Position numbers and translations under genes: made by a program
Part shown: one piece after another, positions 1-64,000 of the stretch
How positions within the stretch are numbered: position 1 is the stretch's first letter
Layout of the letters: every line of letters begins with the position of its first letter
The notes under the pieces: model-generated
The model's input: the letters and a program-made list of their open reading frames with translations, nothing else
What the model was told of the DNA's origin: nothing
Databases searched by the model: none
Source of the DNA: Eubacteriales bacterium
GTDB lineage: Bacteria; Bacillota; Clostridia; Oscillospirales; CAG-382
Direction: 5' to 3'
DNA length: 64,000 nt
NCBI GenBank assembly: GCA_045652625.1
Contig: JAZRUR010000041.1
Coordinates: 16,494-80,493 of the forward strand

Positions 1-866
1 GCGCAATTCTTTCTGTTGCCGATATTATTGCAGTACTGTATTCAGATGTTTTAAAATTCGATACAAACAACCCAAAATGGGATGAACGCGACCGTTTTAT
101 ATTAAGTAAAGGCCACGCAGGCGGTGCAGTATATGCCGCACTCGCCGAGTCTGGTTTTTTCGATATCGACGAACTTAAAACTCACTATCAAAACGGAAGC
201 AGACTTTCCGGTCATGTTTCTCATCATCTGCCCGGTGTCGATTTATCAACCGGGTCTTTAGGACATGGTTTATCCGCGGGTGTAGGAATGGCAATCGCTG
301 CTAAGAAGGACAACAAAAAGCATCGTATCTTTGTTGTTCTAGGCGACGGCGAATGTAACGAAGGATCAGTTTGGGAAGCAGCACAAGTTGCCGCGCACTT
401 CTCTCTTGATAACCTTGTGGCTATCGTCGATAACAACAAAATGCAAAGTCTCGACTATTGCGATAATACATTAAATTCCGGTTTCTTAACCGAAAAGTGG
501 GCCGCTTTTGGTTGGAATGCTTTAATGATCGATGGTCACGATCATAATTCTCTTCGTGATGCATTAAAGACCGCCCAAAATAAAAACGAAAAGCCTACCG
601 TTATAATCGCCGAAACAATCAAAGGTAATGGTGTATCTTTCATGGAGAGAGATATCCTTTGGCATTACCGCTTCCCTCACGACGGTTGGGAATACGATTG
701 CGCCGTTAACGAATTACATAGCATTAAACCCGATGGTGTTATTGATAGATATACGCCTAACGGAATAGAAAACCCAAAACTTCCTAATGAAAACGATATT
801 GAAGTCGGTATAAGTCATATCATGTCGGAAACCTATAAACCCACGTGGTACACTCGGGAGGCATAA
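1..866 (+). CDS. Transketolase, N-terminal (thiamine-diphosphate-binding) subunit; 5'-truncated by the window edge
   Basis: The frame starting at nt 3 is open to the stop at 864-866, so the listed ORF 288..866 is only its tail. The translation contains SKGHAGGAVYAALA, GSLGHGLSAGVGMA and the ThDP motif GDGECNEGSVWEA...VDNN. Confidence 0.9.
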   Translation, partial: AILSVADIIAVLYSDVLKFDTNNPKWDERDRFILSKGHAGGAVYAALAESGFFDIDELKTHYQNGSRLSGHVSHHLPGVDLSTGSLGHGLSAGVGMAIAAKKDNKKHRIFVVLGDGECNEGSVWEAAQVAAHFSLDNLVAIVDNNKMQSLDYCDNTLNSGFLTEKWAAFGWNALMIDGHDHNSLRDALKTAQNKNEKPTVIIAETIKGNGVSFMERDILWHYRFPHDGWEYDCAVNELHSIKPDGVIDRYTPNGIENPKLPNENDIEVGISHIMSETYKPTWYTREA

Positions 867-870
867 TAAA

Positions 871-1791
871 ATGAGAGATTCTTTTGTAAAAACACTCATA
901 GGCCTCGCACAAAAAGACCCGAATATCGAACTAATAACAGGCGACTTGGGTTTTGGAGTCTTGAAACCTTATTGGGAAATTATTCCTGACCAGTTTATTA
1001 ATGCAGGAATTGCGGAACAAAATATGACATCACTTGCCGCTGGTATGGCACTTGAAGGAAAAACGGTGTTCACATATTCTATCGGCAACTTCCCTACTCT
1101 TCGATGCGTTGAGCAAATCAGAAACGACTGCGCATATCACAATGCGAATGTAAAAATAGTCTGCATTGGCGGTGGCTTTGTATACGGTTCACTTGGAATG
1201 AGTCATCAAGCAACCGAAGATATTGCCATAATGCGCGCATTGCCCGATGTGGCTGTTTTTGCTCCTGCTGATCCATTCGAAACCGAAGCGGTAACAAAAG
1301 CGATAGCCAAATATTCAGGAACATGCTATTTACGTCTTGGAAGAGGCGGAGAGGAACCGATACACGAAAAACCGTTAACCGATTTTACTATAGGAAAAGC
1401 AATAAAAATTTTTGATGGCGAACGTGTTGCGATTTGTTCAACAGGTGCAATTTTTGACGAAGTCAAAAGAGCGCGTGATGAACTATCAACTTCGGGTATT
1501 ACACCTGCCGTTTACACATTTCCTACTGTAAAACCGCTTGATATTGAAACGATTTTAGAAATTGCACAAAATTATGATCTAATAGTTACCTGCGAAGAAC
1601 ATAACACCATCGGTGGTTTTGGAAGTGCTGTCGCAGAGGTTTTGGCAGAACACATTCATAAGGCGCGTTTGTTAAAAATTGGTGTGCCCGATTGTTATTG
1701 CACGTACGTTGGAAATCAAAAATTTTTGCGTGAACAATTTGATTTAGACGGTGCAAATATCGCGAAAAAAATTCTTGGTAATTTGAAATGA
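871..1791 (+). CDS. Transketolase, C-terminal (pyrimidine-binding) subunit
   Basis: 306 aa with GIAEQNMTSLAAGMALEG and a 1-deoxyxylulose/transketolase-like C-terminal half. It starts 4 nt after the N-terminal subunit gene, the typical split-transketolase pair. Confidence 0.9.
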   Translation: MRDSFVKTLIGLAQKDPNIELITGDLGFGVLKPYWEIIPDQFINAGIAEQNMTSLAAGMALEGKTVFTYSIGNFPTLRCVEQIRNDCAYHNANVKIVCIGGGFVYGSLGMSHQATEDIAIMRALPDVAVFAPADPFETEAVTKAIAKYSGTCYLRLGRGGEEPIHEKPLTDFTIGKAIKIFDGERVAICSTGAIFDEVKRARDELSTSGITPAVYTFPTVKPLDIETILEIAQNYDLIVTCEEHNTIGGFGSAVAEVLAEHIHKARLLKIGVPDCYCTYVGNQKFLREQFDLDGANIAKKILGNLK

Positions 1792-2879
1792 AAGTTTTAA
1801 TTCTTGCAAACCACTTTAATACTTTGCGCATTTTTAGACGCGAACTAATCAAGGCTATATCGCAAAACGGACATGAAGTAATAATATCAATCCCAACCTG
1901 CGATTCAGAAAACAAAAGCATATTAGAATCATACGGCGCACGTGTTGTGTTTACTGATTTTGACAGGCGCGGCATGAATCCTTTGAAGGATTATAAACTT
2001 TTTAAGAATTATAAGCGTCTAATCAAAGAAGAAAAACCTGACAAAGTCATTGCATATACAATCAAGTGCAATATTTACGGCGGACTTGCCGCCAACAAAT
2101 ATAAAATACCGCATTATGCTAATATTACAGGTTTGGGTTCTACATTCCAACAACAAAACTTAACCCGCAAGCTCGTTTCTTTGTTGTATAAGGTTTCGCT
2201 TAGAAATTCAAAAAAAGTGTTTTTCGAAAATGAAGGCAACAAAGACGCGTTGGTCAATGACGGCATTGTCAAATCCGAACAGTCGGTAATTATGCACGGT
2301 GCCGGAGTAAACCTTAAAGAATTCGCACCTATCCCATATCCTGAAGCAGATAGACCGTTGCGTTTTCTATTTGTAGGTCGTATAATGCGAGAAAAAGGTG
2401 TTGATGAATACTTTGAGGCTATTAAACGAATCAAAGTAGAGTATCCCTTTACCGAATTCAATTTTATCGGCTGGTATGAAGATAATTATGAAGCAACCGT
2501 AAAACAGTTGGAGAAAGATTCTTTAATACGTTTCCATGGTTTTCAAGCTGACGTCAAGCCGTTTATACAAAATGCACACTGCACAGTACTCCCCTCATGG
2601 CATGAGGGGATGTCCAACACCTTGCTGGAATCGGCCGCAATGTGCAGACCTTTGATCACAACCAATATTCACGGTTGCAAAGAAGCAGTAATAGAAGGAA
2701 CAAACGGCTTATTAACCGATGTGAGGAATAGCGAGAGCCTATATTCCGCGATTAAACGTTTCATCGAAATGCCTCAAATCGAGCGTTCACAAATGGGTTT
2801 AAATGGCAGAAAACACATGGAAGACTCATTTGATAAAGATATGGTCGTCAGGTTATCCTTAAAAGAGATTTTTTCGTAA
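1788..2879 (+). CDS. Glycosyltransferase, GT4 (GT-B, group 1) family
   Basis: 363 aa. The C-terminal EX7E-type motif is HEGMSNTLLESAAMCRPLITTNIHGCKEAVIEGTNGLL. Its ATGA overlaps the preceding stop. Confidence 0.85.
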   Translation: MKVLILANHFNTLRIFRRELIKAISQNGHEVIISIPTCDSENKSILESYGARVVFTDFDRRGMNPLKDYKLFKNYKRLIKEEKPDKVIAYTIKCNIYGGLAANKYKIPHYANITGLGSTFQQQNLTRKLVSLLYKVSLRNSKKVFFENEGNKDALVNDGIVKSEQSVIMHGAGVNLKEFAPIPYPEADRPLRFLFVGRIMREKGVDEYFEAIKRIKVEYPFTEFNFIGWYEDNYEATVKQLEKDSLIRFHGFQADVKPFIQNAHCTVLPSWHEGMSNTLLESAAMCRPLITTNIHGCKEAVIEGTNGLLTDVRNSESLYSAIKRFIEMPQIERSQMGLNGRKHMEDSFDKDMVVRLSLKEIFS

Positions 2880-2900
2880 TATTATTAGGAGCGTGGAACT

Positions 2901-4007
2901 ATGTTGAAAATTATGATACTCCTTGCAGTATCAATGTGCTTAGCCTATTGTTCACAACATGGCATATTGGTAGTTCCACTTACCCAAAAACGAAAACTCG
3001 ATATCCCGTTAATCGTTATGATTATTCTGCTAAGTTTAGTTGTCGGGTTAAGAACAAGTTATAACGATACATACATATACAGAGTCTCTTTTAATAATGC
3101 CTCCACTTTTAACGAATATATTAATTCATCCCCTGGACTTTTTGATAATCCCCTATTTTACGCATTTCAAAGTATCTTTAGACACTACATTTCTGCAAAT
3201 TACCACTTGTTCTTTATTGTGATAGCTTTTTTCACAATTGCAAGTTTTATTCGTTTCATACATAAATACTCACATAATTTCACTTTTAGTATTTTCCTGT
3301 TTTTTGCAATAGGGTTATATGTTTTTTGCATGGCCGCAATGAAACAATGCTTAGCAATGGCTATTTTATCATATGCAATTGACCACCTTATTAATGGAAA
3401 GTATATAAGATATTATTTGTTGTTGTTTCTCGCCATTCTTTTTCACGCGTTTGCTATTGTTTTTATCGTCTTGCCGCTTTTTACTCAAAAACCCTGGACT
3501 ATAACAACTTTTATTGTAATAGTTGGAATCGTTGCGTTTCTCTTCACTTTTGAATCCACCATCAATAGCGTTCTTTCTGTCGCTGAAGATGTCGGCAAAG
3601 ATATTAATGACGAGCAAGTGTTAGACACGGCAAGTATAAACCCATTTAGGTTAGCTGTATATTCCATACCAACAATCATCTCTTTTGTGTTCCAAGAACT
3701 CTTAAATAACAACTACTCTAAGTCGAAAAACATTTTCACAAATATGGCAATTTTGAGTTTTTTAATAATGGCTATCGGAATTTTTGGAGGTGCCAATATG
3801 TTTGGTCGAGCTGCCATATATTTTGACTTTGGTATGATTATTGTTGCTCCTTGGCTAATTGATGAAATTTTCGCAACCGAGTCGCGCAACCTTTCACACA
3901 TTTTTGTAGGCGGTTGCTATTTGGCTTTTTTTGCGTATATGGTTAAAGATTTTTCCTCTGCATATCACGCGATCAGTCTTATTGATTTTTTTCAAACGCT
4001 TATTTAA
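2901..4007 (+). CDS. EpsG-family polytopic membrane protein (Wzy-like repeat-unit polymerase candidate)
   Basis: 368 aa, very hydrophobic with about 10 predicted TM segments. It is rich in F/I/L/Y like EpsG/O-antigen polymerases, has an AGGAG RBS upstream and lies inside a glycosyltransferase cluster. Confidence 0.65.
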   Translation: MLKIMILLAVSMCLAYCSQHGILVVPLTQKRKLDIPLIVMIILLSLVVGLRTSYNDTYIYRVSFNNASTFNEYINSSPGLFDNPLFYAFQSIFRHYISANYHLFFIVIAFFTIASFIRFIHKYSHNFTFSIFLFFAIGLYVFCMAAMKQCLAMAILSYAIDHLINGKYIRYYLLLFLAILFHAFAIVFIVLPLFTQKPWTITTFIVIVGIVAFLFTFESTINSVLSVAEDVGKDINDEQVLDTASINPFRLAVYSIPTIISFVFQELLNNNYSKSKNIFTNMAILSFLIMAIGIFGGANMFGRAAIYFDFGMIIVAPWLIDEIFATESRNLSHIFVGGCYLAFFAYMVKDFSSAYHAISLIDFFQTLI

Positions 4008-4026
4008 TTATTAAGGGCTTATAATT

Positions 4027-5013
4027 ATGGTTTCAAAAATCAAAATCAGTGTTATTATTCCAGTCTACAATGTTGAGAAATATCTTGATGAATGTATCAT
4101 GAGTGTACTTAAGCAAGATTATGGCAATATTGAAATCATTCTTGTTGATGATGGTTCGACAGATAAATCCCCATTAATTTGTGATAAATACGCCAACGAG
4201 CATGCACATATCATGGTTATACACAAAGAAAACGGCGGTAGTTCCGATGCTAGAAATGCCGGTATTGCAATTGCCTCGGGTGATTATATAATATTTTTGG
4301 ACAGCGATGATTTTTGGAATGAAAGCAACGCTATATCTTGTCTAGTTAGAAGATTACACATTTTTCAATCAGATGTTTTAAACTTTTCATATACAAAGTT
4401 TTTCGAAGATACAAATAAGACCGAACCATACATAGATGCAGAAGACATGCCATTACCGACCAAACTCAAAGCCGAACAACTCCGGTATATTTTCAAAAAT
4501 AATCTTTATATAGCGTCGGCGTGGAATAAACTAATAAAGCGCGAATTGTTCGACCATGAACTCTTTTTTGAAGTTGGGGTTTATTCAGAGGATATAGAAT
4601 GGTGTGCCAAATTATTATCAAAAGCGCAATCGTTTGATTTTGTTTCGGTCAACTTTCATTATTATCGTCAGCATAGTCATTCCATTTCCCATACAATTAA
4701 TGATAAAAAGTGCAGTGATTTATGTAGTCATATCATTTCTTGTATTAGCATGGCACATAATGAAATTGACGAATGTGTAAAAAAATATCTATATAACTAT
4801 ATTTCATATCAATTTGGAACATTTTTCGTTGTTCAGGCACTTGCACAAAATGTCCAAAACATTTGTATAGAAAAGTTGAAATCGCACACTTGGATTTTAT
4901 CATATCACAACGGTAATAAAAAACTTATAGCATTGAATATTTTGTGCAAACTGTTGGGATATGTAAATACATGCAAAATAATACGATTATTATATAAAAA
5001 GCGGAGAAAATAA
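4027..5013 (+). CDS. Glycosyltransferase family 2
   Basis: GT-A signatures VIIPVYNVEKYL, LVDDGSTD and FLDSDDFW. Paralogous to the 8028..9014 product. Confidence 0.9.
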   Translation: MVSKIKISVIIPVYNVEKYLDECIMSVLKQDYGNIEIILVDDGSTDKSPLICDKYANEHAHIMVIHKENGGSSDARNAGIAIASGDYIIFLDSDDFWNESNAISCLVRRLHIFQSDVLNFSYTKFFEDTNKTEPYIDAEDMPLPTKLKAEQLRYIFKNNLYIASAWNKLIKRELFDHELFFEVGVYSEDIEWCAKLLSKAQSFDFVSVNFHYYRQHSHSISHTINDKKCSDLCSHIISCISMAHNEIDECVKKYLYNYISYQFGTFFVVQALAQNVQNICIEKLKSHTWILSYHNGNKKLIALNILCKLLGYVNTCKIIRLLYKKRRK

Positions 5014-5015
5014 CT

Positions 5016-5903
5016 ATGATTCCAATCACGGTTTTTACCCCTGCCTATAACCGTGCCGACCTGTTACCAAGGTGCTACGAAAGTATGCAGCGCCAAACGT
5101 GCAAAAACTTTATTTGGATGATAATTGATGACGGTTCTACGGACGGCACAAAAGAACTAGCGAATACTTGGATCGCCGAAAACAATGAATTTAAAATCCT
5201 GTATTTTTACAAAGAAAACGGCGGTTTGCATACTGCTTATAATGAGGCTATTGCCCATATTGAAACCGAATTATGCGTCTGCATAGATTCAGATGACTTT
5301 ATGCCGGACGACGCCATAGAGAAGATTTTGATGTTTTGGAATCTTAATGGCTCCGATAAATATGCCGGAATAGTCGGACTTGATTATACTTTAGATGGCA
5401 ACATCATCGGAGATAAACTTCCCGAACAAAAATCAATCAATTTAATAGATTTGTTAGTAGGCAAATACCCTATAGTTAATGGCGATCGAACCAATGTTGT
5501 TCGTACCGAACTTTATAAAAAGTTTGCTCCTATGAAAGTATTTCCGGGCGAAAAAAACTTCAATCCGCATTATCTACATTTACTGATCAGCCAAGAATTT
5601 GACTTTTTAATCATGAATGAAAATTTGAGGTTTGTCGAATATCAAGCAAACGGCATGACCAATTCAATGCTCAAGCAATATAGGAACAGTCCAAACAGTT
5701 TCGCCGAAATACGAAAACTATATTTAAGTTTCCCTAATACTCCTCTTAAATTCAAGTTAAAACACTCAATACATCTCGCTTCAAGTTTGATTTTGGCACA
5801 TAAATTAAAAAATATTAATAAATACTCTTCTCATAAACTCATTTCATTTATAACGATCCCCTTTGGTTATTTGTTATCTCTATATATAAAATCCAAAACA
5901 TAA
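5016..5903 (+). CDS. Glycosyltransferase family 2
   Basis: TVFTPAYNRA, IIDDGSTDGT and IDSDDFM motifs. Paralogous to the 9197..10093 product. Confidence 0.85.
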   Translation: MIPITVFTPAYNRADLLPRCYESMQRQTCKNFIWMIIDDGSTDGTKELANTWIAENNEFKILYFYKENGGLHTAYNEAIAHIETELCVCIDSDDFMPDDAIEKILMFWNLNGSDKYAGIVGLDYTLDGNIIGDKLPEQKSINLIDLLVGKYPIVNGDRTNVVRTELYKKFAPMKVFPGEKNFNPHYLHLLISQEFDFLIMNENLRFVEYQANGMTNSMLKQYRNSPNSFAEIRKLYLSFPNTPLKFKLKHSIHLASSLILAHKLKNINKYSSHKLISFITIPFGYLLSLYIKSKT

Positions 5904-5914
5904 AGGATTTCTGT

Positions 5915-7036
5915 ATGATTAAAGTCTTATTTTTAATACATGATTTATCAGTCGGCGGTGCAGAAAAAGTTCTCGTAAACCTTGTCAACAATATGGATAA
6001 GAACAAATTCGAGATAACCGTAATGTCATTGTTTGATGTAGGCGTTAATAAACAGTTTTTAAAAGATGATATCAAATACAAGGGTTGTTTCAAACACCTT
6101 ATCCCTGGTAATTCACATTATATGAAATTGCTCTCTCCTAAACGTCTATATAAATGGCTTATAAAAGATGATTATGACATTGTCGTTTCCTATTTGGAAG
6201 GACCTACAGCGAGAATCGTTGGCGGTGCACCGAACAATGTCAAGGTCGTTTCTTATGTTCATTCAACTTTGTCATCAAAAAAGGATATTGCACGTTCCTT
6301 CAGAAACTTTAAAGAAGCAAAGAAATGCTATGAACGTGCAAATATTATGGTGTTTGTATCCGAAACATTAAAAAACACTTTTCAAAAATCCTGTCCGACT
6401 CATAACAATATTGTTTTATATAACACCAATGAAACAAATGACATTATATTGAAGTCAAAAGAGGTTGTCGATCACACAGCATTTAAAGGTAATTCCTTTA
6501 ATTGGTGCGGTGTCGGCAAAGTCGTTTCTGCCAAGGGCTTTGATAGAATGTTGCGAATACAAAAACGGCTGTTAGACGACGGATACAGTGTCCACTTTCA
6601 TGCATTGGGCATTGGCGACCAATTGGATGAATTCAAAGATTGGTGCATAAAAAATAACATTATTGATGCTGTTACGTTTTGGGGATATCAAACAAATCCT
6701 TACAAATATGTTGCAAATTGTGACTTATATGTATGCGCTAGTTTTGCCGAGGGCTTTTCTACTGCAGCCACCGAGTCACTTATTGTCGGCACACCGGTTT
6801 GTACTGTCGAAGTTTCCGGTATGAAAGAAATGCTCGGTGATAACAACGAGTATGGAATAGTTACCGAAAATGATGAAGATGCCTTGTATTTTTCAATAAA
6901 AAAATTAATTGATGATCCTTCCCTCTTAGCGCACTATCGCAAAATGGCACTCGAACGAGGAAAGGTATTTAGCACAGAACGCACCGTAGCCGCAGTCGAA
7001 GATGTTTTGTATGATTTGTATATGAGGAAAAACTAA
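5915..7036 (+). CDS. Glycosyltransferase, GT4 family
   Basis: N-terminal LSVGGAEKVL and C-terminal SFAEGFSTAATESLIVGTPV (EX7E-like), typical of GT-B group 1 enzymes. Confidence 0.85.
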   Translation: MIKVLFLIHDLSVGGAEKVLVNLVNNMDKNKFEITVMSLFDVGVNKQFLKDDIKYKGCFKHLIPGNSHYMKLLSPKRLYKWLIKDDYDIVVSYLEGPTARIVGGAPNNVKVVSYVHSTLSSKKDIARSFRNFKEAKKCYERANIMVFVSETLKNTFQKSCPTHNNIVLYNTNETNDIILKSKEVVDHTAFKGNSFNWCGVGKVVSAKGFDRMLRIQKRLLDDGYSVHFHALGIGDQLDEFKDWCIKNNIIDAVTFWGYQTNPYKYVANCDLYVCASFAEGFSTAATESLIVGTPVCTVEVSGMKEMLGDNNEYGIVTENDEDALYFSIKKLIDDPSLLAHYRKMALERGKVFSTERTVAAVEDVLYDLYMRKN

Positions 7037-8028
7037 TGTCCGATTTCATATCTATTATAGTTCCCGTTTATAATACTGCCGATTTTCTTCCGCGTTGCTT
7101 GGACAGTATTATTAACCAAACATATAAAAATATAGAAGTTATTGCTGTTGATGACGGCTCAAGCGATAATTCGTTAGAAGTTTTATATAAATACGCAAAG
7201 CAATATCCACAAATACGTGTTATACACCAAGAAAATGCCGGAGTTACCGTTGCAAGAATACGCGGTATTAATGAAGCGAACGGAGCATGGATCGGGTTTG
7301 TAGATTCTGACGATTATATCGAACCCGATATGTATTTCGTCCTGTTAAATAATGCCTTGCTACATAATGCCGATATCTCTCATTGTGGTTACCGTATGGT
7401 GTTTAATGATGGCAGAGTAAATTTTTTCTACAATACAAATCAAACCATTGTACAAGATAATGAAAAAGGTATTATAGATCTTTTAGAGGGTACTATGGTA
7501 GAACCCGGTCTGTGTAATAAACTATTTCGAAAAGATCTATTGCACAAAGCCGTAAACAATTCTAACTTTGACAAAAGTATTAAAATTAATGAGGATCTTC
7601 TGCTGAACTTTTTTATTTTTAATCATTCTCATAAATCTGTATTTCTTGATATATGTCCATATCATTATATTGTACGGAATAATTCCGCATCACGACAAAA
7701 ACTTAATATCAATAAAATTTTTGACCCGATACGAGTTAGAGAATTGATTTTATCCAATTGTAACGAACACATTCACATATCACCAGTTGCAAAAAAGTCG
7801 TATATCAACTCTTGCCTCTACGCTTGTCATTCTATTCTTGTATATGATAAGAAAAAATTCAGCACCGAATTCGACGAAGTTAGACGAAAACTTAAATCCT
7901 CTAAAACTGAATTTTCGTTAATAGGTACCAAGCATAAGTATATGGCATACGGTGTGCTATACTTCCCTGTGCTCTACAGAATATTTTATAATTTCTTTAA
8001 AAATTTCAGAAACAAAAAATATGACTAA
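7036..8028 (+). CDS. Glycosyltransferase family 2
   Basis: SIIVPVYNTADFL, AVDDGSSDNS and FVDSDDYI motifs. The start overlaps the previous stop by 1 nt. Confidence 0.9.
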   Translation: MSDFISIIVPVYNTADFLPRCLDSIINQTYKNIEVIAVDDGSSDNSLEVLYKYAKQYPQIRVIHQENAGVTVARIRGINEANGAWIGFVDSDDYIEPDMYFVLLNNALLHNADISHCGYRMVFNDGRVNFFYNTNQTIVQDNEKGIIDLLEGTMVEPGLCNKLFRKDLLHKAVNNSNFDKSIKINEDLLLNFFIFNHSHKSVFLDICPYHYIVRNNSASRQKLNINKIFDPIRVRELILSNCNEHIHISPVAKKSYINSCLYACHSILVYDKKKFSTEFDEVRRKLKSSKTEFSLIGTKHKYMAYGVLYFPVLYRIFYNFFKNFRNKKYD

Positions 8029-9014
8029 TGGGTATTAACATGAAAGACGATCTTATTTCTATCATTGTTCCAATATACAAGGTTGAAAAATATCTAAATA
8101 AATGTATTGAAAGTATTGTCAATCAAACCTATAAAAATCTTGAAATCATACTCGTTGACGACGGTTCGCCCGATAACTGCCCTGCAATGTGCGATGAATG
8201 GGCAAAAAAGGATTCGAGAATCAAGGTGATACACAAAGAAAACGGCGGTCTTTCGGATGCTCGAAATGTTGGCATGGCAATAGCAACCGGCGATTACATC
8301 GGTTTCGTTGACAGCGACGATTGGATTCGCGAAGACATGTATAGTTTATTATATGAAGATATGCATGATAACAACAGTGATATTTCTGCATGTGGAGTTA
8401 CGTGCGTATACGATAATGAAACAGAGCCAACAATGTTGACTTCAACCGGTAAATATACATTTTCGACCGAAGAAGCAATGATTTCAATCATTAATGAAGA
8501 TATATTAAAACAACCGGTTTGGTATAAGTTATATAAAAGAAAAGTTATTCAAGATATTAGTTTTCCTGTTGGCAAATTGCATGAGGACGTTTTTTGGAGT
8601 TATCAAGCGATCGGAAACGCCAAAATCGTTTCTGTCTTTGATGAACCCTGCTACTATTACAGACAAAGAAATGATAGTATTATGGGATCAGTTTTTTCCA
8701 TGAAGCATTTTGATTCAATCGAAGCAAAATTATATCGAATCAATTATATTAAGGATAACTTCCCCAAACTAATCGCTTTGGCAAAATGCCAATTGTGGTT
8801 TTCATGTATCTATGCACTTCAAATGGGATTACTCCATTTAAATAAAGACGATTTTAAAAAAAGTGTAGGCATAGTCAAACAAGCGAGACAATATTGCATA
8901 CCGTTTGAAACTAAAAATATTTTAACTCCTAAGCAAAAACTTTGGTTGGCTCTTTCTAGAATTTCATTATTGTATACATCTAAATTGCGCAATTATTTGA
9001 AAATCGGATTTTAG
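8028..9014 (+). CDS. Glycosyltransferase family 2
   Basis: SIIVPIYKVEKYL, LVDDGSPDN and FVDSDDWI motifs. A TAATG start/stop overlap couples it to the upstream gene. An alternative ATG lies at 8040. Confidence 0.9.
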   Translation: MGINMKDDLISIIVPIYKVEKYLNKCIESIVNQTYKNLEIILVDDGSPDNCPAMCDEWAKKDSRIKVIHKENGGLSDARNVGMAIATGDYIGFVDSDDWIREDMYSLLYEDMHDNNSDISACGVTCVYDNETEPTMLTSTGKYTFSTEEAMISIINEDILKQPVWYKLYKRKVIQDISFPVGKLHEDVFWSYQAIGNAKIVSVFDEPCYYYRQRNDSIMGSVFSMKHFDSIEAKLYRINYIKDNFPKLIALAKCQLWFSCIYALQMGLLHLNKDDFKKSVGIVKQARQYCIPFETKNILTPKQKLWLALSRISLLYTSKLRNYLKIGF

Positions 9015-9125
9015 TAGGAAACATTTCTGAATCCTATATCAGACACAACATAAAAAACATTATTGCGAGCAACACAAAAAACATTTATCTAACAAAACTT
9101 TACCGAAAATAGCATTATTAAAAAA

Positions 9126-9161
9126 ACAATGGAATAGAATAACGTCTATTCCATTGTTTTG
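9126..9161 (+). terminator. Rho-independent terminator inside the glycan locus
   Basis: A perfect 13-bp stem pairs ACAATGGAATAGA (9126-9138) with TCTATTCCATTGT (9145-9157). The loop is 6 nt, followed by TTT and preceded by an A-run. Confidence 0.7.
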
Positions 9162-9196
9162 CGCAGAATTCTAGTGGTATTTGGGAAAAAACAAAC

Positions 9197-10093
9197 ATGA
9201 GAAAAATTACTGTTTTCACTCCAACATATAACCGTGCATACATAATAGAAACATTATTTAATTCTTTAAAACGGCAAACATTTACAAATTTCGAATGGTT
9301 AATTGTAGACGACGGCTCGACTGACAACACCGAATCTTTAATTAATTCGTATAAAAAACAAAACGTTCCTTTCGAAATTGTATATATTAAGCAAGAAAAC
9401 AAAGGAAAATGCCACGCAATTAATACTGGATTAGATAATGCAACCGGAAGATTATTTTTCACTGTCGATTCCGATGACTATTTGACCGACGATGCATTAG
9501 AAAAAATAATCAAATGGGAAAGTGAATTACCTAAAGAAATACCATTTTGCGGTTTAGCGGCAAATTCGGGCACGTTGAAATCAAAAACACCAAATAAAAT
9601 TTTTGAGACCGAGTATGTTGATGCAACGCTCTTGGAGCGTTACACCTACATTGACGGAGAACGCGCTTATATTTTTTATACTGATGTCCATAAACAATAT
9701 AAATATCCTGTTTTCGAGGGCGAAAAATTCATGACAGAAGCAGTAACATGGAACAGAATGGCGCACGACGGTTTCTTAATGAGATTTTTCAACGATATTA
9801 TTTTGATATACGAATATCAAGAGTCGGGTTTGACAAAATCCGGTTCATCCATTTTTTTGAATAATCCTCAAGGATATGGTCTATGGTTGCGCGAGAAATC
9901 CGAATTCATGAGACAAACATTCTTGCAAAAACTTCAAATGTTATATACTTTTTGTTGTGATCTATACCCTAAATATAATACAGAATTCATTGCCAAATGT
10001 ATAAATTATAGGCACATTTACGTCAAATTAATGATTAACATTAATAAAATCAAACGTTTCATTTTCAAATCAAATAAAGTTAAACACGAGTAG
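9197..10093 (+). CDS. Glycosyltransferase family 2
   Basis: TVFTPTYNRA, IVDDGSTDNT and VDSDDYL motifs. The gene ends in tandem stops TAG TGA. Confidence 0.85.
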   Translation: MRKITVFTPTYNRAYIIETLFNSLKRQTFTNFEWLIVDDGSTDNTESLINSYKKQNVPFEIVYIKQENKGKCHAINTGLDNATGRLFFTVDSDDYLTDDALEKIIKWESELPKEIPFCGLAANSGTLKSKTPNKIFETEYVDATLLERYTYIDGERAYIFYTDVHKQYKYPVFEGEKFMTEAVTWNRMAHDGFLMRFFNDIILIYEYQESGLTKSGSSIFLNNPQGYGLWLREKSEFMRQTFLQKLQMLYTFCCDLYPKYNTEFIAKCINYRHIYVKLMININKIKRFIFKSNKVKHE

Positions 10094-10126
10094 TGAATTA
10101 TAAATCAAAATTCAAAAGGTGAAGTT

Positions 10127-10593
10127 ATGAATCTAATATTGGCTTTTAAATCGCGTATTGCAAGGCCATTACAACAGCGATATTTTGAATATTCCAAATA
10201 CGGACCAAAAATCAAAAAATACAATAACAAGTTTAATAATAAACGTTGTTTCATCGTCGCTAATGGTCCGAGTTTACGAACAGAGGACTTGGATATCCTA
10301 CACGAACGCGGAGAAATCACATTCGGCATGAACCGTATATATAAATTGTTTTCTGAAACAAAATGGCACCCAGCATTTAATGTAATTATTGACCCGACTG
10401 CAAGAGATTATTTTTGCGAAAGATATGACAGTGACATACAAGATATTGTAGTTCATGACATGGGAAACAATACCCGCGCCTATATTGATGCAAAAAATAT
10501 TGTGAGGAAACCTGCAAAACTACAATCTATAATGCAACTCGCGGTGGCAAACTAGAAGTGTTCCAACGAGTCGATTTTGAAGGTTTATTTTAA
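10127..10593 (+). pseudogene. Decayed DUF115 (MptE-like/Maf-like) glycan transferase paralogue with an internal deletion and a frameshift
   Basis: The N-terminus (KRCFIVANGPSLRTEDL...KWHPAFNV) aligns with the intact paralogue at 12183..12947. The alignment then jumps straight to IIDPTARDYF...YIDAKN, skipping about 100 aa of the core. After about nt 10510 the homologous tail TTIYNATRGGKLEVFQRVDFEGLF* continues in another frame, ending at TAA 10591-10593. Confidence 0.75.
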
Positions 10594-10594
10594 A

Positions 10595-12142
10595 ATGGAA
10601 AATAAAAGTCAGTTAAAAAGCGGAATTATGCTTTCATATGTAAACTTAATAGTTGGCAACTTAGTGCCTCTATTCTATACTCCCGTTATGCTTCGTATCC
10701 TCGGGCAAAGTGAATATGGGTTATATTCGTTGGCAACTTCGGTTACGAGTTACTTATCTTTAATGAGCATGGGTATAAGTTCTGCCGTTGTACGGTATCT
10801 TGTTAAGTTCCGCGCAAAAGGCGATACAGAGGGCGAAGGAAAAATGCTTGGGCTTTTCTCGTGTATTTTTTTTGTAATAGCCGCTCTTACTCTCGTTGTC
10901 GGATGTGTTATAGCGTTTAATATTGATGTAATATATGGCAATTCATTGTCTGCGACAGAATTATCGAAGATTAAAGTGCTAACTGTTTTGCTTTCAATTA
11001 ACACTGCCTTATCTTTTGCATTTACAGTGTATGGGGCAATCGTAATTGCCCATGAACGCTTTGTTTTTCAGCAGGTACTTAATATAATAGCCACAATTTT
11101 ACCTGCATTTTTAAACATTCTAGTTTTATCTCTCGGTTTTTCTTCGACGGGGCTCGTAATATCAACATTAATCCTCAGTTCGATTACATATGTAATACAA
11201 ATGATTTATTGTTACAAAAAAATCAATATCAAACCTATTTTCCACGACATGCCATTTTATTTACTAAAGGAACTTATATCATTCTCATTGGTTATTTTTA
11301 TTGCTAATATTGCAAACACTCTATATGGCGCTACGGACAAGGTTATTATTGGCGCATATTTAGGCACTGCCGCGACCGCCGTTTACAATATAGGTCTAAC
11401 CTTTAGAAATATTGTACAGTCACTCTCAACATCCATGAGCACACTTTTAGTCACGAAAGTAACCACAATGGTTGATAAAGATGCCTCCTCGGATGAATTA
11501 TCAGAAGTATTTATTAAAGTTGGCAGATTACAGTTTATAATTGTTGGCTTGGCTGTCGGAGGTTTTTGCGCCTTTGGCAGAGAGTTTACAGTTTTATATG
11601 CAGGACATGAATATAGCGGTTCCTATTTTGTTGCAGTATTATTGATGCTCCCTATGGTTGTTCCTCTTATTCAAAATATTGGAATTAGTATTATAACTGC
11701 AATGAACAAACACCGATTCCGTGCAAATGTTAACATTGCGGTTGCAATTTTAAATTTAATCACAACGATTCCACTTGTAAAATATTGGGGCATTATCGGC
11801 GCCTCTTTTACCACATTCTGTAGTAATCTTATAGGTTCTGTAGCCCTAATGAATTGGTATTACTACAAAAAAATCAAATTAAACATTCCTTTATTTTGGA
11901 AGAACATTGCAAAAATGGCTGTGATACCAATAACACTTACCACTATTGCAATTTTCTCTAGCAAATATTTCGACTATACCAATCCTTTTATTTTCATAGT
12001 CGCAGTGGCGCTCTATGCGACATTCTATTCTCTACTTATGTGGCCAAAACTTAGTATTTATGAAAAAAATCTAATTTTAGGAGTATTTCGTAAATTTTCA
12101 GGCAAATGTAGTAAATCTCGCATTTCCATGAAGCGCGAATAA
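10595..12142 (+). CDS. wzx: Wzx-type (MOP superfamily) oligosaccharide flippase
   Basis: About 515 aa of polytopic membrane protein with roughly 12-14 TM segments, with polysaccharide-biosynthesis-protein-like sequence (GNLVPLFYTPVMLRILGQSEYGLY). The ATG at 10595 is preferred over the TTG at 10577. Confidence 0.8.
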   Translation: MENKSQLKSGIMLSYVNLIVGNLVPLFYTPVMLRILGQSEYGLYSLATSVTSYLSLMSMGISSAVVRYLVKFRAKGDTEGEGKMLGLFSCIFFVIAALTLVVGCVIAFNIDVIYGNSLSATELSKIKVLTVLLSINTALSFAFTVYGAIVIAHERFVFQQVLNIIATILPAFLNILVLSLGFSSTGLVISTLILSSITYVIQMIYCYKKINIKPIFHDMPFYLLKELISFSLVIFIANIANTLYGATDKVIIGAYLGTAATAVYNIGLTFRNIVQSLSTSMSTLLVTKVTTMVDKDASSDELSEVFIKVGRLQFIIVGLAVGGFCAFGREFTVLYAGHEYSGSYFVAVLLMLPMVVPLIQNIGISIITAMNKHRFRANVNIAVAILNLITTIPLVKYWGIIGASFTTFCSNLIGSVALMNWYYYKKIKLNIPLFWKNIAKMAVIPITLTTIAIFSSKYFDYTNPFIFIVAVALYATFYSLLMWPKLSIYEKNLILGVFRKFSGKCSKSRISMKRE

Positions 12143-12182
12143 AATATATGAAAATTAATGTGTCGCGGTAATGAGGTTTGAT

Positions 12183-12947
12183 ATGCACCCAATTAAATCT
12201 ATCCAGGCAAGAACTCAAAGTTTTTTTTCAAAACATTTTGAATGGACAAGACACGGAAGAAAACTTGCAAAACTAAAAAATACCAATATTAACAATCGTT
12301 GTTTTGTAATTGGAAATGGCCCAAGTTTGCGTCCCGAAGATCTTACCACTCTTTTTAATAACAACATCCCGTGTTTTGCTTCCAACAACATTTTTAAGAT
12401 ATTCGATAAAACAGTTTGGCGCCCAACTTACTACGTCTGTGAGGATATTTTAGTATTAGAAGACCTTCACAAAAAAATCTCTCAGACAAATTTTGATTTC
12501 AAATTCATTCCAATTAACTATAAGTGGTATAATGATATCAAAATTTCTAATGCACACTATTTCTTGCAATCATTTGAAAAGAATATAGAACTTTCCGACA
12601 ATATCCCTCACTCTATCGTTTGCAAAAGCACAGTTACTACTACCGCTATCCAATTGGCGGCATATATGGGATACACAGAAATTTACTTATTAGGCGTAGA
12701 CCATAGTTACAGAACCACTCGAGATAACGCAGGAAATATCATTGTTGATCCAACTGCTACCGATTATTTTGACAATAATTATGCAGAAACAATGAAGAAA
12801 AAAGATATCCCAAACACTGAGGCTACAACACAATCTTATATCGATGCTAAAAATCAACTCGATAAAAGAGGTGTTACTGTTTATAATGCAACACGTGGCG
12901 GTAAACTCGAAGTTTTCCCGCGTATTGATTTTGATACACTATTTTAG
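12183..12947 (+). CDS. DUF115 / 6-hydroxymethylpterin diphosphokinase MptE-like family protein (Maf-like putative ulosonic-acid transferase)
   Basis: RCFVIGNGPSLRPEDL Rossmann-like start, LLGVDHSY core and ATRGGKLEVFPR C-terminus. The ATG at 12183 follows a GAGG RBS, and an alternative ATG lies at 12171. Confidence 0.7.
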   Translation: MHPIKSIQARTQSFFSKHFEWTRHGRKLAKLKNTNINNRCFVIGNGPSLRPEDLTTLFNNNIPCFASNNIFKIFDKTVWRPTYYVCEDILVLEDLHKKISQTNFDFKFIPINYKWYNDIKISNAHYFLQSFEKNIELSDNIPHSIVCKSTVTTTAIQLAAYMGYTEIYLLGVDHSYRTTRDNAGNIIVDPTATDYFDNNYAETMKKKDIPNTEATTQSYIDAKNQLDKRGVTVYNATRGGKLEVFPRIDFDTLF

Positions 12948-12955
12948 AGGTCTTT

Positions 12956-13612
12956 ATGAAAACAATCGCAGTTGTACCAATGAAACTTAATAACAGACGT
13001 TTGCCGCAAAAAAACACAAAATGTTTCACAAACGGAAAACCGCTCTGCTATTATATTTTATCAACACTTTTACAGGTTGATAAAATCGATGAAATATATG
13101 TTTATTGCAGCAATCCTGATATAAAAGATTTCATCCCTGAAGGTGTTAAATATCTGCAACGCTCTACGGAACTCGATCAAGATACAACAAAAATGAACGA
13201 AGTTTTAAAGGCATTTGCCAATGATGTCCCTGCCGATGTGTATGTCATGACCCACACCACAGCGCCCTTTATTTCAAAAGAATCAATTACCAAAGGTTTG
13301 GATGCAGTTTTGTCCGGCGAATTCGATTCTGCATTTGCCGCAAAAAAACTTCAAGATTTTCTTTGGAAAGATAGCAATCCTTTCAACTATACACTTGATA
13401 ACATTCCTCGTACGCAAGATCTTCCTCCGCTTTACGAAGAAACTAGCGGTTTTTATATTTACAAAAGTGATATAATTACTCAGATGGAGCGTCGCATAGG
13501 TAATAAACCTTATATTGTAGAAGTGAATGCTATAGAAAGCATTGATATTGATGAATATGAAGACTTTGTGATTGCCGATTCAATTTTTAACCATCTTTAT
13601 GCATCTAAATAA
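12956..13612 (+). CDS. Acylneuraminate/ulosonic-acid cytidylyltransferase family protein (CMP-sugar-acid synthetase, NeuA/KdsB/SpsF-like)
   Basis: 218 aa. The N-terminal IAVVPMKLNNRRLPQKN signature and its size and organisation fit the CTP_transf_3 family. Confidence 0.75.
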   Translation: MKTIAVVPMKLNNRRLPQKNTKCFTNGKPLCYYILSTLLQVDKIDEIYVYCSNPDIKDFIPEGVKYLQRSTELDQDTTKMNEVLKAFANDVPADVYVMTHTTAPFISKESITKGLDAVLSGEFDSAFAAKKLQDFLWKDSNPFNYTLDNIPRTQDLPPLYEETSGFYIYKSDIITQMERRIGNKPYIVEVNAIESIDIDEYEDFVIADSIFNHLYASK

Positions 13613-13632
13613 GACAAGGAGACGGTATACAC

Positions 13633-15213
13633 ATGAGTAAAATTAAGGTTTTAGATTGTACGCTTCGTGATGGCGGATATGTTAATAATTGGATGTTTGG
13701 CGAAAAGAATATACAACATATCATAGATGGTCTTATCAATGCAAACGTTGACATTATTGAATGCGGATATTTAAACAATACTAAAACATACCCTATCGGC
13801 AGCAGCACTTTTTCTTCATTAACGGATATTTCACAATATATCTCCGTTAATAAAAGTGATTGCGAATTCGTCTGCATGATCAATTACGGTGACTTTAACA
13901 TTAATGATCTTCCGATCTGTGATAATAGTTCCGTTACGGGAATACGTGTTGCGTTTCACAAAAAAGATATCGATGGCGCTCTTGAGTTTTGCGCTAAGGT
14001 AAAAGAACTTGGATACAAATTATACGTTCAACCGATGGTTTCTTTGTCTTACTCGGATATTGAATATATCAATTTGATTCAGCGTGTTAATAGCATTAAC
14101 CCATACGCTTTCTATATTGTTGACAGTTTTGGTGTAATGCGTAACAAAGATTTAATGAGATTATTTTATCTGGTAGAACAAAACCTTGACGAACATATAT
14201 GCATAGGATACCATTCGCACAACAATCTTCAACTCGCATTTTCTAATGCGCAGTCCATGGTAACTTTGAATACGCCAAGGAGCATTATAATCGATAGCAG
14301 TGTTTTTGGAATGGGAAGAGGCGCAGGAAATCTCAATACCGAACTGTTTGTCGAATATCTCAACAATTTCGTTGACCGCAAATACGAAATCAAACCTTTA
14401 CTCCGCATAATGGACGAGGTTTTAAGCAATATATATTTTTCAAATTATTGGGGTTATTCTCTTCCACACTATTTATCAGCAGTTCACAACTGTCACCCCA
14501 ATTATGCATCTTATCTTGATTCGAAAAAAACACTCACAGTTGAAGATATCGACATAATTCTAAACACAATACCTATTGATTCTCGTTCTAACTTTAATAA
14601 GAATACAATAGAGACTTTATATTTAGAATTCATGTCAAAAGTAACTCAAAATCCCAAAACTGATATTGTTATGTCTATCTTCAAAAACAAACGCATTCTT
14701 GTTATTTGCCCCGGTCAAAGTTGCGAAGTTGAGAAGGACATGATAAAAGAATTTGCTAAAAATGATGATATAATAACCATATCTGTTAACTTTGATTATC
14801 AACATATTGATACAAACTACATATTCTTGAGCAATCTACGTAGGTTACAAAATATAAGCAAATCGGTTTATAACAAAACTATAATAACCTCAAATATTAA
14901 TGACAACAGTTTCCCTTATATTGTCGAATACGAATCGCTTTTAAATAATAAACCTCATGTAAGCGATAACGCTGCGCTTATGCTGGTTAAACTATTGATA
15001 GAGTGCGGCGCTAAAGAATTATTCTTCGCAGGTTTAGACGGTTATTCGTATGATACAGCGCAAAATTACGCTAACAAAGAACTCGCCCTGACTACACCAA
15101 ATATAATTTTAAGAGCCATGAACGAAGAAATGAGTTCGGTTCTGAGCCAATATAAAAATGAAATAGACATTCATTTTTTAACTACATCAAAATTTATAAC
15201 TATCAAAGACTAA
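13633..15213 (+). CDS. Fusion protein: N-terminal DRE-TIM (HMGL-like) aldolase domain plus C-terminal DUF115/MptE-like domain
   Basis: The N-terminal half has KVLDCTLRDGGY, IIECGY and GYHSHNN (Asp/His/His metal ligands of HMGL-like aldolases), then GMGRGAGNLNTEL. The C-terminal roughly 180 aa (ILVICPGQS...FFAGLDGYSYD) resembles the DUF115 proteins encoded just upstream. Confidence 0.75.
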   Translation: MSKIKVLDCTLRDGGYVNNWMFGEKNIQHIIDGLINANVDIIECGYLNNTKTYPIGSSTFSSLTDISQYISVNKSDCEFVCMINYGDFNINDLPICDNSSVTGIRVAFHKKDIDGALEFCAKVKELGYKLYVQPMVSLSYSDIEYINLIQRVNSINPYAFYIVDSFGVMRNKDLMRLFYLVEQNLDEHICIGYHSHNNLQLAFSNAQSMVTLNTPRSIIIDSSVFGMGRGAGNLNTELFVEYLNNFVDRKYEIKPLLRIMDEVLSNIYFSNYWGYSLPHYLSAVHNCHPNYASYLDSKKTLTVEDIDIILNTIPIDSRSNFNKNTIETLYLEFMSKVTQNPKTDIVMSIFKNKRILVICPGQSCEVEKDMIKEFAKNDDIITISVNFDYQHIDTNYIFLSNLRRLQNISKSVYNKTIITSNINDNSFPYIVEYESLLNNKPHVSDNAALMLVKLLIECGAKELFFAGLDGYSYDTAQNYANKELALTTPNIILRAMNEEMSSVLSQYKNEIDIHFLTTSKFITIKD

Positions 15214-15263
15214 GTAATTAATACATAATATTGGTGTTAGAGCATTTTTAATAAGGTAATAAT

Positions 15264-15818
15264 ATGTTTCAATGGTTTTATCGTTTGCCGTTATCATACG
15301 TTATAGTTGCAACGGTTTTTGTCATATTTCTTTGGAGTTTTCTTCAACACAAATATATTTCACGTGGATACGGCAGTGGAATAAAAACGGTATGTTATTG
15401 GAAACTTTTAAACATTGCACTTCTAACATTTTCGTTATTTGTTATAGTTAACTTCACTCTACTGTCGCGCGATGCCGGTATGCACGATCTTATATTGCAG
15501 CCTTTTTACTCTTTTGAAGTTGCAAAGATACAACCGGAAATGTACCGTTCCTTATTAATGAATATTGTTTTATTTGTTCCCTTTGGAATGTCTTTTTCGT
15601 GTTTATTAAACGAACATCGTACAATTCTCTTCCGTATGATATTCACTTCCCTCCTCGCTTGTCTTATAAGCCTTTTAATCGAGGCTACACAGTATTATTA
15701 CAATTTAGGCGAGGCATGGACAGACGATGTCATATGCAACACCATAGGCGCGTTTATAGGCTCCTTAACGATCGTCGTTTGGAAGTTATACTATTTAAGG
15801 AAAAATAACTATACGTAA
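15264..15818 (+). CDS. VanZ-like family membrane protein
   Basis: 184 aa with 4-5 TM segments. NIVLFVPFGM and EATQYYYNLGEAWTDDVICNTIGAFIG match the VanZ-like pattern. Confidence 0.7.
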   Translation: MFQWFYRLPLSYVIVATVFVIFLWSFLQHKYISRGYGSGIKTVCYWKLLNIALLTFSLFVIVNFTLLSRDAGMHDLILQPFYSFEVAKIQPEMYRSLLMNIVLFVPFGMSFSCLLNEHRTILFRMIFTSLLACLISLLIEATQYYYNLGEAWTDDVICNTIGAFIGSLTIVVWKLYYLRKNNYT

Positions 15819-15821
15819 AAG

Positions 15822-15850
15822 AAGAATCCACCTCAACGGTGGATTCTTTT
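15822..15850. terminator. Bidirectional rho-independent terminator between convergent genes
   Basis: An 11-bp stem pairs AAGAATCCACC (15822-15832) with GGTGGATTCTT (15838-15848), with a 5-nt loop and T/A runs on both sides. Confidence 0.75.
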
Positions 15851-15866
15851 ATGTTAATATTAATTA

Positions 15867-16760
15867 TTAGCCCCAAAGGTTTTCGGGGTATTCACCTGCT
15901 TCGATTTTAGCATCAAGGAACTTTAAGAAATCAGGTTTATCGGTACGATAAGTAACGCCCATCCATTTTGCATCGGTATGAATAACCTTACAACCAAATG
16001 CGCCTGATTTTACGCCCTCGTCGATTATATTGGTGATATAATATTCATCCTTTGTTAAATCGTTATCGGGGTTACGCAAGAAATTAGTAAAACCAGTTTC
16101 AGCATATTTGAAAACATCGGGAGTAAATCCCCAGAAATTCATGGATACGGGAGAATTTTCGTCAATATCAACCCATTCACCGGTTTCGGTTTCGTACTTA
16201 ACTACACCGTCAATACGCATTATCTTTTTAATCTCACGTATGTTCTTAATAATACCGTTTTCGGTAACGCAAACACCACGTGCAACGTGACCGTTTTCCG
16301 AAAGTGTATTTGCGAGTGTATAACCCGGCATAGCGAACGTCGTTGAATTAATATCGTTAAGACATTTATACATATTTTCAAACGTTTCTCTGCCGTAAAA
16401 GTCATCGGCATTGAATATAATAAACTTATCATCAACGATATTGCGGCATGCGCGCAATGCATGTGCGGTACCCCAGGGTTTTACTCTATCCGAAGGACAG
16501 GAGAAACCGTCAGGAAGATCAAGGGAGTTTTGGAATGCATATTCAATTTTAACATTACCCTTTATGCGCGAACCGATGCTTTCTTCAAACGATTCGAGGT
16601 TTTCTTCCTTGATTATAAAAACAATTTTATCGAAACCTGCACGTATGCTGTCATATACAGAATAGTCGATAATAAATTCGCCATGTCGTCCAACAGGATC
16701 AAGTTGTTTCAAGCCGCCGTAACGGCTGCCAAGACCCGCCGCGAGTATAACTGCTGTCAT
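15867..16760 (-). CDS. Sugar-phosphate nucleotidyltransferase family protein
   Basis: N-terminal VILAAGLGSRYGG (GxGxR NTP-transferase motif) and KPWGTAHAL. 297 aa. Confidence 0.75.
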   Translation of the reverse strand: MTAVILAAGLGSRYGGLKQLDPVGRHGEFIIDYSVYDSIRAGFDKIVFIIKEENLESFEESIGSRIKGNVKIEYAFQNSLDLPDGFSCPSDRVKPWGTAHALRACRNIVDDKFIIFNADDFYGRETFENMYKCLNDINSTTFAMPGYTLANTLSENGHVARGVCVTENGIIKNIREIKKIMRIDGVVKYETETGEWVDIDENSPVSMNFWGFTPDVFKYAETGFTNFLRNPDNDLTKDEYYITNIIDEGVKSGAFGCKVIHTDAKWMGVTYRTDKPDFLKFLDAKIEAGEYPENLWG

Positions 16761-16781
16761 AATAACTCCTTTTTAACGGCA

Positions 16782-18011
16782 TTAGCCGATCATTTCTTTT
16801 GTTATCGTAAGTTTTTTTATCTTTGTGTCAGAGGGGACCTCATACATAAATTTGGTCATAACACTTTCTGTAACTGCACGTAAACCTCTTGCACCGCTTT
16901 GTAGTTTATGCGCTTTCTCAGCGATAGCGTCAATGGCATCATCTTCAAACACCAATTCGACGTCATCATAAGAAAACAACTTTTGATATTGCTTTATAAG
17001 TGCATTTTTAGGCTCTTTGAGAATCCGTACAAGTGCATCTTTGTCAAGCGGTTCGAGAGTTGCAATAACAGGAATTCTACCTACTAATTCAGGAATAAGA
17101 CCGTATTTCACGATATCCTGTTGTGTCACGTGCTTAAGATCTGCACCTTTCTTACGTTCTTCTGAAGTAAGTGTAGGAGAATTATAGCCGACCGTTTGAT
17201 GTCCAAGACGATTGCCTACAATATCACGCAATCCGTCAAATGCACCGCCGCAAATAAAGAGAATATTCGAAGTATCTATCTGAATAAACTCTTGATTTGG
17301 ATGTTTACGTCCGCCTTGCGGAGGAACATTGGAAACAGTTCCTTCAACTATCTTTAAAAGCGCTTGTTGAACACCCTCGCCCGATACGTCGCGAGTAATA
17401 GAACGATTTTCACTCTTACGGGATATCTTATCAATTTCGTCGATATAAATAATACCGCGTTCGGCTTTTTTTACATCATAATCAGCCGCCTGAAGCAATC
17501 GAACCAAAATGTTCTCTACATCTTCTCCGACATATCCGGCCTCGGTAAGTGTTGTAGCGTCGGCTATTGCAAACGGAACATCGAGCATACGCGCAAGTGT
17601 CTGTGCAAGTAACGTCTTACCTACACCTGTAGGACCTAAGAGAAGAACATTACATTTGCTAAGTTCAACATCGTCTCCGGTTTCATCAGCAGATTTTTCC
17701 AAAATTGAATTAATACGTTTGTAATGGTTATAAATGGCTACCGAAAGCGTAATTTTCGCATCGTCCTGACCGATAACGTATCTGTCAAGTTCTGCCTTTA
17801 TTTCGGCAGGTTTAGGCAACCTTAAGGGCGCATTTTCTGCTTCCTCAACAACTTCGGGTTCCACAAGAGTTGCATTATACGTTTCGGAAATTTCGCAACA
17901 AAGTGTTAAGCACTCATCGCAAAAATCAATACGATTACCCTCTATTGAAAGGGTTGTTATATTTGCAGTAGGCCTACCGCAAAAACCGCATATATTTCTT
18001 TTATCAGCCAT
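16782..18011 (-). CDS. clpX: ATP-dependent Clp protease ATP-binding subunit ClpX
   Basis: N-terminal zinc ribbon CGFCGR...CDEC, Walker [19 protein letters not shown] and [10 protein letters not shown]. Confidence 0.97.
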
Positions 18012-18019
18012 AAAATCGT

Positions 18020-18610
18020 CTATTCTCTTTTCCCGAGCACTTTATCTACAAGCCCGTACTCCTTAGCAGCAAGTGCATCCATATAATTGTTTCTGTCTGT
18101 ATCCTTTTCGATAACCGAAACATCCTTGCCGGTTGCTCCGGCAAGAAGTTCGTTTAACATTTTGCGAATACGTTCCATTTCCGCCGCCTCAATTTCGAGG
18201 TTGGTGGTTTGGTCTCTGAAATGACCGTTTATAAGAGGTTGGTGTATCATTATCTTTGAGTGCGGAAGCGCAATACGTTTTCCCTTTTCACCACAAGCAA
18301 GGAGAACTGCTGCCATACTTGCGCACATACCGATACATATAGTGCTGACAGGACATTTGATATAATTCATGGTATCATATATCGCCATACCCGCGCTTAT
18401 AGATCCACCGGGTGAATTAATATAAAGCGAAATTTCTTTATCGGGATCTTGGCTTTCAAGATATAACAACTGTGCTACAACAAGAGAAGCAACGGTATCG
18501 TTAATAGGTTCACCGATAAAAACTATCCTGTCGTTGAGCAAACGCGAGAAAATATCGTATGAACGTTCACCGCGCGAAGTCTGCTCGACTACCATCGGTA
18601 CCAAAGACAT
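18020..18610 (-). CDS. clpP: ATP-dependent Clp protease proteolytic subunit ClpP
   Basis: [11 protein letters not shown], the catalytic-Ser context [11 protein letters not shown] and the His context IMIHQP. Confidence 0.97.
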
Positions 18611-18628
18611 AGTTAATCAACCTTTCGA

Positions 18629-19912
18629 TTATTTTGTGGTAATAACAGCATTTTCCTTAACAAGATCAACTGCTTTACGAAGAACGATATCTTCAGAAAT
18701 GCTTGTTTCGGGGATGCTAGACTTAACTGTTTCAATATCTACATTATAGCCGGAAGCAATCTTCTTATATTCAGCCTCGATATCCTTTTTAAGTGCCTTG
18801 ATCTTTTCGGTCTTGACAATCTTGGAAAGTGCAAGTCTTGTTTTTACTTGCTTTTCAGCGTCAGCCTTGAAGTTTTCGCGAAGTTGTTCCATAGTCATAC
18901 CGGTGTATTGGAAGTACATATCAAGACTACCGCCCTGCGATTGCAAACGGTATTCATAGTCGCGAATATAACCGTCAACTTCCTGTTCGATCATGCAAGC
19001 AGGAATATCGGTTTCGGTATTTGCTAAAAGCGCATCGATAAGCGCGGTTTCAAGTTTGCTTTCTGCCGACTTTTCTTTACGTTCGGTAAGTTTTGCTTTA
19101 ACGTCAGCCTTATATTCGTCAACAGTATTGAACTCGGAAACATCTTTTACAAATTCATCGTCGAGTTCAGGAAGTTCCTTAACCTTGAGTTCGTGAAGTT
19201 TGATTTTGAATACAACTTCTTTACCTGCGAGGTTTTCTGCACCGTAATCTTCAGGGAAGGTTACGTTGATATCAAATTCTTCGCCAACGCTCTTGCCGAT
19301 GATCTGTTCTTCAAAACCGGGAATAAAACTACCGCTGCCGATTCCGAGAGGATACTTTTCACCCTTGCCGCCATCAAAAGCAACACCGTCAAGAAAACCT
19401 TCAAAATCGATGATCGCTTGGTCGCCATCCTTAGCAGGACGATCTTCTACGGTAAGCATACGGGAATTACGTTCGCGTGTTGCGTCGATATCTTTCATGA
19501 TATCTTCTTCAGTTATTTCAACGGTTTCCTTTTCAACTTCAAGACCCTTATACGAAGAAATTTCAACCGAAGGCTTTGTCCAAACAGCAGCCTTTAACTT
19601 AACGCCTTTATCATCAATGGAAACAACGTCAAGTTCGGGACGGCTTACAACATCAAGTTTGGTAGAAGCAAGTGCATTTTCGTATGCTTCGGGAAGAAGG
19701 TTATCCAAAGCCTCATCGTAAAATACGGTTGCACCGTAAAGTTTTTCGATAACATGCTTGGGCGCTTTACCCTTACGGAAACCGGGTACATTCATTTTAG
19801 AAACATTTTTACGGTAAACTTTATTTACCTCTGCATCGAAAGTTTCCTTTTCGATAAGAAATTCGAACTCATACTTATTCTTTTCGAGTTCTTTTGCTTT
19901 GATAGATGCCAT
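18629..19912 (-). CDS. tig: Trigger factor
   Basis: The ribosome-binding motif PGFRKGKAP, a central FKBP-like PPIase region and the canonical tig-clpP-clpX order. Confidence 0.95.
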   Translation of the reverse strand: MASIKAKELEKNKYEFEFLIEKETFDAEVNKVYRKNVSKMNVPGFRKGKAPKHVIEKLYGATVFYDEALDNLLPEAYENALASTKLDVVSRPELDVVSIDDKGVKLKAAVWTKPSVEISSYKGLEVEKETVEITEEDIMKDIDATRERNSRMLTVEDRPAKDGDQAIIDFEGFLDGVAFDGGKGEKYPLGIGSGSFIPGFEEQIIGKSVGEEFDINVTFPEDYGAENLAGKEVVFKIKLHELKVKELPELDDEFVKDVSEFNTVDEYKADVKAKLTERKEKSAESKLETALIDALLANTETDIPACMIEQEVDGYIRDYEYRLQSQGGSLDMYFQYTGMTMEQLRENFKADAEKQVKTRLALSKIVKTEKIKALKKDIEAEYKKIASGYNVDIETVKSSIPETSISEDIVLRKAVDLVKENAVITTK

Positions 19913-19951
19913 TACGGATCCTCCAAAATAAACATATTATTACATCTATTT

Positions 19952-19979
19952 ATTTTAACAAATTTTCCCTAAAAGTCAA
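19952..19979 (-). promoter_or_regulatory. Putative sigma-A promoter of tig-clpP-clpX
   Basis: The minus strand reads TTGACT (19979-19974), a 16-nt spacer, then TGT-TAAAAT (-10 at 19957-19952, extended -10). Confidence 0.5.
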
Positions 19980-20048
19980 GTGTTTTTAAGGATTTATACA
20001 CGTTTTTGAATCTTTTGTAACGATTTTTGAAATTATATTGTTTCGCGG

Positions 20049-20077
20049 TTGATTTTTTATGTAATTTTGTATATAAT
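20049..20077 (+). promoter_or_regulatory. Putative sigma-A promoter of the sortase gene
   Basis: TTGATT (20049-20054), a 17-nt spacer, then TATAAT (20072-20077), about 25 nt upstream of the AGGAGG RBS. Confidence 0.5.
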
Positions 20078-20101
20078 ATGCAGAGAAAGGAGGCGGTTAA
20101 T

Positions 20102-21073
20102 ATGTCCGAAATTAAAAACTCATCTGTTTTCGAGGAATCGGTTTCTTCTTTTTCGCATCATGATGTTAAAATTGATACTGATGAAGAAAAACGTGCACTG
20201 CTGCCCTCGCTTATCGTACGTTGTATAATGATAGCACTGTGCATTGCGTTATTAGGTTATTCCGTATTCATGATCGCCTCAAGTGCATTTGAAACCAACA
20301 GCGCAAACGATTTTTATGACAGTCTACGCGCCGATGCCAATGCCTCGGCTGTTAAGCCGTCGCCTTCCCTGCTCGAGCCGGCGTCCTTACTTACTATGAA
20401 AGAGACGCTTAATGCCGAAGGCGAGGCAAAAAATTATGTTTTGGGCGACGATCCCGTACAAGACCCACAAAGAAGAAGTTCTATCTTCCGTAATTTTATT
20501 AACAAAACTTCAAAATATCCCGATATGTATGCTTGGATATATGTTAATCATACAAAAATCGATTACCCTGTTATGAAAGGTCCGTACTCCAACTATTACA
20601 TGGAACGTGACATAAACGGCAATATAACTGCAAACGGCAGTATAACCGCCGATTCAGCACTTTCCGATGTGTATGCCGACAACCTAAACAACGTCCTCTA
20701 CGGACACTGTATGAAAAACGGTATGATGTTCAGAACGCTTAAAACCTTTATGGAAAGCGCTAACAGAAACACATTGGCAAAGGATATGAACATCGAAATA
20801 TATACCAAAGAAGGCTTATACATTTACAAAGTATTGAGCGGATATCGCAACGATGACAACGCTTATGCCGAAACCGATTTTGAGAGCGCCGAAGACTATA
20901 AAGTGTTTCTTGACCGAGCCGTTTCAAGAAACGAACTTCGCGTTTCTTATGGCTATTCATCGGAATCAAAAATCGTCACACTCATTACATGTGCAAACGT
21001 AACATCGAATGAAGATGAGCGTTATATACTTCACGGTGTTCTAACATCATTTATCCCCGCAAATCAATTATAA
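20102..21073 (+). CDS. Class B sortase-like transpeptidase with an N-terminal TM anchor
   Basis: The ATG at 20102 follows AAAGGAGG. It has a TM segment LIVRCIMIALCIALLGYSVFMIA, a His context NVLYGHCMKNGMMF and the catalytic Cys motif VTLITCAN. Confidence 0.75.
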   Translation: MSEIKNSSVFEESVSSFSHHDVKIDTDEEKRALLPSLIVRCIMIALCIALLGYSVFMIASSAFETNSANDFYDSLRADANASAVKPSPSLLEPASLLTMKETLNAEGEAKNYVLGDDPVQDPQRRSSIFRNFINKTSKYPDMYAWIYVNHTKIDYPVMKGPYSNYYMERDINGNITANGSITADSALSDVYADNLNNVLYGHCMKNGMMFRTLKTFMESANRNTLAKDMNIEIYTKEGLYIYKVLSGYRNDDNAYAETDFESAEDYKVFLDRAVSRNELRVSYGYSSESKIVTLITCANVTSNEDERYILHGVLTSFIPANQL

Positions 21074-21080
21074 TTCAACC

Positions 21081-21115
21081 AAAAAGAGCGTATGCGATAT
21101 GCATACGCTCTTTTT
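21081..21115. terminator. Bidirectional rho-independent terminator
   Basis: A 15-bp perfect stem pairs AAAAAGAGCGTATGC with GCATACGCTCTTTTT, with a 5-nt loop, between convergent genes. Confidence 0.8.
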
Positions 21116-21128
21116 AGTTGATAAAATT

Positions 21129-22301
21129 TCAATGAATATTTGTTTGTGATTCAAAATATTCATCCAAACCGCTTACGCTAAATGCAGGTACATAGGTACG
21201 GGCATATCGGTCATCGTCAATTAATTTATAGAATGCATAAAAGGGATAAACCAAGTTATTTTCAGGATTTGGAACATACTCTATACCAACTTTATCATAA
21301 TTTGAAAAATCCACTTCGGATTGATTTTTCATACACCTCTTACAAATATGCCCTCCGAAAACATATCCTTGGTTCAATAAAAACTCCGCGTCCTTAAGTG
21401 AAATTGTTTTATACGATCCAATTTCTTTCATTTTCGAAGAAGAACCGTAATAAAACAGCGTATTCAGTGAAATATACTCATCAGGATTAACACGTGAACC
21501 GATAGTCAAAGATATATGATTGCCTTCAAACAACGGTCTGCCATCAACAAAAAACTCTTTGTTATCGTTTGCATCATAAATGTAAACCTCATATTCATCA
21601 ACCGACGGTCTTTTACAAACAATTATATCATCATACTCTATACCAAATCGTTTTTGCAATGACGCTAGTAACTCTAAAACAGATTGATATACTTCGGAAT
21701 AGGTAGCGTTTTTGTTAAGAAATATCGTTTTGCCGTCAATATATATTGATTCTTCTAATGTTCCCCCCATTTCTATTTCATAATAATCTGAAGTAATATT
21801 CGGGAATTCTAAAGCAGATAGTTTTTCCCCATTAGGAAGCGAACCGAGCATAACACTATCAAGTGATTCAAACCTTAAAACCTGATAAGCACTTGTGAAT
21901 GCATCCATGCGATCAGGGAAAAAGTCGGCTATTTCCGAAGCCGTAAAATCCCCTTCCTCGTTATTGTATATAGGTGGGGTGTCCACGATTTCGTCACTCG
22001 ATGTATCGTCCGAAATATCTATGGACTCGATCATTGATGCACTAATATCACTGCTATCGTCTGTTGAGGATTCCGAATAAACAGAAATTGTATCATAACC
22101 GTCTATCGGTTCATCGGATTTGTTTATAAAATACGAAAGCGCAAACACAGTACTTACTAACAAAACAAGGCAAGCCGCAACCAAGATAACCCGCTTAATA
22201 GCAGCGCTATGACGCTTTTGCGGAACATAATTAGGCGAAATTGCCTCGATATATTTGCTCGAAACATAAGAAAGTGATGTAAATATATCAATACCTTTCA
22301 T
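21129..22301 (-). CDS. Putative anti-sigma factor: single-pass membrane protein with a large extracytoplasmic domain of unknown function
   Basis: 390 aa. A short cytoplasmic N-terminus is followed by one TM segment (VILVAACLVLLVSTVFALSYFI). The gene overlaps the upstream ECF-type sigma gene by 4 nt (ATGA). The anti-sigma role is inferred from context only. Confidence 0.5.
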   Translation of the reverse strand: MKGIDIFTSLSYVSSKYIEAISPNYVPQKRHSAAIKRVILVAACLVLLVSTVFALSYFINKSDEPIDGYDTISVYSESSTDDSSDISASMIESIDISDDTSSDEIVDTPPIYNNEEGDFTASEIADFFPDRMDAFTSAYQVLRFESLDSVMLGSLPNGEKLSALEFPNITSDYYEIEMGGTLEESIYIDGKTIFLNKNATYSEVYQSVLELLASLQKRFGIEYDDIIVCKRPSVDEYEVYIYDANDNKEFFVDGRPLFEGNHISLTIGSRVNPDEYISLNTLFYYGSSSKMKEIGSYKTISLKDAEFLLNQGYVFGGHICKRCMKNQSEVDFSNYDKVGIEYVPNPENNLVYPFYAFYKLIDDDRYARTYVPAFSVSGLDEYFESQTNIH

Positions 22302-22849
22302 TTATATAATCCTTTCTCAATCAAATGTTTTTTCAGCCGTTTTCGCATACGTGACAAGCGCATCTTCGCACTTGCTTCACTTATACCAAGAATACGCGCA
22401 GTGTCAAAAAACGAATTTGCTTCATAATATCTAAGCAAGAATAATTTTCGATTAACTGTATCTTCGTTAGCAAGAAAACTATTAATCGCATCTGCAAGTT
22501 CGTAATTGGACGCTTCAACGGACGAAGAAGCGATACAATTTTCCAACTCCTCGAAGACGGCCGTCAAGCCCCTGCGCTTCTCTGAAGAGAGGTATCTATA
22601 TCGGTCTAACGCAATATTCCGCGTTATTACCGAAAGATAGGCAAACAAGTTATCAGGATATTTAGGCGGAACTGTATTCCAAAGACGTAAAAGCGCATCA
22701 TTAAAACACTCTTCTGCATCGGATTCGTTACCAAGAATATTGTGAGCGATACGAATACATGACAGTGCATATTTTTGTTGCACTTCTGCCAGAGCCGTTT
22801 CCGAGCGCTCAAATAACAAACGGATTATTTCGTTATCGTTCACAATCAA
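22298..22849 (-). CDS. RNA polymerase sigma-70 family factor, ECF-like
   Basis: 183 aa. Region 2-like AEECFNDALLRLWN and region 4 helix-turn-helix ARILGISEASAKMRLSRMRKRLK. Confidence 0.8.
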   Translation of the reverse strand: MIVNDNEIIRLLFERSETALAEVQQKYALSCIRIAHNILGNESDAEECFNDALLRLWNTVPPKYPDNLFAYLSVITRNIALDRYRYLSSEKRRGLTAVFEELENCIASSSVEASNYELADAINSFLANEDTVNRKLFLLRYYEANSFFDTARILGISEASAKMRLSRMRKRLKKHLIEKGLYK

Positions 22850-22920
22850 TCCCTCCTTTTTTTGCCTTTCACTTATTATGACGTATTTTTTTAGAAAAAG
22901 TAACGCTGGAACATAAATTT

Positions 22921-22947
22921 AAAAGAGGCTATACAAGATAGCCTCTT
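22921..22947 (-). terminator. Rho-independent terminator after the glycerate kinase gene
   Basis: A 9-bp stem pairs AGAGGCTAT with ATAGCCTCT, with a 5-nt loop. The minus strand continues with TTTT. Confidence 0.6.
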
Positions 22948-22959
22948 AGTTTAATACTA

Positions 22960-24069
22960 TCAACTTAAACAACGAGCAACAATCACCCGTGTTTTTTCAA
23001 CCAAAAGTTCGTACGCGTGCGTAATACAGTAATCCACGCTGTATTCGTCCGACACCAGAGAATAGCATTCATTTGCGCCAATGTCGTAGAGCGATTCATA
23101 TCCGTCGGAAAGGCCGCCGGATAACACGACCGACTTAACACCTGTGTTTTTCGCCGCCGTAACTACTACGCTAACCAACTTGCCAAATGCGGTTTGGGAA
23201 TCCGAATTACCCTCACCTGTTATAAGCAAATCGGAACATGTTAATGCCTTTTTAAATTCATTGGAATTAACCAGCAAAGATGCACCGCTTACGTATCTTC
23301 CGTTAAGAACCGAAAGTATCGCAGCACCCACACCACCTGCCGCGCCCGAACCCGAAAGGTTGGGGTCAATACCAACTGCTGTCGCAAAAGAGAGTGCAGA
23401 CAAATCAAGAAACTTCACATCGTCCTCACTTGCGCCCTTTTGACGCGAAAACACTTCTGCCGCGCCGTTCTTGCCGCAAAGCGGATTTTTCACATCACAA
23501 GCAGCAGTGAAGGTTATTCTCGACAAATCGATCATGTTGGTACGGTCTGCCGATTTAACTTTGTTCATCGAAGCAGCAATAGGTTTTAATTCCTCGCCAT
23601 TTTCATCAAGAAACCTCATACCCATTGCCGCAAGCATACCGATACCGCAATCGTTAGTTGCCGAGCCACCTAACCCTACGATTATATTCGTCGCACCGAG
23701 TTTTATAGCCTCGCAAATAAGTTCGCCTGTTCCGTATGTAGACGCAAGTAAAATATTACGTTGTTCTTTAGGCACAAGGGGCAAACCCGAAGCGGCGGCA
23801 AGTTCGATAAACGCAGTTTGGGTCTTACTATTATATACGAATTCAGCAGTTCCGCGATTTCCTAAAGGGTATGTAACTTCCTTCTTTAACGTTTCGCCGC
23901 CGTAAATATTCTTCATACAATCGCAAAAACCCTCACCGCCGTCAGATGAAGGAAATTGCACAACTTGAATATCCTTTGAAACTTTATTTATGCCTCGTGT
24001 CATTGCCTCGCAAACCTCTTTTGAGGTAAGACAGCCCTTATACGAATCGGGTGCTAGTAAAACACGCAT
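22960..24069 (-). CDS. glxK: Glycerate kinase
   Basis: N-terminal RVLLAPDSYKGCLTS, GGSATNDCGIGMLAA and LITGEGNSDSQTAFGK, typical of the glycerate kinase family. Confidence 0.9.
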   Translation of the reverse strand: MRVLLAPDSYKGCLTSKEVCEAMTRGINKVSKDIQVVQFPSSDGGEGFCDCMKNIYGGETLKKEVTYPLGNRGTAEFVYNSKTQTAFIELAAASGLPLVPKEQRNILLASTYGTGELICEAIKLGATNIIVGLGGSATNDCGIGMLAAMGMRFLDENGEELKPIAASMNKVKSADRTNMIDLSRITFTAACDVKNPLCGKNGAAEVFSRQKGASEDDVKFLDLSALSFATAVGIDPNLSGSGAAGGVGAAILSVLNGRYVSGASLLVNSNEFKKALTCSDLLITGEGNSDSQTAFGKLVSVVVTAAKNTGVKSVVLSGGLSDGYESLYDIGANECYSLVSDEYSVDYCITHAYELLVEKTRVIVARCLS

Positions 24070-24114
24070 TTACGCCTAAAAACTCCTTTCGGTGAGAAAT
24101 TCTTGCCGAAACAG

Positions 24115-24447
24115 TCAATCTCTGTAATATGTATAATAAGCCATGACGGTACGCTCTTTTCCCTGAACCTTATCAAACCCCGTCAAGGTTGCGCCGTCAA
24201 GCGACATAAATTCCCATGCCAAAAGTTCGTCCGCTTTACATACAAATAAAGTTTTACCACCGCTTACGACGGAAAAATCGCCCTCGTAAAGGCTAAGCAC
24301 ACCGCCTTTTCCAATCACGTAATCACCTTTAATAGGGTCACGTTCAAGTACATATTTTAAGGTTCGGCCGTCAAGTTTTTTGCACATGTATAGCCTGAAT
24401 TCAGGACTATTCGTGTCTTTGGGCGGTTTCTTTTTAAATCCAAACAT
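24115..24447 (-). CDS. Hypothetical soluble protein (110 aa)
   Basis: An ORF whose start overlaps the stop of the upstream GT2 gene by 1 nt. No motif recognised. Confidence 0.45.
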   Translation of the reverse strand: MFGFKKKPPKDTNSPEFRLYMCKKLDGRTLKYVLERDPIKGDYVIGKGGVLSLYEGDFSVVSGGKTLFVCKADELLAWEFMSLDGATLTGFDKVQGKERTVMAYYTYYRD

Positions 24448-25418
24448 TATTCAGGCTTGTCCTCTTCGGTTTCGGCAACGATATAATCGGGTCTGCGTTT
24501 TGTTTCCATATATGTCTTGGAAAGATACTGACCAAGTACACCCATACATAAGAGTTGCAAACCACCTACAAATAGGAATATACATATCATCGAAGCCCAA
24601 CCGCTAACAGACGAATGAGTATCAATAATTTTACGCACGATAATTGCCAACGCACCGATTATAGAGAGCAAAAACATCACAATACCGCTAAATGAACTAA
24701 TCGCCAACGGTGTTGTAGAAAATGCGACTATACAATCGAGAGAATAGCGGAACAATCCCCAGAAAGACCATTTAGTTTTTCCTGCGACACGTTCAATATT
24801 TTCGTATGTTATCCACTCCGTTTTGAATCCTACCCATTCGAAAATACCCTTCGAAAAACGGTTGTATTCGCAAAGCGAAAGAACAGCATCAACCATTCTT
24901 CTCGACATAAGTCTATAATCGCGAGCGGCAGGAACAAGTTTAACATCGGAAATTTTATTAACAATACCGTAAAAACAGTTTGCAAAGAAACTTCTTATAG
25001 GCGGTTCGCCCTTGCGGTCGCCGCGCCTTGTTGCAACCGAATCACATTTTTTCTCCTGAAGCAATGCCATCATTTTAGGCAACAAAGAGGGCGGGTCTTG
25101 CAAATCGGCATCCATGATTACCGCATAATCACCCTTAGCCGAGCGCAATCCTGCAAGCATACCTGCTTCCTTACCAAAATTGCGGGAGAATGATACATAA
25201 CGTGTACGAGCATCAACGTCTGCACGTGCCCTAAGAATATCGAGCGTTGCGTCTTTTGAACCGTCATTAACATATATCGCTTCAAAATCGTAATCAGGCA
25301 TTTCTGCAATCACTTTATCAAGTTCTTCAAAGAAATACGGCAAAGCCTCTGCTTCGTTATAACAAGGAACAATCACGCTAATAAGTTTTTTATTCATAAT
25401 TACTGTAAAACCCGTCAT
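24447..25418 (-). CDS. Glycosyltransferase family 2, polyprenyl-phosphate sugar synthase type (GtrB/DPM1-like) with a C-terminal TM pair
   Basis: SVIVPCYNEAEALP, VNDGSKDAT and MDADLQDPP, then two C-terminal TM helices. This is the typical bactoprenol glycosyltransferase architecture. The exact start is uncertain (25418 or 25394). Confidence 0.85.
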   Translation of the reverse strand: MTGFTVIMNKKLISVIVPCYNEAEALPYFFEELDKVIAEMPDYDFEAIYVNDGSKDATLDILRARADVDARTRYVSFSRNFGKEAGMLAGLRSAKGDYAVIMDADLQDPPSLLPKMMALLQEKKCDSVATRRGDRKGEPPIRSFFANCFYGIVNKISDVKLVPAARDYRLMSRRMVDAVLSLCEYNRFSKGIFEWVGFKTEWITYENIERVAGKTKWSFWGLFRYSLDCIVAFSTTPLAISSFSGIVMFLLSIIGALAIIVRKIIDTHSSVSGWASMICIFLFVGGLQLLCMGVLGQYLSKTYMETKRRPDYIVAETEEDKPE

Positions 25419-25564
25419 CTTTCTACGAATTTTATTATTTTTATACTATAAATATACCATACACATATTTATATGTCAATAACGGATATATTGTCTTGGT
25501 TCTTTTACGCAAAATCTTAATGATGACGCGTATTCGCTAAATAATACATTTTTTAAATCAAATT

Positions 25565-25599
25565 AAAAGGCTTCCGTATTTATCCTCCGGAAGCCTTTT
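25565..25599 (-). terminator. Rho-independent terminator after the mscS-capA-small ORF unit
   Basis: A 12-bp perfect stem pairs AAAAGGCTTCCG with CGGAAGCCTTTT, with an 11-nt loop, 4 nt downstream of the small ORF stop. Confidence 0.75.
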
Positions 25600-25602
25600 A
25601 TA

Positions 25603-25761
25603 TTATTCTTCGTTTTGTTCGTTATTATTGTTATTTTCTTGGTATTCTTCGTTTAAACGTCTTCTACGCGCATTCAGCAAAAAATATGCCGGTAAACCCA
25701 GAATCCCCATCGCCATGACAATAACAAATATGACTTGAAATACTTTTTCGATAATTTCCAT
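25603..25761 (-). CDS. Small membrane protein (52 aa), unannotated in the ORF track
   Basis: Translation: MEIIEKVFQVIFVIVMAMGILGLPAYFLLNARRRRLNEEYQENNNNNEQNEE. The ATG overlaps the capA stop (TAATG), a GGAGG lies 10 nt upstream, and a terminator follows directly. Confidence 0.5.
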   Translation of the reverse strand: MEIIEKVFQVIFVIVMAMGILGLPAYFLLNARRRRLNEEYQENNNNNEQNEE

Positions 25762-27158
25762 TATTGCTTTGCCTCCGTGACGATATAATCATCAGAGATG
25801 TCGGTATTAATTGCAAGTTCCAAAAGAAGTTCCATTTGTTCTTTCCCTTTTTCGCCTGAATTAATAAAAGTAAAACTGTTGGTTTGTTTCATAGGATAAA
25901 AAGTGTTGACCAACTCACCTTCGGGAGTGATTGTGGTTTTCAACATAGCGCAGGTGAGGTCATACGGAGAAAACGTAAAGTTCCCAAGACTGTAAACGAT
26001 AAGTTTGCCGTTATAGTGCTCTATTCCCTGCATACAATGCGAATGCATACCTACAACAACGTCGGCTCCTGCATCAACAAACGCTTTTCCCATGTGTTTT
26101 TGTCCGTGCGTAAGGACAGTTGTTATTTCTTCGCCCCAATGCACGTATGCGATCACGTAGTCCGCCTTCTCTTTAGCAGAAGAAATTTCTTTTTGCATCG
26201 AAACGGTATCGAATATTTGGAAAACACCGCTTAGGTTTTCCCTTGCACCACGCGTGCTGTATGGATCAATGGCAGTACCCGCAATGATCGCAATCTTGTA
26301 GCCGTTCACTATATAATAATACGGCGCTTTCGCCTCGTTAAGATTTTCACCTGCACCGACATGTGCAATCCCTGCATTATCAAGCGTCAAAAGTGTATCC
26401 GTAAGAGAGTCCGGTCCATAGTCAAACGCATGATTATTCGCAAGACCTACGATATCAACACCCATTTCATGATAGATCTTTACATTTTCGGGATTACCGC
26501 GAAACGTCCACATTTTATCGGGAATTGGCGAACCACGTTTAGAAAGGGTAAATTCGTTGTTCGCCATAGCGATCGTTGCCGAATTCATTATTTCCAAAAC
26601 TTCTTCGGAAACAAGACCTTTAGCACCTTTTTGACGCGCTTCATAAGCATACATTACGCTTGAACCGTCATTAAATGTCACATCACCAACAAACACAAGG
26701 TCGGTAACTCCGCTTTCGGTATTTTCTAACACAGCGGTGCGTTCAAGTTCATCATCTAAAATCGACAGAAATGCTTTTTCGCTATATCCGATCGAAGAAT
26801 GCAATTCCTTGCTGTCAACCTCGCCGTTTGAAAGTGCATTCGCTAATTTTTCTACAGAATCACTACCGAATTTTTCAGAAATGCGGTCTATATAATTCTT
26901 ATCAACCTTATCTGCAAATGAGGTTTTGAGATTGGACAAATTATTCAATATTTCCTCGACTGCTAATTTGTAAGAGTCGAGATTTTCGGGTTTGCTGTTT
27001 GCTATTGGGTCGGAAACCGATTCGGGCGGCGGATTTACCGCAACCGGCGAATATGCACTGTTATCCTCATCATTTCCAAATAACGGCAACGCAAACACCA
27101 AACATAATAACAACGCAAGGCATAACGCAACTATACCAAAAATTTTAATTCTTTTCAT
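25761..27158 (-). CDS. CapA-family (PGA_cap metallophosphatase-like) membrane-anchored protein
   Basis: N-terminal TM segment. The metallophosphatase-like blocks are FVGDVTF, GLANNHAFDYG, VHWGEE and GMHSHCMQG. The ATG at 27158 overlaps the mscS stop (TGATG), and an alternative GTG lies at 27161. Confidence 0.8.
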   Translation of the reverse strand: MKRIKIFGIVALCLALLLCLVFALPLFGNDEDNSAYSPVAVNPPPESVSDPIANSKPENLDSYKLAVEEILNNLSNLKTSFADKVDKNYIDRISEKFGSDSVEKLANALSNGEVDSKELHSSIGYSEKAFLSILDDELERTAVLENTESGVTDLVFVGDVTFNDGSSVMYAYEARQKGAKGLVSEEVLEIMNSATIAMANNEFTLSKRGSPIPDKMWTFRGNPENVKIYHEMGVDIVGLANNHAFDYGPDSLTDTLLTLDNAGIAHVGAGENLNEAKAPYYYIVNGYKIAIIAGTAIDPYSTRGARENLSGVFQIFDTVSMQKEISSAKEKADYVIAYVHWGEEITTVLTHGQKHMGKAFVDAGADVVVGMHSHCMQGIEHYNGKLIVYSLGNFTFSPYDLTCAMLKTTITPEGELVNTFYPMKQTNSFTFINSGEKGKEQMELLLELAINTDISDDYIVTEAKQ

Positions 27159-27964
27159 CACTTATTCTGTATTCTCACATTAAGTTGAGGATATGGGATT
27201 TCAATATTTGCATTCTTAAATGCATTACGGACACCTTTTACAAGTTCTTCGCGAACTGCCCAATAATTTGCGCTTTCACACCATACACGTATCGCGTATT
27301 TAATTCCGTTTTCTCCGCAATCGAGCATTACAGCAGCCGCCTGAGGATCTTTTAATACTTTGTCACAAGCGTTAGCAACCTCGAGCATTGTTGCCTTTAC
27401 AGCGTCAACGTCACTTTCGTAATCCGCAGTGAATTCAACATCAACGCGGCGAAGTTCTTCGGCAGAATAATTTGTTATGACCGAATTGGTCAGACCGCCA
27501 TTCGGAACAGTAATAACCTTATTATCAACTGTTACAATAACCGTATAAAATACAGATATCTCGCGTACAGTGCCGGAAGCACCCTGCGCTTCAATATAGT
27601 CACCTGCACGGAAAGGACGAAACAAAAGTATCATTATACCGCCTACAAGATTAGAAAGCGCGCCTTGTACAGCAAGACCTATAGCAACACCTGCAGATGC
27701 AATAAGTGCTATAACAGAACTCATAGGTACACCAAGTATCGCGATAACCGATACAACCACTACTATCTTTAACGAAATAGAAATGAAACTCGCGATGAAA
27801 CCCGCGGCTGACGGATCAATATTTTTGAATATTTTTCCGCTTTTTATGCGTTTTGAAATAATATTTACAATTTTAAATCCTATCACAAAGACAAGTAACG
27901 CACAAATAAGATTTTTAGCCAACGGGATAACAAGTGCGGACATGTCTTTCAAAATCTGTTCCAT
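27158..27964 (-). CDS. mscS: Small-conductance mechanosensitive channel (MscS family)
   Basis: Three N-terminal TM helices and the conserved LFRPFRAGDYIE beta-domain motif. The ATG at 27964 lies 9 nt after GGAGGA and is preferred over the TTG at 27973. Confidence 0.85.
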   Translation of the reverse strand: MEQILKDMSALVIPLAKNLICALLVFVIGFKIVNIISKRIKSGKIFKNIDPSAAGFIASFISISLKIVVVVSVIAILGVPMSSVIALIASAGVAIGLAVQGALSNLVGGIMILLFRPFRAGDYIEAQGASGTVREISVFYTVIVTVDNKVITVPNGGLTNSVITNYSAEELRRVDVEFTADYESDVDAVKATMLEVANACDKVLKDPQAAAVMLDCGENGIKYAIRVWCESANYWAVREELVKGVRNAFKNANIEIPYPQLNVRIQNK

Positions 27965-28079
27965 AAAAATCAATCCTCCAAAATCATATTATACTAATTT
28001 ATAATAGTCAATTTATCCTACAAAGTCAACATATATTAAAAAATACGCTTTATATTATTAGGAAAATATCCGCATTATA

Positions 28080-28107
28080 TTGACTTTTCTCAGCAATTTG
28101 ATATACT
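28080..28107 (+). promoter_or_regulatory. Putative sigma-A promoter of the parA operon
   Basis: TTGACT (28080-28085), a 16-nt spacer, then TGA-TATACT (extended -10, 28102-28107), within a very AT-rich 178-bp divergent intergenic region. Confidence 0.4.
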
Positions 28108-28151
28108 ATAATATAATTATAAGTAATAATAGTTATTATTAAGAGGCATAT

Positions 28152-28925
28152 ATGAGCAAATGTAAGATTATTTGCTTCGCCAACCAAAAAGGCGGCGTAG
28201 GAAAAACAACAAGTGCGCTTAATATTGCAGCATGTATAGCAAGAAGCGGAAAACGCGTTTTGTTTATAGATTCCGACCCTCAAGGTAACGCAACGAGCGG
28301 ATTAGGTATTGTAAAGCGAACAATAACGGGTAGTGTTTATGATCTCCTTATCGGTAGACTGAATTGGGAAAACGCCACTATCAACACAAATGTGCGTGGC
28401 CTTTCGTTAATTCCGTCAAGCATCAATCTCGTTGGTGCTGAACTTGAACTTGTTGACGAAACCGACCGTGAGTATAGATTGCGAAATGCTTTAAAAGGCG
28501 CAGAAGAAAGGTTTGATTATATAATTATCGACTGCCCCCCCTCCCTTGGCTTGATTACAATCAACTCACTTGTTTCTGCAAAATATGTTGTTATACCTGT
28601 ACTTTGCGAATACTATTCACTCGAAGGTCTTTCACAACTTACCGCTACGATAAAGCAGATCCGAAGACTTTATAATCCGCAAATCGAACTTTTGGGCGTG
28701 TTAATCAACATGTTTGATGGCAGACTAAATTTGTCGATTGCAGTTTTGGAAGAAATCAAAAGACATTTTGCGGACAAGTTGTTCAGAACCCCTATTCCCC
28801 GAAGCGTAAAGATTAGCGAAGCGCCAAGTCACGGTATGCCGATAACCGACTACGACAAAAACGGCAAAGGCTCGGTTGCATATTCTGCAGTTGCGCTTGA
28901 ACTGATGAAAAGATGCGAAGCATAA
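28152..28925 (+). CDS. parA: Chromosome partitioning ATPase ParA/Soj
   Basis: Deviant Walker A FANQKGGVGKTT, IIIDCPPSLG and the SEAPSHGMPI C-terminal motif. Confidence 0.95.
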   Translation: MSKCKIICFANQKGGVGKTTSALNIAACIARSGKRVLFIDSDPQGNATSGLGIVKRTITGSVYDLLIGRLNWENATINTNVRGLSLIPSSINLVGAELELVDETDREYRLRNALKGAEERFDYIIIDCPPSLGLITINSLVSAKYVVIPVLCEYYSLEGLSQLTATIKQIRRLYNPQIELLGVLINMFDGRLNLSIAVLEEIKRHFADKLFRTPIPRSVKISEAPSHGMPITDYDKNGKGSVAYSAVALELMKRCEA

Positions 28926-28937
28926 CGGAGGAACCCA

Positions 28938-29831
28938 ATGGCTAAAAAAGGTCTTGGCAGAGGGCTTGACGCTCTACTTGCCGACAATGCGATAGAAGAA
29001 AAAGAATCAAGCGGTGTCACGGTTTTAAAAATATCCGATATTGAGCCTAACCGCGCACAGGCGAGAAAAAAGTTCGAAGAAACAGCACTTTTAGAACTTG
29101 CCGATTCAATAGGACGTCACGGCATACTTCAACCGATAGCCGTACGCAAGAAAAGTAATGGATATTATGAAATAATCGCAGGCGAACGCAGATGGCGCGC
29201 ATCGAAAATTGCAGGGCTCAGTGAGATTCCTGCAATAATACATGATGCAGATGACTTGCTTGCAGGTGAACTTTCACTTATAGAGAATCTCCAACGCGAA
29301 AACCTTAATGCCGCTGAAGAAGCGCGTGGTTACCGCGACCTTATGGAACGTTTCGGTCTTACGCAGGAAGAAGCGGCAGAACGTGTAGGCAAATCACGAA
29401 CCGCCGTTGCTAATATATTACGCATATTAAAACTTCCCGAAAGCGTATTGAATTTGGTTGAGGACGGTAGCCTTTCCTACGGTCATGCAAGAACATTAAT
29501 TCCACTTACGCAAATATGCGATGAAGACGACGTTTTAAAGTACGCTGAGTATGTTATTAAAAACGCTTTATCTGTCAGACAAACCGAGCAGTATGTTAAA
29601 TACATCTCCGAAGGCGGAAATAATAACAGAAACGACAAACATCTAACCGTTAGCAAGGCTTATTACAAAAAACTCGAAACTGACATGAGTGATGTTTTGG
29701 GAAGAAAAGCCATTATAAAGCAAACCGCAGACGGAAACGGAAAATTAACACTTTCCTTTTCGGGTACTGACGACCTCGAAGAACTTATAAAGAAAATTTG
29801 CGGCAACGGATTTTTTAATAACGAACAATAA
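28938..29831 (+). CDS. parB: Chromosome partitioning protein ParB/Spo0J
   Basis: LGRGLDALL, GILQPI, IIAGERRWRASK and the HTH region EEAAERVGKSRTAVAN. Confidence 0.95.
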   Translation: MAKKGLGRGLDALLADNAIEEKESSGVTVLKISDIEPNRAQARKKFEETALLELADSIGRHGILQPIAVRKKSNGYYEIIAGERRWRASKIAGLSEIPAIIHDADDLLAGELSLIENLQRENLNAAEEARGYRDLMERFGLTQEEAAERVGKSRTAVANILRILKLPESVLNLVEDGSLSYGHARTLIPLTQICDEDDVLKYAEYVIKNALSVRQTEQYVKYISEGGNNNRNDKHLTVSKAYYKKLETDMSDVLGRKAIIKQTADGNGKLTLSFSGTDDLEELIKKICGNGFFNNEQ

Positions 29832-29849
29832 ACGAACGGAGTATATAAA

Positions 29850-31127
29850 ATGATAGACATTAAATTTTTACGCGAAAATCCCGATATAGTTCGCGAAAAC
29901 ATCAAGAAAAAGTTTCAAGATGACAAATTGCCTCTTGTTGACGAGGTTATTGCACTTGATAAACGCAACCGCGAGATCAAGACCGAAGTTGAGGCACTTC
30001 GTGCAAACCGCAACAAAGCATCCAAGCAGATCGGCGCACTAATGGCGCAAGGCAAACGCGACGAAGCGGAAGAAGTGAAAAAAGCAGTTGCCGCCGACGG
30101 TGATAAAATTGATACTCTTTCTGCAGAAGAAAAAGAAGTCGGCGAAAAACTCAACACCATTATGATGCGTATCCCCAATATTATCGACCCTTCTGTACCT
30201 ATCGGTAAAAACGACGAAGAAAATGTCGAAGTTGAACGTTTTGGCGAACCGTTAGTTCCCGATTTCGAAATCCCCTATCATGCAGAAATTCTTGAAAAAC
30301 TCAAAGGCCTTGACCTTGACAGCGCAAGAAAGGTTGCAGGTAACGGTTTCTACTATTTGACCGGTGATATTGCTCAACTTCATTCTGCTGTTATCTCCTA
30401 CGCACGTGACTTTATGATACAGCGTGGTTTTGAATACTGCATTCCGCCTTTCATGATTCGCAGCAATGTTGTTACAGGTGTTATGAGTTTTGCTGAAATG
30501 GAAGCGATGATGTACAAGATAGAAGGCGAAGACCTTTATCTCATCGGCACCAGCGAACACTCAATGATAGGTAGATATATCGACACCATAATCCCTGAAA
30601 ATCAACTTCCGAAAACCCTTACCAGTTATTCGCCTTGCTTCCGTAAAGAAAAGGGCGCTCACGGTATAGAAGAACGTGGCATTTACCGTATCCACCAATT
30701 CGAAAAGCAGGAAATGATCGTCATCTGTAAACCCGAAGACAGCATGATGTGGTTTGACAAACTTTGGCAGAATACTGTTGATTTGTTCCGTACACTTGAC
30801 ATTCCCGTTCGTACTATCGAGTGTTGCTCGGGCGATTTGGCTGACCTTAAAGTCAAGTCGGTAGACGTCGAAGCATGGTCGCCGAGACAGAAAAAATATT
30901 TCGAAGTTGGCTCTTGCTCGAACCTCGGTGATGCTCAGGCGCGTAGACTTAAGATTCGTATTGACGGCGATAACGGAAAATATCTCGCTCACACTCTTAA
31001 CAACACCGTTGTTGCTCCTCCCAGAATGCTTATCGCATTGATCGAGAACAATCTTAACGAGGACGGTAGTGTAAATATACCCGAAGCATTAAGACCCTAT
31101 ATGCTCGGCAAGTCAATCATAAAATAG
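29850..31127 (+). CDS. serS: Serine--tRNA ligase
   Basis: N-terminal coiled coil MIDIKFLRENPD plus class II motifs FRKEKGAHG, RIHQFEKQEM and GSCSNLGDAQARRL. Confidence 0.97.
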   Translation: MIDIKFLRENPDIVRENIKKKFQDDKLPLVDEVIALDKRNREIKTEVEALRANRNKASKQIGALMAQGKRDEAEEVKKAVAADGDKIDTLSAEEKEVGEKLNTIMMRIPNIIDPSVPIGKNDEENVEVERFGEPLVPDFEIPYHAEILEKLKGLDLDSARKVAGNGFYYLTGDIAQLHSAVISYARDFMIQRGFEYCIPPFMIRSNVVTGVMSFAEMEAMMYKIEGEDLYLIGTSEHSMIGRYIDTIIPENQLPKTLTSYSPCFRKEKGAHGIEERGIYRIHQFEKQEMIVICKPEDSMMWFDKLWQNTVDLFRTLDIPVRTIECCSGDLADLKVKSVDVEAWSPRQKKYFEVGSCSNLGDAQARRLKIRIDGDNGKYLAHTLNNTVVAPPRMLIALIENNLNEDGSVNIPEALRPYMLGKSIIK

Positions 31128-31134
31128 GTGAGAT

Positions 31135-31572
31135 ATGGATATTTCTACTCTCATTTGGATGTTTATGATCGGTGCTTCGATAGCAATGGTTATAATGTAT
31201 TATAACGCGCGTTTCTTGGGCAGATTGGTACGCAAATTAATCCAAATTGATGCCACTTCTCCCGAAAGCGCAATGTCTATCAGCGACCTCGGACTTAAAA
31301 TGACTCCTGCCTTAAAACATTCGCTTCGACCCGGCACGAGTTTTTCCGAAACGGTTCTTAAGACAGAAGATGACCGATATTATATCGCACCCGACAAGTT
31401 ATCTATGGCAAAATCGAAATACAGAGGTAAGGATACAACCATAATATTTATATTACTATGTATCATTGCACTTGCTGTTGTCGCTTATGCATTTTCCCAG
31501 ATACTCCCCGACCTGTTAAACAAAGTTGGAGGCGATTTTACGCAAATTTTTGGTGGAGGAAATGATTTATGA
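31135..31572 (+). CDS. Hypothetical membrane protein (145 aa, N- and C-terminal TM segments)
   Basis: Two hydrophobic segments, LIWMFMIGASIAMVIMYY and IIFILLCIIALAVVAYAF. Its end overlaps the MORN gene by 4 nt. Confidence 0.5.
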   Translation: MDISTLIWMFMIGASIAMVIMYYNARFLGRLVRKLIQIDATSPESAMSISDLGLKMTPALKHSLRPGTSFSETVLKTEDDRYYIAPDKLSMAKSKYRGKDTTIIFILLCIIALAVVAYAFSQILPDLLNKVGGDFTQIFGGGNDL

Positions 31573-32426
31573 ATAGCAGACGAAAAGTCAACCCTATCAT
31601 TATAATTCTCATCGCCGCCATTGTATTGGTTATAATCACTGCCGCTATCATACTGTTTTTAGGCGGTAGGTTCACTACACTTGATAACGGTGCGAAATTT
31701 TTAGGAAAATCCGAAAACGGTCAACCCGTTTCGGGCACGATCAAATACCAAAACGGTACCGAAGCAACGCTTGATTATTACAATAGAAGCATAACTTATT
31801 CGAACGGTGATATTTATACCGGTGAAATAGTCGGCGGTTGCAGACACGGACACGGCGTGATGTCTTTTTCCGCAACAGGCGATGTTTATGAAGGTTATTT
31901 CCAAAAAGACGAGATCACGGGAACAGGTACTTTTAAATACTCTAACGGCGATATATACGAGGGCGGTTTTCTAAACTCACTCAAACACGGCCAAGGCACG
32001 TTCACTTATGCTAACGGAAACAGTTATGTCGGAAACTATGAAAACGACGTAAGAACCGGCAAAGGCGTATTCAAATGGGCCTCTGGCGCATCGTACGAAG
32101 GTGACTTTGCCGATGACCTTAAACACGGTTACGGCATAATGATTTACGAAAGCGGTGACCGTTACGAGGGTTATTTTAAAGAAGACATGTGTGACGGCGA
32201 AAGAGGCTTGTATATTTGGTCTAACGGCGAGAGATACAATGGCACTTTCCGCAACAACCGAATGGACACTCGCACAGTCGACAACGATGGTAATTTTATT
32301 CGCGACGAAAGAGGCGAATATGTACACGGTGAAAAGGCCACCTACACCTTTACAACCGGAAGAACTTATAGTGGGTATTTTATAGAAGGCCAAGCAGTTG
32401 GCGTTAATATTGGATTGGAGGAATAA
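31569..32426 (+). CDS. MORN-repeat protein with an N-terminal TM anchor
   Basis: A TM segment IIIILIAAIVLVIITAAIILFL is followed by about 7-8 tandem 23-aa MORN units (Y.NGD.YEG.F....HG.G), e.g. YSNGDIYTGEIVGGCRHGHG and YSNGDIYEGGFLNSLKHGQG. Confidence 0.85.
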   Translation: MNSRRKVNPIIIILIAAIVLVIITAAIILFLGGRFTTLDNGAKFLGKSENGQPVSGTIKYQNGTEATLDYYNRSITYSNGDIYTGEIVGGCRHGHGVMSFSATGDVYEGYFQKDEITGTGTFKYSNGDIYEGGFLNSLKHGQGTFTYANGNSYVGNYENDVRTGKGVFKWASGASYEGDFADDLKHGYGIMIYESGDRYEGYFKEDMCDGERGLYIWSNGERYNGTFRNNRMDTRTVDNDGNFIRDERGEYVHGEKATYTFTTGRTYSGYFIEGQAVGVNIGLEE

Positions 32427-32428
32427 TC

Positions 32429-33280
32429 ATGGCAAATTTTGTTTTTTCTGCATTCGCAGATGAAATCGATTCTAATTTTGACAAACAGATCGAGGGGTTG
32501 AAAGCGTTAAACATCGGTTATATTGAACTTCGCGGTGTTGACGGTAAAAGTTTTATTGAACTTACCGATGAAGAAGTTTTAGTTGTTAAGAACAAACTTG
32601 ACAGCAACAATATCAAGATTTCCGCACTCGGTACTCCCATTGGTAAAATCAACGTTGACGGTGACTTTGATGCTCACAAGAAGTTGCTTACCAGAATCAT
32701 GGACATTGGCGATATGCTTGGTTGCAAGGTACTCAGAATGTTCAGTTTCTACCCTGCTGACGGTATGTGTGACTGCGAATTTAAGAAAATCGCGTTCAAG
32801 TACGTTGGTGAACTTCTTGACATGGCTGATGCACGTGGTTTTATTCTCTGCCACGAAAACGAAAAAGATATATTCGGCTGTTCTCCCGAACGCGAACTTG
32901 AATTGATGCAGTATTTCGGCGGCAGATTAAAGGCAGTTTTAGACCCCGGTAACTTCGCGTTCTGTTTTGAAGATGCATCTAAAGGTTATCCCCTTTTGAA
33001 AGACTACATTCATTATTTCCACATCAAAGACGCTGATGAAACCGGCGCTATTGTTCCTCCCGGCAAAGGCGTTGCTTGTCTTGAAGAAACTCTCAAAGCA
33101 GTTAATAAGGACAGAGATGGTCAGGTCATCATTACTATGGAACCGCACTTGATGAACTTTACCGGTTTGTCAAGCCTTTCTAAACTTGATGATATACATC
33201 ACGTTTATTCCTTTGAAACACCGTTCGAAGCGTTTAAAGTTGCTACCGAAGCGGTAAGAGATATGGTTAGTAAGTTTTGA
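32429..33280 (+). CDS. Sugar phosphate isomerase/epimerase (xylose isomerase-like TIM barrel) family protein
   Basis: 283 aa. IELRG, the LCHENE (metal-ligand Glu) and HIKD blocks are typical of the AP_endonuc_2/TIM-barrel family. Confidence 0.7.
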   Translation: MANFVFSAFADEIDSNFDKQIEGLKALNIGYIELRGVDGKSFIELTDEEVLVVKNKLDSNNIKISALGTPIGKINVDGDFDAHKKLLTRIMDIGDMLGCKVLRMFSFYPADGMCDCEFKKIAFKYVGELLDMADARGFILCHENEKDIFGCSPERELELMQYFGGRLKAVLDPGNFAFCFEDASKGYPLLKDYIHYFHIKDADETGAIVPPGKGVACLEETLKAVNKDRDGQVIITMEPHLMNFTGLSSLSKLDDIHHVYSFETPFEAFKVATEAVRDMVSKF

Positions 33281-34869
33281 AAAATAAATTAAAACTATTC
33301 GGCGCGGTAATTAACCGCGCCGTAATAAATAAACGCGTTTCGCTTTCGCTTTGCTTCTTAGCAGGTGTATTAGGTGCACTTCCCTATTACAATGAGGAAC
33401 TGTTCATTTTCACATTTATTTCTTTATTCGTGCAGTTTTATATTGTAATAGAACAGAGAAAAGCATTCAACCGAATATTTGCCACTTTCTTTTGGTATTT
33501 TCTTGGTTTTTATTTTCCACTATACCTATTCCTTTCGGAACTTTACCCCTACAGTCGATTTGGATTTGACGAAAGCCAAGCAGTTTTCATTCTGATCTGT
33601 TCATGTATAGCGATTCCGCTTTTACATGCGGTCGTAGAAGCCTCTATAATGTTGCTCACGCGTTTTTTTAGTAACAATGGTTGGGACATTATTGCTTACG
33701 CTTCGATTTGGGTAATTGGCGAATGGGTGCTTTCTCTCGGGACACTTGCTTTCCCTTGGGGCGGCACTGCAGTATCTTTAACAGGTTTCCTCCCATACAT
33801 ACAAACCGCTTCTTTATTCGGAAAATACTTTGTTACCTTTATCACTACCGCAGGGTGCTATGCGTTTGCGTTGGGAGTAGTAGAACGAAGGAATATTTTC
33901 GCACTTATAGGCGCTTCTGTTATCAGTATCAATGCAATTTTAGGTACGATATTGTGGTATATACCGACCGAGAAAGGTAACGATGTTGCCGTTGCAGCGA
34001 TTCAAGGAAACGTACTTTCAAACGAAAAATGGGAGAGCGTTAACTCGAATCTCATTTTCGACCGATACATCGGTATGACCGAGGACGCGGCAAAAAGCGG
34101 TGCAAAACTTATAATTTTGCCGGAAAGTGCTATTCCGCAGTACTTCATTCCGAGCGGCAAGATTCATGACGCCTTATCGGATATCACAAATAAATACGAT
34201 GTTACGGTTGTTTGCGGCGTTCATTACTATGATAAAACAAGCAAAGCCAACTATAACTCCGTTGTTGCTGTTTATCCCGACGGAAGTCTATCGGAGCATT
34301 ATGACAAAAGGCATCTTGTTCCGTTCGGCGAGTTTATTCCATTTGTCGACTTTATCAGCGAATTTCTGCCATTCGTAGGAGAATTCAACAGTAGCACAAG
34401 CGAACTCTCCGAAGGCACTGAACCTGTGGTCATTGATACTAACCACGGTACAATTTCACCGTTAGTCTGTTTCGACTCTATTTTCCAGCAGTTTGCGCGT
34501 GATGGTGTAAATAAAGGTTCCGAATTTATTGCAGTCGTCACAAACGACAGTTGGTTTAACGACAGCATCGGCATTTATACCCATTTGCGTCATGCACAAC
34601 TACGTGCTATAGAAAACCGCCGTTATGTGCTTCGCGCCGCGAATACGGGCGTTTCAGCCTTTATTGATGAACGCGGAAGAGTTATTAACAAAACAGAACC
34701 GCTTACTATTGATACTGAAATCGGCAACGTTTATTCAATAGATAAAGTTACGCTATACACCGAAATCGGTGACATCATACTTTACGTTTCGTTTTTTAAT
34801 ATTGCTATATTTGTTCTGAACTATATAAGGAGATTGTTCAATGGAAAGAATACAACTTCACCAAAATGA
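33277..34869 (+). CDS. lnt: Apolipoprotein N-acyltransferase (Lnt)-like protein
   Basis: A polytopic N-terminal domain plus a CN-hydrolase domain with the E/K/C triad contexts LIILPESAIP, DKRHLVPFGEFIP and PLVCFDSIF, then a C-terminal TM segment. It uses a TTG start overlapping the upstream stop. Confidence 0.8.
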   Translation: MKNKLKLFGAVINRAVINKRVSLSLCFLAGVLGALPYYNEELFIFTFISLFVQFYIVIEQRKAFNRIFATFFWYFLGFYFPLYLFLSELYPYSRFGFDESQAVFILICSCIAIPLLHAVVEASIMLLTRFFSNNGWDIIAYASIWVIGEWVLSLGTLAFPWGGTAVSLTGFLPYIQTASLFGKYFVTFITTAGCYAFALGVVERRNIFALIGASVISINAILGTILWYIPTEKGNDVAVAAIQGNVLSNEKWESVNSNLIFDRYIGMTEDAAKSGAKLIILPESAIPQYFIPSGKIHDALSDITNKYDVTVVCGVHYYDKTSKANYNSVVAVYPDGSLSEHYDKRHLVPFGEFIPFVDFISEFLPFVGEFNSSTSELSEGTEPVVIDTNHGTISPLVCFDSIFQQFARDGVNKGSEFIAVVTNDSWFNDSIGIYTHLRHAQLRAIENRRYVLRAANTGVSAFIDERGRVINKTEPLTIDTEIGNVYSIDKVTLYTEIGDIILYVSFFNIAIFVLNYIRRLFNGKNTTSPK

Positions 34870-35701
34870 AATATACGACGGTGCTTCAACCGTTGTTCTT
34901 GAACTTTTGATACACCAAGCCTCCCCCGAACTCACTAAAGGAAGACGCCCCGCCATTATCGTTTTTCCGGGCGGCGGTTATAGTTATACTTCTGATAGAG
35001 AAGCAGAACCTATCGCAAGTGCATATTTTGCCGAAGGTTATAATTGTTTTGTACTTAGATACATAACAGGCGAAAAGGCAAAGATTGCAAATCCGCTTTA
35101 TGATGCCGCTGCCGCTATTGCTCATTTAAGGATAAATGCAGAAAAATATTGTATTGATTCTGAGAAAATAACGGTAGTTGGATTTTCCGCAGGCGGACAT
35201 CTTGCAGGTTTTATTGCGACACAATGGCATAGAAAAGAGATCAGCGAAAAATTAGGTATTGACAACAATCTATGCAAACCTAACGCGGCAATACTTGGTT
35301 ATCCCGTTATCACTCAAAAAGTCCCTTCGCATGTGCAATCCTTTGACAACCTTTTAGGTGTCGAACGCGATGAATCACTAAATCATATGGGCAACCTTGA
35401 CGAAAATGTTGATGAAAATACCTGCCCTTGCTTCATCTGGCATACTGCAAAAGATTCTGTAGTACCCGTTGCCAACTCACTTGCATTTGCACGAGCACTA
35501 ACAGACAAAGGTATCAGTTGTGAACTTCATATATTCCCTATGGGTGATCACGGTCTTTCTCGTGCAACTGCCGAAACCGCACCCGATTGGGGAACAAAAG
35601 CATATACTATCCCCTATGTTGCGCGTTGGATAAGGTGGTCTGTACTTTGGCTTGAACAGACTCTTCATGACGGAAACTTTAAAATCAATATTACCGAATA
35701 A
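34841..35701 (+). CDS. Alpha/beta hydrolase (esterase/lipase-like)
   Basis: Oxyanion region VFPGGGY, nucleophile elbow GFSAGGHLA and the catalytic His context MGDHGL. The listed ATG overlaps lnt by 29 nt. Confidence 0.8.
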   Translation: MERIQLHQNEIYDGASTVVLELLIHQASPELTKGRRPAIIVFPGGGYSYTSDREAEPIASAYFAEGYNCFVLRYITGEKAKIANPLYDAAAAIAHLRINAEKYCIDSEKITVVGFSAGGHLAGFIATQWHRKEISEKLGIDNNLCKPNAAILGYPVITQKVPSHVQSFDNLLGVERDESLNHMGNLDENVDENTCPCFIWHTAKDSVVPVANSLAFARALTDKGISCELHIFPMGDHGLSRATAETAPDWGTKAYTIPYVARWIRWSVLWLEQTLHDGNFKINITE

Positions 35702-35706
35702 TAAAC

Positions 35707-35738
35707 AAAAAACGCGACTTTAAGAGTCGCGTTTTTTT
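35707..35738 (+). terminator. Rho-independent terminator ending the parA...esterase unit
   Basis: A stem pairs AAAAAACGCGACT with AGTCGCGTTTTTT, with a 5-nt loop and a T7 tract. Confidence 0.85.
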
Positions 35739-35793
35739 ATTTAAACATAATTTAGGATTTCTTTGGAATAATATATTCAAAGGAGTGTTAAAT

Positions 35794-35880
35794 ATGTTTT
35801 TGTTTTTATTAGGGCTTTTATCCGGTGGATTGATCGGTGTTTTCTTCATGTGCCTTATGCAGGTCGGACGCCAACAATAA
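35794..35880 (+). CDS. Stand-alone 28-aa hydrophobic micro-protein
   Basis: Translation: MFLFLLGLLSGGLIGVFFMCLMQVGRQQ. An AAAGGAG RBS lies 7 nt upstream, and the ORF is flanked by terminators on both sides. It resembles small DUF3789-type Firmicute peptides from memory, unverified. Confidence 0.4.
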   Translation: MFLFLLGLLSGGLIGVFFMCLMQVGRQQ

Positions 35881-35889
35881 TTATTATGT

Positions 35890-35926
35890 AAAAAGCAGAT
35901 GCCTTTACAAAAGACATCTGCTTTTT
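35890..35926. terminator. Bidirectional terminator between the micro-ORF and groEL
   Basis: A stem pairs GCAGATG with CATCTGC inside AAAAAGCAGATG...CATCTGCTTTTT, with A/T runs on both sides. Confidence 0.75.
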
Positions 35927-35935
35927 CTATTTTAA

Positions 35936-37582
<1,647 letters not shown>

Positions 37583-37595
37583 TTACCTCCGTATA

Positions 37596-37907
<312 letters not shown>

Positions 37908-37975
37908 TTACGAAATATGTTATACACCGCATTTATGAACATTTTATGTCCTTTGCGCGTCGCATTTGTAAACAT

Positions 37976-38002
37976 TTGGCAATCGCACCGCGAGAGTGCT
38001 AA
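37976..38002 (-). promoter_or_regulatory. CIRCE-like HrcA operator upstream of groES
   Basis: The minus strand reads TTAGCACTC-N9-GATTGCCAA. The left arm matches the consensus TTAGCACTC-N9-GAGTGCTAA exactly, and the right arm matches at 7 of 9 positions. It lies about 95-120 nt upstream of the groES ATG. Confidence 0.65.
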
Positions 38003-38136
38003 CTTTAAACAAGATATTACATAATATTTGCTTTTGCTCTATAACAAGCAGTGCCAAAATGCTATCCTGTGCATTTACATACAAAACACTTTGCCCATTA
38101 TATAACAAAAAATCAAAAAAAGCAATATTTTCGTTA

Positions 38137-39261
38137 TTATTTACGGGGTTTAAAAAATTGATATAGGTTGCATTTTATCATTCCGTTATATAAAACGCGT
38201 TTTTTATCACTTCGTCTGCCGAAATAGCGTTCGAACAGTTCATCTGAAGTTATTAAATACATTTGCCATGATGGAATATTTTTTTCGAAACACTTTCCAA
38301 GTGCTTTATAAAGTTCTCTCGCTTCAGCCAAATCTCCAAGTCGTTCACCATACGGTGGATTTGTTACAATCGTACCACGTGCATCAATTATGGGCGAAAC
38401 GAATTCACGTGCATCTGAAACCTTAAAATCAATACACTTAGAAACACCTGCTTTTTTCGCGTTCTCACGAGCAAGTTCTATTGCCGATGTATCAATATCC
38501 GATCCGAAAATTCTCGTAATCGGCTCACGGATCTCACCCCTTGCCTCTTCCCTTTCGTGTTTCCATACAGTCTTGTCAATCAACGGGAAGTTTTCCGATA
38601 CATACGAGCGGTTTAAGCCGGGCGCCATGTTACAAGCAATCATAGCCGCTTCTATAGCAATTGTTCCGCTTCCGCATAATGGGTCACAGATAATTACATT
38701 GTCGCGCATACGAGAAAGTTTTACCATTGCGCAAGCAAGTGTTTCGCGCAAGGGTGCGGCAAGTGACTGCGCACGATAACCGCGTTTATGAAGACCTATA
38801 CCCGAAGTATCTATCATTAACGTAGCAACATCATTTAGCAAAAAGAACTCTATTTGATATTTGACACCTGTTTCAGGAAAAATACGCATTTTATATTTTT
38901 CCGAAAGTGATGTTACAACCGCTTTCTTAATTATCTTCTGGCAGTCAGGTATAGAAAACAGTTTGCTTCTTATCGAATGACCTTTTACCGGAAACATATC
39001 TTCCTTACCAATGTATTCATGCCATGGAAGGGCTTTTGTTCCCTCAAACAGGTCGTTAAATGTATATGCTTTAAAAGAACCAATCTTGATAAAAAGTCGT
39101 TCCGCAGTACGCAGACGCAAATTACATCTTACAATGCCCTCCGTCGGCGCTTCAAACGTCACTCTGCCGTCGATAGTTTCTATGCGTTTATAGCCTAGTG
39201 CATCAATCTCCTCGCCAAGTAAACCTTCGAGTCCGAAAAGACAGGTAGCAATTAATTCCAT
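38137..39261 (-). CDS. THUMP-domain class I SAM-dependent RNA methyltransferase (RlmL/YpsC-like)
   Basis: An N-terminal THUMP-like region, SAM motif I ICDPLCGSGTIAIEAA and motif IV IVTNPPYGERL. Confidence 0.85.
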   Translation of the reverse strand: MELIATCLFGLEGLLGEEIDALGYKRIETIDGRVTFEAPTEGIVRCNLRLRTAERLFIKIGSFKAYTFNDLFEGTKALPWHEYIGKEDMFPVKGHSIRSKLFSIPDCQKIIKKAVVTSLSEKYKMRIFPETGVKYQIEFFLLNDVATLMIDTSGIGLHKRGYRAQSLAAPLRETLACAMVKLSRMRDNVIICDPLCGSGTIAIEAAMIACNMAPGLNRSYVSENFPLIDKTVWKHEREEARGEIREPITRIFGSDIDTSAIELARENAKKAGVSKCIDFKVSDAREFVSPIIDARGTIVTNPPYGERLGDLAEARELYKALGKCFEKNIPSWQMYLITSDELFERYFGRRSDKKRVLYNGMIKCNLYQFFKPRK

Positions 39262-39282
39262 TATTATCTCCGATGAAAATAA

Positions 39283-41103
39283 CTATTTTTTATTCTTTTT
39301 CTTTATAACTAAAATCACAACTATTAAAAGCGCGACAACTGGGACAACACTTACAACAACCCAAATAACCCAGTTGTCGTTACGTTGAACAGAGACAGAA
39401 GTGTCAACATTAGTATCATCGACCGAACCTATTGATGCTACGGATGAAGTGTCGCTCTCAGGTTCAGAAGTATTATCACTTTGTATATTCTTTGTAGCAC
39501 CAACCAGCGCTTCACCGCAGAATACAAAGTTTGCATTTGAATTAATGAAAGAATACTTCACATAACGCGCCGTTACGGGAGCGGACACATGCTTAATGTA
39601 AGAAACGGCGTCAATATACTCAAGTTGCGGTTGAGCGATCAATTTAAACTCTTCACCGTCGTCCGAAATATATATCTTTATATCATCCGCAGGGTCATCT
39701 ATGCCGTAATCTTCGACATGACTGAACTGCATCATAAAGTAAGTCAAATCGTTGCGTGTCGAACCAAGGTCGATAGTCACACTCATTCTTCCATCATCGT
39801 CAAGATGTGATACATGGAATGCGTGCCACTCAGTACCAAGGGGTGAAGAACCTATAACACCGTCGGTAAGTTCCTTACCGTCATTCTTTTGATAATCCGC
39901 ACCACCACCGTCAGAGTATGGCTTGGATGCAACATAATCTTTACCTATAGAAATCCAATCTACATAGTCAGGCAAGGCAAATACTTCACTGCGGTTTGCG
40001 TCAATGTCCTCCTGTGTGAGAGTGCCTTTTGCATATTTATATGTCAAATCATATATCGAACGTGCACGCGCGTCGGAAGAATAACGTGCATTATAATATA
40101 CAGCATTTTTTCCGTCTTGATAATACATCTTGATCGAATCCATTGCGCCGCCTTGCATACAACCTTCAAGATAATCAAGGTATCGGTTGTAATATTCGCC
40201 ATTGCTAAGCGCACGATAGTCTAATTCAATTTCGACGCCCATACCCATAGAGTTACATTCATTTACACATGCTTCAACTCTATTTTTATCTGCCGCAATT
40301 TGCCAATACATATTGGGTTGCATACAAACGGCATCAAATCCAAGTTCCTGCCAGATATTATACCCGTTTGCTCTGTAATAAGGAATCCAAATGAACTTCA
40401 AGCCGAGTGAATGCAGATATTCCGAGGCATATTTAAATAATTCTTTATCTTCCGCTTTATAGAAATATTCTTCGAGCCAATAGAATCCTACCAAATCAAG
40501 ATTCTCATAACCCGCTTCAGTATACAAGCGAATTTGTTCATCAATTATCCATTTGATTGCATATTTGCGGTCTTCGATGTTGGAAAAATCAAGCGCCTTT
40601 CCGCCAAGTGTTCCAAAATTCGCACCCGAAGCCTTGCCGGGGTACAAAATAGTAAAAAACACTCCCGCTTTCTTATCGGGCTCGTTAAGTTCCTCTTTAA
40701 CTTTGCCGAAAGCAGTGTCAAGCGCATCAACGTTTGTACCCTCATAGAAAGTATCTTCTACATAACTGGTCCAGTCTAACGCCTTTGACGGCTTGGATGT
40801 ATCGTAATGCATACTTGCGCCGGATGCGCCCAACTTTACACAAGGAAGAAAAAGATAACTGTCAAAAAAGAAATCTTTAATATTTCCGTCAGTATCGTAA
40901 TATGCCACATACGGCATCAGATCTTCTACATTATGACGTCCGTTATCGGTTCTGCTGGGGTTCCACGTATATGTCAGACAGAGATTTTCATAACCGTCCA
41001 TGTTTGATGTTTGAGGAAAAGATGCGCCGACATTGATGCTAAATAAAGAAAATACCGACGACAATAGCGTGATAGCGAGTATAAACGAAATGTATCTTTT
41101 CAT
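39283..41103 (-). CDS. Secreted DUF4855-like domain protein with a C-terminal discoidin (F5/8 type C)-like module and a C-terminal TM anchor
   Basis: It has a signal peptide. Blocks shared with the 42348..45350 product include LMPYVAYYDTDGNI, FDSYLFLP, GFYWLEE, FIWIPYY and MQPNMYW. It then has LTDGV...ARYVKY (discoidin-like) and VVVSVVPVVALLIVVILVIKKKNKK. Confidence 0.6.
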   Translation of the reverse strand: MKRYISFILAITLLSSVFSLFSINVGASFPQTSNMDGYENLCLTYTWNPSRTDNGRHNVEDLMPYVAYYDTDGNIKDFFFDSYLFLPCVKLGASGASMHYDTSKPSKALDWTSYVEDTFYEGTNVDALDTAFGKVKEELNEPDKKAGVFFTILYPGKASGANFGTLGGKALDFSNIEDRKYAIKWIIDEQIRLYTEAGYENLDLVGFYWLEEYFYKAEDKELFKYASEYLHSLGLKFIWIPYYRANGYNIWQELGFDAVCMQPNMYWQIAADKNRVEACVNECNSMGMGVEIELDYRALSNGEYYNRYLDYLEGCMQGGAMDSIKMYYQDGKNAVYYNARYSSDARARSIYDLTYKYAKGTLTQEDIDANRSEVFALPDYVDWISIGKDYVASKPYSDGGGADYQKNDGKELTDGVIGSSPLGTEWHAFHVSHLDDDGRMSVTIDLGSTRNDLTYFMMQFSHVEDYGIDDPADDIKIYISDDGEEFKLIAQPQLEYIDAVSYIKHVSAPVTARYVKYSFINSNANFVFCGEALVGATKNIQSDNTSEPESDTSSVASIGSVDDTNVDTSVSVQRNDNWVIWVVVSVVPVVALLIVVILVIKKKNKK

Positions 41104-41126
41104 AATTACCCTCCATTATTTTTATA

Positions 41127-41155
41127 ATTTTAACACAAATGCCTATATTTTGCAA
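41127..41155 (-). promoter_or_regulatory. Putative sigma-A promoter of the 39283..41103 gene
   Basis: The minus strand reads TTGCAA (41155-41150), a 17-nt spacer, then TGT-TAAAAT (-10 at 41132-41127). It sits immediately downstream of a terminator. Confidence 0.5.
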
Positions 41156-41165
41156 TGTTTTATCT

Positions 41166-41203
41166 AAAGAAAAGACTGTCGCTATTAGCACTTTGCGACA
41201 GTC
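41166..41203 (-). terminator. Rho-independent terminator after the chrA pair
   Basis: A 9-bp stem pairs GACTGTCGC with GCGACAGTC, with a 12-nt loop. The minus strand continues TTTTCTTT. Confidence 0.6.
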
Positions 41204-41212
41204 AATTTACTT

Positions 41213-41785
41213 TTATGACAAAAATAGTTTTTCTGCGTAACCCGAGAGTATTCCGATACCTGCAGAAGCAAGAATTAAATAAATCGGGTTAACTTTCTTG
41301 AAAGCCAATGTAACCACAATGGCAAATATCACAATAGAACTAAAAAAGTTAAAATCAAATGCAGAAATAGATATTCCTACAGGGAAAAACACACCTAACC
41401 CTAAGGTTATTACTGCTGATGCAATAAGTCCTACTACAACAGGGCGAAGTCCCGTAAGACAACTTTTTACGATAAAACTGTTCTTATATTTAGCGTAGAA
41501 CTTAGCCACTAACAATATTATTACAAACGACGGCATTACAACGCCGAGCGTTGCGCAAACTGCGCCAAACAAACCGCCGGTCTGAACACCGATATATGTC
41601 GCCATATTAATTGCAACAGGTCCCGGTGTTGATTCGGCAACTGCAATAAAATTAAGCAGTTGTTCTTCCGACATCCACTCGTTTGCAAGTACCTCATATT
41701 GCATAAGCGGAAGCATTGCATATCCGCCGCCAAATGTAAACGCACCGATTTTCAAAAAGGTAAGGAATAACTTAAGATAAATCAT
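41213..41785 (-). CDS. chrA: Chromate transporter (CHR family, short single-domain type), second of a pair
   Basis: 190 aa. FLKIGAFTFGGGYAMLPLMQ and AESTPGPVAINMATYIG are CHR signatures. It overlaps its partner by 4 nt. Confidence 0.85.
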   Translation of the reverse strand: MIYLKLFLTFLKIGAFTFGGGYAMLPLMQYEVLANEWMSEEQLLNFIAVAESTPGPVAINMATYIGVQTGGLFGAVCATLGVVMPSFVIILLVAKFYAKYKNSFIVKSCLTGLRPVVVGLIASAVITLGLGVFFPVGISISAFDFNFFSSIVIFAIVVTLAFKKVNPIYLILASAGIGILSGYAEKLFLS

Positions 41786-42351
41786 TTCTTGGCACTCCTT
41801 CCCTTTGCAATCAAAGCAGCAGAAAGACCGATAAGTGCACCGCCGATTATAATAAACAGAACATTAACATTTGTTAACAGAACTATCGAAAATGCAGCGA
41901 CCGCAAGAATAGCAGAAAACAAATTCTTGGGACATTGCTTTGCCATACCCCAAAGCGCCTTTACAATAAGAGCGATAACACCTGCTCGAATGCCGTTAAA
42001 AGCAAACCGTACCACCTCATAATCTAACGCTACTTCTAACACAAATGAAAGGCAAGTAATGATAATAAATGACGGCAGAACAGTACCTAAAGTTGCCGCA
42101 AACGCACCCCAAAAACCTGCCGCACGTGTACCAACAAAAGTTGCGGTATTTATCGCGATAGGACCGGGGGTGGATTCGGCTATTGCAACTATGTCAAGCA
42201 TAGTTGATTCTTCTATCCACTTTTTCTTCTCGGCAACTTCGCGCTGTATCAGCGGCAACATTGCATAGCCGCCGCCGATAGTGAATGCGCCGATTTTAAA
42301 AAAGGTGATAAAAAGCGAAAAATACATTTTAATTTTATTCATTAAAATCAA
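41782..42351 (-). CDS. chrA: Chromate transporter (CHR family, short single-domain type), first of a pair
   Basis: 189 aa. FFKIGAFTIGGGYAMLPLIQ and AESTPGPIAINTATFVG. The listed start is a TTG overlapping the upstream stop, and an alternative ATG lies at 42342. Confidence 0.85.
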   Translation of the reverse strand: MILMNKIKMYFSLFITFFKIGAFTIGGGYAMLPLIQREVAEKKKWIEESTMLDIVAIAESTPGPIAINTATFVGTRAAGFWGAFAATLGTVLPSFIIITCLSFVLEVALDYEVVRFAFNGIRAGVIALIVKALWGMAKQCPKNLFSAILAVAAFSIVLLTNVNVLFIIIGGALIGLSAALIAKGRSAKK

Positions 42352-45350
42352 CCAACCGTAACAGTAACTTTACATTCTTTAGACCAACCAAGGTAATTAC
42401 CTATTCTGTAGGTAAACGTATCAGTTCCTGTGAACCCTTTATTGGGATAATATACGAATTCGCCGTTTTCTGCAAGTGTAACCGTACCGTGTTCGGGCGA
42501 AAACGCTAATTGATACAACTTATTAGTATCATATTCGGTATTCAAATTACCTCTAATCGCGGAATTAACAGAAGTGTTTGAAATAACTTTGCCTACCGAA
42601 TCAGGCGAAATATCAAGAGTACCTTTTATAAAGTCGTGGGTGTAATCATACATAAGTCTAACTCTGGAATCGCTCGAATAACAAGCCGAGTAAAGTATAG
42701 ATACGGCTTGATAGTACATATGAATACAATCATTCATATATCCGTATTTAACGCCGCCGCTAAGATAATTCATATACTTCTTGAAATAATGTATATTGTT
42801 CAAAGCGCTTTGATGTATTTCCATTTCCAAACACATGCCGTTGAGTTTTGCGGTATGCGCGGCATTTTCGATACGTGATGAATTCACTTTCAAATCAAAG
42901 GCATAGTTAGGTTGCAAACAACCAACGTCAAATCCTAACGATTCCCAGTTTGTAGAATTAGAAGCATTATAATAAGGTATCCAGAATAAGTCATACTCTA
43001 ATTCATCAAACATCTCGTTAACTGCTTTAACCGTAGGAGCGTTGTTGCCGTCTACTTTTTCGGAGAACCAATAAAAACCGCAAAGTTCAAGGCAGGCATA
43101 ATTCATCGAATCAAACTTTGCTATTATTCTTTCGGCATATTTTCTCGCAACGTAAACCCGTCCTTCAAGAGTCGTAAGGCTATCGTTTTTACCGTCAAAA
43201 TCAATATCACCGAAATTGCTTAAAGTTCCATCCATGTTCGGAATAGCGACAAAAACTTTTAATTTATAGTTGGAAAGCCCAAGACTGTTTCTAACTTTTA
43301 ATGCCGTTTTATTAAGCGCATCAAAATCACGGTTCTGCGTAAACATCTGGTCGAACAAATAATTCCAATCGGATGCGGTGTTGGTCGAATGACCATAACC
43401 GCCGCTTGGAAGTGCCGCTGAAGACGGCAAGAACAAATAAGCGTCAAACATGGTATCGACAATATTGCCGTTTTCATCGAGGTAACCTACATAAGGAAGG
43501 AAAAAGTCCTGATTTGTGTTAGCGGAATTATGATATATCAAGCAAACGTCATTAGCGCCGCCAATGAGGTCATCAGACGGAGCCGCAAAGGAATTAGTGT
43601 TTTCGTCATTAACAAAATATTCGCTTAAATCATACTTTGTTAAAGATGTCAATGCACTTGCTTTGTTAACGTTCTTTTTACCTGTAATCGTTATTTCATC
43701 AACAAAAACGTGAACGCTTACATCAAAGTATATCATGGCGTAACGGGCACGATAGGTCTTATCTAGTTGTTCGTTTACGGTCACAATCGTTTTAGCCGCG
43801 TTTCCGATTTTCCGAGGAACAGCCTCTTTTGCCAAATACCAATCCGTTCCGTTTTCGGAGAGCACCAACTTTGCAACCGTCGGCAAATAAATACCCGAAG
43901 ATTTATCATCAAGGAACCTTATTTTGAAAGACGATACAGATGAAATATGTCCAAAATCATAAAAAATACTTCTATTGCTACCGGAGTAAAACTGACACCA
44001 ATAACCATTATAGCAATATGTATCGTTAGTTGTAACGCCATCGGTTAGAAGTTTTGTGTTTTCGGGGGCATTATATTGAGAAGCGGTTTCCATGTCCATA
44101 AAACTGTCAGCAACAATTTCGTGTCCAAGTCCTGACAGAAGATTTACAGAGGTATTGTTGCCGTATGAATTTTCCCAATACGAAGGTTCGGAGGTAGTAA
44201 CAAAATCAAAATCTCCGTACATATCCTGCAATCTGTCTTCAATTGTCGTATTTGCGTAAACCTCTACTTCCTCTATATAACAACTACCGTAACTGGAAGG
44301 TGTAGTGAAACGTACATATCGCGCTGAGAATAGTTCCTTAAACATAATGCGAAACGCATAATTGTCCTGATATTGATTAGTCGGGTACGAAACACCTATA
44401 GTATAGTAGTTTTGACCGTCTTTACTTATGCTGATTTCAACATATTTGGGAAGATACATATCATAATAAGAACGGTTGTAGCAATGAAAAGCAAAGCCGT
44501 GTATATTGTTATATACGCTACCCAAATCAACGGTTACAGATATTTGCTGGCTTGCATCAAGGCTAACCCATTGGTCAAGTTCCAACGAGGCACCTACATC
44601 AAAGCCATTAGTAAGCAGTACGTCGTAATCGGTGTTACTATAGTCAAATCTTCTGGCATCCAAGGTATATGAGCACCCTGTAGAAATAACAGAAGAACCA
44701 AGGTTTTCTTTAAATGTTGCTCCTGAAGACATATAATTTCGGTTCTCAACAAGTTGCGTGTCTGTCAAAGCATAGTTAGTATATGTGTTATCTTTATAAC
44801 TTTCTATTCTAACATCATCCTTGACTCCTTCGTCGGAATCGTCATCGCTTGTGTCATCGCTTGTGTCATCGCTCGTGTCATCACTTACGTCGCTGCTCGT
44901 GTCATCACTTACGTCGCTGCTCGTGTCATCACTTACGTCGCTGCTCGTGTCATCGCTTACGTCGCTGCTCGTGTCATCGCTTACGTCGCTGCTCGTGTCA
45001 TCGCTTACGTCGTTACTGGTATCGTCGCTGTTTGTTTCATCATTTCCGCCGTCGTCTATTTCCGGCTGAACGATAATATATGTTTTAAGTACGTGTCGCT
45101 TTATCAAAATATAGTCAGCAATGTCAACCTCGCCGTCAGAATCCACATCGGCTGAATACAACTGTTCTTCATCAAGTTCATAAGTGCCTATTACGGCGCG
45201 TTTGCACAAAACATAGTCAGTCACATCGATAACTTCATCGCCATCAACGTCGCCTATAAGACGCTGATATTCGGTTGTTTCTGCAATAGCCGTTATAGAT
45301 GTTAAAAGGAAAATTGCAGCAAGCATAAACGCTATAGTCTTTCTTAACAT
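42348..45350 (-). CDS. Large secreted protein: signal peptide, N-terminal dockerin, acidic repeat linker, two discoidin-like modules, a DUF4855-like domain and a C-terminal Ig/cadherin-like module
   Basis: 1000 aa with the following parts.
- Signal peptide MLRKTIAFMLAAIFLLTSITAIA.
- Duplicated Ca-binding dockerin segments DVDGDEVIDVTDYVLCKRAVIG and DVDSDGEVDIADYILIKRHVL.
- (DDTSSDVS)n linker.
- LLTDGV/ARYVRF discoidin-like blocks.
- DUF4855-like blocks FLPYVGYLDENGNI, FDAYLFLP, GFYWFSE, LFWIPYY and LQPNYAF.
- C-terminal GFTGTDTFTYRI. Confidence 0.7.
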   Translation of the reverse strand: MLRKTIAFMLAAIFLLTSITAIAETTEYQRLIGDVDGDEVIDVTDYVLCKRAVIGTYELDEEQLYSADVDSDGEVDIADYILIKRHVLKTYIIVQPEIDDGGNDETNSDDTSNDVSDDTSSDVSDDTSSDVSDDTSSDVSDDTSSDVSDDTSSDVSDDTSDDTSDDTSDDDSDEGVKDDVRIESYKDNTYTNYALTDTQLVENRNYMSSGATFKENLGSSVISTGCSYTLDARRFDYSNTDYDVLLTNGFDVGASLELDQWVSLDASQQISVTVDLGSVYNNIHGFAFHCYNRSYYDMYLPKYVEISISKDGQNYYTIGVSYPTNQYQDNYAFRIMFKELFSARYVRFTTPSSYGSCYIEEVEVYANTTIEDRLQDMYGDFDFVTTSEPSYWENSYGNNTSVNLLSGLGHEIVADSFMDMETASQYNAPENTKLLTDGVTTNDTYCYNGYWCQFYSGSNRSIFYDFGHISSVSSFKIRFLDDKSSGIYLPTVAKLVLSENGTDWYLAKEAVPRKIGNAAKTIVTVNEQLDKTYRARYAMIYFDVSVHVFVDEITITGKKNVNKASALTSLTKYDLSEYFVNDENTNSFAAPSDDLIGGANDVCLIYHNSANTNQDFFLPYVGYLDENGNIVDTMFDAYLFLPSSAALPSGGYGHSTNTASDWNYLFDQMFTQNRDFDALNKTALKVRNSLGLSNYKLKVFVAIPNMDGTLSNFGDIDFDGKNDSLTTLEGRVYVARKYAERIIAKFDSMNYACLELCGFYWFSEKVDGNNAPTVKAVNEMFDELEYDLFWIPYYNASNSTNWESLGFDVGCLQPNYAFDLKVNSSRIENAAHTAKLNGMCLEMEIHQSALNNIHYFKKYMNYLSGGVKYGYMNDCIHMYYQAVSILYSACYSSDSRVRLMYDYTHDFIKGTLDISPDSVGKVISNTSVNSAIRGNLNTEYDTNKLYQLAFSPEHGTVTLAENGEFVYYPNKGFTGTDTFTYRIGNYLGWSKECKVTVTVG
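44841..45020. repeat. In-frame tandem repeat (three 12-bp units then six 24-bp units) inside the dockerin protein gene
   Basis: GTCATCGCTTGT-type 12-mers run from 44841 to 44876. Three copies of GTCATCACTTACGTCGCTGCTCGT (44877-44948) are followed by two copies of GTCATCGCTTACGTCGCTGCTCGT and a third, degenerate unit ending GTTACTGGT (44949-45020). The units encode SDDT/DDTSSDVS. Confidence 0.9.
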
Positions 45351-45429
45351 AGAAGCCTCCGTACTATTTGTATTTATAATCTCAAATCGACAAAATTCAA
45401 GAATAAATCCGTTAATTTCATATCTCGGT

Positions 45430-46008
45430 TCAAGCGTCTATAATGATATCGCAAGATGAATAAATATTATAATGTTCAAAATAACGTTCCTCGGCAGGTA
45501 ACCAAATTTTAAGAAATTTTTCGTATTCTTTTTCGCCGTTACGATGAATAATACGTCGTTTCTGAAGGTCAGGGGCAATATCAAAAAACACACTGATATC
45601 CGCATACTTCCCTAACTTAGGGTCAAGACTGTATGCACCCTCGATGATATAACAGTTAGAAACGGGAACATCAATATATTGTTCTATCCGCCCCGATTTG
45701 CAATCAAAAACGCCATATTTGAACGACACTTTCGCTTTAACAAAATCAACAACTTCGTTTTTGAAGCGTTCTAAATCAAAGTTGCCGTCGTATTCAGATA
45801 TGCATAGATTTCCGTTTTTATCCTTGGGGCGGAAAAAGTCGTCCGTGTGAATCACGGGAATGTTCAGTTCATTTTTCAATCTTTCGGCCAGACTTGTTTT
45901 TCCCGAGGACGACCGACCATCAAACGCTATTACTAATGGAATAGTATATTTATGACCTTTGATTAACCTTAAAAAATAGTCAAAGGAATGTTCGTATTCA
46001 ATATTCAT
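45430..46008 (-). CDS. P-loop nucleoside/nucleotide kinase family protein (uridine-kinase-like)
   Basis: Walker A FDGRSSSGKTSLAERL followed by HTDDFF. 192 aa. The substrate is not assignable from sequence. Confidence 0.6.
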   Translation of the reverse strand: MNIEYEHSFDYFLRLIKGHKYTIPLVIAFDGRSSSGKTSLAERLKNELNIPVIHTDDFFRPKDKNGNLCISEYDGNFDLERFKNEVVDFVKAKVSFKYGVFDCKSGRIEQYIDVPVSNCYIIEGAYSLDPKLGKYADISVFFDIAPDLQKRRIIHRNGEKEYEKFLKIWLPAEERYFEHYNIYSSCDIIIDA

Positions 46009-46853
46009 TTCGATGCAACAACTATTTCTTTTATTCTTTGAAGTACAGAATACGGCACTTTCATGTCGCCTTGTCCGATGCCGATTTCAATATGAGGTTT
46101 CATCTTCGCATGATAATCGGAGCCACCGGATATTTCAAGACCAAGTTCTTTAGCAAGACCTTGGAAATACTCTTGCATTTCGGGAGTATATTCGTTATAG
46201 TACCCTTCTATTCCACACAAACCAACAGTTTTAAGTTCAATAAGAAATTTTCTCAGCGATGCATCATCTAGTCGTATAAGATGAGGATGAGCCACAAAAC
46301 TAACGCCGCCTAGGTCATTAATCAACTTTACAGCCGCTCCCGCTGTAAGGTATTGAGTGCCGTCATAAGCAGGTCTGCCGTTAGCGAGGTATTTATCAAA
46401 ACCCTCTTTTACGCTTTGAGTATAACCTTTTTCAACAAGTATTCTTGCAAAATGTGCTCTGCCGATGATGCCCGAGGGTGCAATCGCTTGCGCTTCCTCA
46501 AGCGTAACATCAAAACCAAGTTCACGCAATTTGTTGCACGTATTAACCGTTCTTTGCCAACGGACAGTATTGATATTTGCAAGAGCATCTTGAATAAGTT
46601 TGCCTTTATGATCAATATAAAACCCCAAAATGTGGGTTTCGGTATCCGATTGTACAGAAAACTCAATCGCAGGAACAACTTCAACGCCGTATTCTCTACC
46701 CGCCTCCAACGCCTCATCAATACCTGCAACAGTATCATGGTCGGTCAGGGCGATTGCTTTTAATCCGTGTTCCGCAGCATGTGCAACAAGTTCGCGAGGG
46801 GACATTGAACCGTCGGAGCAATTTGAATGTGTATGAAGATCAATATATTCCAT
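46005..46853 (-). CDS. PHP-domain phosphoesterase (TrpH/YciV-like)
   Basis: N-terminal IDLHTHSNCSDG, LTDHDTVAG and the late GGSDYH metal-ligand blocks. Confidence 0.85.
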   Translation of the reverse strand: MEYIDLHTHSNCSDGSMSPRELVAHAAEHGLKAIALTDHDTVAGIDEALEAGREYGVEVVPAIEFSVQSDTETHILGFYIDHKGKLIQDALANINTVRWQRTVNTCNKLRELGFDVTLEEAQAIAPSGIIGRAHFARILVEKGYTQSVKEGFDKYLANGRPAYDGTQYLTAGAAVKLINDLGGVSFVAHPHLIRLDDASLRKFLIELKTVGLCGIEGYYNEYTPEMQEYFQGLAKELGLEISGGSDYHAKMKPHIEIGIGQGDMKVPYSVLQRIKEIVVASK

Positions 46854-47062
46854 TATTCTTCGTCTTTTCTTACATGTATACCTTTCAAACGCATAAAATG
46901 GTTAGAAAGTCGTATTTCGTCATTACCTTTGGGAATAGCGTCAAAGAAATGGTTATACCCGTAGGTTTCTTTATAAACCGCGCGTGTTTCCGTTCCGTCG
47001 GACCAACGAATTATCACCTTATCGCCTGAGTCTAAAATACATTCATCAACAAGATAACTCAT
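46853..47062 (-). CDS. Hypothetical small protein (69 aa)
   Basis: An ORF translationally coupled at both ends (a 4-nt overlap upstream, a 1-nt overlap downstream). No motif recognised. Confidence 0.45.
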   Translation of the reverse strand: MSYLVDECILDSGDKVIIRWSDGTETRAVYKETYGYNHFFDAIPKGNDEIRLSNHFMRLKGIHVRKDEE

Positions 47063-48555
47063 ATTGAATATACCTCGGTGAACTTCTTTTCAAGATAATC
47101 AACATAGCAATTCGGGTCAAATTCGCCGCACACCTTTTCGAATAACTCAGTCGGGTCGTACAGACAACCGAATTTCCAAATCTTTTCGCGCAGCCAATTA
47201 TTTATAGCGGTCAATTTGCCGCTCTTTATAGCCACGTCGACATCAAGGTCTTTTTCCATTTCTATAAGAAGTTGTGCCCCATAAGCCGAGCCGAGCGCAT
47301 AAGACGGAAAATAACCAACACTTCCATCAGACCAATGACTGTCTTGAAGAACACCGTTTGTATCATCGGGTACATCTACTCCGAGATACTCTTTATAAAG
47401 ACGGTTCCATTCACTCGGCAGGTCTTTTGCAGTTATTTCGCCCGACATCATGCGTTTTTCAAGTTCATAACGAACCATTACGTGTAACGCATATGTGAGT
47501 TCGTCCGCTTCGGTACGGATAAGCGACGGTTCGGAACGGTTTATCATACGATAAAAACTGTCGCTATCAACACTATTTAACTGTTCAGGAAATTCGTTTT
47601 TAAGGAACGGTAAAATCAGTTCGCAGAAAGGACGGCTTCTGCCGATAATATTCTCATAAAAACGAGATTGACTTTCATGAATAGCCATAGAAACTCCGCC
47701 CTCAAGTGAAGTACGGAACAGTTCGGGCATAGAATTCATATCATATAGCGCATGTCCGCATTCATGGACCACGCTATAAAGCGAACTTGCAAGATTGTCC
47801 TCATGATAGTGAGTAGTTATACGTACATCCTTGCCCGTAAAACTTATTGTAAAAGGATGTTCGGTTTCACCCACGGTAAAATGATTACGGTCTATATCCA
47901 TTACGTCAACAAGATAATCGGTGAATAACTCCTGTTGTGCTTTAGGATAATTCTTTTTCAAAACAGAATCGTCTATTTGCTTTGCCTCACCTACACGTGT
48001 GATAAGCGGAACAAGTTTTGATCTTAACGCGGCAAAAAACTTTTCACATTTTTCTTTTGTCAGACCGCGTTCGTATTTATCCAAACAAACATCATACGGA
48101 TCTTTATCGGGATCGGTATATGATGCAAATTTTTTAAGTGTATCAAAAGTCTTTTGGAGATACGGTTCAAACGAGGCAAAATCGTTATTTTCTTTTGCTT
48201 TATGCCATACAGCCGAAGACTCGGTAAGGTGTATGTTAAAATCCACCATTTCCTGCATAGGTATCTTTCTTGTATTATCGTATTCTCTGTATAGTTCTTG
48301 CACTTTTCGTTTATCAATTTCCGAAAGCGCATCTATATTCGAATTAAGTGTTTCCAACGCTTCGATAAAATCGGGTGCAGTTATTAATTCATAACTCAAA
48401 CGAGAGATTTCGCCAAGCGTAAGTGCGCGGATTTCTACACTTCCGTCGGGAGCGATTGTATCTCCGTCATAATAAAGCATACCTGCCGCATGGTTAAGCG
48501 CAGAATTTGTATTTTCAAACTTTTCTATTTGAAGTAACGCCTCATTGACTGTCAT
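47059..48555 (-). CDS. Carboxypeptidase M32 (thermostable Taq-type metallocarboxypeptidase)
   Basis: The HEXXH zinc site VVHECGHALYD plus HESQSRFYEN and IRTEADELTY blocks. Confidence 0.9.
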   Translation of the reverse strand: MTVNEALLQIEKFENTNSALNHAAGMLYYDGDTIAPDGSVEIRALTLGEISRLSYELITAPDFIEALETLNSNIDALSEIDKRKVQELYREYDNTRKIPMQEMVDFNIHLTESSAVWHKAKENNDFASFEPYLQKTFDTLKKFASYTDPDKDPYDVCLDKYERGLTKEKCEKFFAALRSKLVPLITRVGEAKQIDDSVLKKNYPKAQQELFTDYLVDVMDIDRNHFTVGETEHPFTISFTGKDVRITTHYHEDNLASSLYSVVHECGHALYDMNSMPELFRTSLEGGVSMAIHESQSRFYENIIGRSRPFCELILPFLKNEFPEQLNSVDSDSFYRMINRSEPSLIRTEADELTYALHVMVRYELEKRMMSGEITAKDLPSEWNRLYKEYLGVDVPDDTNGVLQDSHWSDGSVGYFPSYALGSAYGAQLLIEMEKDLDVDVAIKSGKLTAINNWLREKIWKFGCLYDPTELFEKVCGEFDPNCYVDYLEKKFTEVYSI

Positions 48556-48564
48556 AAATTGCTC

Positions 48565-49983
48565 CTAAACTTTGATTTTTTGCCATACTCCGCTAACAAA
48601 GCGGTGCATCGAGAACCATAACCTCATATATTGGTCTATAAGAAGGCTTATCCATGCGCCGAAAAGACCATATCCGAGCGGATAGCATAACACATAAGCG
48701 GTAAGCGGACGTACTAAACCGATAGATATCGCCGATGTCAATGCGACATACTTAGTGTCACCTGCACCTCGCAAAGCACCGTTATATACCACCTGTGATA
48801 TCTGACCGGGCGAAACTAATGCAATAATATACGTAAGTATCCGTCCGTTTTCAATAACATATTTATAATGTTGGTCGCTCGGGTCGGCAAAAAGTTGTAC
48901 CATCCAACCACCGCCAAACACCATTAACACAATTAATATCGCAGATATCACAACACCGATACGTTGCCCTACTTTAGCGTAAAGTGTAGCCATATCGGGA
49001 CGCGATTTACCGAGATTTTGACCGATAAGAGCACTTGCCGCAACGCTCAATCCATCACCACATGCAAAAGATACGGTTGTGATATTCATGGCGATTATAT
49101 GTGTTGCATATTCAGCAGTTCCCAACTCGGCAACAAGTTTCGCGTAGATAAAGAAGCCGATTCGCATAAACAACTGCTCTGTACCTGCACCAAGCGAAAC
49201 TCTACCGATCGTGGAGAGCAAATGTTTTTTCCAAACCAACATTCCTCTAACATTGAATTTTAAATATTTATTTTTACCTACGAGTGAAAATACACTCATG
49301 CCAAATGATGCTATATTACCTATCAGCGTCGCAACGGCCGCGCCAGTAACACCCATTTCGGGGAATATCCATAGACCGTTTATAAGGAAGGCATTAAAAA
49401 TAATATTTGTCACGTTCGCGACAACATTAGTTCGCATTGATATTTTAGTATTACCCGTTGCTCTTTGTGCCGCGTTGATTATCATACCGAACGATGTGAA
49501 CATCAAGCCGAACATCGTTATACGGAAATAAATAAGTGCGTATTCAAGCGTATCCTCGTTTGCACCCGCAAAGTTAAGTAACGGTTCTGCTACCGCAATA
49601 GCAGCACCGCATAGCACAACCGCAAGAACTGTAACAAGCCCTAACGATTGCGACAAGGTAGCATTAGCGCCCTCTTTATCGCCTTGACCTTTACGTCGCG
49701 AAACTATTGTGGTTACGGCAATACTCAATGCAAAGAACACCGCATAAAAAATCATGCGGGGTTGCGTAGTAAGGCCTACGGCTGCAACGGCATCTATGCC
49801 TTGAGTCGAAACCATAATCGAGTCAAAGATATTAACAAGACTCATAAGAATAGATTCGACCATAGCGGGCCAAGCCATTTTAAGGAAACTTTTATATAGC
49901 GAGGATGTATTGGGTAATTCACCGTTAGGCTGAAGTTTACGCGCCATCCCCGCGGTGGTAAAGATATCGGTAAGTTTCATCAT
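48565..49983 (-). CDS. MATE family efflux transporter
   Basis: 472 aa with 12 predicted TM segments. The N-terminal LKMAWPAMVESILMSLVNIFDSIMV is typical of MATE/NorM proteins. Confidence 0.85.
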   Translation of the reverse strand: MMKLTDIFTTAGMARKLQPNGELPNTSSLYKSFLKMAWPAMVESILMSLVNIFDSIMVSTQGIDAVAAVGLTTQPRMIFYAVFFALSIAVTTIVSRRKGQGDKEGANATLSQSLGLVTVLAVVLCGAAIAVAEPLLNFAGANEDTLEYALIYFRITMFGLMFTSFGMIINAAQRATGNTKISMRTNVVANVTNIIFNAFLINGLWIFPEMGVTGAAVATLIGNIASFGMSVFSLVGKNKYLKFNVRGMLVWKKHLLSTIGRVSLGAGTEQLFMRIGFFIYAKLVAELGTAEYATHIIAMNITTVSFACGDGLSVAASALIGQNLGKSRPDMATLYAKVGQRIGVVISAILIVLMVFGGGWMVQLFADPSDQHYKYVIENGRILTYIIALVSPGQISQVVYNGALRGAGDTKYVALTSAISIGLVRPLTAYVLCYPLGYGLFGAWISLLIDQYMRLWFSMHRFVSGVWQKIKV

Positions 49984-51464
49984 GAGTGAAATAGTTTTTT
50001 AGTTTGATACTGCGGTTCGCAGGTTAAATTAATACCAAGTTTTTTTAGTAATTTTTCATCTACTTGAGAGAGCAAGACAGATGAATGCATTTCGCATCCC
50101 GAAAGTTTTTTTAGTTGATCAAGCGCAAGTCGGGCTCTAACGTCAGTTACCGCACAAACCGAAAGTGCGATTAGTATCTCATCGGTATGCAATCTTGGAT
50201 TTTGATTTCCGAGATGTTCTGTCTTAAGCGCTTGAATCGGCTCGATTACTTCCGGTGAAATAAGATATATTTCTTTATCTATTCCCGCAAGTGCTTTTAA
50301 GGCATTTAATAACATAGCACTCGAAGCGCCTAAAAGCGAACTGGTTTTTCCTGTTATTATTCTTCCGTCAGCCAACTCGATAGCGGCGGCAGGACCGTTC
50401 GTTTCCTCAGCACGGTTGTTTGCTGCTATCGTCACCGCCCTATCATCGGGAGATATTCCACATTGACTCATAAGAATTTCTATCTTTTGAACTGTAGATT
50501 CATCTCCAAGACCTTTACGTTGTTGACACTCTGCCTCATAGTAACGCCTAATTATTTCTTGATTTGCCGCATCACGACAAACTACATCATCGCAGATAGC
50601 GTTACCCGCCATATTAACACCCATATCGGTGGGCGATTTATACGGTGATTCGCCGTAAATGCGTTGGAAAATTGCCTTTAATACGGGGAATATTTCAACA
50701 TCACGGTTATAATTTACCGTTTGCAAACCGTATGCTTCCAAATGGAACGGGTCGATACAGTTAAGATCATCAAGATCGGCAGTTGCCGCTTCATACGCTA
50801 TATTAACAGGATGATTAAGTGGGAGATTCCATATCGGGAACGTTTCAAACTTAGCGTATCCCGCCTTAACTCCGCGCATGTGCTCATGATAAAGTTGTGA
50901 CAAACATGTAGCCATTTTGCCGCTTCCGGGACCCGGTGCAGTCATAACAACAAGGCGTCTTGATGTCTTAATAAACTCGTTCCTGCCATATCCTTGTTCG
51001 CTTACTATAAGTTTCACATTAGAAGGATATCCCTCTATAGGATAGTGCTTATATGTAGTAACGCCAAGATTTTCAAGACGTTTTTGGAAAGCAACAACGG
51101 CTGGTTGTGAGTTATATTGAGTCAACACAACACTTCCGACATATAACCCACAAGCACGGAAAGCATCTATAAGACGAAGCACATCTTGGTCGTAGGTGAT
51201 ACCCAAATCACCGCGAACCTTATTCTTCTCGATATCATTACTGCTAATAACAATAATGATCTCCGCCTCGTCTTTCAATTCGGTAAGCATGTCTATCTTT
51301 ATTCCGGGCTTGAATCCGGGAAGTACGCGCGATGCGTGATAATCGTCGAACAGTTTACCGCCGAATTCGAGATAAAGTTTACCGCCGAACTTATCTATCC
51401 TTTCTCGTATATGACGTGTTTGAAGTTCCACGTATTTTTCACAATCAAAACCAATCTTTTTCAT
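49980..51464 (-). CDS. DUF1846 (UPF0371) family protein
   Basis: 494 aa beginning MKKIGFDCEKYVELQTRHIRERI...GGKLYLEFGGKLFDDYHASRVLPGF, which I recognise as the DUF1846 family signature. Confidence 0.75.
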   Translation of the reverse strand: MKKIGFDCEKYVELQTRHIRERIDKFGGKLYLEFGGKLFDDYHASRVLPGFKPGIKIDMLTELKDEAEIIIVISSNDIEKNKVRGDLGITYDQDVLRLIDAFRACGLYVGSVVLTQYNSQPAVVAFQKRLENLGVTTYKHYPIEGYPSNVKLIVSEQGYGRNEFIKTSRRLVVMTAPGPGSGKMATCLSQLYHEHMRGVKAGYAKFETFPIWNLPLNHPVNIAYEAATADLDDLNCIDPFHLEAYGLQTVNYNRDVEIFPVLKAIFQRIYGESPYKSPTDMGVNMAGNAICDDVVCRDAANQEIIRRYYEAECQQRKGLGDESTVQKIEILMSQCGISPDDRAVTIAANNRAEETNGPAAAIELADGRIITGKTSSLLGASSAMLLNALKALAGIDKEIYLISPEVIEPIQALKTEHLGNQNPRLHTDEILIALSVCAVTDVRARLALDQLKKLSGCEMHSSVLLSQVDEKLLKKLGINLTCEPQYQTKKLFHS

Positions 51465-52095
51465 AACAAGACCTCATAAGTGCAGACAGTTCGGGAATTA
51501 CCGCTCTGCCCGTTTTTATCAATGCATCTTCGGACTGATGTCCGCTTGATACAAGTATACAATCCGAACCGATAATCGAAGCAACCTCGCTATCATGAAC
51601 CATGTCGCCAATAAACACGATTCTATTCGGTGATATATTATTTTTTCTTATAAAATTCTCGGTGCGTTCGATTTTACTTCCTGCATAACAGTCATCAGCA
51701 CCAAGAACAGCATCGAAGTATTTATCTATTCCAAAACGTTTTAAATACGGAATTATAGTTTTATTTTGGCCGGAAGAAAATATATACTGCTTAATACCGT
51801 TATCGCGAAACAATTTTAACAAGGTTTCCGCTCCGCACGATAACGGATTTTCGGGCAGGTGTTTAGCACATAAGGAATGAAACTCAACAGACAATCCTTC
51901 CATTGATTCTTTTGAAACGTCCATAACTTTTTCATAAAAACGAATTATGGGAACATCAACATATTCTCTATATTTTTCAAAGGTGATCAACGGTAATTTT
52001 CTGACAGTCAACATATCATTAACCGCACTCCATGCAGCCAATGCATCATCAAACAAAGTTCCGTTCCAATCCCAAAAAACACAATCGTATTTCAT
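51445..52095 (-). CDS. HAD-superfamily hydrolase (phosphoglycolate-phosphatase-like)
   Basis: Motif I is FWDWNGTL (DxN variant), with SSGQ as motif II and the late GDMVHD motif. Its 3' end overlaps the DUF1846 gene start by 20 nt. Confidence 0.75.
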   Translation of the reverse strand: MKYDCVFWDWNGTLFDDALAAWSAVNDMLTVRKLPLITFEKYREYVDVPIIRFYEKVMDVSKESMEGLSVEFHSLCAKHLPENPLSCGAETLLKLFRDNGIKQYIFSSGQNKTIIPYLKRFGIDKYFDAVLGADDCYAGSKIERTENFIRKNNISPNRIVFIGDMVHDSEVASIIGSDCILVSSGHQSEDALIKTGRAVIPELSALMRSCYEKDWF

Positions 52096-52176
52096 AACAA
52101 TACCTCAAGTTATAATAATAACATAACAACACATCTTTTTCAACTATTTTTTCAATATTTTTATCTAATATGAAAT

Positions 52177-52205
52177 AAAAAAACGCCCGTTACGGACGTT
52201 TTTTT
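52177..52205 (-). terminator. Probable rho-independent terminator after the ireB unit
   Basis: AAAAAAACGCCCG-TTA-CGGACGTTTTTTT forms a stem with one mismatch and a 3-nt loop. A T7 tract follows on both strands' reading. Confidence 0.5.
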
Positions 52206-52222
52206 GTTAATATTGGGTTGAA

Positions 52223-52531
52223 TTATTTTTGCTTCAATGCTCTTTCAAGCCAGATCGTACCGATATCGAATGCATCATAGAAATTCTTCTTTTCGCATTG
52301 CTTGATAACTTTATCGTTAAAAGAAATATCTTCATCGGTATCTTGAATCTGAACAAGCACTTTTGTGGCAACTTCGATGTCGCCTACTTTTTTGGCATCC
52401 AGAATATTCATAAAAAGAATGTATTTATCGTCGGGATGACCGTAAAACACAAACCTGCCTTGACGTACAAGAGGTTTGCCTTTGTACATAAGTGTCTTCA
52501 TAATAGGAGAATCAACCTTTCTTCTTGCCAT
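52223..52531 (-). CDS. Hypothetical protein (102 aa)
   Basis: An ORF overlapping the ireB 3' end by 20 nt, with an alternative ATG at 52501. No family recognised. Confidence 0.45.
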   Translation of the reverse strand: MARRKVDSPIMKTLMYKGKPLVRQGRFVFYGHPDDKYILFMNILDAKKVGDIEVATKVLVQIQDTDEDISFNDKVIKQCEKKNFYDAFDIGTIWLERALKQK

Positions 52532-52811
52532 CCGTATTGATGAAATCCTCTACAAGCGTACGGAGTAATTCATCACGGTCAATCTTGGAGATGATAGCAC
52601 GAGAGTTGTTATAATTGGTTATATATGTCGGATCTTCCGAAATTATATATCCAACAATTTGGTTAATCGGATTATATCCTTTTTCAACCAAAGAATCATA
52701 AACATTTTGCAATTTTTCGCGCAAAGCCTCCCTATGCTGTTCCTTAACGGGAAACATCAAGGTTTTTTGTTTATTATCTATCGGTTTTTTATTCTTATCC
52801 TGCATGTTCAA
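52512..52811 (-). CDS. ireB: IreB-family regulatory phosphoprotein (UPF0297/DUF965)
   Basis: The core VYDSLVEKGYNPINQIVGYIISEDPTYITNYNNSRAII is characteristic of IreB/YrzL. Confidence 0.85.
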   Translation of the reverse strand: MNMQDKNKKPIDNKQKTLMFPVKEQHREALREKLQNVYDSLVEKGYNPINQIVGYIISEDPTYITNYNNSRAIISKIDRDELLRTLVEDFINTDGKKKG

Positions 52812-52848
52812 CCCTCCTTGACAGATGTTTCAGATAGCAGTTTTTAAT

Positions 52849-52877
52849 ATTATACACCAAACTTCTGTTCTTTGCAA
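52849..52877 (-). promoter_or_regulatory. Putative sigma-A promoter of ireB
   Basis: The minus strand reads TTGCAA (52877-52872), a 17-nt spacer, then TATAAT (52854-52849), about 35 nt upstream of the AAGGAGGG RBS. Confidence 0.55.
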
Positions 52878-52891
52878 GTATTTTTTAGAAA

Positions 52892-55273
52892 TTACGAACG
52901 AAGTACGATGCCTTGCTCTTTTTCAAGTTTCTTTAAAATCTTCTTTACTCCTGCGTCAGCATCTTCATCGGTAAGAGTTTTATCGGCAAGTCGGAATACC
53001 AAACGTACTGCAACGCTCTTCTTGCCGTCTTCAACACCCTTTCCGCGATACACGTCAAATACGAACGTATCTTCAAGAGATTTACCTGCATAAGAACGAA
53101 TATCAGACAAAAGTTTGCCTACTTCATAGTCCTTGTCGCATATAAGCGCAAGATCTCTTTCCATTGCAGGATATATGGGCAACGGAATATATCCACGTTC
53201 ATTCTTAACCGCGTCCAAAAGTGCCTCGGTAGAAATCATCGCCACGCATACACCCTTAGGAAGATCGTAGTTTTCGCAAACAAGAGGATGCACCTCACCA
53301 AGTCTGCCTATTACATTACCTCCAACCTTAATATCGGCACAGCGACCGGGATGGAACGAAGGATCATCGGCAACAGCAACATACTCGCGCTGACAAATAT
53401 TAAGTCGGATAAACAACGCTTCCGCATCCGCTTTGAGTTCATAAAATCCACCGCAATCAGGTGTGAATGCAAAGCAGAGTGTCTTTTTCTCATTCGAGAG
53501 GTCGCCGTCGCGGAAATAAAGAGTCATTATTTCGGCAACACGGCATTTTTCCACCTTGCGGTTAACGTTCCTCTCCAAAACCTCGAGCATCGAAGGAAGC
53601 GGATGAGTACGCATTACCGAAGTGTCCTCACCAAGCGGATTAATCAAACGGATAAAATCACGCAACTTACTGTCGGCAGGAACGTTGATTTTATCAAGCG
53701 ATTTGGGAGAAACGAAAGAATAAGTACAACTTTCGCAGTATCCAAGACCCGCCATTGCGTCGTTGATACGATATCTAAACGCTTCATGAGGAGTTCTGCC
53801 GCCAAGGTCAGCAGCGCCTCTAAACATGGTCGGTTCGATATTGTCAAAACCGTAAAGACGAACAACTTCCTCCGCAATATCGGCTGTATTAATTATATCA
53901 CTTCTGTAAGGAGGCACAATAAGACCGCCTTTTCCGTCCGCTATGAGTTCGACAGATGCGAGTAATTTGTCCATTTCATCATCGGAAATATTAGTTCCTA
54001 ATAATGCATTTATTCTTGCACGGTCATAAGCAACAACACGCTTTGATATATCAGCGTTATTGATATCAATAACACCTTCTACTACCTCACCGCAACCAAG
54101 AAGATTAACCAATTCTGCCGCACGGTCAACAGCAGGAAGTGTATTGTACGCCGGCAAACCTTTTTCAAACTTTGCCGAACTTTCGGTACGCAAACCTACT
54201 GCTTTAGATGTCTTACGTATGTTTTCACGTGCAAAATTAGCACTTTCAAACACAACAGTAACAGTATTGTCGGTAATTTCGCTGTTTTCACCGCCCATTA
54301 CACCTGCAAGTGCAACCGCACGGCTACCGTCAGCGATAACAAGCATTTCGGGTGTAAGTTTACGGGTAACACCGTCAAGCGTAACAATCTCTTCGCTTTC
54401 GTAAGCGTTACGTACATTAATTTCGCGGCTCTTGATATATTCATAGTCAAAAGCGTGCATAGGCTGACCGTATTCAAGCATAACAAAGTTGGTAATATCA
54501 ACAATGTTATTTATAGGTCTTACACCAGCAGAACGAAGTTTCGCACGAAGCCAAAGCGGAGAAGGACCGATCTTTACGTTCTTTACAACTCTTGCAGTAT
54601 ATCTAGGACATAGTTCTTTGTTTATTACATTGACCTTGATATAATCCGATACCGTTTCACCCGAAACTTCAGCAACTTTAGGTTCAGGCAACGTGGTGTT
54701 CACTCCAAATGTCGCCGCCGCCTCACGCGCTATACCAATATACGAAAGACAATCGGGGCGGTTAAAGGTAAGTTCGAACTCAACAACCGTATCGTTAATT
54801 TTGCAGACATCGCGTATATCATCGCCCAAGTTGCATTCTTCTTCAAGAACAAAAATGCCGTCTTCAATAGCATAAGGAAAATCGTTGATACTCAAACCAA
54901 GTTCGGAAAGTGAGCAAAGCATACCTTGTGATATCACTCCGCGGAGTTTTCCGTTCTTGATTGTTTTACCGCCGGGGAGTTTTGCACCGTCAAGACATAC
55001 GGGCACAACATCACCCGCTTTTATGTTCTGTGCACCGGTGACAATTTGAAGTTTTTCTTCCCTACCGACATCAACTTGACATATAATAAGATGATCGGAA
55101 TCGGGATGCGGTTCAGTTGACATAATTTTGCCAACTACAACATTTTCTATATCGCTGCCGAGAACCTTATAACCTTCTACCTTTGTGCCCGTCATAGTCA
55201 TGGCATCGCAGAAGTGTTTAATATCCTCGGGTATGTTTACATAATCTTTTAACCAATTAAGTGATACTTCCAT
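52892..55273 (-). CDS. pheT: Phenylalanine--tRNA ligase beta subunit
   Basis: 793 aa. It has an N-terminal tRNA-binding domain (VVGKIMSTEPHPDSDHLIICQVDVG), B3/4 and B5 regions and a C-terminal FDX-ACB-like domain. It immediately follows pheS. Confidence 0.97.
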   Translation of the reverse strand: MEVSLNWLKDYVNIPEDIKHFCDAMTMTGTKVEGYKVLGSDIENVVVGKIMSTEPHPDSDHLIICQVDVGREEKLQIVTGAQNIKAGDVVPVCLDGAKLPGGKTIKNGKLRGVISQGMLCSLSELGLSINDFPYAIEDGIFVLEEECNLGDDIRDVCKINDTVVEFELTFNRPDCLSYIGIAREAAATFGVNTTLPEPKVAEVSGETVSDYIKVNVINKELCPRYTARVVKNVKIGPSPLWLRAKLRSAGVRPINNIVDITNFVMLEYGQPMHAFDYEYIKSREINVRNAYESEEIVTLDGVTRKLTPEMLVIADGSRAVALAGVMGGENSEITDNTVTVVFESANFARENIRKTSKAVGLRTESSAKFEKGLPAYNTLPAVDRAAELVNLLGCGEVVEGVIDINNADISKRVVAYDRARINALLGTNISDDEMDKLLASVELIADGKGGLIVPPYRSDIINTADIAEEVVRLYGFDNIEPTMFRGAADLGGRTPHEAFRYRINDAMAGLGYCESCTYSFVSPKSLDKINVPADSKLRDFIRLINPLGEDTSVMRTHPLPSMLEVLERNVNRKVEKCRVAEIMTLYFRDGDLSNEKKTLCFAFTPDCGGFYELKADAEALFIRLNICQREYVAVADDPSFHPGRCADIKVGGNVIGRLGEVHPLVCENYDLPKGVCVAMISTEALLDAVKNERGYIPLPIYPAMERDLALICDKDYEVGKLLSDIRSYAGKSLEDTFVFDVYRGKGVEDGKKSVAVRLVFRLADKTLTDEDADAGVKKILKKLEKEQGIVLRS

Positions 55274-55292
55274 TTACAGTTCCTTCCGTTAT

Positions 55293-56306
55293 TTAAAATT
55301 GTTTAAGAAAACGAGTGTCGTTTTCAAACAAAAGACGAAGGTCATCGATACCCGACATGACCATGGCCACACGTTCTACACCCATACCGAATGCAAACCC
55401 TGTATAAACATCGGGGTCGATACCACCTGCACGAAGAACTTCGGGGTGAACCATACCGGAACCCAATATTTCCATCCAGCCCTCGCCCTTGCACAAACGG
55501 CAACCCTTACCTCCGCAAACGAAGCAGGAAACATCCACTTCGGCAGACGGCTCGGTAAATGGGAAATTGTGCGGACGAAAACGTGTTTTTGTTTCGGGTC
55601 CGAACATAGTTTTTGCGAATTGGGAGAGGATGCCCTTCAAGTCGCCCATTGTTATACCTTTATCCACAACAAGTCCTTCTAATTGATGGAACATAGGCGA
55701 ATGCGAAGCATCTGCAACGTCGCTTCTGTAAACTCTGCCGGGAGAGATTATGCGTATAGGCGGTGTCATACCGCGCATTGCACGTATCTGAACAGGCGAC
55801 GTTTGGGTACGGAGAAGAGTAGATTCTGTGATGTAAAATGTATCCTGAAAATCACGCGAAGGGTGATCGGCAGGTGCATTAAGCGCATCAAAATTGTTGG
55901 TAACAGTTTCTACTTCGGGACCTTCAGCAACCGAAAATCCCATATCGATAAAAATCTCGGTCATACGTTCAAGTGCACGTGTTATGGGATGAATATGACC
56001 AGCGGTAGGAGCAACTGCGTTATAAGTAACGTCTAACTTCTCATCAACAAGACTCTTTGCAAGAGAAAGTTTTTTTAATTCTGCGCCGCGTACTTCCAAC
56101 GCTTCTTCGATACAGTTTCTTACCTCATTGGCAATCGCACCGATAATCGGGCGTTCTTCGGGAGTAAGCGAACCCATACCGCGCAATATAGCGGTTAGTT
56201 CACCCTTTTTGCCGAGGTATTTAATTCTTATTTCCTCAAGCGAGGTTTCTGCAGCGGCAATTTCCGCCACGGCAGTTGTTTTTATAGTTTCAAGTTGTGA
56301 TTTCAT
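55293..56306 (-). CDS. pheS: Phenylalanine--tRNA ligase alpha subunit
   Basis: Class II motifs HPITRA, RTQTSPVQIR, FHQLEGL, FRPHNFPFTEPSAEVD and GFAFGMGVERVAM. Confidence 0.97.
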   Translation of the reverse strand: MKSQLETIKTTAVAEIAAAETSLEEIRIKYLGKKGELTAILRGMGSLTPEERPIIGAIANEVRNCIEEALEVRGAELKKLSLAKSLVDEKLDVTYNAVAPTAGHIHPITRALERMTEIFIDMGFSVAEGPEVETVTNNFDALNAPADHPSRDFQDTFYITESTLLRTQTSPVQIRAMRGMTPPIRIISPGRVYRSDVADASHSPMFHQLEGLVVDKGITMGDLKGILSQFAKTMFGPETKTRFRPHNFPFTEPSAEVDVSCFVCGGKGCRLCKGEGWMEILGSGMVHPEVLRAGGIDPDVYTGFAFGMGVERVAMVMSGIDDLRLLFENDTRFLKQF

Positions 56307-56325
56307 TTATTAATGCCTTTCAATC

Positions 56326-57429
56326 CTATTCGAGATAATCCTTAAGTTTTTTAGACCTGCTCGGGTGGCGAAGTTTTCTTAATGCTTTTGCCTCAATTTG
56401 ACGGATTCGTTCACGGGTAATATCGAAAACTTTTCCGACTTCTTCAAGAGTGCGCGGTCTACCGTCTTCAAGACCGAAACGGAGTTTAAGCACTGCTTCC
56501 TCACGCGGAGTCAGCGTATGAAGAACTTCTAAAAGATGTTCGCGAAGCATTTGATAAGATGCAGCATCAGCAGGTGCAGGAGTGTTGTCATCGGCGATAA
56601 AATCACCCAAATGAGAATCTTCTTCCTCGCCTATAGGCATTTCAAGCGAAACGGGTTCCTGAGCAATCTTAAGGATATCTCTTACCTTTTCAACAGGCAT
56701 ATCCATTTCCTTTGCAATTTCCTCATCAAGCGGATCTCTTCCCTTTTCCTGAAGAAGTTGACGCGAAACGCGAAGTACCTTATTGATCGTTTCTACCATG
56801 TGAACAGGAATTCGTATTGTTCTTGCCTGATCAGCAATAGCACGGGTGATGGCTTGTCTTATCCACCAAGTAGCATATGTCGAGAACTTAAATCCTTTGC
56901 CGTAGTCGAACTTTTCGGCTGCCTACATAAGACCGAGGTTACCCTCTTGAATAAGGTCAAGGAAGAACATGCCACGGTTCACATATCGTTTCGCAATACT
57001 TACAACAAGACGAAGGTTTGCTTCCACAAGTTGCTGTTTTGCATAAAGGTCGCCCTCGGACATACGGTTTGCAAGTTCAAGTTCTTTCTCTGCAGAAAGA
57101 AGCGGAACTTTACCGATTTCTTTAAGATACATTCTTACGGGGTCATCAATCGAAACACCCTCTTGTGTAAGAAGAGTATCAACATCTTCGGGAGTTTCTT
57201 CAAAATCATCGTTATCAATATCATCTTCGGATATATCGAAAACGGCATTTGCGTGTTCGGTAGCGATCTCGATACCGTTACGTTCGAGTGCTTCACACGC
57301 CTTTACAAGTTTTTCAACGGTAATATCGGTATCCGAAAGTGCTTCAAGAATCTCGGCAACCTTAATAGTACCCTTTACTTTTGCCTCATCGATCTGTTCG
57401 CGTTTAAATGCCGACAAATCCTTATCCAT
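56326..57429 (-). CDS. rpoD: Primary RNA polymerase sigma factor RpoD/SigA, interrupted by one in-frame TAG at 56923-56925
   Basis: A single frame encodes regions 1.1-2.1 (ORF 56923..57429, ...[10 protein letters not shown]), then TAG. It continues [48 protein letters not shown]... through region 4 (ORF 56326..56799). The TAG replaces the conserved Lys of GLMKAVEKFD. An annotation pipeline would flag this gene as pseudo. Confidence 0.9.
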
Positions 57430-59233
57430 TGCTGTCCTCCTGTATTTTAGACTTTTTATTTTTTATTTTATTTAAATACTCATTAAGTGCATTTGCAGGA
57501 TCTTGCTCGATCTTTTTATCGTATTCGTTGCGTTCTCGAAGTGATTTAAGAGCATCTATGTGCGAGTTCAATGCGCTAATCGTTATATCGCCAAGAGCGA
57601 GTCGCGAAGCGCGGCAATTTTCAAGTGCGCCAATCTCTTTTGGAGTTAAGACGCCGTCTTTCGACAAAACAACTTCTCTGCCCTCGGAAAATTCATCATA
57701 AAACAACGAAAATATTTTTTTGTTTAATGCGGTTGCAAAATCATCTTTGTTAAGCCGTTTTACAGCCTCCGGCCCAAAGTCGCTTCGTATAAGAAGCAGT
57801 CCGAGTATAGACTCCTCGTGAGATGCCTCCGAGGAAAAACGAAGTTTATCCACATTCGCACTTCCGCCAAAACCGCTCTGCTCACGCAACGCATTGCTGA
57901 CAACCGTCTTTTTTGCCTTTGCATCTTGACGTTTGGCCTTACGTTCAACTTCCGCGTGAAGTGACTGAAAAGTAAGTCCGAGTTTTTCTGCAGCTCGCGA
58001 TGCATATACCTCCCTCTCGGGACGCGAAGCAAGGGTGGCAATAAACGTCGTGACTTCATCAACGGCTCGAAGTTTTTCCTCCGCAACGGTTATATCAAAG
58101 CGCGATATTATCTCGCCTATTCGATAATCTATCTGACCTGAAGATCCGGTCAATTTAGCGCGGAACGAATTTGCCCCAAACTTTTTAATATATTCATCAG
58201 GATCTTTTGCTTCATTGCCAAGATTGATTATCTTTGTATCCACACCGACTTGATTGAGCAAATCTATACCTTTTAAAGTCGCTTTTCTACCTGCTTTATC
58301 AATATCGTAAGCGAGATAAACAGTTCTGCAATAGCGAGCAATTATACGCGCATGTTCGGGAGTTATTGCAGTTCCCAAGGTCGCTATCGCGTTATCGAAC
58401 CCTGCCTGATGCATTGCTATTGCATCGGGCGCACCTTCGCACAGTATCAGCGTACCGCTTTCGGTATTTTTTGCTATATTTAATCCAAAAAGTATACGAC
58501 TTTTTTTAAACACGGGAGTATCCGACGTATTTATATACTTTCTCTCGTCTTCTTCATTCAAGCGACGTCCGCTAAATGCGACAACTTCGCCGTTAACATC
58601 AAAAACAGGAAACATTAGCCTGTTACGAAACATGTCGTACATTCTTCCGTTTTTCTTGCTTTCTCCGCCAAGAAACGCCGAACGAATCTCAAAAGGCGTA
58701 TATCCTAACGACATGAGATGCTCACAAAGCGGCGCTTTTCCAAATGGCGCATCAGGCGCATAACCGATACCGAAACGCTTTACGGTAGTAGATGAGAACT
58801 GCCGTTTTTCAAGATATGCCCGTGCGTTAGCACCCGAGGGAGAAATTAATGATTTGTAGAAAAACCTCGCCGCTTCTTTATTCAACTCCAACATTCTGTC
58901 ACGCTTGACAGTCGGTTCTTGAACTTTACGGTTATCATAAGTCTCTTCTACTTTAATACCAGCGCGTTTTGCGAGAAATTCGATTGCTTCGGGATATTCT
59001 ATATTTTCGGTTTGCATGACAAACGTGACAACATCGCCACCGGCGCCGCAACCAAAGCAATAATAACTTGATGTTGCGGGAAACACCGTAAAGGAGGGTG
59101 TACGTTCACTGTGAAAAGGACAGTTGCCTACAAGATTGCTGCCCGCACGTTTAAGAGTAACTACTCTGCCGATAACTTCTTCGATATTATTACGTAATTT
59201 CAATTCTTCTAAAAATTCACGTGTGAATGCCAT
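57422..59233 (-). CDS. dnaG: DNA primase DnaG
   Basis: CHC2 zinc finger [11 protein letters not shown]...CFGCG, the Toprim motif [15 protein letters not shown] and the canonical dnaG-rpoD order with an 8-nt overlap. Confidence 0.95.
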
Positions 59234-59265
59234 ACTTTTCCTCCTTTCAAAAACTTATAGTCAAA

Positions 59266-60264
59266 TTATTTATATTGCCAAACGCGTGGAACAAACAGTT
59301 CGTTAAAACAGCCAAGCGCGTATCTATCGGTCATACCTGCAATAAAATCAGCAGTCACAACACTTATTCCGTCCCTCTCGGCATATTTGAAATACTCGCG
59401 CGGAATAGACTCGGGGTGAGCAGAAAAATGCTCATACAAAAACGTTATCATATTAACGACCTTACCGTCCTCACTTTTGGCGGTAGGGTTACGGTATACC
59501 CGTTCAAACATAAAATCACGCAGTTTATCCATAGCCGCGCCATATGGTTCAACCATACCGATACCGTTTTCAACACCGTTTTCAATAGTAGCGGTAACAA
59601 GTGAGGTAATACGTTGACCGTGCTTAGTTCCCAAAAGTTCACTTATTTCTTTTGGAATATCGGTTATATTAAGTATTCCTGCACGTGCTGCATCATCAAT
59701 ATCGTGATTGATGTATGCTATTCTATCGGCAATTTTGATTATTCTGCCCTCCAAAGTAGATGCAGGTTCATCTCCGGTATGACAAAGGATAGCGTCACGC
59801 ACTTCGAAGGTCAAATTCAAACCTTCGCCTTCATTCTCCAAAAAGTCAACAACACGCAAACTTTGTTCGTTATGTCTAAATCCTTCAGGAAGAAGATAGT
59901 CGAGTGCACGTTCACCCGAGTGACCGAACGGGGTATGGCCAAGATCATGTCCAAGTGCCGCCGCCTCTGTTAAATCCTCATTAAGGCGCAAGGCACGGGC
60001 GATAGTTCGCGCTATTTGCGCAACCTCCAAAGTGTGGGTTAAGCGAGTGCGGTAGTGATCACCCTCAGGCGCAAGAAACACTTGCATTTTATGCATCAGT
60101 CTACGAAAACTCTTACTGTGAATAATTCGGTCGCGGTCGCGCTGAAACTCGGTTCTGACAGGACATTCCTCTATCGGATAAATTCTGCCACGAGTGTTTT
60201 TTACGCGAAACGCCGAATCACAAAGAAAAGATTCCTCGTAAGCGAGAGTACCGTCTTTGAACAT
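59266..60264 (-). CDS. dGTPase-like HD-domain triphosphohydrolase
   Basis: The HD motif AAALGHDLGHTPFGHSGE plus RTRLTHTLEVAQI. The ATG at 60264 lies 7 nt after AAGGAG and is preferred over the ORF-track start at 60318. Confidence 0.85.
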   Translation of the reverse strand: MFKDGTLAYEESFLCDSAFRVKNTRGRIYPIEECPVRTEFQRDRDRIIHSKSFRRLMHKMQVFLAPEGDHYRTRLTHTLEVAQIARTIARALRLNEDLTEAAALGHDLGHTPFGHSGERALDYLLPEGFRHNEQSLRVVDFLENEGEGLNLTFEVRDAILCHTGDEPASTLEGRIIKIADRIAYINHDIDDAARAGILNITDIPKEISELLGTKHGQRITSLVTATIENGVENGIGMVEPYGAAMDKLRDFMFERVYRNPTAKSEDGKVVNMITFLYEHFSAHPESIPREYFKYAERDGISVVTADFIAGMTDRYALGCFNELFVPRVWQYK

Positions 60265-60397
60265 AAATCTTCTCCTTAAAAGACAATATCTTTGCATTAT
60301 ATAAAAATATATACGCATACTTTTACAATTTTACTTTTTTCGTCTTAAAATTTATCTTAAAATATAAAAATTCATTATTTCTTTTATTTATACTCAC

Positions 60398-60426
60398 TTG
60401 TCTTTTATAGAAAAATATGGTATAAT
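60398..60426 (+). promoter_or_regulatory. Putative sigma-A promoter of the DUF5685-like/J-protein operon
   Basis: TTGTCT (60398-60403), a 17-nt spacer, then TGG-TATAAT (extended -10, 60421-60426). Confidence 0.55.
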
Positions 60427-60454
60427 AGCAAAGATTAAAAATAACGGAGTGAAA

Positions 60455-61312
60455 ATGTTTGGTTATATACGCCCATTAAAGGGTGAACTATATGTTAAAG
60501 ACAGCGAGTTTTATTCGGCAGTATATTGCGGTTTATGCAGATACGGCGGAAAAAACATTTCGCACCTTACGCGTTGGCTTCTAAACTACGATTTTGTTCT
60601 GTTGGCGTTGCTCAGAATGGCGCTATGCGGCGAAAACGTTTGTGTCCAAATGAAACGCTGCCCCTATAAATTGCGCAAAAAAGCATGTGCATGTGCAGAC
60701 GAGAGTTATGCGTTTGTATGTTCGGCTTTCGGTTTACTTACATACGGAAAATTGCTTGATGACATAAAAGACGAAAAAGGTTTTAGACGTTTTACCAAAA
60801 AACTTGTAAAACCGATTTTTGCACGTATAGCAAAGAAATCCGATTCATTCGAGGGACTAAACGACATAGTATTAAAGGGACTCTCGGATACAGACGATGC
60901 CGAAAGCAAAAAATGCGATTCTATAGACAGGGCGGCGGACGGATTCGCCACCATGATGAAAAAAATCGCCTCTTACGGCTTGGACGGCGATAAAAAACTC
61001 ATAGCAGAAAACTGCGGTTATCATATAGGCCGTTTCATTTACATTGCCGACGCGCTTGACGACCTAAAAGATGACCAAAGAAAAGGAAATTATAATCCGT
61101 TATTACTGCGCTACGGTGATTTTGACAATGCCATGGCACACGTTGAAGAAATTAAAGAAACGCTTTATGACAGCCTGAACGCGTTTTCAAACTATTACGC
61201 TCTCTTGTCAAGTAATCCGATAAACGGAATCGACCGCCTGATATACAATATCACCGAACTTGGCGGCAGAGATGCGGTAAGACGTATAATCGAAAGGAAA
61301 AACAAAAAATGA
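60455..61312 (+). CDS. DUF5685-like protein with two Asp-rich motifs
   Basis: The ATG at 60455 follows a GGAG RBS. It begins [29 protein letters not shown] (recalled DUF5685-type start, unverified). It contains SYAFVC...LLDDIKDE and [21 protein letters not shown] 100 aa apart. Confidence 0.6.
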
Positions 61313-61923
61313 CAAACCCTTATGAGGTATTGGGTATTTCGGAAAATGCCTCCGACGAAGAAGTCAAAAAGGCATACCGAAAATTAGCAAAACAATACCA
61401 CCCCGACAACTATACCGACAACCCGTTAAAAGACCTCGCCGACGAAAAAATGAAGGCAATAAACGAGGCTTATGACGCAATACAGAAGCAAAGAGCCAAC
61501 AACGGATATAACCAATATAACAGCAGTAATAACACCAACAACGGTTATTACAATGACACCGGTTTTGTTCGTGTGCGCCGTCTTATAAATTCGAACAGAA
61601 TTGATGAGGCAGAAACCATATTAATGGGCATGTCCGCAGGAGAGAAAAACGCCGAATGGCATTTCCTTATGAGTCTTGTTTACTATCGAAAAGGTTGGTT
61701 ACAGGACGCTCGAAACGAGATCAATCTTGCTTGTCAAATGGACCCCTATAACCGCGAATACCGCAATTTCCAACAACGAATGAGCGCAGGGGCATACTCA
61801 AGTCCTTATTCGGGTATGAACACAAACAGTGCCACGTGTTCTACATGTGATATTTGCCAAGGTTTGATATGCGCAGATTGCTGTTGCGAATGTCTTGGCG
61901 GCGACTGCATAAGGTGTTGCTGA
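61309..61923 (+). CDS. J-domain protein with a TPR-like middle region and a C-terminal cysteine string
   Basis: A J domain [31 protein letters not shown] (HPD motif), an N-rich linker and a helical repeat region. The last 28 aa, [28 protein letters not shown], contain 11 Cys. Confidence 0.85.
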
Positions 61924-61924
61924 C

Positions 61925-62434
61925 ATGAGCAAGGCGAAGAAGATTGCGATGGCAGGAATATTTTCTGCTTTATGCGTTATATTTCTCTTTATCGGTTCTG
62001 TATTACAAACTCTTGACCTTAGCGCCGCAGCAATCGCAAGTATAATTGTGCTTATCGCATTTATTGAACTCGGCAGAAGTTGGGCATGGGGCGTTTATGC
62101 CGTTGTATCAATACTCTCGCTTTTAATACTGCCTTATAAGACCGCCGCGGCGGTCTTCGCTATGTTTGCAGGATTTTATCCGATGATAAAGGTGTATCTT
62201 AACAAAATTCGTCCGTTTTGGTTATCTCTAAGCGTAAGAATAGTTTGTTTTAATATACTATTGACGCTATTAATTTTCGTTTCGAAACGTTTTTTCGGGA
62301 TCGAAGAAGAATTTCTTGGTTTCGAGATCATTTTATACGCCCTTTCAAACATCACGTTTATCATTTACGATTTCGCCTTAGAACGCTTGTCGGTGTATTA
62401 CATAAGCAAGATAAGACCCAAACTGTTCAGGTGA
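61925..62434 (+). CDS. Hypothetical polytopic membrane protein (169 aa, about 5 TM segments)
   Basis: Hydrophobic throughout. It starts 1 nt after the J-protein stop (TGAcATG). Confidence 0.55.
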   Translation: MSKAKKIAMAGIFSALCVIFLFIGSVLQTLDLSAAAIASIIVLIAFIELGRSWAWGVYAVVSILSLLILPYKTAAAVFAMFAGFYPMIKVYLNKIRPFWLSLSVRIVCFNILLTLLIFVSKRFFGIEEEFLGFEIILYALSNITFIIYDFALERLSVYYISKIRPKLFR

Positions 62435-62438
62435 AAAC

Positions 62439-62467
62439 TTGACAAATTAAATACCGCGTGATATAAT
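62439..62467 (+). promoter_or_regulatory. Consensus sigma-A promoter of yicC-remA-rpoZ
   Basis: TTGACA (62439-62444), a 17-nt spacer, then TGA-TATAAT (62462-62467). Both hexamers are perfect and carry an extended -10 TG. Confidence 0.7.
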
Positions 62468-62496
62468 TATATGATATTTTTTCCGGAGGATTGGCA

Positions 62497-63375
62497 ATGA
62501 TAAAGAGTATGACCGGCTACGGTCGTCACCGCGAGGTGATAGACGGCCGCGATATATTATGCGAAGTCAAATCGGTCAACAGCCGTTACCTTGACACAAA
62601 CATAAAACTCGGGCGAATGTACAACGCGCTTGAGGATACCGTTAAGCAATATGCTTCAAGCCGTGTTTCGCGCGGTAAGATGGATATTTACATTTCGATT
62701 GATAACATTGCGGGTGATGACAACGGACTTTCCGTGAACGAAAAGTTCTTGGAAAGTTATGTTGCTTTGTTGCGTGATATAAAAGACAGATATTCGCTCG
62801 GTGGCGATGTTACTATCCAAACCGTAGCAGGCAGAAACGAAGTTTTCGTCACTACACGTCCCGACGAGGACACCGAGGCTGCAGGTAAAGCGTTACTTGT
62901 TGTTATGGAAAAGGCTTTCGACGCTTTTACCGCAATGCGCCAAGCAGAGGGCGAAAAACTCAAAGCAGACCTTCTTTCATATCTTTCGGTGCTCGAAAAT
63001 ATACGAGCAAACATTGTGGTCCGCGCACCCGAATCGGTGAAAGAAAACAACGAAAAGATGAAAATGCGCATACGTGAACTTTTAGACGGCGTTAATTACG
63101 ACGAATCGCGTCTACTCACCGAATGTGCGGTTTTCGCCGATAAGGCAGATATAAGCGAAGAACTTGCAAGACTTGATTCTCACTTCGAGCAATTCAAAAA
63201 GATTCTTGACGAAAACGTGCCCGTCGGCAGAAAACTCGACTTCCTTGTTCAGGAAATGAACCGCGAAGTAAACACCATCGGTTCTAAATGCAACGACAGC
63301 GAGATAGCCAAACAAGTTATCGAAGCCAAGAGTTACGTTGAAAAAATACGCGAACAAATACAGAACATCGAATAG
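62497..63375 (+). CDS. yicC: YicC-family stress-induced protein
   Basis: The ATG at 62497 lies 7 nt after GGAGGA and gives MIKSMTGYG, the canonical YicC N-terminus. The C-terminal DUF1732-like block is GRKLDFLVQEMNREVNTIGSK. Confidence 0.9.
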   Translation: MIKSMTGYGRHREVIDGRDILCEVKSVNSRYLDTNIKLGRMYNALEDTVKQYASSRVSRGKMDIYISIDNIAGDDNGLSVNEKFLESYVALLRDIKDRYSLGGDVTIQTVAGRNEVFVTTRPDEDTEAAGKALLVVMEKAFDAFTAMRQAEGEKLKADLLSYLSVLENIRANIVVRAPESVKENNEKMKMRIRELLDGVNYDESRLLTECAVFADKADISEELARLDSHFEQFKKILDENVPVGRKLDFLVQEMNREVNTIGSKCNDSEIAKQVIEAKSYVEKIREQIQNIE

Positions 63376-63384
63376 GAGGCATTT

Positions 63385-63618
63385 ATGAAACTTATAGATG
63401 CAGGTTTCGGTAATTATGTAAACCGAGATAGAGTTGTTTCTGTGGTATCCCCCGAATCGCTTCCGATAAGACGTCTTGTTCAAGATGCGAAGAATGCAGG
63501 TCGTCTTATAGACGTTAGTTGCGGCAAGAAGACCAAATCGGTGCTTATCACCGACAGCGACCACGTTATTTGTTCCGCGTACGAACCCGAAGAAATCATT
63601 AAATCTGTTGAAGAATAA
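63385..63618 (+). CDS. remA: RemA/DUF370 family regulator
   Basis: 77 aa. INAGFGNYV-like start (IDAGFGNYVNRDRVVSVVSPESLPIRRL) and KTKSVLITDSDHV. Confidence 0.85.
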   Translation: MKLIDAGFGNYVNRDRVVSVVSPESLPIRRLVQDAKNAGRLIDVSCGKKTKSVLITDSDHVICSAYEPEEIIKSVEE

Positions 63619-63646
63619 ACGATAAATAAAAGAGGTATTTTGTATT

Positions 63647-63910
63647 ATGATGCTCTACCCTACCGTTCAAGATCTCACTAATGACAAAGTGAACCGTTAC
63701 AAACTTGTAATTGCAACCGCTAAGTGCGCACGTCACCTTATCGACAAGGCGAACGACGAACGCGAAAACGAAGAAATCTACAAATCCGAATACGATCGTT
63801 ACGGAAAAGAAACCAAAAGCAATTACGAACTTCTCCTTACCGAAAAGCCGGTATCTGTTGCCGTTCAAAAACTTTACGACGGCGAATACAACATCGTTGA
63901 CAACAAATAA
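63647..63910 (+). CDS. rpoZ: DNA-directed RNA polymerase subunit omega
   Basis: 87 aa. NRYKLVIATAKCAR matches the omega core, and its position after remA fits the conserved Firmicute block. Confidence 0.75.
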   Translation: MMLYPTVQDLTNDKVNRYKLVIATAKCARHLIDKANDERENEEIYKSEYDRYGKETKSNYELLLTEKPVSVAVQKLYDGEYNIVDNK

Positions 63911-63912
63911 AA

Positions 63913-64000
63913 ATGAATAAAGCCTATGCCTTTGTACACATAACCGATATTGCATACGGCATTGACCGCAAATACAGTTATTTTGTGCCGCACGAATTGC
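63913..64000 (+). CDS. priA: Primosomal protein N' (PriA), 5' fragment running off the window
   Basis: MNKAYAFVHITDIAYGIDRKYSYFVPHEL resembles PriA N-termini (V.V.......F.Y.VP). Its position after rpoZ fits. Only 29 codons are visible. Confidence 0.5.
   Translation, partial: MNKAYAFVHITDIAYGIDRKYSYFVPHEL

Follow-up and report, generated by a model that had tools for sequence, protein, structure and literature searches.

A widespread aldolase-fusion cassette predicted to supply a surface polysaccharide with a CMP-activated sugar acid

The polysaccharide locus and its three adjacent genes

Three adjacent forward-strand ORFs lie within a polysaccharide locus of the analyzed window, by which we mean the whole 64-kb stretch of DNA. 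They encode a 258-aa stand-alone DUF115/MptE-like protein (12171-12947), a 218-aa CTP_transf_3 cytidylyltransferase of the NeuA/PseF/KdsB superfamily (12956-13612), and a 526-aa protein that combines an HMGL-like barrel with a C-terminal MptE/DUF115-fold domain (13633-15213). Both the coordinates and the Pfam matches confirmed this arrangement, which had been described in the first-pass annotation, the start given there for the 258-aa ORF (12183) being the second in-frame ATG. On the same strand, the same glycan locus contains a gene for a Wzx-type flippase (10577..12142; Pfam Polysacc_synt_3 and Polysacc_synt), the cluster of which was found again in related loci, and the remainder of the polysaccharide genes (1788..10093), among which Pfam recognized two GT4, an EpsG-type polymerase, and five GT2. 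The GC content is 33-36% across 2-16 kb and 38-44% elsewhere in the window. The first gene encodes the N-terminal half of a transketolase and runs past the window start, with the 5′ end of the locus lying outside the window. This split transketolase, previously listed as a further C-C bond former of the locus, was a singleton among 85 related loci and was rejected as a module member. On the opposite side, a terminator-like hairpin with an 11-bp stem, detected by a consensus scan (15822..15848, reverse strand), separates the locus, which here ends with a VanZ-like gene (15264-15818), from a convergent NTP_transferase gene and is likely the 3′ boundary, with the count of such hairpins in the region not above chance. 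The window also encodes Lnt.

The 258-aa protein is a clear, CstII-like member of the DUF115/MptE-like family, which includes the Maf flagellin NulO transferases, GT42 CstII, and the archaeal HPPK MptE. It matches the Pfam MptE-like/DUF115 model with 53.7 bits (cut-off 34.6), and the profile of its family aligns with that of the sialyltransferase CstII over 194 columns in hhalign (96.9% probability, E 2.4e-10). Of 86 sources searched (85 loci and the window), 26 encode a member of this family close to the aldolase gene. Judging by these relationships, the 258-aa protein is predicted to be a GT42-like transferase for a CMP-activated sugar acid. Maf proteins, which belong to DUF115, transfer Neu5Ac and Kdo (bioRxiv 10.1101/2020.06.03.131540). 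The locus also carries an internally deleted, 142-aa paralog of the 258-aa protein (10127..10555, forward strand), which in BLASTP aligns to residues 5-92 and 187-232, lacks the GVDH-bearing center, scores 31.8 bits against Pfam MptE-like, below the cut-off, and is probably a remnant.

The 218-aa protein matches Pfam CTP_transf_3 (PF02348) with 73.8 bits (cut-off 22.6), and its best PDB sequence matches are to NeuA (9t4z and 1qwj), followed by KdsB (1gq9). The top NCBIfam match is PseF, at 62.6 bits, far under the cut-off of 205.7, and the KdsB models reach at most 32.7 bits. Relatives of known function in the CTP_transf_3 family (NeuA, KdsB, and PseF) activate unphosphorylated ulosonic acids, and the 218-aa protein is predicted, from family-level similarity, to be a CMP-sugar-acid synthetase. 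The assignment of a NeuA/KdsB-type sugar-acid activator thus stands at the level of the family in Pfam and PDB but not at the equivalog level, and the substrate class rests on family-level similarity because the scores fall far below every equivalog cut-off.

A search of the 64-kb window by tblastn with Neisseria meningitidis NeuB and Escherichia coli KdsA, both queries having been checked against PDB beforehand, yielded no match, in agreement with the earlier observation that the locus lacks a NeuB/KdsA-type synthase.

Domain organization of the 526-aa protein

The N-terminal part of the 526-aa protein (residues 1-245; 13633..14367, forward strand) is a DRE-TIM (HMGL-like) metal-dependent barrel, predicted to be a pyruvate-dependent aldol synthase. 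It matches Pfam HMGL-like (PF00682) over residues 3-244 with 71.3 bits (cut-off 29), and in Pfam, NCBIfam, and PDB the protein matches solely DRE-TIM families, with no homology to the NeuB or KdsA/DAHPS folds. The Asp/His/His metal site noted in the first-pass annotation was borne out: the TLRDG and HSHNN motifs occupy residues 10-14 and 194-198, and D13, H194, and H196 align with the metal ligands of DmpG and are invariant across 78 homologs. In NCBIfam, the barrel scores 97.4 bits with 4-hydroxy-2-oxovalerate aldolase and 36.2 bits with IPMS, with weak matches to citramalate and homocitrate synthases as well, although the aldolase scores remain below the equivalog cut-offs (TIGR03217, 89.4 bits versus 286; NF006049, 97.4 versus 229). 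Among PDB sequences, 3dxi is the closest (E 4e-32), followed by DmpG-type aldolases (1e-16 to 1e-12), with IPMS at 0.05. Foldseek returned 8ih7, 4lrs, 4jn6, and 1nvm with E values of 3e-12 to 1e-10, the aldolases ranking ahead of Claisen enzymes (1e-12 versus 1e-8). On these comparisons, the barrel groups with DmpG-type pyruvate aldolases rather than with IPMS, homocitrate synthase, HMG-CoA lyase, or carboxyltransferases; neither HMM, PDB sequence, nor fold placed it among CoA-ester lyases or carboxyltransferases, the alternative raised at the outset.

The barrel shares the Asp/His/His site and the LRDG and GMGxGAGN motifs with the class II DRE-TIM aldolases DmpG, BphI, and AmnG, which provide its best HMM, sequence, and fold matches, but it is not an orthodox aldolase because the catalytic His21 of DmpG, located after the RDG motif, is replaced by an invariant Tyr16. 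In addition, R229 is invariant in the barrel, Pfam detected no DmpG communication domain (PF07836) in the 526-aa protein, and no DmpF/BphJ-type acylating aldehyde dehydrogenase was present among the annotated recurrent neighbor clusters. The contexts differ as well, with the 526-aa family found in biosynthetic glycan loci and the DmpG-type enzymes in aromatic catabolism. The closest solved structure, 3dxi, a structural genomics entry for the N-terminal domain of the putative aldolase BVU_2661 from Bacteroides vulgatus, shares the DCTLRDGGY, GMGRGAGN, and WG motifs with the 526-aa protein at an identity of only about 29% and, according to its title, likewise represents the N-terminal portion of a larger protein. 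We found no ligand, assigned function, or paper for 3dxi.

The alignment with 3dxi extends to residue 287, that is, into a connector (residues 246-340; 14368..14652, forward strand) that is helical in the AF2 model, with low confidence at 267-286. In the family alignments, Y251, D261, W273-G274-Y275, H288-P289, Y291, and Y330 of the connector are invariant. The remainder of the protein (residues 341-526 and the stop codon; 14653..15213, forward strand) is a divergent MptE/DUF115-fold, nucleotide-binding-type domain. Its match to Pfam MptE-like/DUF115 (PF01973; 19.4 bits, E 9e-4) is under the cut-off of 34.6. Nevertheless, the relationship to DUF115/MptE is genuine because hhalign against the stand-alone DUF115 neighbors gave 94.5-94.7% probability (E 6-8e-8), compared with at most 0.7% for seven unrelated neighbor families used as controls, and the top Foldseek match of the AF2 model (pLDDT 89.9) was the Methanocaldococcus jannaschii MptE pyrophosphokinase (8sd5; E 2.8e-5, TM 0.56). 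The description of the C-terminal ~180 aa as another DUF115 domain is therefore upheld by profile and fold but not by the Pfam threshold. The domain shares the PGxS, N, and GxDG motifs with the DUF115 transferases and has its own set of invariant residues (G361, N386, F398, N401, R404, S420, N421, D445, G467, D469, G470, and T517).

Its proposed role as a second transferase fared less well. In hhalign, the C-terminal domain showed no detectable similarity to the GT42 sialyltransferase CstII (0.2%), its best fold matches are the pyrophosphokinase 8sd5, a kinase-type member of the family, and SteA, and neither Maf (5mu5) nor CstII/GT42 appeared among the Foldseek matches listed. The invariant residues are kept in a clade without a nearby cytidylyltransferase or glycan genes, and, unlike the DUF115/MptE-like family at large, this subfamily is fused to an aldolase, occurring almost solely in that fusion. 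An obligatory partner of the barrel, the domain is most likely not the glycosyltransferase. We give slightly less than an even chance to a role in which it assists catalysis with the help of a nucleotide, providing or converting the substrate or product of the aldolase, for example through (pyro)phosphoryl transfer or release of a free aldose. It might instead, like the regulatory domains at the C terminus of other DRE-TIM synthases, act as a regulatory sensor of a nucleotide or CMP-sugar, which we consider possible though rather doubtful, and a transferase role appears improbable.

Family spread and genomic neighborhoods

Although the fusion of barrel and DUF115 domains had been regarded as unusual, it turned out to be the standard architecture of a large family, matched by 7,948 of 8,000 scored candidates. 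The best 120 homologs are all 510-555 aa long, with 50-56% identity at 96-100% coverage, and relatives occur in at least 594 species of Bacillota, Bacteroidota, Spirochaetota, Campylobacterota, Alphaproteobacteria, Gastranaerophilales, and Thermoplasmata. We analyzed the neighborhoods of 85 loci, or 79 after removal of redundancy. A NeuA/PseF-like or KdsB-like cytidylyltransferase gene (CTP_transf_3) lies no more than 150 bp from the aldolase gene in 59 of the 79 loci and anywhere in the locus in 65, and in one case the aldolase, the C-terminal domain, and CTP_transf_3 form a single 768-aa protein, confirming the co-occurrence that the first-pass annotation had suggested examining. The cytidylyltransferase is KdsB-like in 34 loci, a representative scoring 270.7 bits, above the cut-off of 255 for the NCBIfam CMP-Kdo synthetase subfamily, and the NeuA-like and KdsB-like lineages alternate beside closely related aldolases. 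NeuB was found in 5 of the 85 loci and KdsA in none; within about 10 kb, 74 of the 79 loci lack NeuB and all 79 lack KdsA.

Phosphatases, rather than kinases, are the commonest direct neighbors: 20 loci have a HAD phosphatase gene immediately downstream of the aldolase gene, and 2 have an IMPase-like one. In 8-10 loci, the aldolase gene adjoins that of a KDG/KDGal-kinase-type PfkB kinase, which scores 550 bits with the kinase half of a KDPG-aldolase/kinase fusion model. The window has neither PfkB nor an adjacent phosphatase. Genes for GT42-like DUF115 or polysialyltransferase-like proteins are present in 57 of the 79 loci, with none recognized in the other 22, many of which are short contigs. 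These acceptor-specific transferases differ from locus to locus, whereas the C-terminal domain and the synthase are joined in every case. In other clades, many loci encode an LCP ligase together with TagGH-like ABC transporters. In three loci, a TagD-like CTP_transf_like gene located upstream replaces CTP_transf_3, and in one clade the fusion lies beside an ALS-like TPP enzyme with no cytidylyltransferase or glycan genes nearby.

A predicted route to a sugar acid and its alternatives

Judged by their sequence families, the recurrent neighbors, namely, the KdsB-type cytidylyltransferase, the KDG-kinase-type PfkB, the phosphatases, and the GT42- or polysialyltransferase-like proteins, are in keeping with CMP activation and transfer of a 2-keto-3-deoxy sugar acid. 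We hold it somewhat more probable than its opposite that the region 12171-15213 is a copy of a widespread, conserved cassette that furnishes a surface polysaccharide with a 3-deoxy-2-ulosonic acid, activated as a CMP ester and resembling Kdo or sialic acid, and that needs no PEP-dependent NeuB or KdsA to do so. In this pathway, the barrel would bind pyruvate at the Asp/His/His metal site and join its enolate to an aldose, free or phosphorylated, yielding a 4-hydroxy-2-oxo (3-deoxy-2-ulosonic) acid; the 218-aa CTP_transf_3 enzyme would convert the acid into a CMP ester; and the 258-aa GT42-like DUF115 protein would attach it to the repeat unit, which Wzx would flip and the EpsG-type polymerase would polymerize. 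The sequence of aldolase, CMP activation, and DUF115 transfer had been anticipated in the first-pass annotation and is supported by the conserved pairing, the neighbors, and the near-absence of NeuB and KdsA in comparative genomics, apart from the transferase role given to the C-terminal domain. None of the three outcomes named there as refuting the pathway was observed, the case of a NeuB just upstream of the window being addressed only indirectly. If the model is correct, a metal-dependent pyruvate aldolase replaces the usual PEP-dependent synthase in the making of a sialic-acid/Kdo-like sugar acid. We found no published characterization of the aldolase-fusion cassette.

The cassette follows the logic of the nonulosonic-acid (NAB) clusters (NeuB/PseI/LegI, NeuA/PseF/LegF, and a sialyltransferase or Maf), in which an ulosonic acid is converted by CTP_transf_3 into a CMP ester and transferred by a GT42/DUF115-type or polysialyltransferase-like enzyme within a surface-glycan locus. 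It differs in having a DRE-TIM, probably pyruvate-dependent, barrel with an MptE-fold domain in place of the NeuB-fold, PEP-dependent synthase, and a cytidylyltransferase below every equivalog cut-off. In sister clades, the order of KdsB-like cytidylyltransferase, aldolase fusion, and HAD phosphatase mirrors the synthase, phosphatase, and CMP-synthetase of the Kdo pathway (KdsA, the HAD phosphatase KdsC, and KdsB), suggesting a phosphorylated aldose as the substrate. However, the cassette loci have neither KdsA nor a recurrent KdsD/KpsF isomerase, and the clade of the window lacks the phosphatase and, in the window, has a NeuA/PseF-like cytidylyltransferase. The HAD phosphatase of the cassette proved phosphoglycolate-phosphatase-like, and we take it to be of that kind rather than of the KdsC type.

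Alternatively, the acid could be a conventional Kdo or nonulosonic acid whose synthase, KdsA or NeuB, is encoded at another place in the genome or shortly before the window begins, with the aldolase fusion engaged in tailoring, salvage, or side-chain synthesis. The start of the locus indeed lies beyond the window, NeuB does occur in five related loci, and Lnt is compatible with a diderm host possessing its own Kdo pathway. Yet the near-absence of both synthases within about 10 kb (no NeuB in 74 of 79 loci, no KdsA in any) and the tight linkage of the cytidylyltransferase to the aldolase across phyla (no more than 150 bp apart in 59 of 79 loci and fused in one homolog) make this origin quite unlikely, and the alternation of NeuA-like and KdsB-like partners beside closely related aldolases fits the aldolase, not an outside synthase, defining the substrate. 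We regard as highly improbable that the barrel is a Claisen-type synthase or a carboxyltransferase, with a 2-oxo acid and an acyl-CoA as substrates, like citramalate synthase, IPMS, and phosphonomethylmalate synthase, and with a noncarbohydrate hydroxy-acid substituent as the product. The aldolases score better by HMM (97 versus 36 bits), PDB sequence (1e-16 versus 0.05), and fold (1e-12 versus 1e-8); the Gln of the RDGxQ motif, a feature of CoA-ester enzymes, is missing from the barrel; and neither CoA-related nor PEP-mutase genes recur near the aldolase gene. These observations outweigh the presence of Tyr16 in place of the catalytic His of DmpG and the weak NCBIfam matches to IPMS, citramalate synthase, and homocitrate synthase. 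To our knowledge, all DRE-TIM enzymes are alike in the site that binds the metal and the 2-oxo acid, which is in itself compatible with Claisen chemistry.

The remaining alternatives concern the C-terminal domain and the activated product. If the C-terminal domain were itself a glycosyltransferase, the 526-aa protein would be a synthase-transferase fusion, in keeping with the hhalign kinship (94.5-94.7%) and the PGxS, N, and GxDG motifs that link the domain to the DUF115 transferases and with the 22 of 79 loci, many on short contigs, in which no GT42-like or polysialyltransferase-like gene was recognized. We consider this very unlikely given the CstII similarity of 0.2%, compared with 96.9% for the stand-alone family, the pyrophosphokinase and SteA folds with no Maf or GT42 among the matches listed, the persistence of the invariant residues in the TPP-enzyme clade, and the constant fusion to the synthase while acceptor-specific transferases vary. 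Also unlikely, in our estimate, is a CDP-activated, phosphodiester-linked (teichoic-acid-like) unit, whereby the aldolase would make a hydroxy-keto acid or polyol, the C-terminal domain or PfkB would phosphorylate it, and the cytidylyltransferase would form a CDP derivative for a phosphotransferase. The pyrophosphokinase as closest solved structure, the adjoining PfkB in 8-10 loci, the TagD-like gene in three, and the TagGH-like transporters and LCP ligase of other clades are consistent with such a unit, but NeuA, KdsB, and PseF act on unphosphorylated acids, phosphatases (20 HAD and 2 IMPase-like) rather than kinases predominate next to the aldolase, the accompanying transferases resemble CMP-sugar-dependent GT42 enzymes and polysialyltransferases, and the window has neither PfkB nor an adjacent phosphatase.

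The fusion family may be without a single product, since the TPP-enzyme clade lacks the cytidylyltransferase and three loci have the TagD-like gene instead. As a counterpoint to the cassette model, a route to a CMP-ulosonate has no obvious need for a KDG-type kinase such as the one encoded beside the aldolase.

The aldolase cassette and its polysaccharide locus

The cassette lies in a polysaccharide locus that extends from position 1 to about 15.8 kb of the window, with all genes on one strand. A split transketolase (1-1791), the first gene of which runs off the window start, stands at the head of the locus and is followed by two GT4 genes, a polymerase gene of the EpsG type and five GT2 genes, all assigned with Pfam, then by a 142-aa DUF115 remnant (10127-10555, plus strand) and a Wzx flippase (10577-12142). 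The three cassette genes encode a 258-aa protein (12171-12947; Pfam MptE-like/DUF115, 53.7 bits), a 218-aa protein (12956-13612; CTP_transf_3, 73.8 bits), and a 526-aa protein (13633-15213; HMGL-like over residues 3-244, 71.3 bits), and a VanZ-like gene is the last of the locus. The remnant matches residues 5-92 and 187-232 of the 258-aa DUF115 protein and lacks its central part, which bears the GVDH motif; this internally deleted paralogue is probably a decaying duplicate of the 258-aa gene. The GC content is 33-36% over 2000-16000, the glycan locus, against 38-44% elsewhere in the window, and low GC relative to the flanks is common for exchanged surface-glycan loci. Downstream of the locus are the housekeeping genes clpX, tig, serS, lnt, pheT, and dnaG. 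The same chromosome codes for a sortase-like protein of class B as well as for Lnt, an apolipoprotein N-acyltransferase (20027-21073 and 33277-34869), a pair that gives mixed signals as to the type of cell envelope.

The absence of NeuB and KdsA from the locus, reported by the first-pass annotation, was borne out by tblastn of the entire 64-kb window with Neisseria meningitidis NeuB and Escherichia coli KdsA, which gave no match; full-length matches of both queries to their respective PDB entries had been confirmed beforehand. Neither a PfkB kinase nor an adjacent phosphatase was found in the window, an Rfam scan returned no RNA family match, and promoter and terminator scans yielded site numbers at chance level. 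The split transketolase was considered as a member of the aldolase module and rejected because none of 85 related loci contains an equivalent, and so it is assigned to another sugar pathway in the locus.

The two domains of the 526-aa protein

By all three comparison methods, the N-terminal barrel groups with the pyruvate (DmpG-type) aldolases rather than with Claisen-type enzymes. The NCBIfam models for 4-hydroxy-2-oxovalerate aldolase scored 97.4 and 89.4 bits versus at most 36 bits for isopropylmalate synthase (IPMS), citramalate synthase, and homocitrate synthase, all these scores being far below the model cut-offs, and release 20 contains no model whose cut-off the protein passes. In a PDB sequence search, the best match was 3dxi (E 4e-32), followed by the DmpG-type entries 8ih7, 4lrs, and 1nvm (1e-16 to 1e-12), with IPMS at 0.05. 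Foldseek, run with the full AF2 model (pLDDT 79.7), placed DmpG-type aldolases at about 1e-12 and Claisen enzymes at about 1e-8. The clustering with CoA-ester enzymes that the first-pass annotation had named as a possible objection was thus not seen, because the barrel belongs with the pyruvate aldolases. Both motifs on which that annotation relied, TLRDG and HSHNN, are present, and residue-level alignment with DmpG shows that the metal ligands D13, H194, and H196 are retained. However, the catalytic His21 of DmpG (DVTLRDGSH) is aligned with Tyr16 (DCTLRDGGY), and the GMGAGAGN motif of DmpG reads GMGRGAGN, with Y16 and R229 invariant across 78 homologues; the barrel is a distinct sub-family and not a DmpG orthologue. 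The sole structure of the family, 3dxi, is an unannotated structural-genomics entry, a "putative aldolase" N-domain from Bacteroides vulgatus.

The C-terminal region had been described as another DUF115 domain that acts as a transferase. Residues 321-526 alone score 19.4 bits against Pfam MptE-like, below the cut-off of 34.6, so that the assignment does not stand at the Pfam level, but the relation to DUF115/MptE holds at the profile and fold levels. A C-domain profile built from 78 sequences matched a profile of 24 stand-alone DUF115 neighbours with 94.5-94.7% probability (E 6-8e-8, about 125 columns; common motifs PGxS, N, and GxDG), compared with at most 0.7% for seven unrelated neighbour families used as controls. 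The best Foldseek match of the C-domain model (pLDDT 89.9) was the Methanocaldococcus jannaschii MptE pyrophosphokinase 8sd5 (E 2.8e-5, TM 0.56/0.51), followed by SteA proteins, and a PDB sequence search with the C-domain profile produced only chance matches. An HMM match of the C-domain to KdsB-like proteins was traced to a triple fusion within the alignment (from locus L084, a Campylobacterales metagenome-assembled genome), and the comparisons with the DUF115 neighbours and with the GT42 sialyltransferase CstII were redone without it.

The role as a transferase did not fare well: CstII, the sequence of which was verified before comparison, matched the stand-alone DUF115 family with 96.9% probability (E 2.4e-10, 194 columns) but the C-domain with only 0.2%. 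Given this value, MptE pyrophosphokinase as the nearest fold, and no Maf or GT42 structure among the Foldseek matches listed, the C-domain is probably not a transferase. Twelve residues are invariant (G361, N386, F398, N401, R404, S420, N421, D445, G467, D469, G470, and T517) and mark a predicted binding or active site, and their persistence in a clade marked by a TPP enzyme (below), with no glycan genes and usually no cytidylyltransferase nearby, also argues against a transferase. The C-domain may instead transfer (pyro)phosphoryl groups, release the aldose, or sense nucleotides in a regulatory role. With a mean pairwise identity of 33%, it evolves faster than the barrel (47.5%) and, across the same genome pairs, somewhat slower than the stand-alone transferases (42% versus 32%); its averages, 33-42%, are intermediate between 47-58% for the barrel and 32% for the stand-alone transferases. 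When 1.84 billion representatives were searched exhaustively with the C-domain HMM, 1,205 proteins were recovered at E ≤1e-3; the best 150 comprised 54 full fusions, 86 colinear N-truncated pieces, and 10 others, and therefore, judging from these 150, the sub-family occurs almost only in fusion with the barrel.

Genomic neighbourhoods and clades

Neighbouring ORFs of the 85 fetched loci were clustered, and recurrent clusters were annotated and counted; 79 non-redundant loci carry the aldolase-fusion gene. The co-occurrence check that the first-pass annotation had proposed came out clearly: 59 of the 79 loci have a CTP_transf_3 gene no more than 150 bp from the aldolase gene, and 65 have one anywhere in the locus. 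In L084 (2352-4658), the HMGL-like barrel, C-domain, and CTP_transf_3 domain form a single 768-aa protein, a predicted Rosetta-stone fusion that links the aldolase with the cytidylyltransferase; upstream of it, the locus also contains a NeuB fragment. Two cytidylyltransferase lineages, a NeuA/PseF-like 223-aa type that includes the one in the window (40 loci) and a KdsB-like 250-aa type (34 loci), are found beside closely related aldolases, and a KdsB-like representative scored 270.7 bits, above the cut-off of 255 for the NCBIfam CMP-Kdo synthetase subfamily. Directly downstream of the aldolase gene, 20 loci encode a phosphoglycolate-phosphatase-like HAD protein and 2 an IMPase-like phosphatase; a PfkB kinase gene adjoins it in 8 (the PfkB cluster occurs in about 10 non-redundant loci); a phosphatase and a kinase are never both adjacent. 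Against the "KHG/KDPG aldolase/sugar kinase" model, the PfkB neighbour scored 550 bits in the kinase half, and it scored 244 bits against the haloarchaeal KDG/KDGal kinase. GT42-like DUF115 genes or proteins similar to polysialyltransferases (PF07388) are present in 57 of the 79 loci.

Average-linkage clustering of the fusion proteins resolved several clades. In the clade of the window (27 loci, 44-53% identical), the fusion is accompanied by a cytidylyltransferase, Wzx, and a transferase of the DUF115 or polysialyltransferase-like kind, with a KDG-type kinase in 8 loci and an adjacent phosphatase in none of the 27. Several sister clades (about 37-45% identical) combine a cytidylyltransferase and a HAD phosphatase with polysialyltransferase-like proteins and with a protein of 685 aa whose N-terminus is HAD-like; an LCP ligase and TagGH-like ABC transporter genes are often present as well. 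Judging from this gene content, the TagGH/LCP loci, in which the polysialyltransferase-like proteins have 364 and 508 aa, look like loci for wall-attached poly-ulosonate ("teichulosonic"-type) polymers of gut and rumen Clostridia. Such ABC transporter/LCP-ligase loci are L039, L041, L044, L047, L053, L059, L066, L067, L074, L079, and others. In a further clade (L054, L055, L061, L068, L072, L078, and L080), an acetolactate-synthase-like TPP enzyme (610 aa) is encoded directly upstream of the fusion, usually without a cytidylyltransferase, and the C-domain invariant residues are kept. The pair is flanked by the housekeeping genes glmS, rplJ, metK, and tctA in L080 and is preceded by an LtaS-like sulfatase-family protein and a metalloenzyme-DeoC aldolase fusion in L061, a context that suggests a role for the fusion protein beyond CMP-sugar pathways as well. 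In a small clade (L036, L037, and L040), a TagD-like cytidylyltransferase (CTP_transf_like, 145 aa) is encoded upstream, replacing CTP_transf_3.

A candidate route to ulosonic acids and its spread

The most economical reading of these gene associations is that the cassette encodes a putative synthase, activase, and transferase for a 3-deoxy-2-ulosonic acid. The pyruvate-aldolase-type barrel would make the acid in place of NeuB or KdsA, the cytidylyltransferase would convert it to the CMP-activated form, and an enzyme of the GT42, Maf, or polysialyltransferase type, all of them users of CMP-ulosonates, would transfer it. In the animal sialic-acid route, Neu5Ac-9-P synthase is followed by a phosphatase and CMAS. 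The order of KdsB-like cytidylyltransferase, aldolase, and phosphatase genes in sister clades mirrors both this route and KdsB, KdsA, and KdsC of the Kdo pathway. Maf proteins can use Neu5Ac as well as Kdo (bioRxiv 10.1101/2020.06.03.131540). Both the kinase of the KDG type and the cytidylyltransferase of the Kdo type indicate a 2-keto-3-deoxy acid, and the acid made may differ from one clade to another.

Four rival explanations, each less likely but each keeping some probability, bear on this reading. A CDP-activated, teichoic-acid-like product instead of a CMP-ulosonate is favoured by the kinase-like features. The acid might also be supplied by a conventional NeuB or KdsA whose gene lies elsewhere; of the 85 loci, 5 contain NeuB and none contains KdsA. 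That the barrel catalyses a Claisen-type reaction and not an aldol reaction is compatible with the Tyr in place of the catalytic His of DmpG and with the weak NCBIfam matches to Claisen enzymes, and less so with its closer kinship to DmpG-type aldolases, and the synthase-transferase fusion envisaged by the first-pass annotation, to which the DUF115-like profile of the C-domain lends some credit, is at odds with the negligible match to CstII. Returning to the ulosonate reading, its broadest form is one that we hold tentatively, at a little short of an even chance: a widespread, hitherto unrecognised route, present in several phyla besides gut Clostridia and Bacteroidota, by which surface glycans would receive 3-deoxy-2-ulosonic acids, Kdo-like or sialic-acid-like, made by a metal-dependent, pyruvate-using DRE-TIM aldolase and not by PEP-dependent NeuB/KdsA. 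The obligatory MptE-fold partner would perform a new coupled step, such as aldehyde supply or channelling or CMP-sugar sensing, and the clades would feed different polymers, namely, Wzx/Wzy heteropolysaccharides in the window and ABC-exported, LCP-attached "teichulosonic"-type polymers.

What is new, on strong comparative-genomic evidence, is a predicted CMP-ulosonic-acid module with a different synthase, and a full-text literature search on the 526-aa family and the cassette found no description or characterisation. On microbial surfaces, ulosonic acids (sialic acids, Kdo, Pse, and Leg) play a key part in recognition, and genome surveys at present detect them through NeuB or KdsA. If the proposal is correct, hundreds of species, many of them abundant gut and rumen Clostridia and Bacteroidota, would bear "sialic-acid-like" decorations invisible to such surveys. 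A DmpG-like aldolase would then serve biosynthesis, the MptE/DUF115 fold would gain a new role, and a function would be assigned to a family, the orphan structure 3dxi among its members, that so far bears only the labels "aldolase catalytic domain-containing protein" and "4-hydroxy 2-oxovalerate aldolase".

Far from the unusual fusion it was first taken for, the combination of barrel and C-domain is the architecture of a large conserved family. A search of a 5.8-billion-protein collection with the 526-aa protein gave 7,948 significant matches among 8,000 scored candidates, and the best 120 were all 510-555 aa long, with 50-56% identity and 96-100% query coverage. The source names of these matches are limited to the two aldolase labels and "hypothetical protein". 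A scan of one genome per species confirmed at least 594 relatives among the 600 matching stretches listed; the matches listed come from Clostridia, Bacilli, Erysipelotrichia-like taxa, Acholeplasmataceae, and Bacteroidota, as well as Treponema, Campylobacterales, one alphaproteobacterium, Gastranaerophilales, and one Thermoplasmata archaeon. Cultivable carriers include Proteocatella sphenisci DSM 23131, Lactimicrobium massiliense Marseille-P4301, Bacillus sp. EAC, Polaribacter porphyrae NBRC 108759, and Sporolactobacillus spathodeae, and the cassette also occurs in the 1.56-Mb Acholeplasmataceae chromosome OY781159.1 (L025). In one metagenomic protein (P0157, 772 aa), the HMGL-like barrel and C-domain are preceded by a fused class II pyruvate aldolase domain of the HpcH/HpaI type, which places two different pyruvate-aldolase folds within a single polypeptide.

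Follow-up and report, generated by a model that had tools for sequence, protein, structure and literature searches.

A sigma factor gene can lack a continuous chromosomal reading frame: sigK of Bacillus and Clostridioides is interrupted by skin, a large element whose excision by recombination restores the gene. In-frame stop codons are common in bacterial genome records, a substantial fraction of them are artefacts (Belinky et al. 2021, PMC7918605), and those that are not artefacts persist only at the time scale of polymorphism (PMC7918605). Frequent bacterial readthrough of in-frame stops has also been proposed (PMC7918605), and some gut phages carry suppressor tRNAs by which TAG is read as glutamine (PMC10879173, PMC9523058). 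The pyrrolysine systems and these code 15 phages have recurrent or conserved TAG codons, termination that avoids TAG, and a tRNA with a CUA anticodon. For the primary sigma factor itself, the closest described proteins are the SigA proteins of Bacillota, such as those of C. difficile (7l7b_F) and B. subtilis (7ckq).

We analyzed a 64-kb stretch of DNA, referred to as the window, in which rpoD (sigA), the gene of the primary sigma factor, is interrupted by a single TAG at codon 169. The gene resembled Bacillota SigA in that its product matched 7l7b_F colinearly from end to end (E=5e-148), in reaching the equivalog cutoff, and in the dnaG-rpoD gene order, but SigA has lysine where the window has TAG. 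Like sigK, it is a sigma factor gene without a continuous reading frame; however, one base is changed and nothing is inserted. As in the pyrrolysine and code 15 systems, an in-frame TAG would have to be read through for a functional product, whereas recurrent or conserved TAGs, TAG-avoiding termination, and a tRNA-CUA were not seen in the window. The closest likeness was to the sporadic stops of PMC7918605, in that a lone nonsense codon stands in a gene under strong purifying selection and is unshared with other species. Two differences limit this comparison: that study kept stops shared by at least two genomes, whereas no second genome of the window species was found, and rpoD is an essential, single-copy gene in which a tolerated knock-down is less plausible.

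Results

The rpoD locus and its reading frame

The window contains a minus-strand housekeeping block consisting of dgt (HD-domain dGTPase-like), dnaG, rpoD, pheS, and pheT, and then IreB (Table 1). The order dgt-dnaG-rpoD-pheS-pheT was colinear with four loci of relatives (L001, L003, L161, and L171). A reading made from the sequence only, which preceded this analysis, had placed rpoD in the canonical position after dnaG, and dnaG was indeed found directly upstream with an overlap of 8 nt (57422-57429, minus strand), the ATG of rpoD lying inside the end of dnaG. The overlap was kept in relatives, for example in L161 (4197-6008 and 6001-7104), and its conservation suggests that translation of the two genes may be coupled.

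Translation of the rpoD frame gave 367 codons followed by the terminal stop, with one internal stop. With X at the position of the internal stop, the protein scored 584.7 bits against the RpoD equivalog profile NCBIfam NF006666 (cutoff 572), covering profile positions 13-370 of 370, and 401 bits against TIGR02393 (RpoD_Cterm, cutoff 354). The best solved relative was C. difficile SigA (PDB 7l7b chain F, E=5e-148), and close homologues carried PF00140, PF04542, PF04539, and PF04545. The gene is 1104 nt long and was colinear without gaps with its counterparts in four relatives (L001, L002, L003, and L035). The protein thus had the equivalog score, the conserved regions 1.2, 2, 3, and 4, and the orthologous position downstream of dnaG that characterize a group 1 sigma-70 factor, and it departed from that group in its reading frame, which is interrupted at codon 169. 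Both the translation and the NF006666 match agreed with the sequence-only reading, which had described the frame as a complete primary sigma factor with one TAG. The codon reads CTA on the plus strand, where position 56925 has A instead of the expected T, converting AAG (Lys) to TAG. Judged by its distance from the WW motif of region 2.3, the site corresponds to K414 of E. coli sigma-70.

If the TAG terminates translation, the 168-aa N-terminal part is the sole product. The first in-frame ATG, GTG, or TTG after the TAG was the ATG at 56799, 41 codons downstream, so the earlier claim that none precedes MVETINK held, and no Shine-Dalgarno-like purine run was found before this ATG. Since there is no start within these 41 codons, a separate polypeptide could not include regions 2.2-2.4. 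A split sigma factor made as two polypeptides was ruled out by the 41 codons devoid of a start and by the missing ribosome-binding purine run.

Table 1. Coordinates of rpoD, its parts, and the adjoining genes in the window.
Feature	Position	Strand	Description	Basis
rpoD/sigA, primary sigma factor	56326..57429	-	367 sense positions and its own TAG stop	translation, NF006666, 7l7b_F
In-frame TAG	56923..56925	-	codon 169, replaces a conserved Lys of region 2.2/2.3	translation; AAG/AAA/CGN in relatives
N-terminal open part	56923..57429	-	168 aa, regions 1.1-2.1 and the start of 2.2	ORF list
Post-TAG part	56329..56922	-	198 codons, regions 2.2-4.2, fully conserved	conserved columns, dN/dS
First in-frame start past the TAG	56797..56799	-	ATG of MVETINK	ORF list
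dnaG (primase)	57422..59233	-	intact	Pfam Zn_ribbon_DnaG, DNAG_N, Toprim, DnaB_bind
pheS	55293..56306	-	intact, 19 nt downstream of rpoD	Pfam tRNA-synt_2d, Phe_tRNA-synt_N

Codon 169 and constraint on rpoD in relatives

Orthologous loci were collected from a one-genome-per-species scan (80 loci), a metagenome scan (80 loci), and the closest proteins in a set of 5.8 billion proteins (12 loci), and 168 loci of relatives covered the TAG codon. The one-genome-per-species loci came almost entirely from uncultured Clostridia, Oscillospiraceae, or Eubacteriales of animal and human guts. Codon 169 was AAG in 63 of the 168 loci, AAA in 102, CGN (Arg) in 3, and TAG in none. The lysine described beforehand as conserved was therefore present in 165 of the 168 loci, and the change AAG to TAG that had been proposed is a single step. 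Internal stops in rpoD were absent from all 105 distinct homologues. When the protein was compared at the 172 columns that were at least 95% conserved in 80 relatives, codon 169 was the only departure and the other 171 columns matched the consensus; downstream of the TAG, all 125 strongly conserved columns were intact.

We then considered the constraint on the two parts of the gene against four relatives. Before the TAG dN/dS was 0.04-0.11, whereas the part that follows had 0.005-0.012, with synonymous sites near saturation (pS 0.6-0.74). Such low values at saturated synonymous sites indicated that the post-TAG half was translated for essentially the entire history of the lineage. By this comparison the change to TAG would have to be so recent as to be instantaneous on an evolutionary scale, or else not be real; readthrough, the other possibility, is unlikely in view of the use of TAG as terminator and the non-conservation of the stop.

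A real TAG could also mean that this copy of rpoD is a very young pseudogene, the cell relying on a second primary sigma factor elsewhere or, if polyploid, on other copies that are intact. A very recent event would be consistent with the lack of further decay; nothing positive pointed to one. Against it, the copy is the syntenic dnaG-rpoD-pheST orthologue that is intact in all relatives, its dN/dS showed no relaxation of constraint, and the only other sigma factor in the 64-kb window was of the ECF type (22298..22849), with no second primary sigma factor. A decaying pseudogene would be expected to have several lesions and a dN/dS approaching 1; one lesion and a low dN/dS were found, in line with the earlier argument that the absence of other frame damage speaks against long-standing pseudogenization. 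We regard a young pseudogene as improbable.

TAG as a terminator in the window

Stop codon usage was determined for about 60 genes of the window, with one spurious antisense ORF left out. TAA ended 30 genes, TGA 21, and TAG 9, the last including clpP, serS, yicC, two glycosyltransferase genes, and rpoD. Where family profiles could be compared, the TAG coincided with the end of the family: YicC ended at position 291 of 291, ClpP at 191 of 192, and SerS at 418 of 418. The terminal TAG of rpoD is backed by a TGA one codon later. That TAG is a real terminator here and that genome-wide reassignment is unlikely, both claimed before, were thereby upheld, and a count of in-frame TAGs in other conserved genes of the window, which had been suggested as a check, found none beyond rpoD.

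These results bear directly on the reading of TAG as a sense codon, through pyrrolysine or through genome-wide or partial reassignment. Beyond the single codon nothing favored it. Reassignment should give many in-frame TAGs and a genome that avoids TAG as terminator, whereas the roughly 60 genes, some 20,000 codons together, had one in-frame TAG and conserved proteins ended at TAG exactly where their families end. Pyrrolysine should leave TAG conserved at the site in orthologues, whereas 0 of 168 had it and the site was Lys or Arg in all of these loci; moreover, neither pyl genes, sought among the annotated proteins, nor methylamine methyltransferases were present in the 64-kb window. A sense TAG is contradicted by the window itself, and we give it almost no chance.

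In 3 of the 9 genes ending in TAG, the frame past the stop continued into the next gene and ran on for 382-529 codons. Because these three genes open into an unrelated next gene, efficient amber suppression would fuse proteins and be harmful. The stops concerned lie at 10553-10555 (plus strand), 39283-39285 (minus strand), and 48565-48567 (minus strand), with a stop-free gap of 9-21 nt, and they join an MptE-like fragment to a flippase, a DUF4855 protein to an RlmL-like methyltransferase, and a MATE pump to an M32 carboxypeptidase. The same continuation was seen in 2 of the 51 genes ending in TAA or TGA, and the excess at TAG genes is probably due to chance.

Suppression and readthrough at codon 169

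The TAG could be real and fixed, with full-length sigma-A made by means of a tRNA that suppresses amber codons (of chromosomal origin, or from a prophage or phage of the TAG-recoding type that is common in guts), a weakened RF1, or near-cognate readthrough. The perfectly conserved post-TAG half is what would be expected if it is translated, and both the gut phages that read TAG as glutamine and the proposed frequency of bacterial readthrough provide precedents. However, the same perfect conservation is equally expected under an error or a very recent change. The stop was found in 0 of 168 orthologues, and TAG serves as a normal terminator in 9 of about 60 genes, of which three would be fused to the next gene. 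No tRNA and no Rfam family was detected in the 64-kb window. The RNA fold of a 135-nt segment that begins 15 nt before the TAG and extends about 115 nt past it was no stabler than shuffled sequence (z = +1.29), giving no sign of unusual structure. The base after the in-frame TAG is G, and in E. coli data a stop followed by G is not known as a leaky context. Taken together, full-length sigma-A by suppression appeared a shade less probable than the young pseudogene. Programmed readthrough, for which a conserved stop and a stimulatory context or structure would be expected, was rejected: the stop was not conserved, no stimulatory structure was found, and the 64-kb window had neither an Rfam family nor a tRNA.

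Same-species sequence and quality of the assembly

Collections were searched for sequence of the same species. The exact 47-nt pattern around the TAG codon had 0 matches in metagenome_contigs, and exact-product look-ups returned no record for the 168-aa and 157-aa pieces of rpoD, or for pheS, dnaG, and IreB. In protein-guided scans the best amino-acid identity was 93% in genome_contigs and 84% in metagenome_contigs. The closest proteins in the 5.8-billion set were one with 96.7% identity (P0132) and one identical over 104 aa (P0122), the contigs of both having a DNA identity of 81-84% to the window. The closest DNA, L171/L172, was 84% identical and had an intact rpoD with AAA at the TAG site. 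By pattern, product look-ups, and protein-guided scans, no same-species sequence was found in the collections searched.

Signs of other damage were sought in the window. Across the whole 64 kb, no other gene was split into long open segments parted by one stop, the remaining cases being unrelated adjacent genes, and no truncated conserved gene was found elsewhere. At conserved columns, pheT, pheS, dnaG, dgt, IreB, DUF5685, and yicC had 0 departures; among 11 neighboring genes examined there were none at about 750 conserved columns, except for 2 in a DnaJ-domain protein. In this protein (61309-61923, plus strand), 53 conserved columns were compared with 16 homologues, and two differed, with I10 in place of V and N65 in place of G; with so few homologues, the differences may reflect true divergence rather than wrong bases. 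The clean neighboring genes bound the error rate only loosely, and are no proof for or against an error at the TAG.

The relatives are known solely from metagenome assemblies, many of very low coverage, with contig names giving 1-6x (such as 'cov_2.06' for L001). At a coverage of 1-6x, a consensus can take up a single wrong base call or a minor allele. Against an error, about 170 other assemblies of relatives, many of them also of low coverage, had no such stop in rpoD, and errors of this kind must therefore be rare per gene. This rarity is offset by the way in which the TAG came to attention, as it was singled out by a scan that looked for oddities.

Antisense frames and other features of the window

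A 304-aa ORF (56536-57450, plus strand) lies opposite rpoD, and a 505-aa ORF (36065-37582, plus strand) lies opposite groEL. These long antisense ORFs arise because the highly expressed rpoD and groEL are nearly devoid of TTA, TCA, and CTA codons, of which rpoD has 2 and groEL 0, against a window mean of 3.4% of codons. Antisense-open runs of at least 250 codons were present in rpoD of 40 of the 168 relatives, and read in the antisense frame, the change AAG to TAG exchanges one Leu codon for another (CTT to CTA) and so is silent. A function for the 304-aa ORF was rejected, as it is a by-product of codon bias with the same effect opposite groEL.

Elsewhere the window consists of densely packed, intact chromosomal genes, among them a polysaccharide-synthesis cluster, tig-clpP-clpX, parAB, serS, groES/EL, a MATE pump, and an M32 peptidase. 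The 183-aa ECF-type sigma factor and a 390-aa protein have reading frames that overlap by 4 nt (21129-22849 for the pair, minus strand); the 390-aa protein matched no Pfam family and is possibly the anti-sigma factor of the ECF factor. In the polysaccharide cluster, a short MptE-like ORF of 142 aa (10127-10555, plus strand) matched profile positions 12-108 of 171 with 31.8 bits, below the cutoff of 34.6; a full-length MptE-like paralogue (12171-12947, plus strand) lies two genes away, and the short ORF may be a truncated duplicate. Two paralogues combine DUF4855 with an F5/8 type C domain (39283-41103 and 42348-45350, both minus strand). The larger of them (1000 aa) also has type I dockerin and Ig-like domains, which suggests a cellulosome-associated enzyme. 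An apolipoprotein N-acyltransferase-like protein with LNT_N and CN_hydrolase domains (33277-34869, plus strand) was present in this Clostridia genome; Lnt is atypical of low-GC Gram-positives.

Discussion

We consider that the TAG in rpoD stems from an error of assembly or base calling, or else is a variant that has not become fixed, and thus an artefact or a transient allele, with a probability of roughly 80% for the two combined. The division between them can only be drawn roughly and favors the error, which on its own we hold to be probable, over the rare allele, which on its own we hold to be unlikely. What was found would be an isolated single-base discrepancy in a primary sigma gene that is otherwise functional and syntenic. 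The bacterium is evidently an uncultured member of the Clostridia from gut or rumen, and its viable population would use the gene without this TAG. It may have arisen as a base-call or consensus error in an assembly that is metagenome-derived and probably of low coverage; alternatively, the assembler may have caught a rare, non-fixed, and probably lethal allele. The sequence-only reading had left four options. Comparison with relatives favored two of them, an error and a recent or heterogeneous mutation, and weighed against suppression or recoding; on a second sigA copy it spoke neither way.

A real and fixed TAG would make for a remarkable natural case, that of an indispensable single-copy sigma factor whose synthesis requires amber suppression, with the whole transcription programme hanging on a suppressor tRNA or on readthrough. 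A prophage-borne or chromosomal tRNA-CUA could then couple transcription capacity to the suppressor, as an addiction or as a throttle on expression; we judge such a dependence of an essential sigma factor on amber suppression to be highly improbable, though not as improbable as a sense TAG.

Under the preferred reading, that of an error or a non-fixed allele, the practical value of the TAG in rpoD is one of quality control. The living organism most likely reads lysine at codon 169 and makes a normal sigma-A. The rpoD gene is here to be read as an intact gene and not as a pseudogene, and the organism is not to be scored as lacking sigA.
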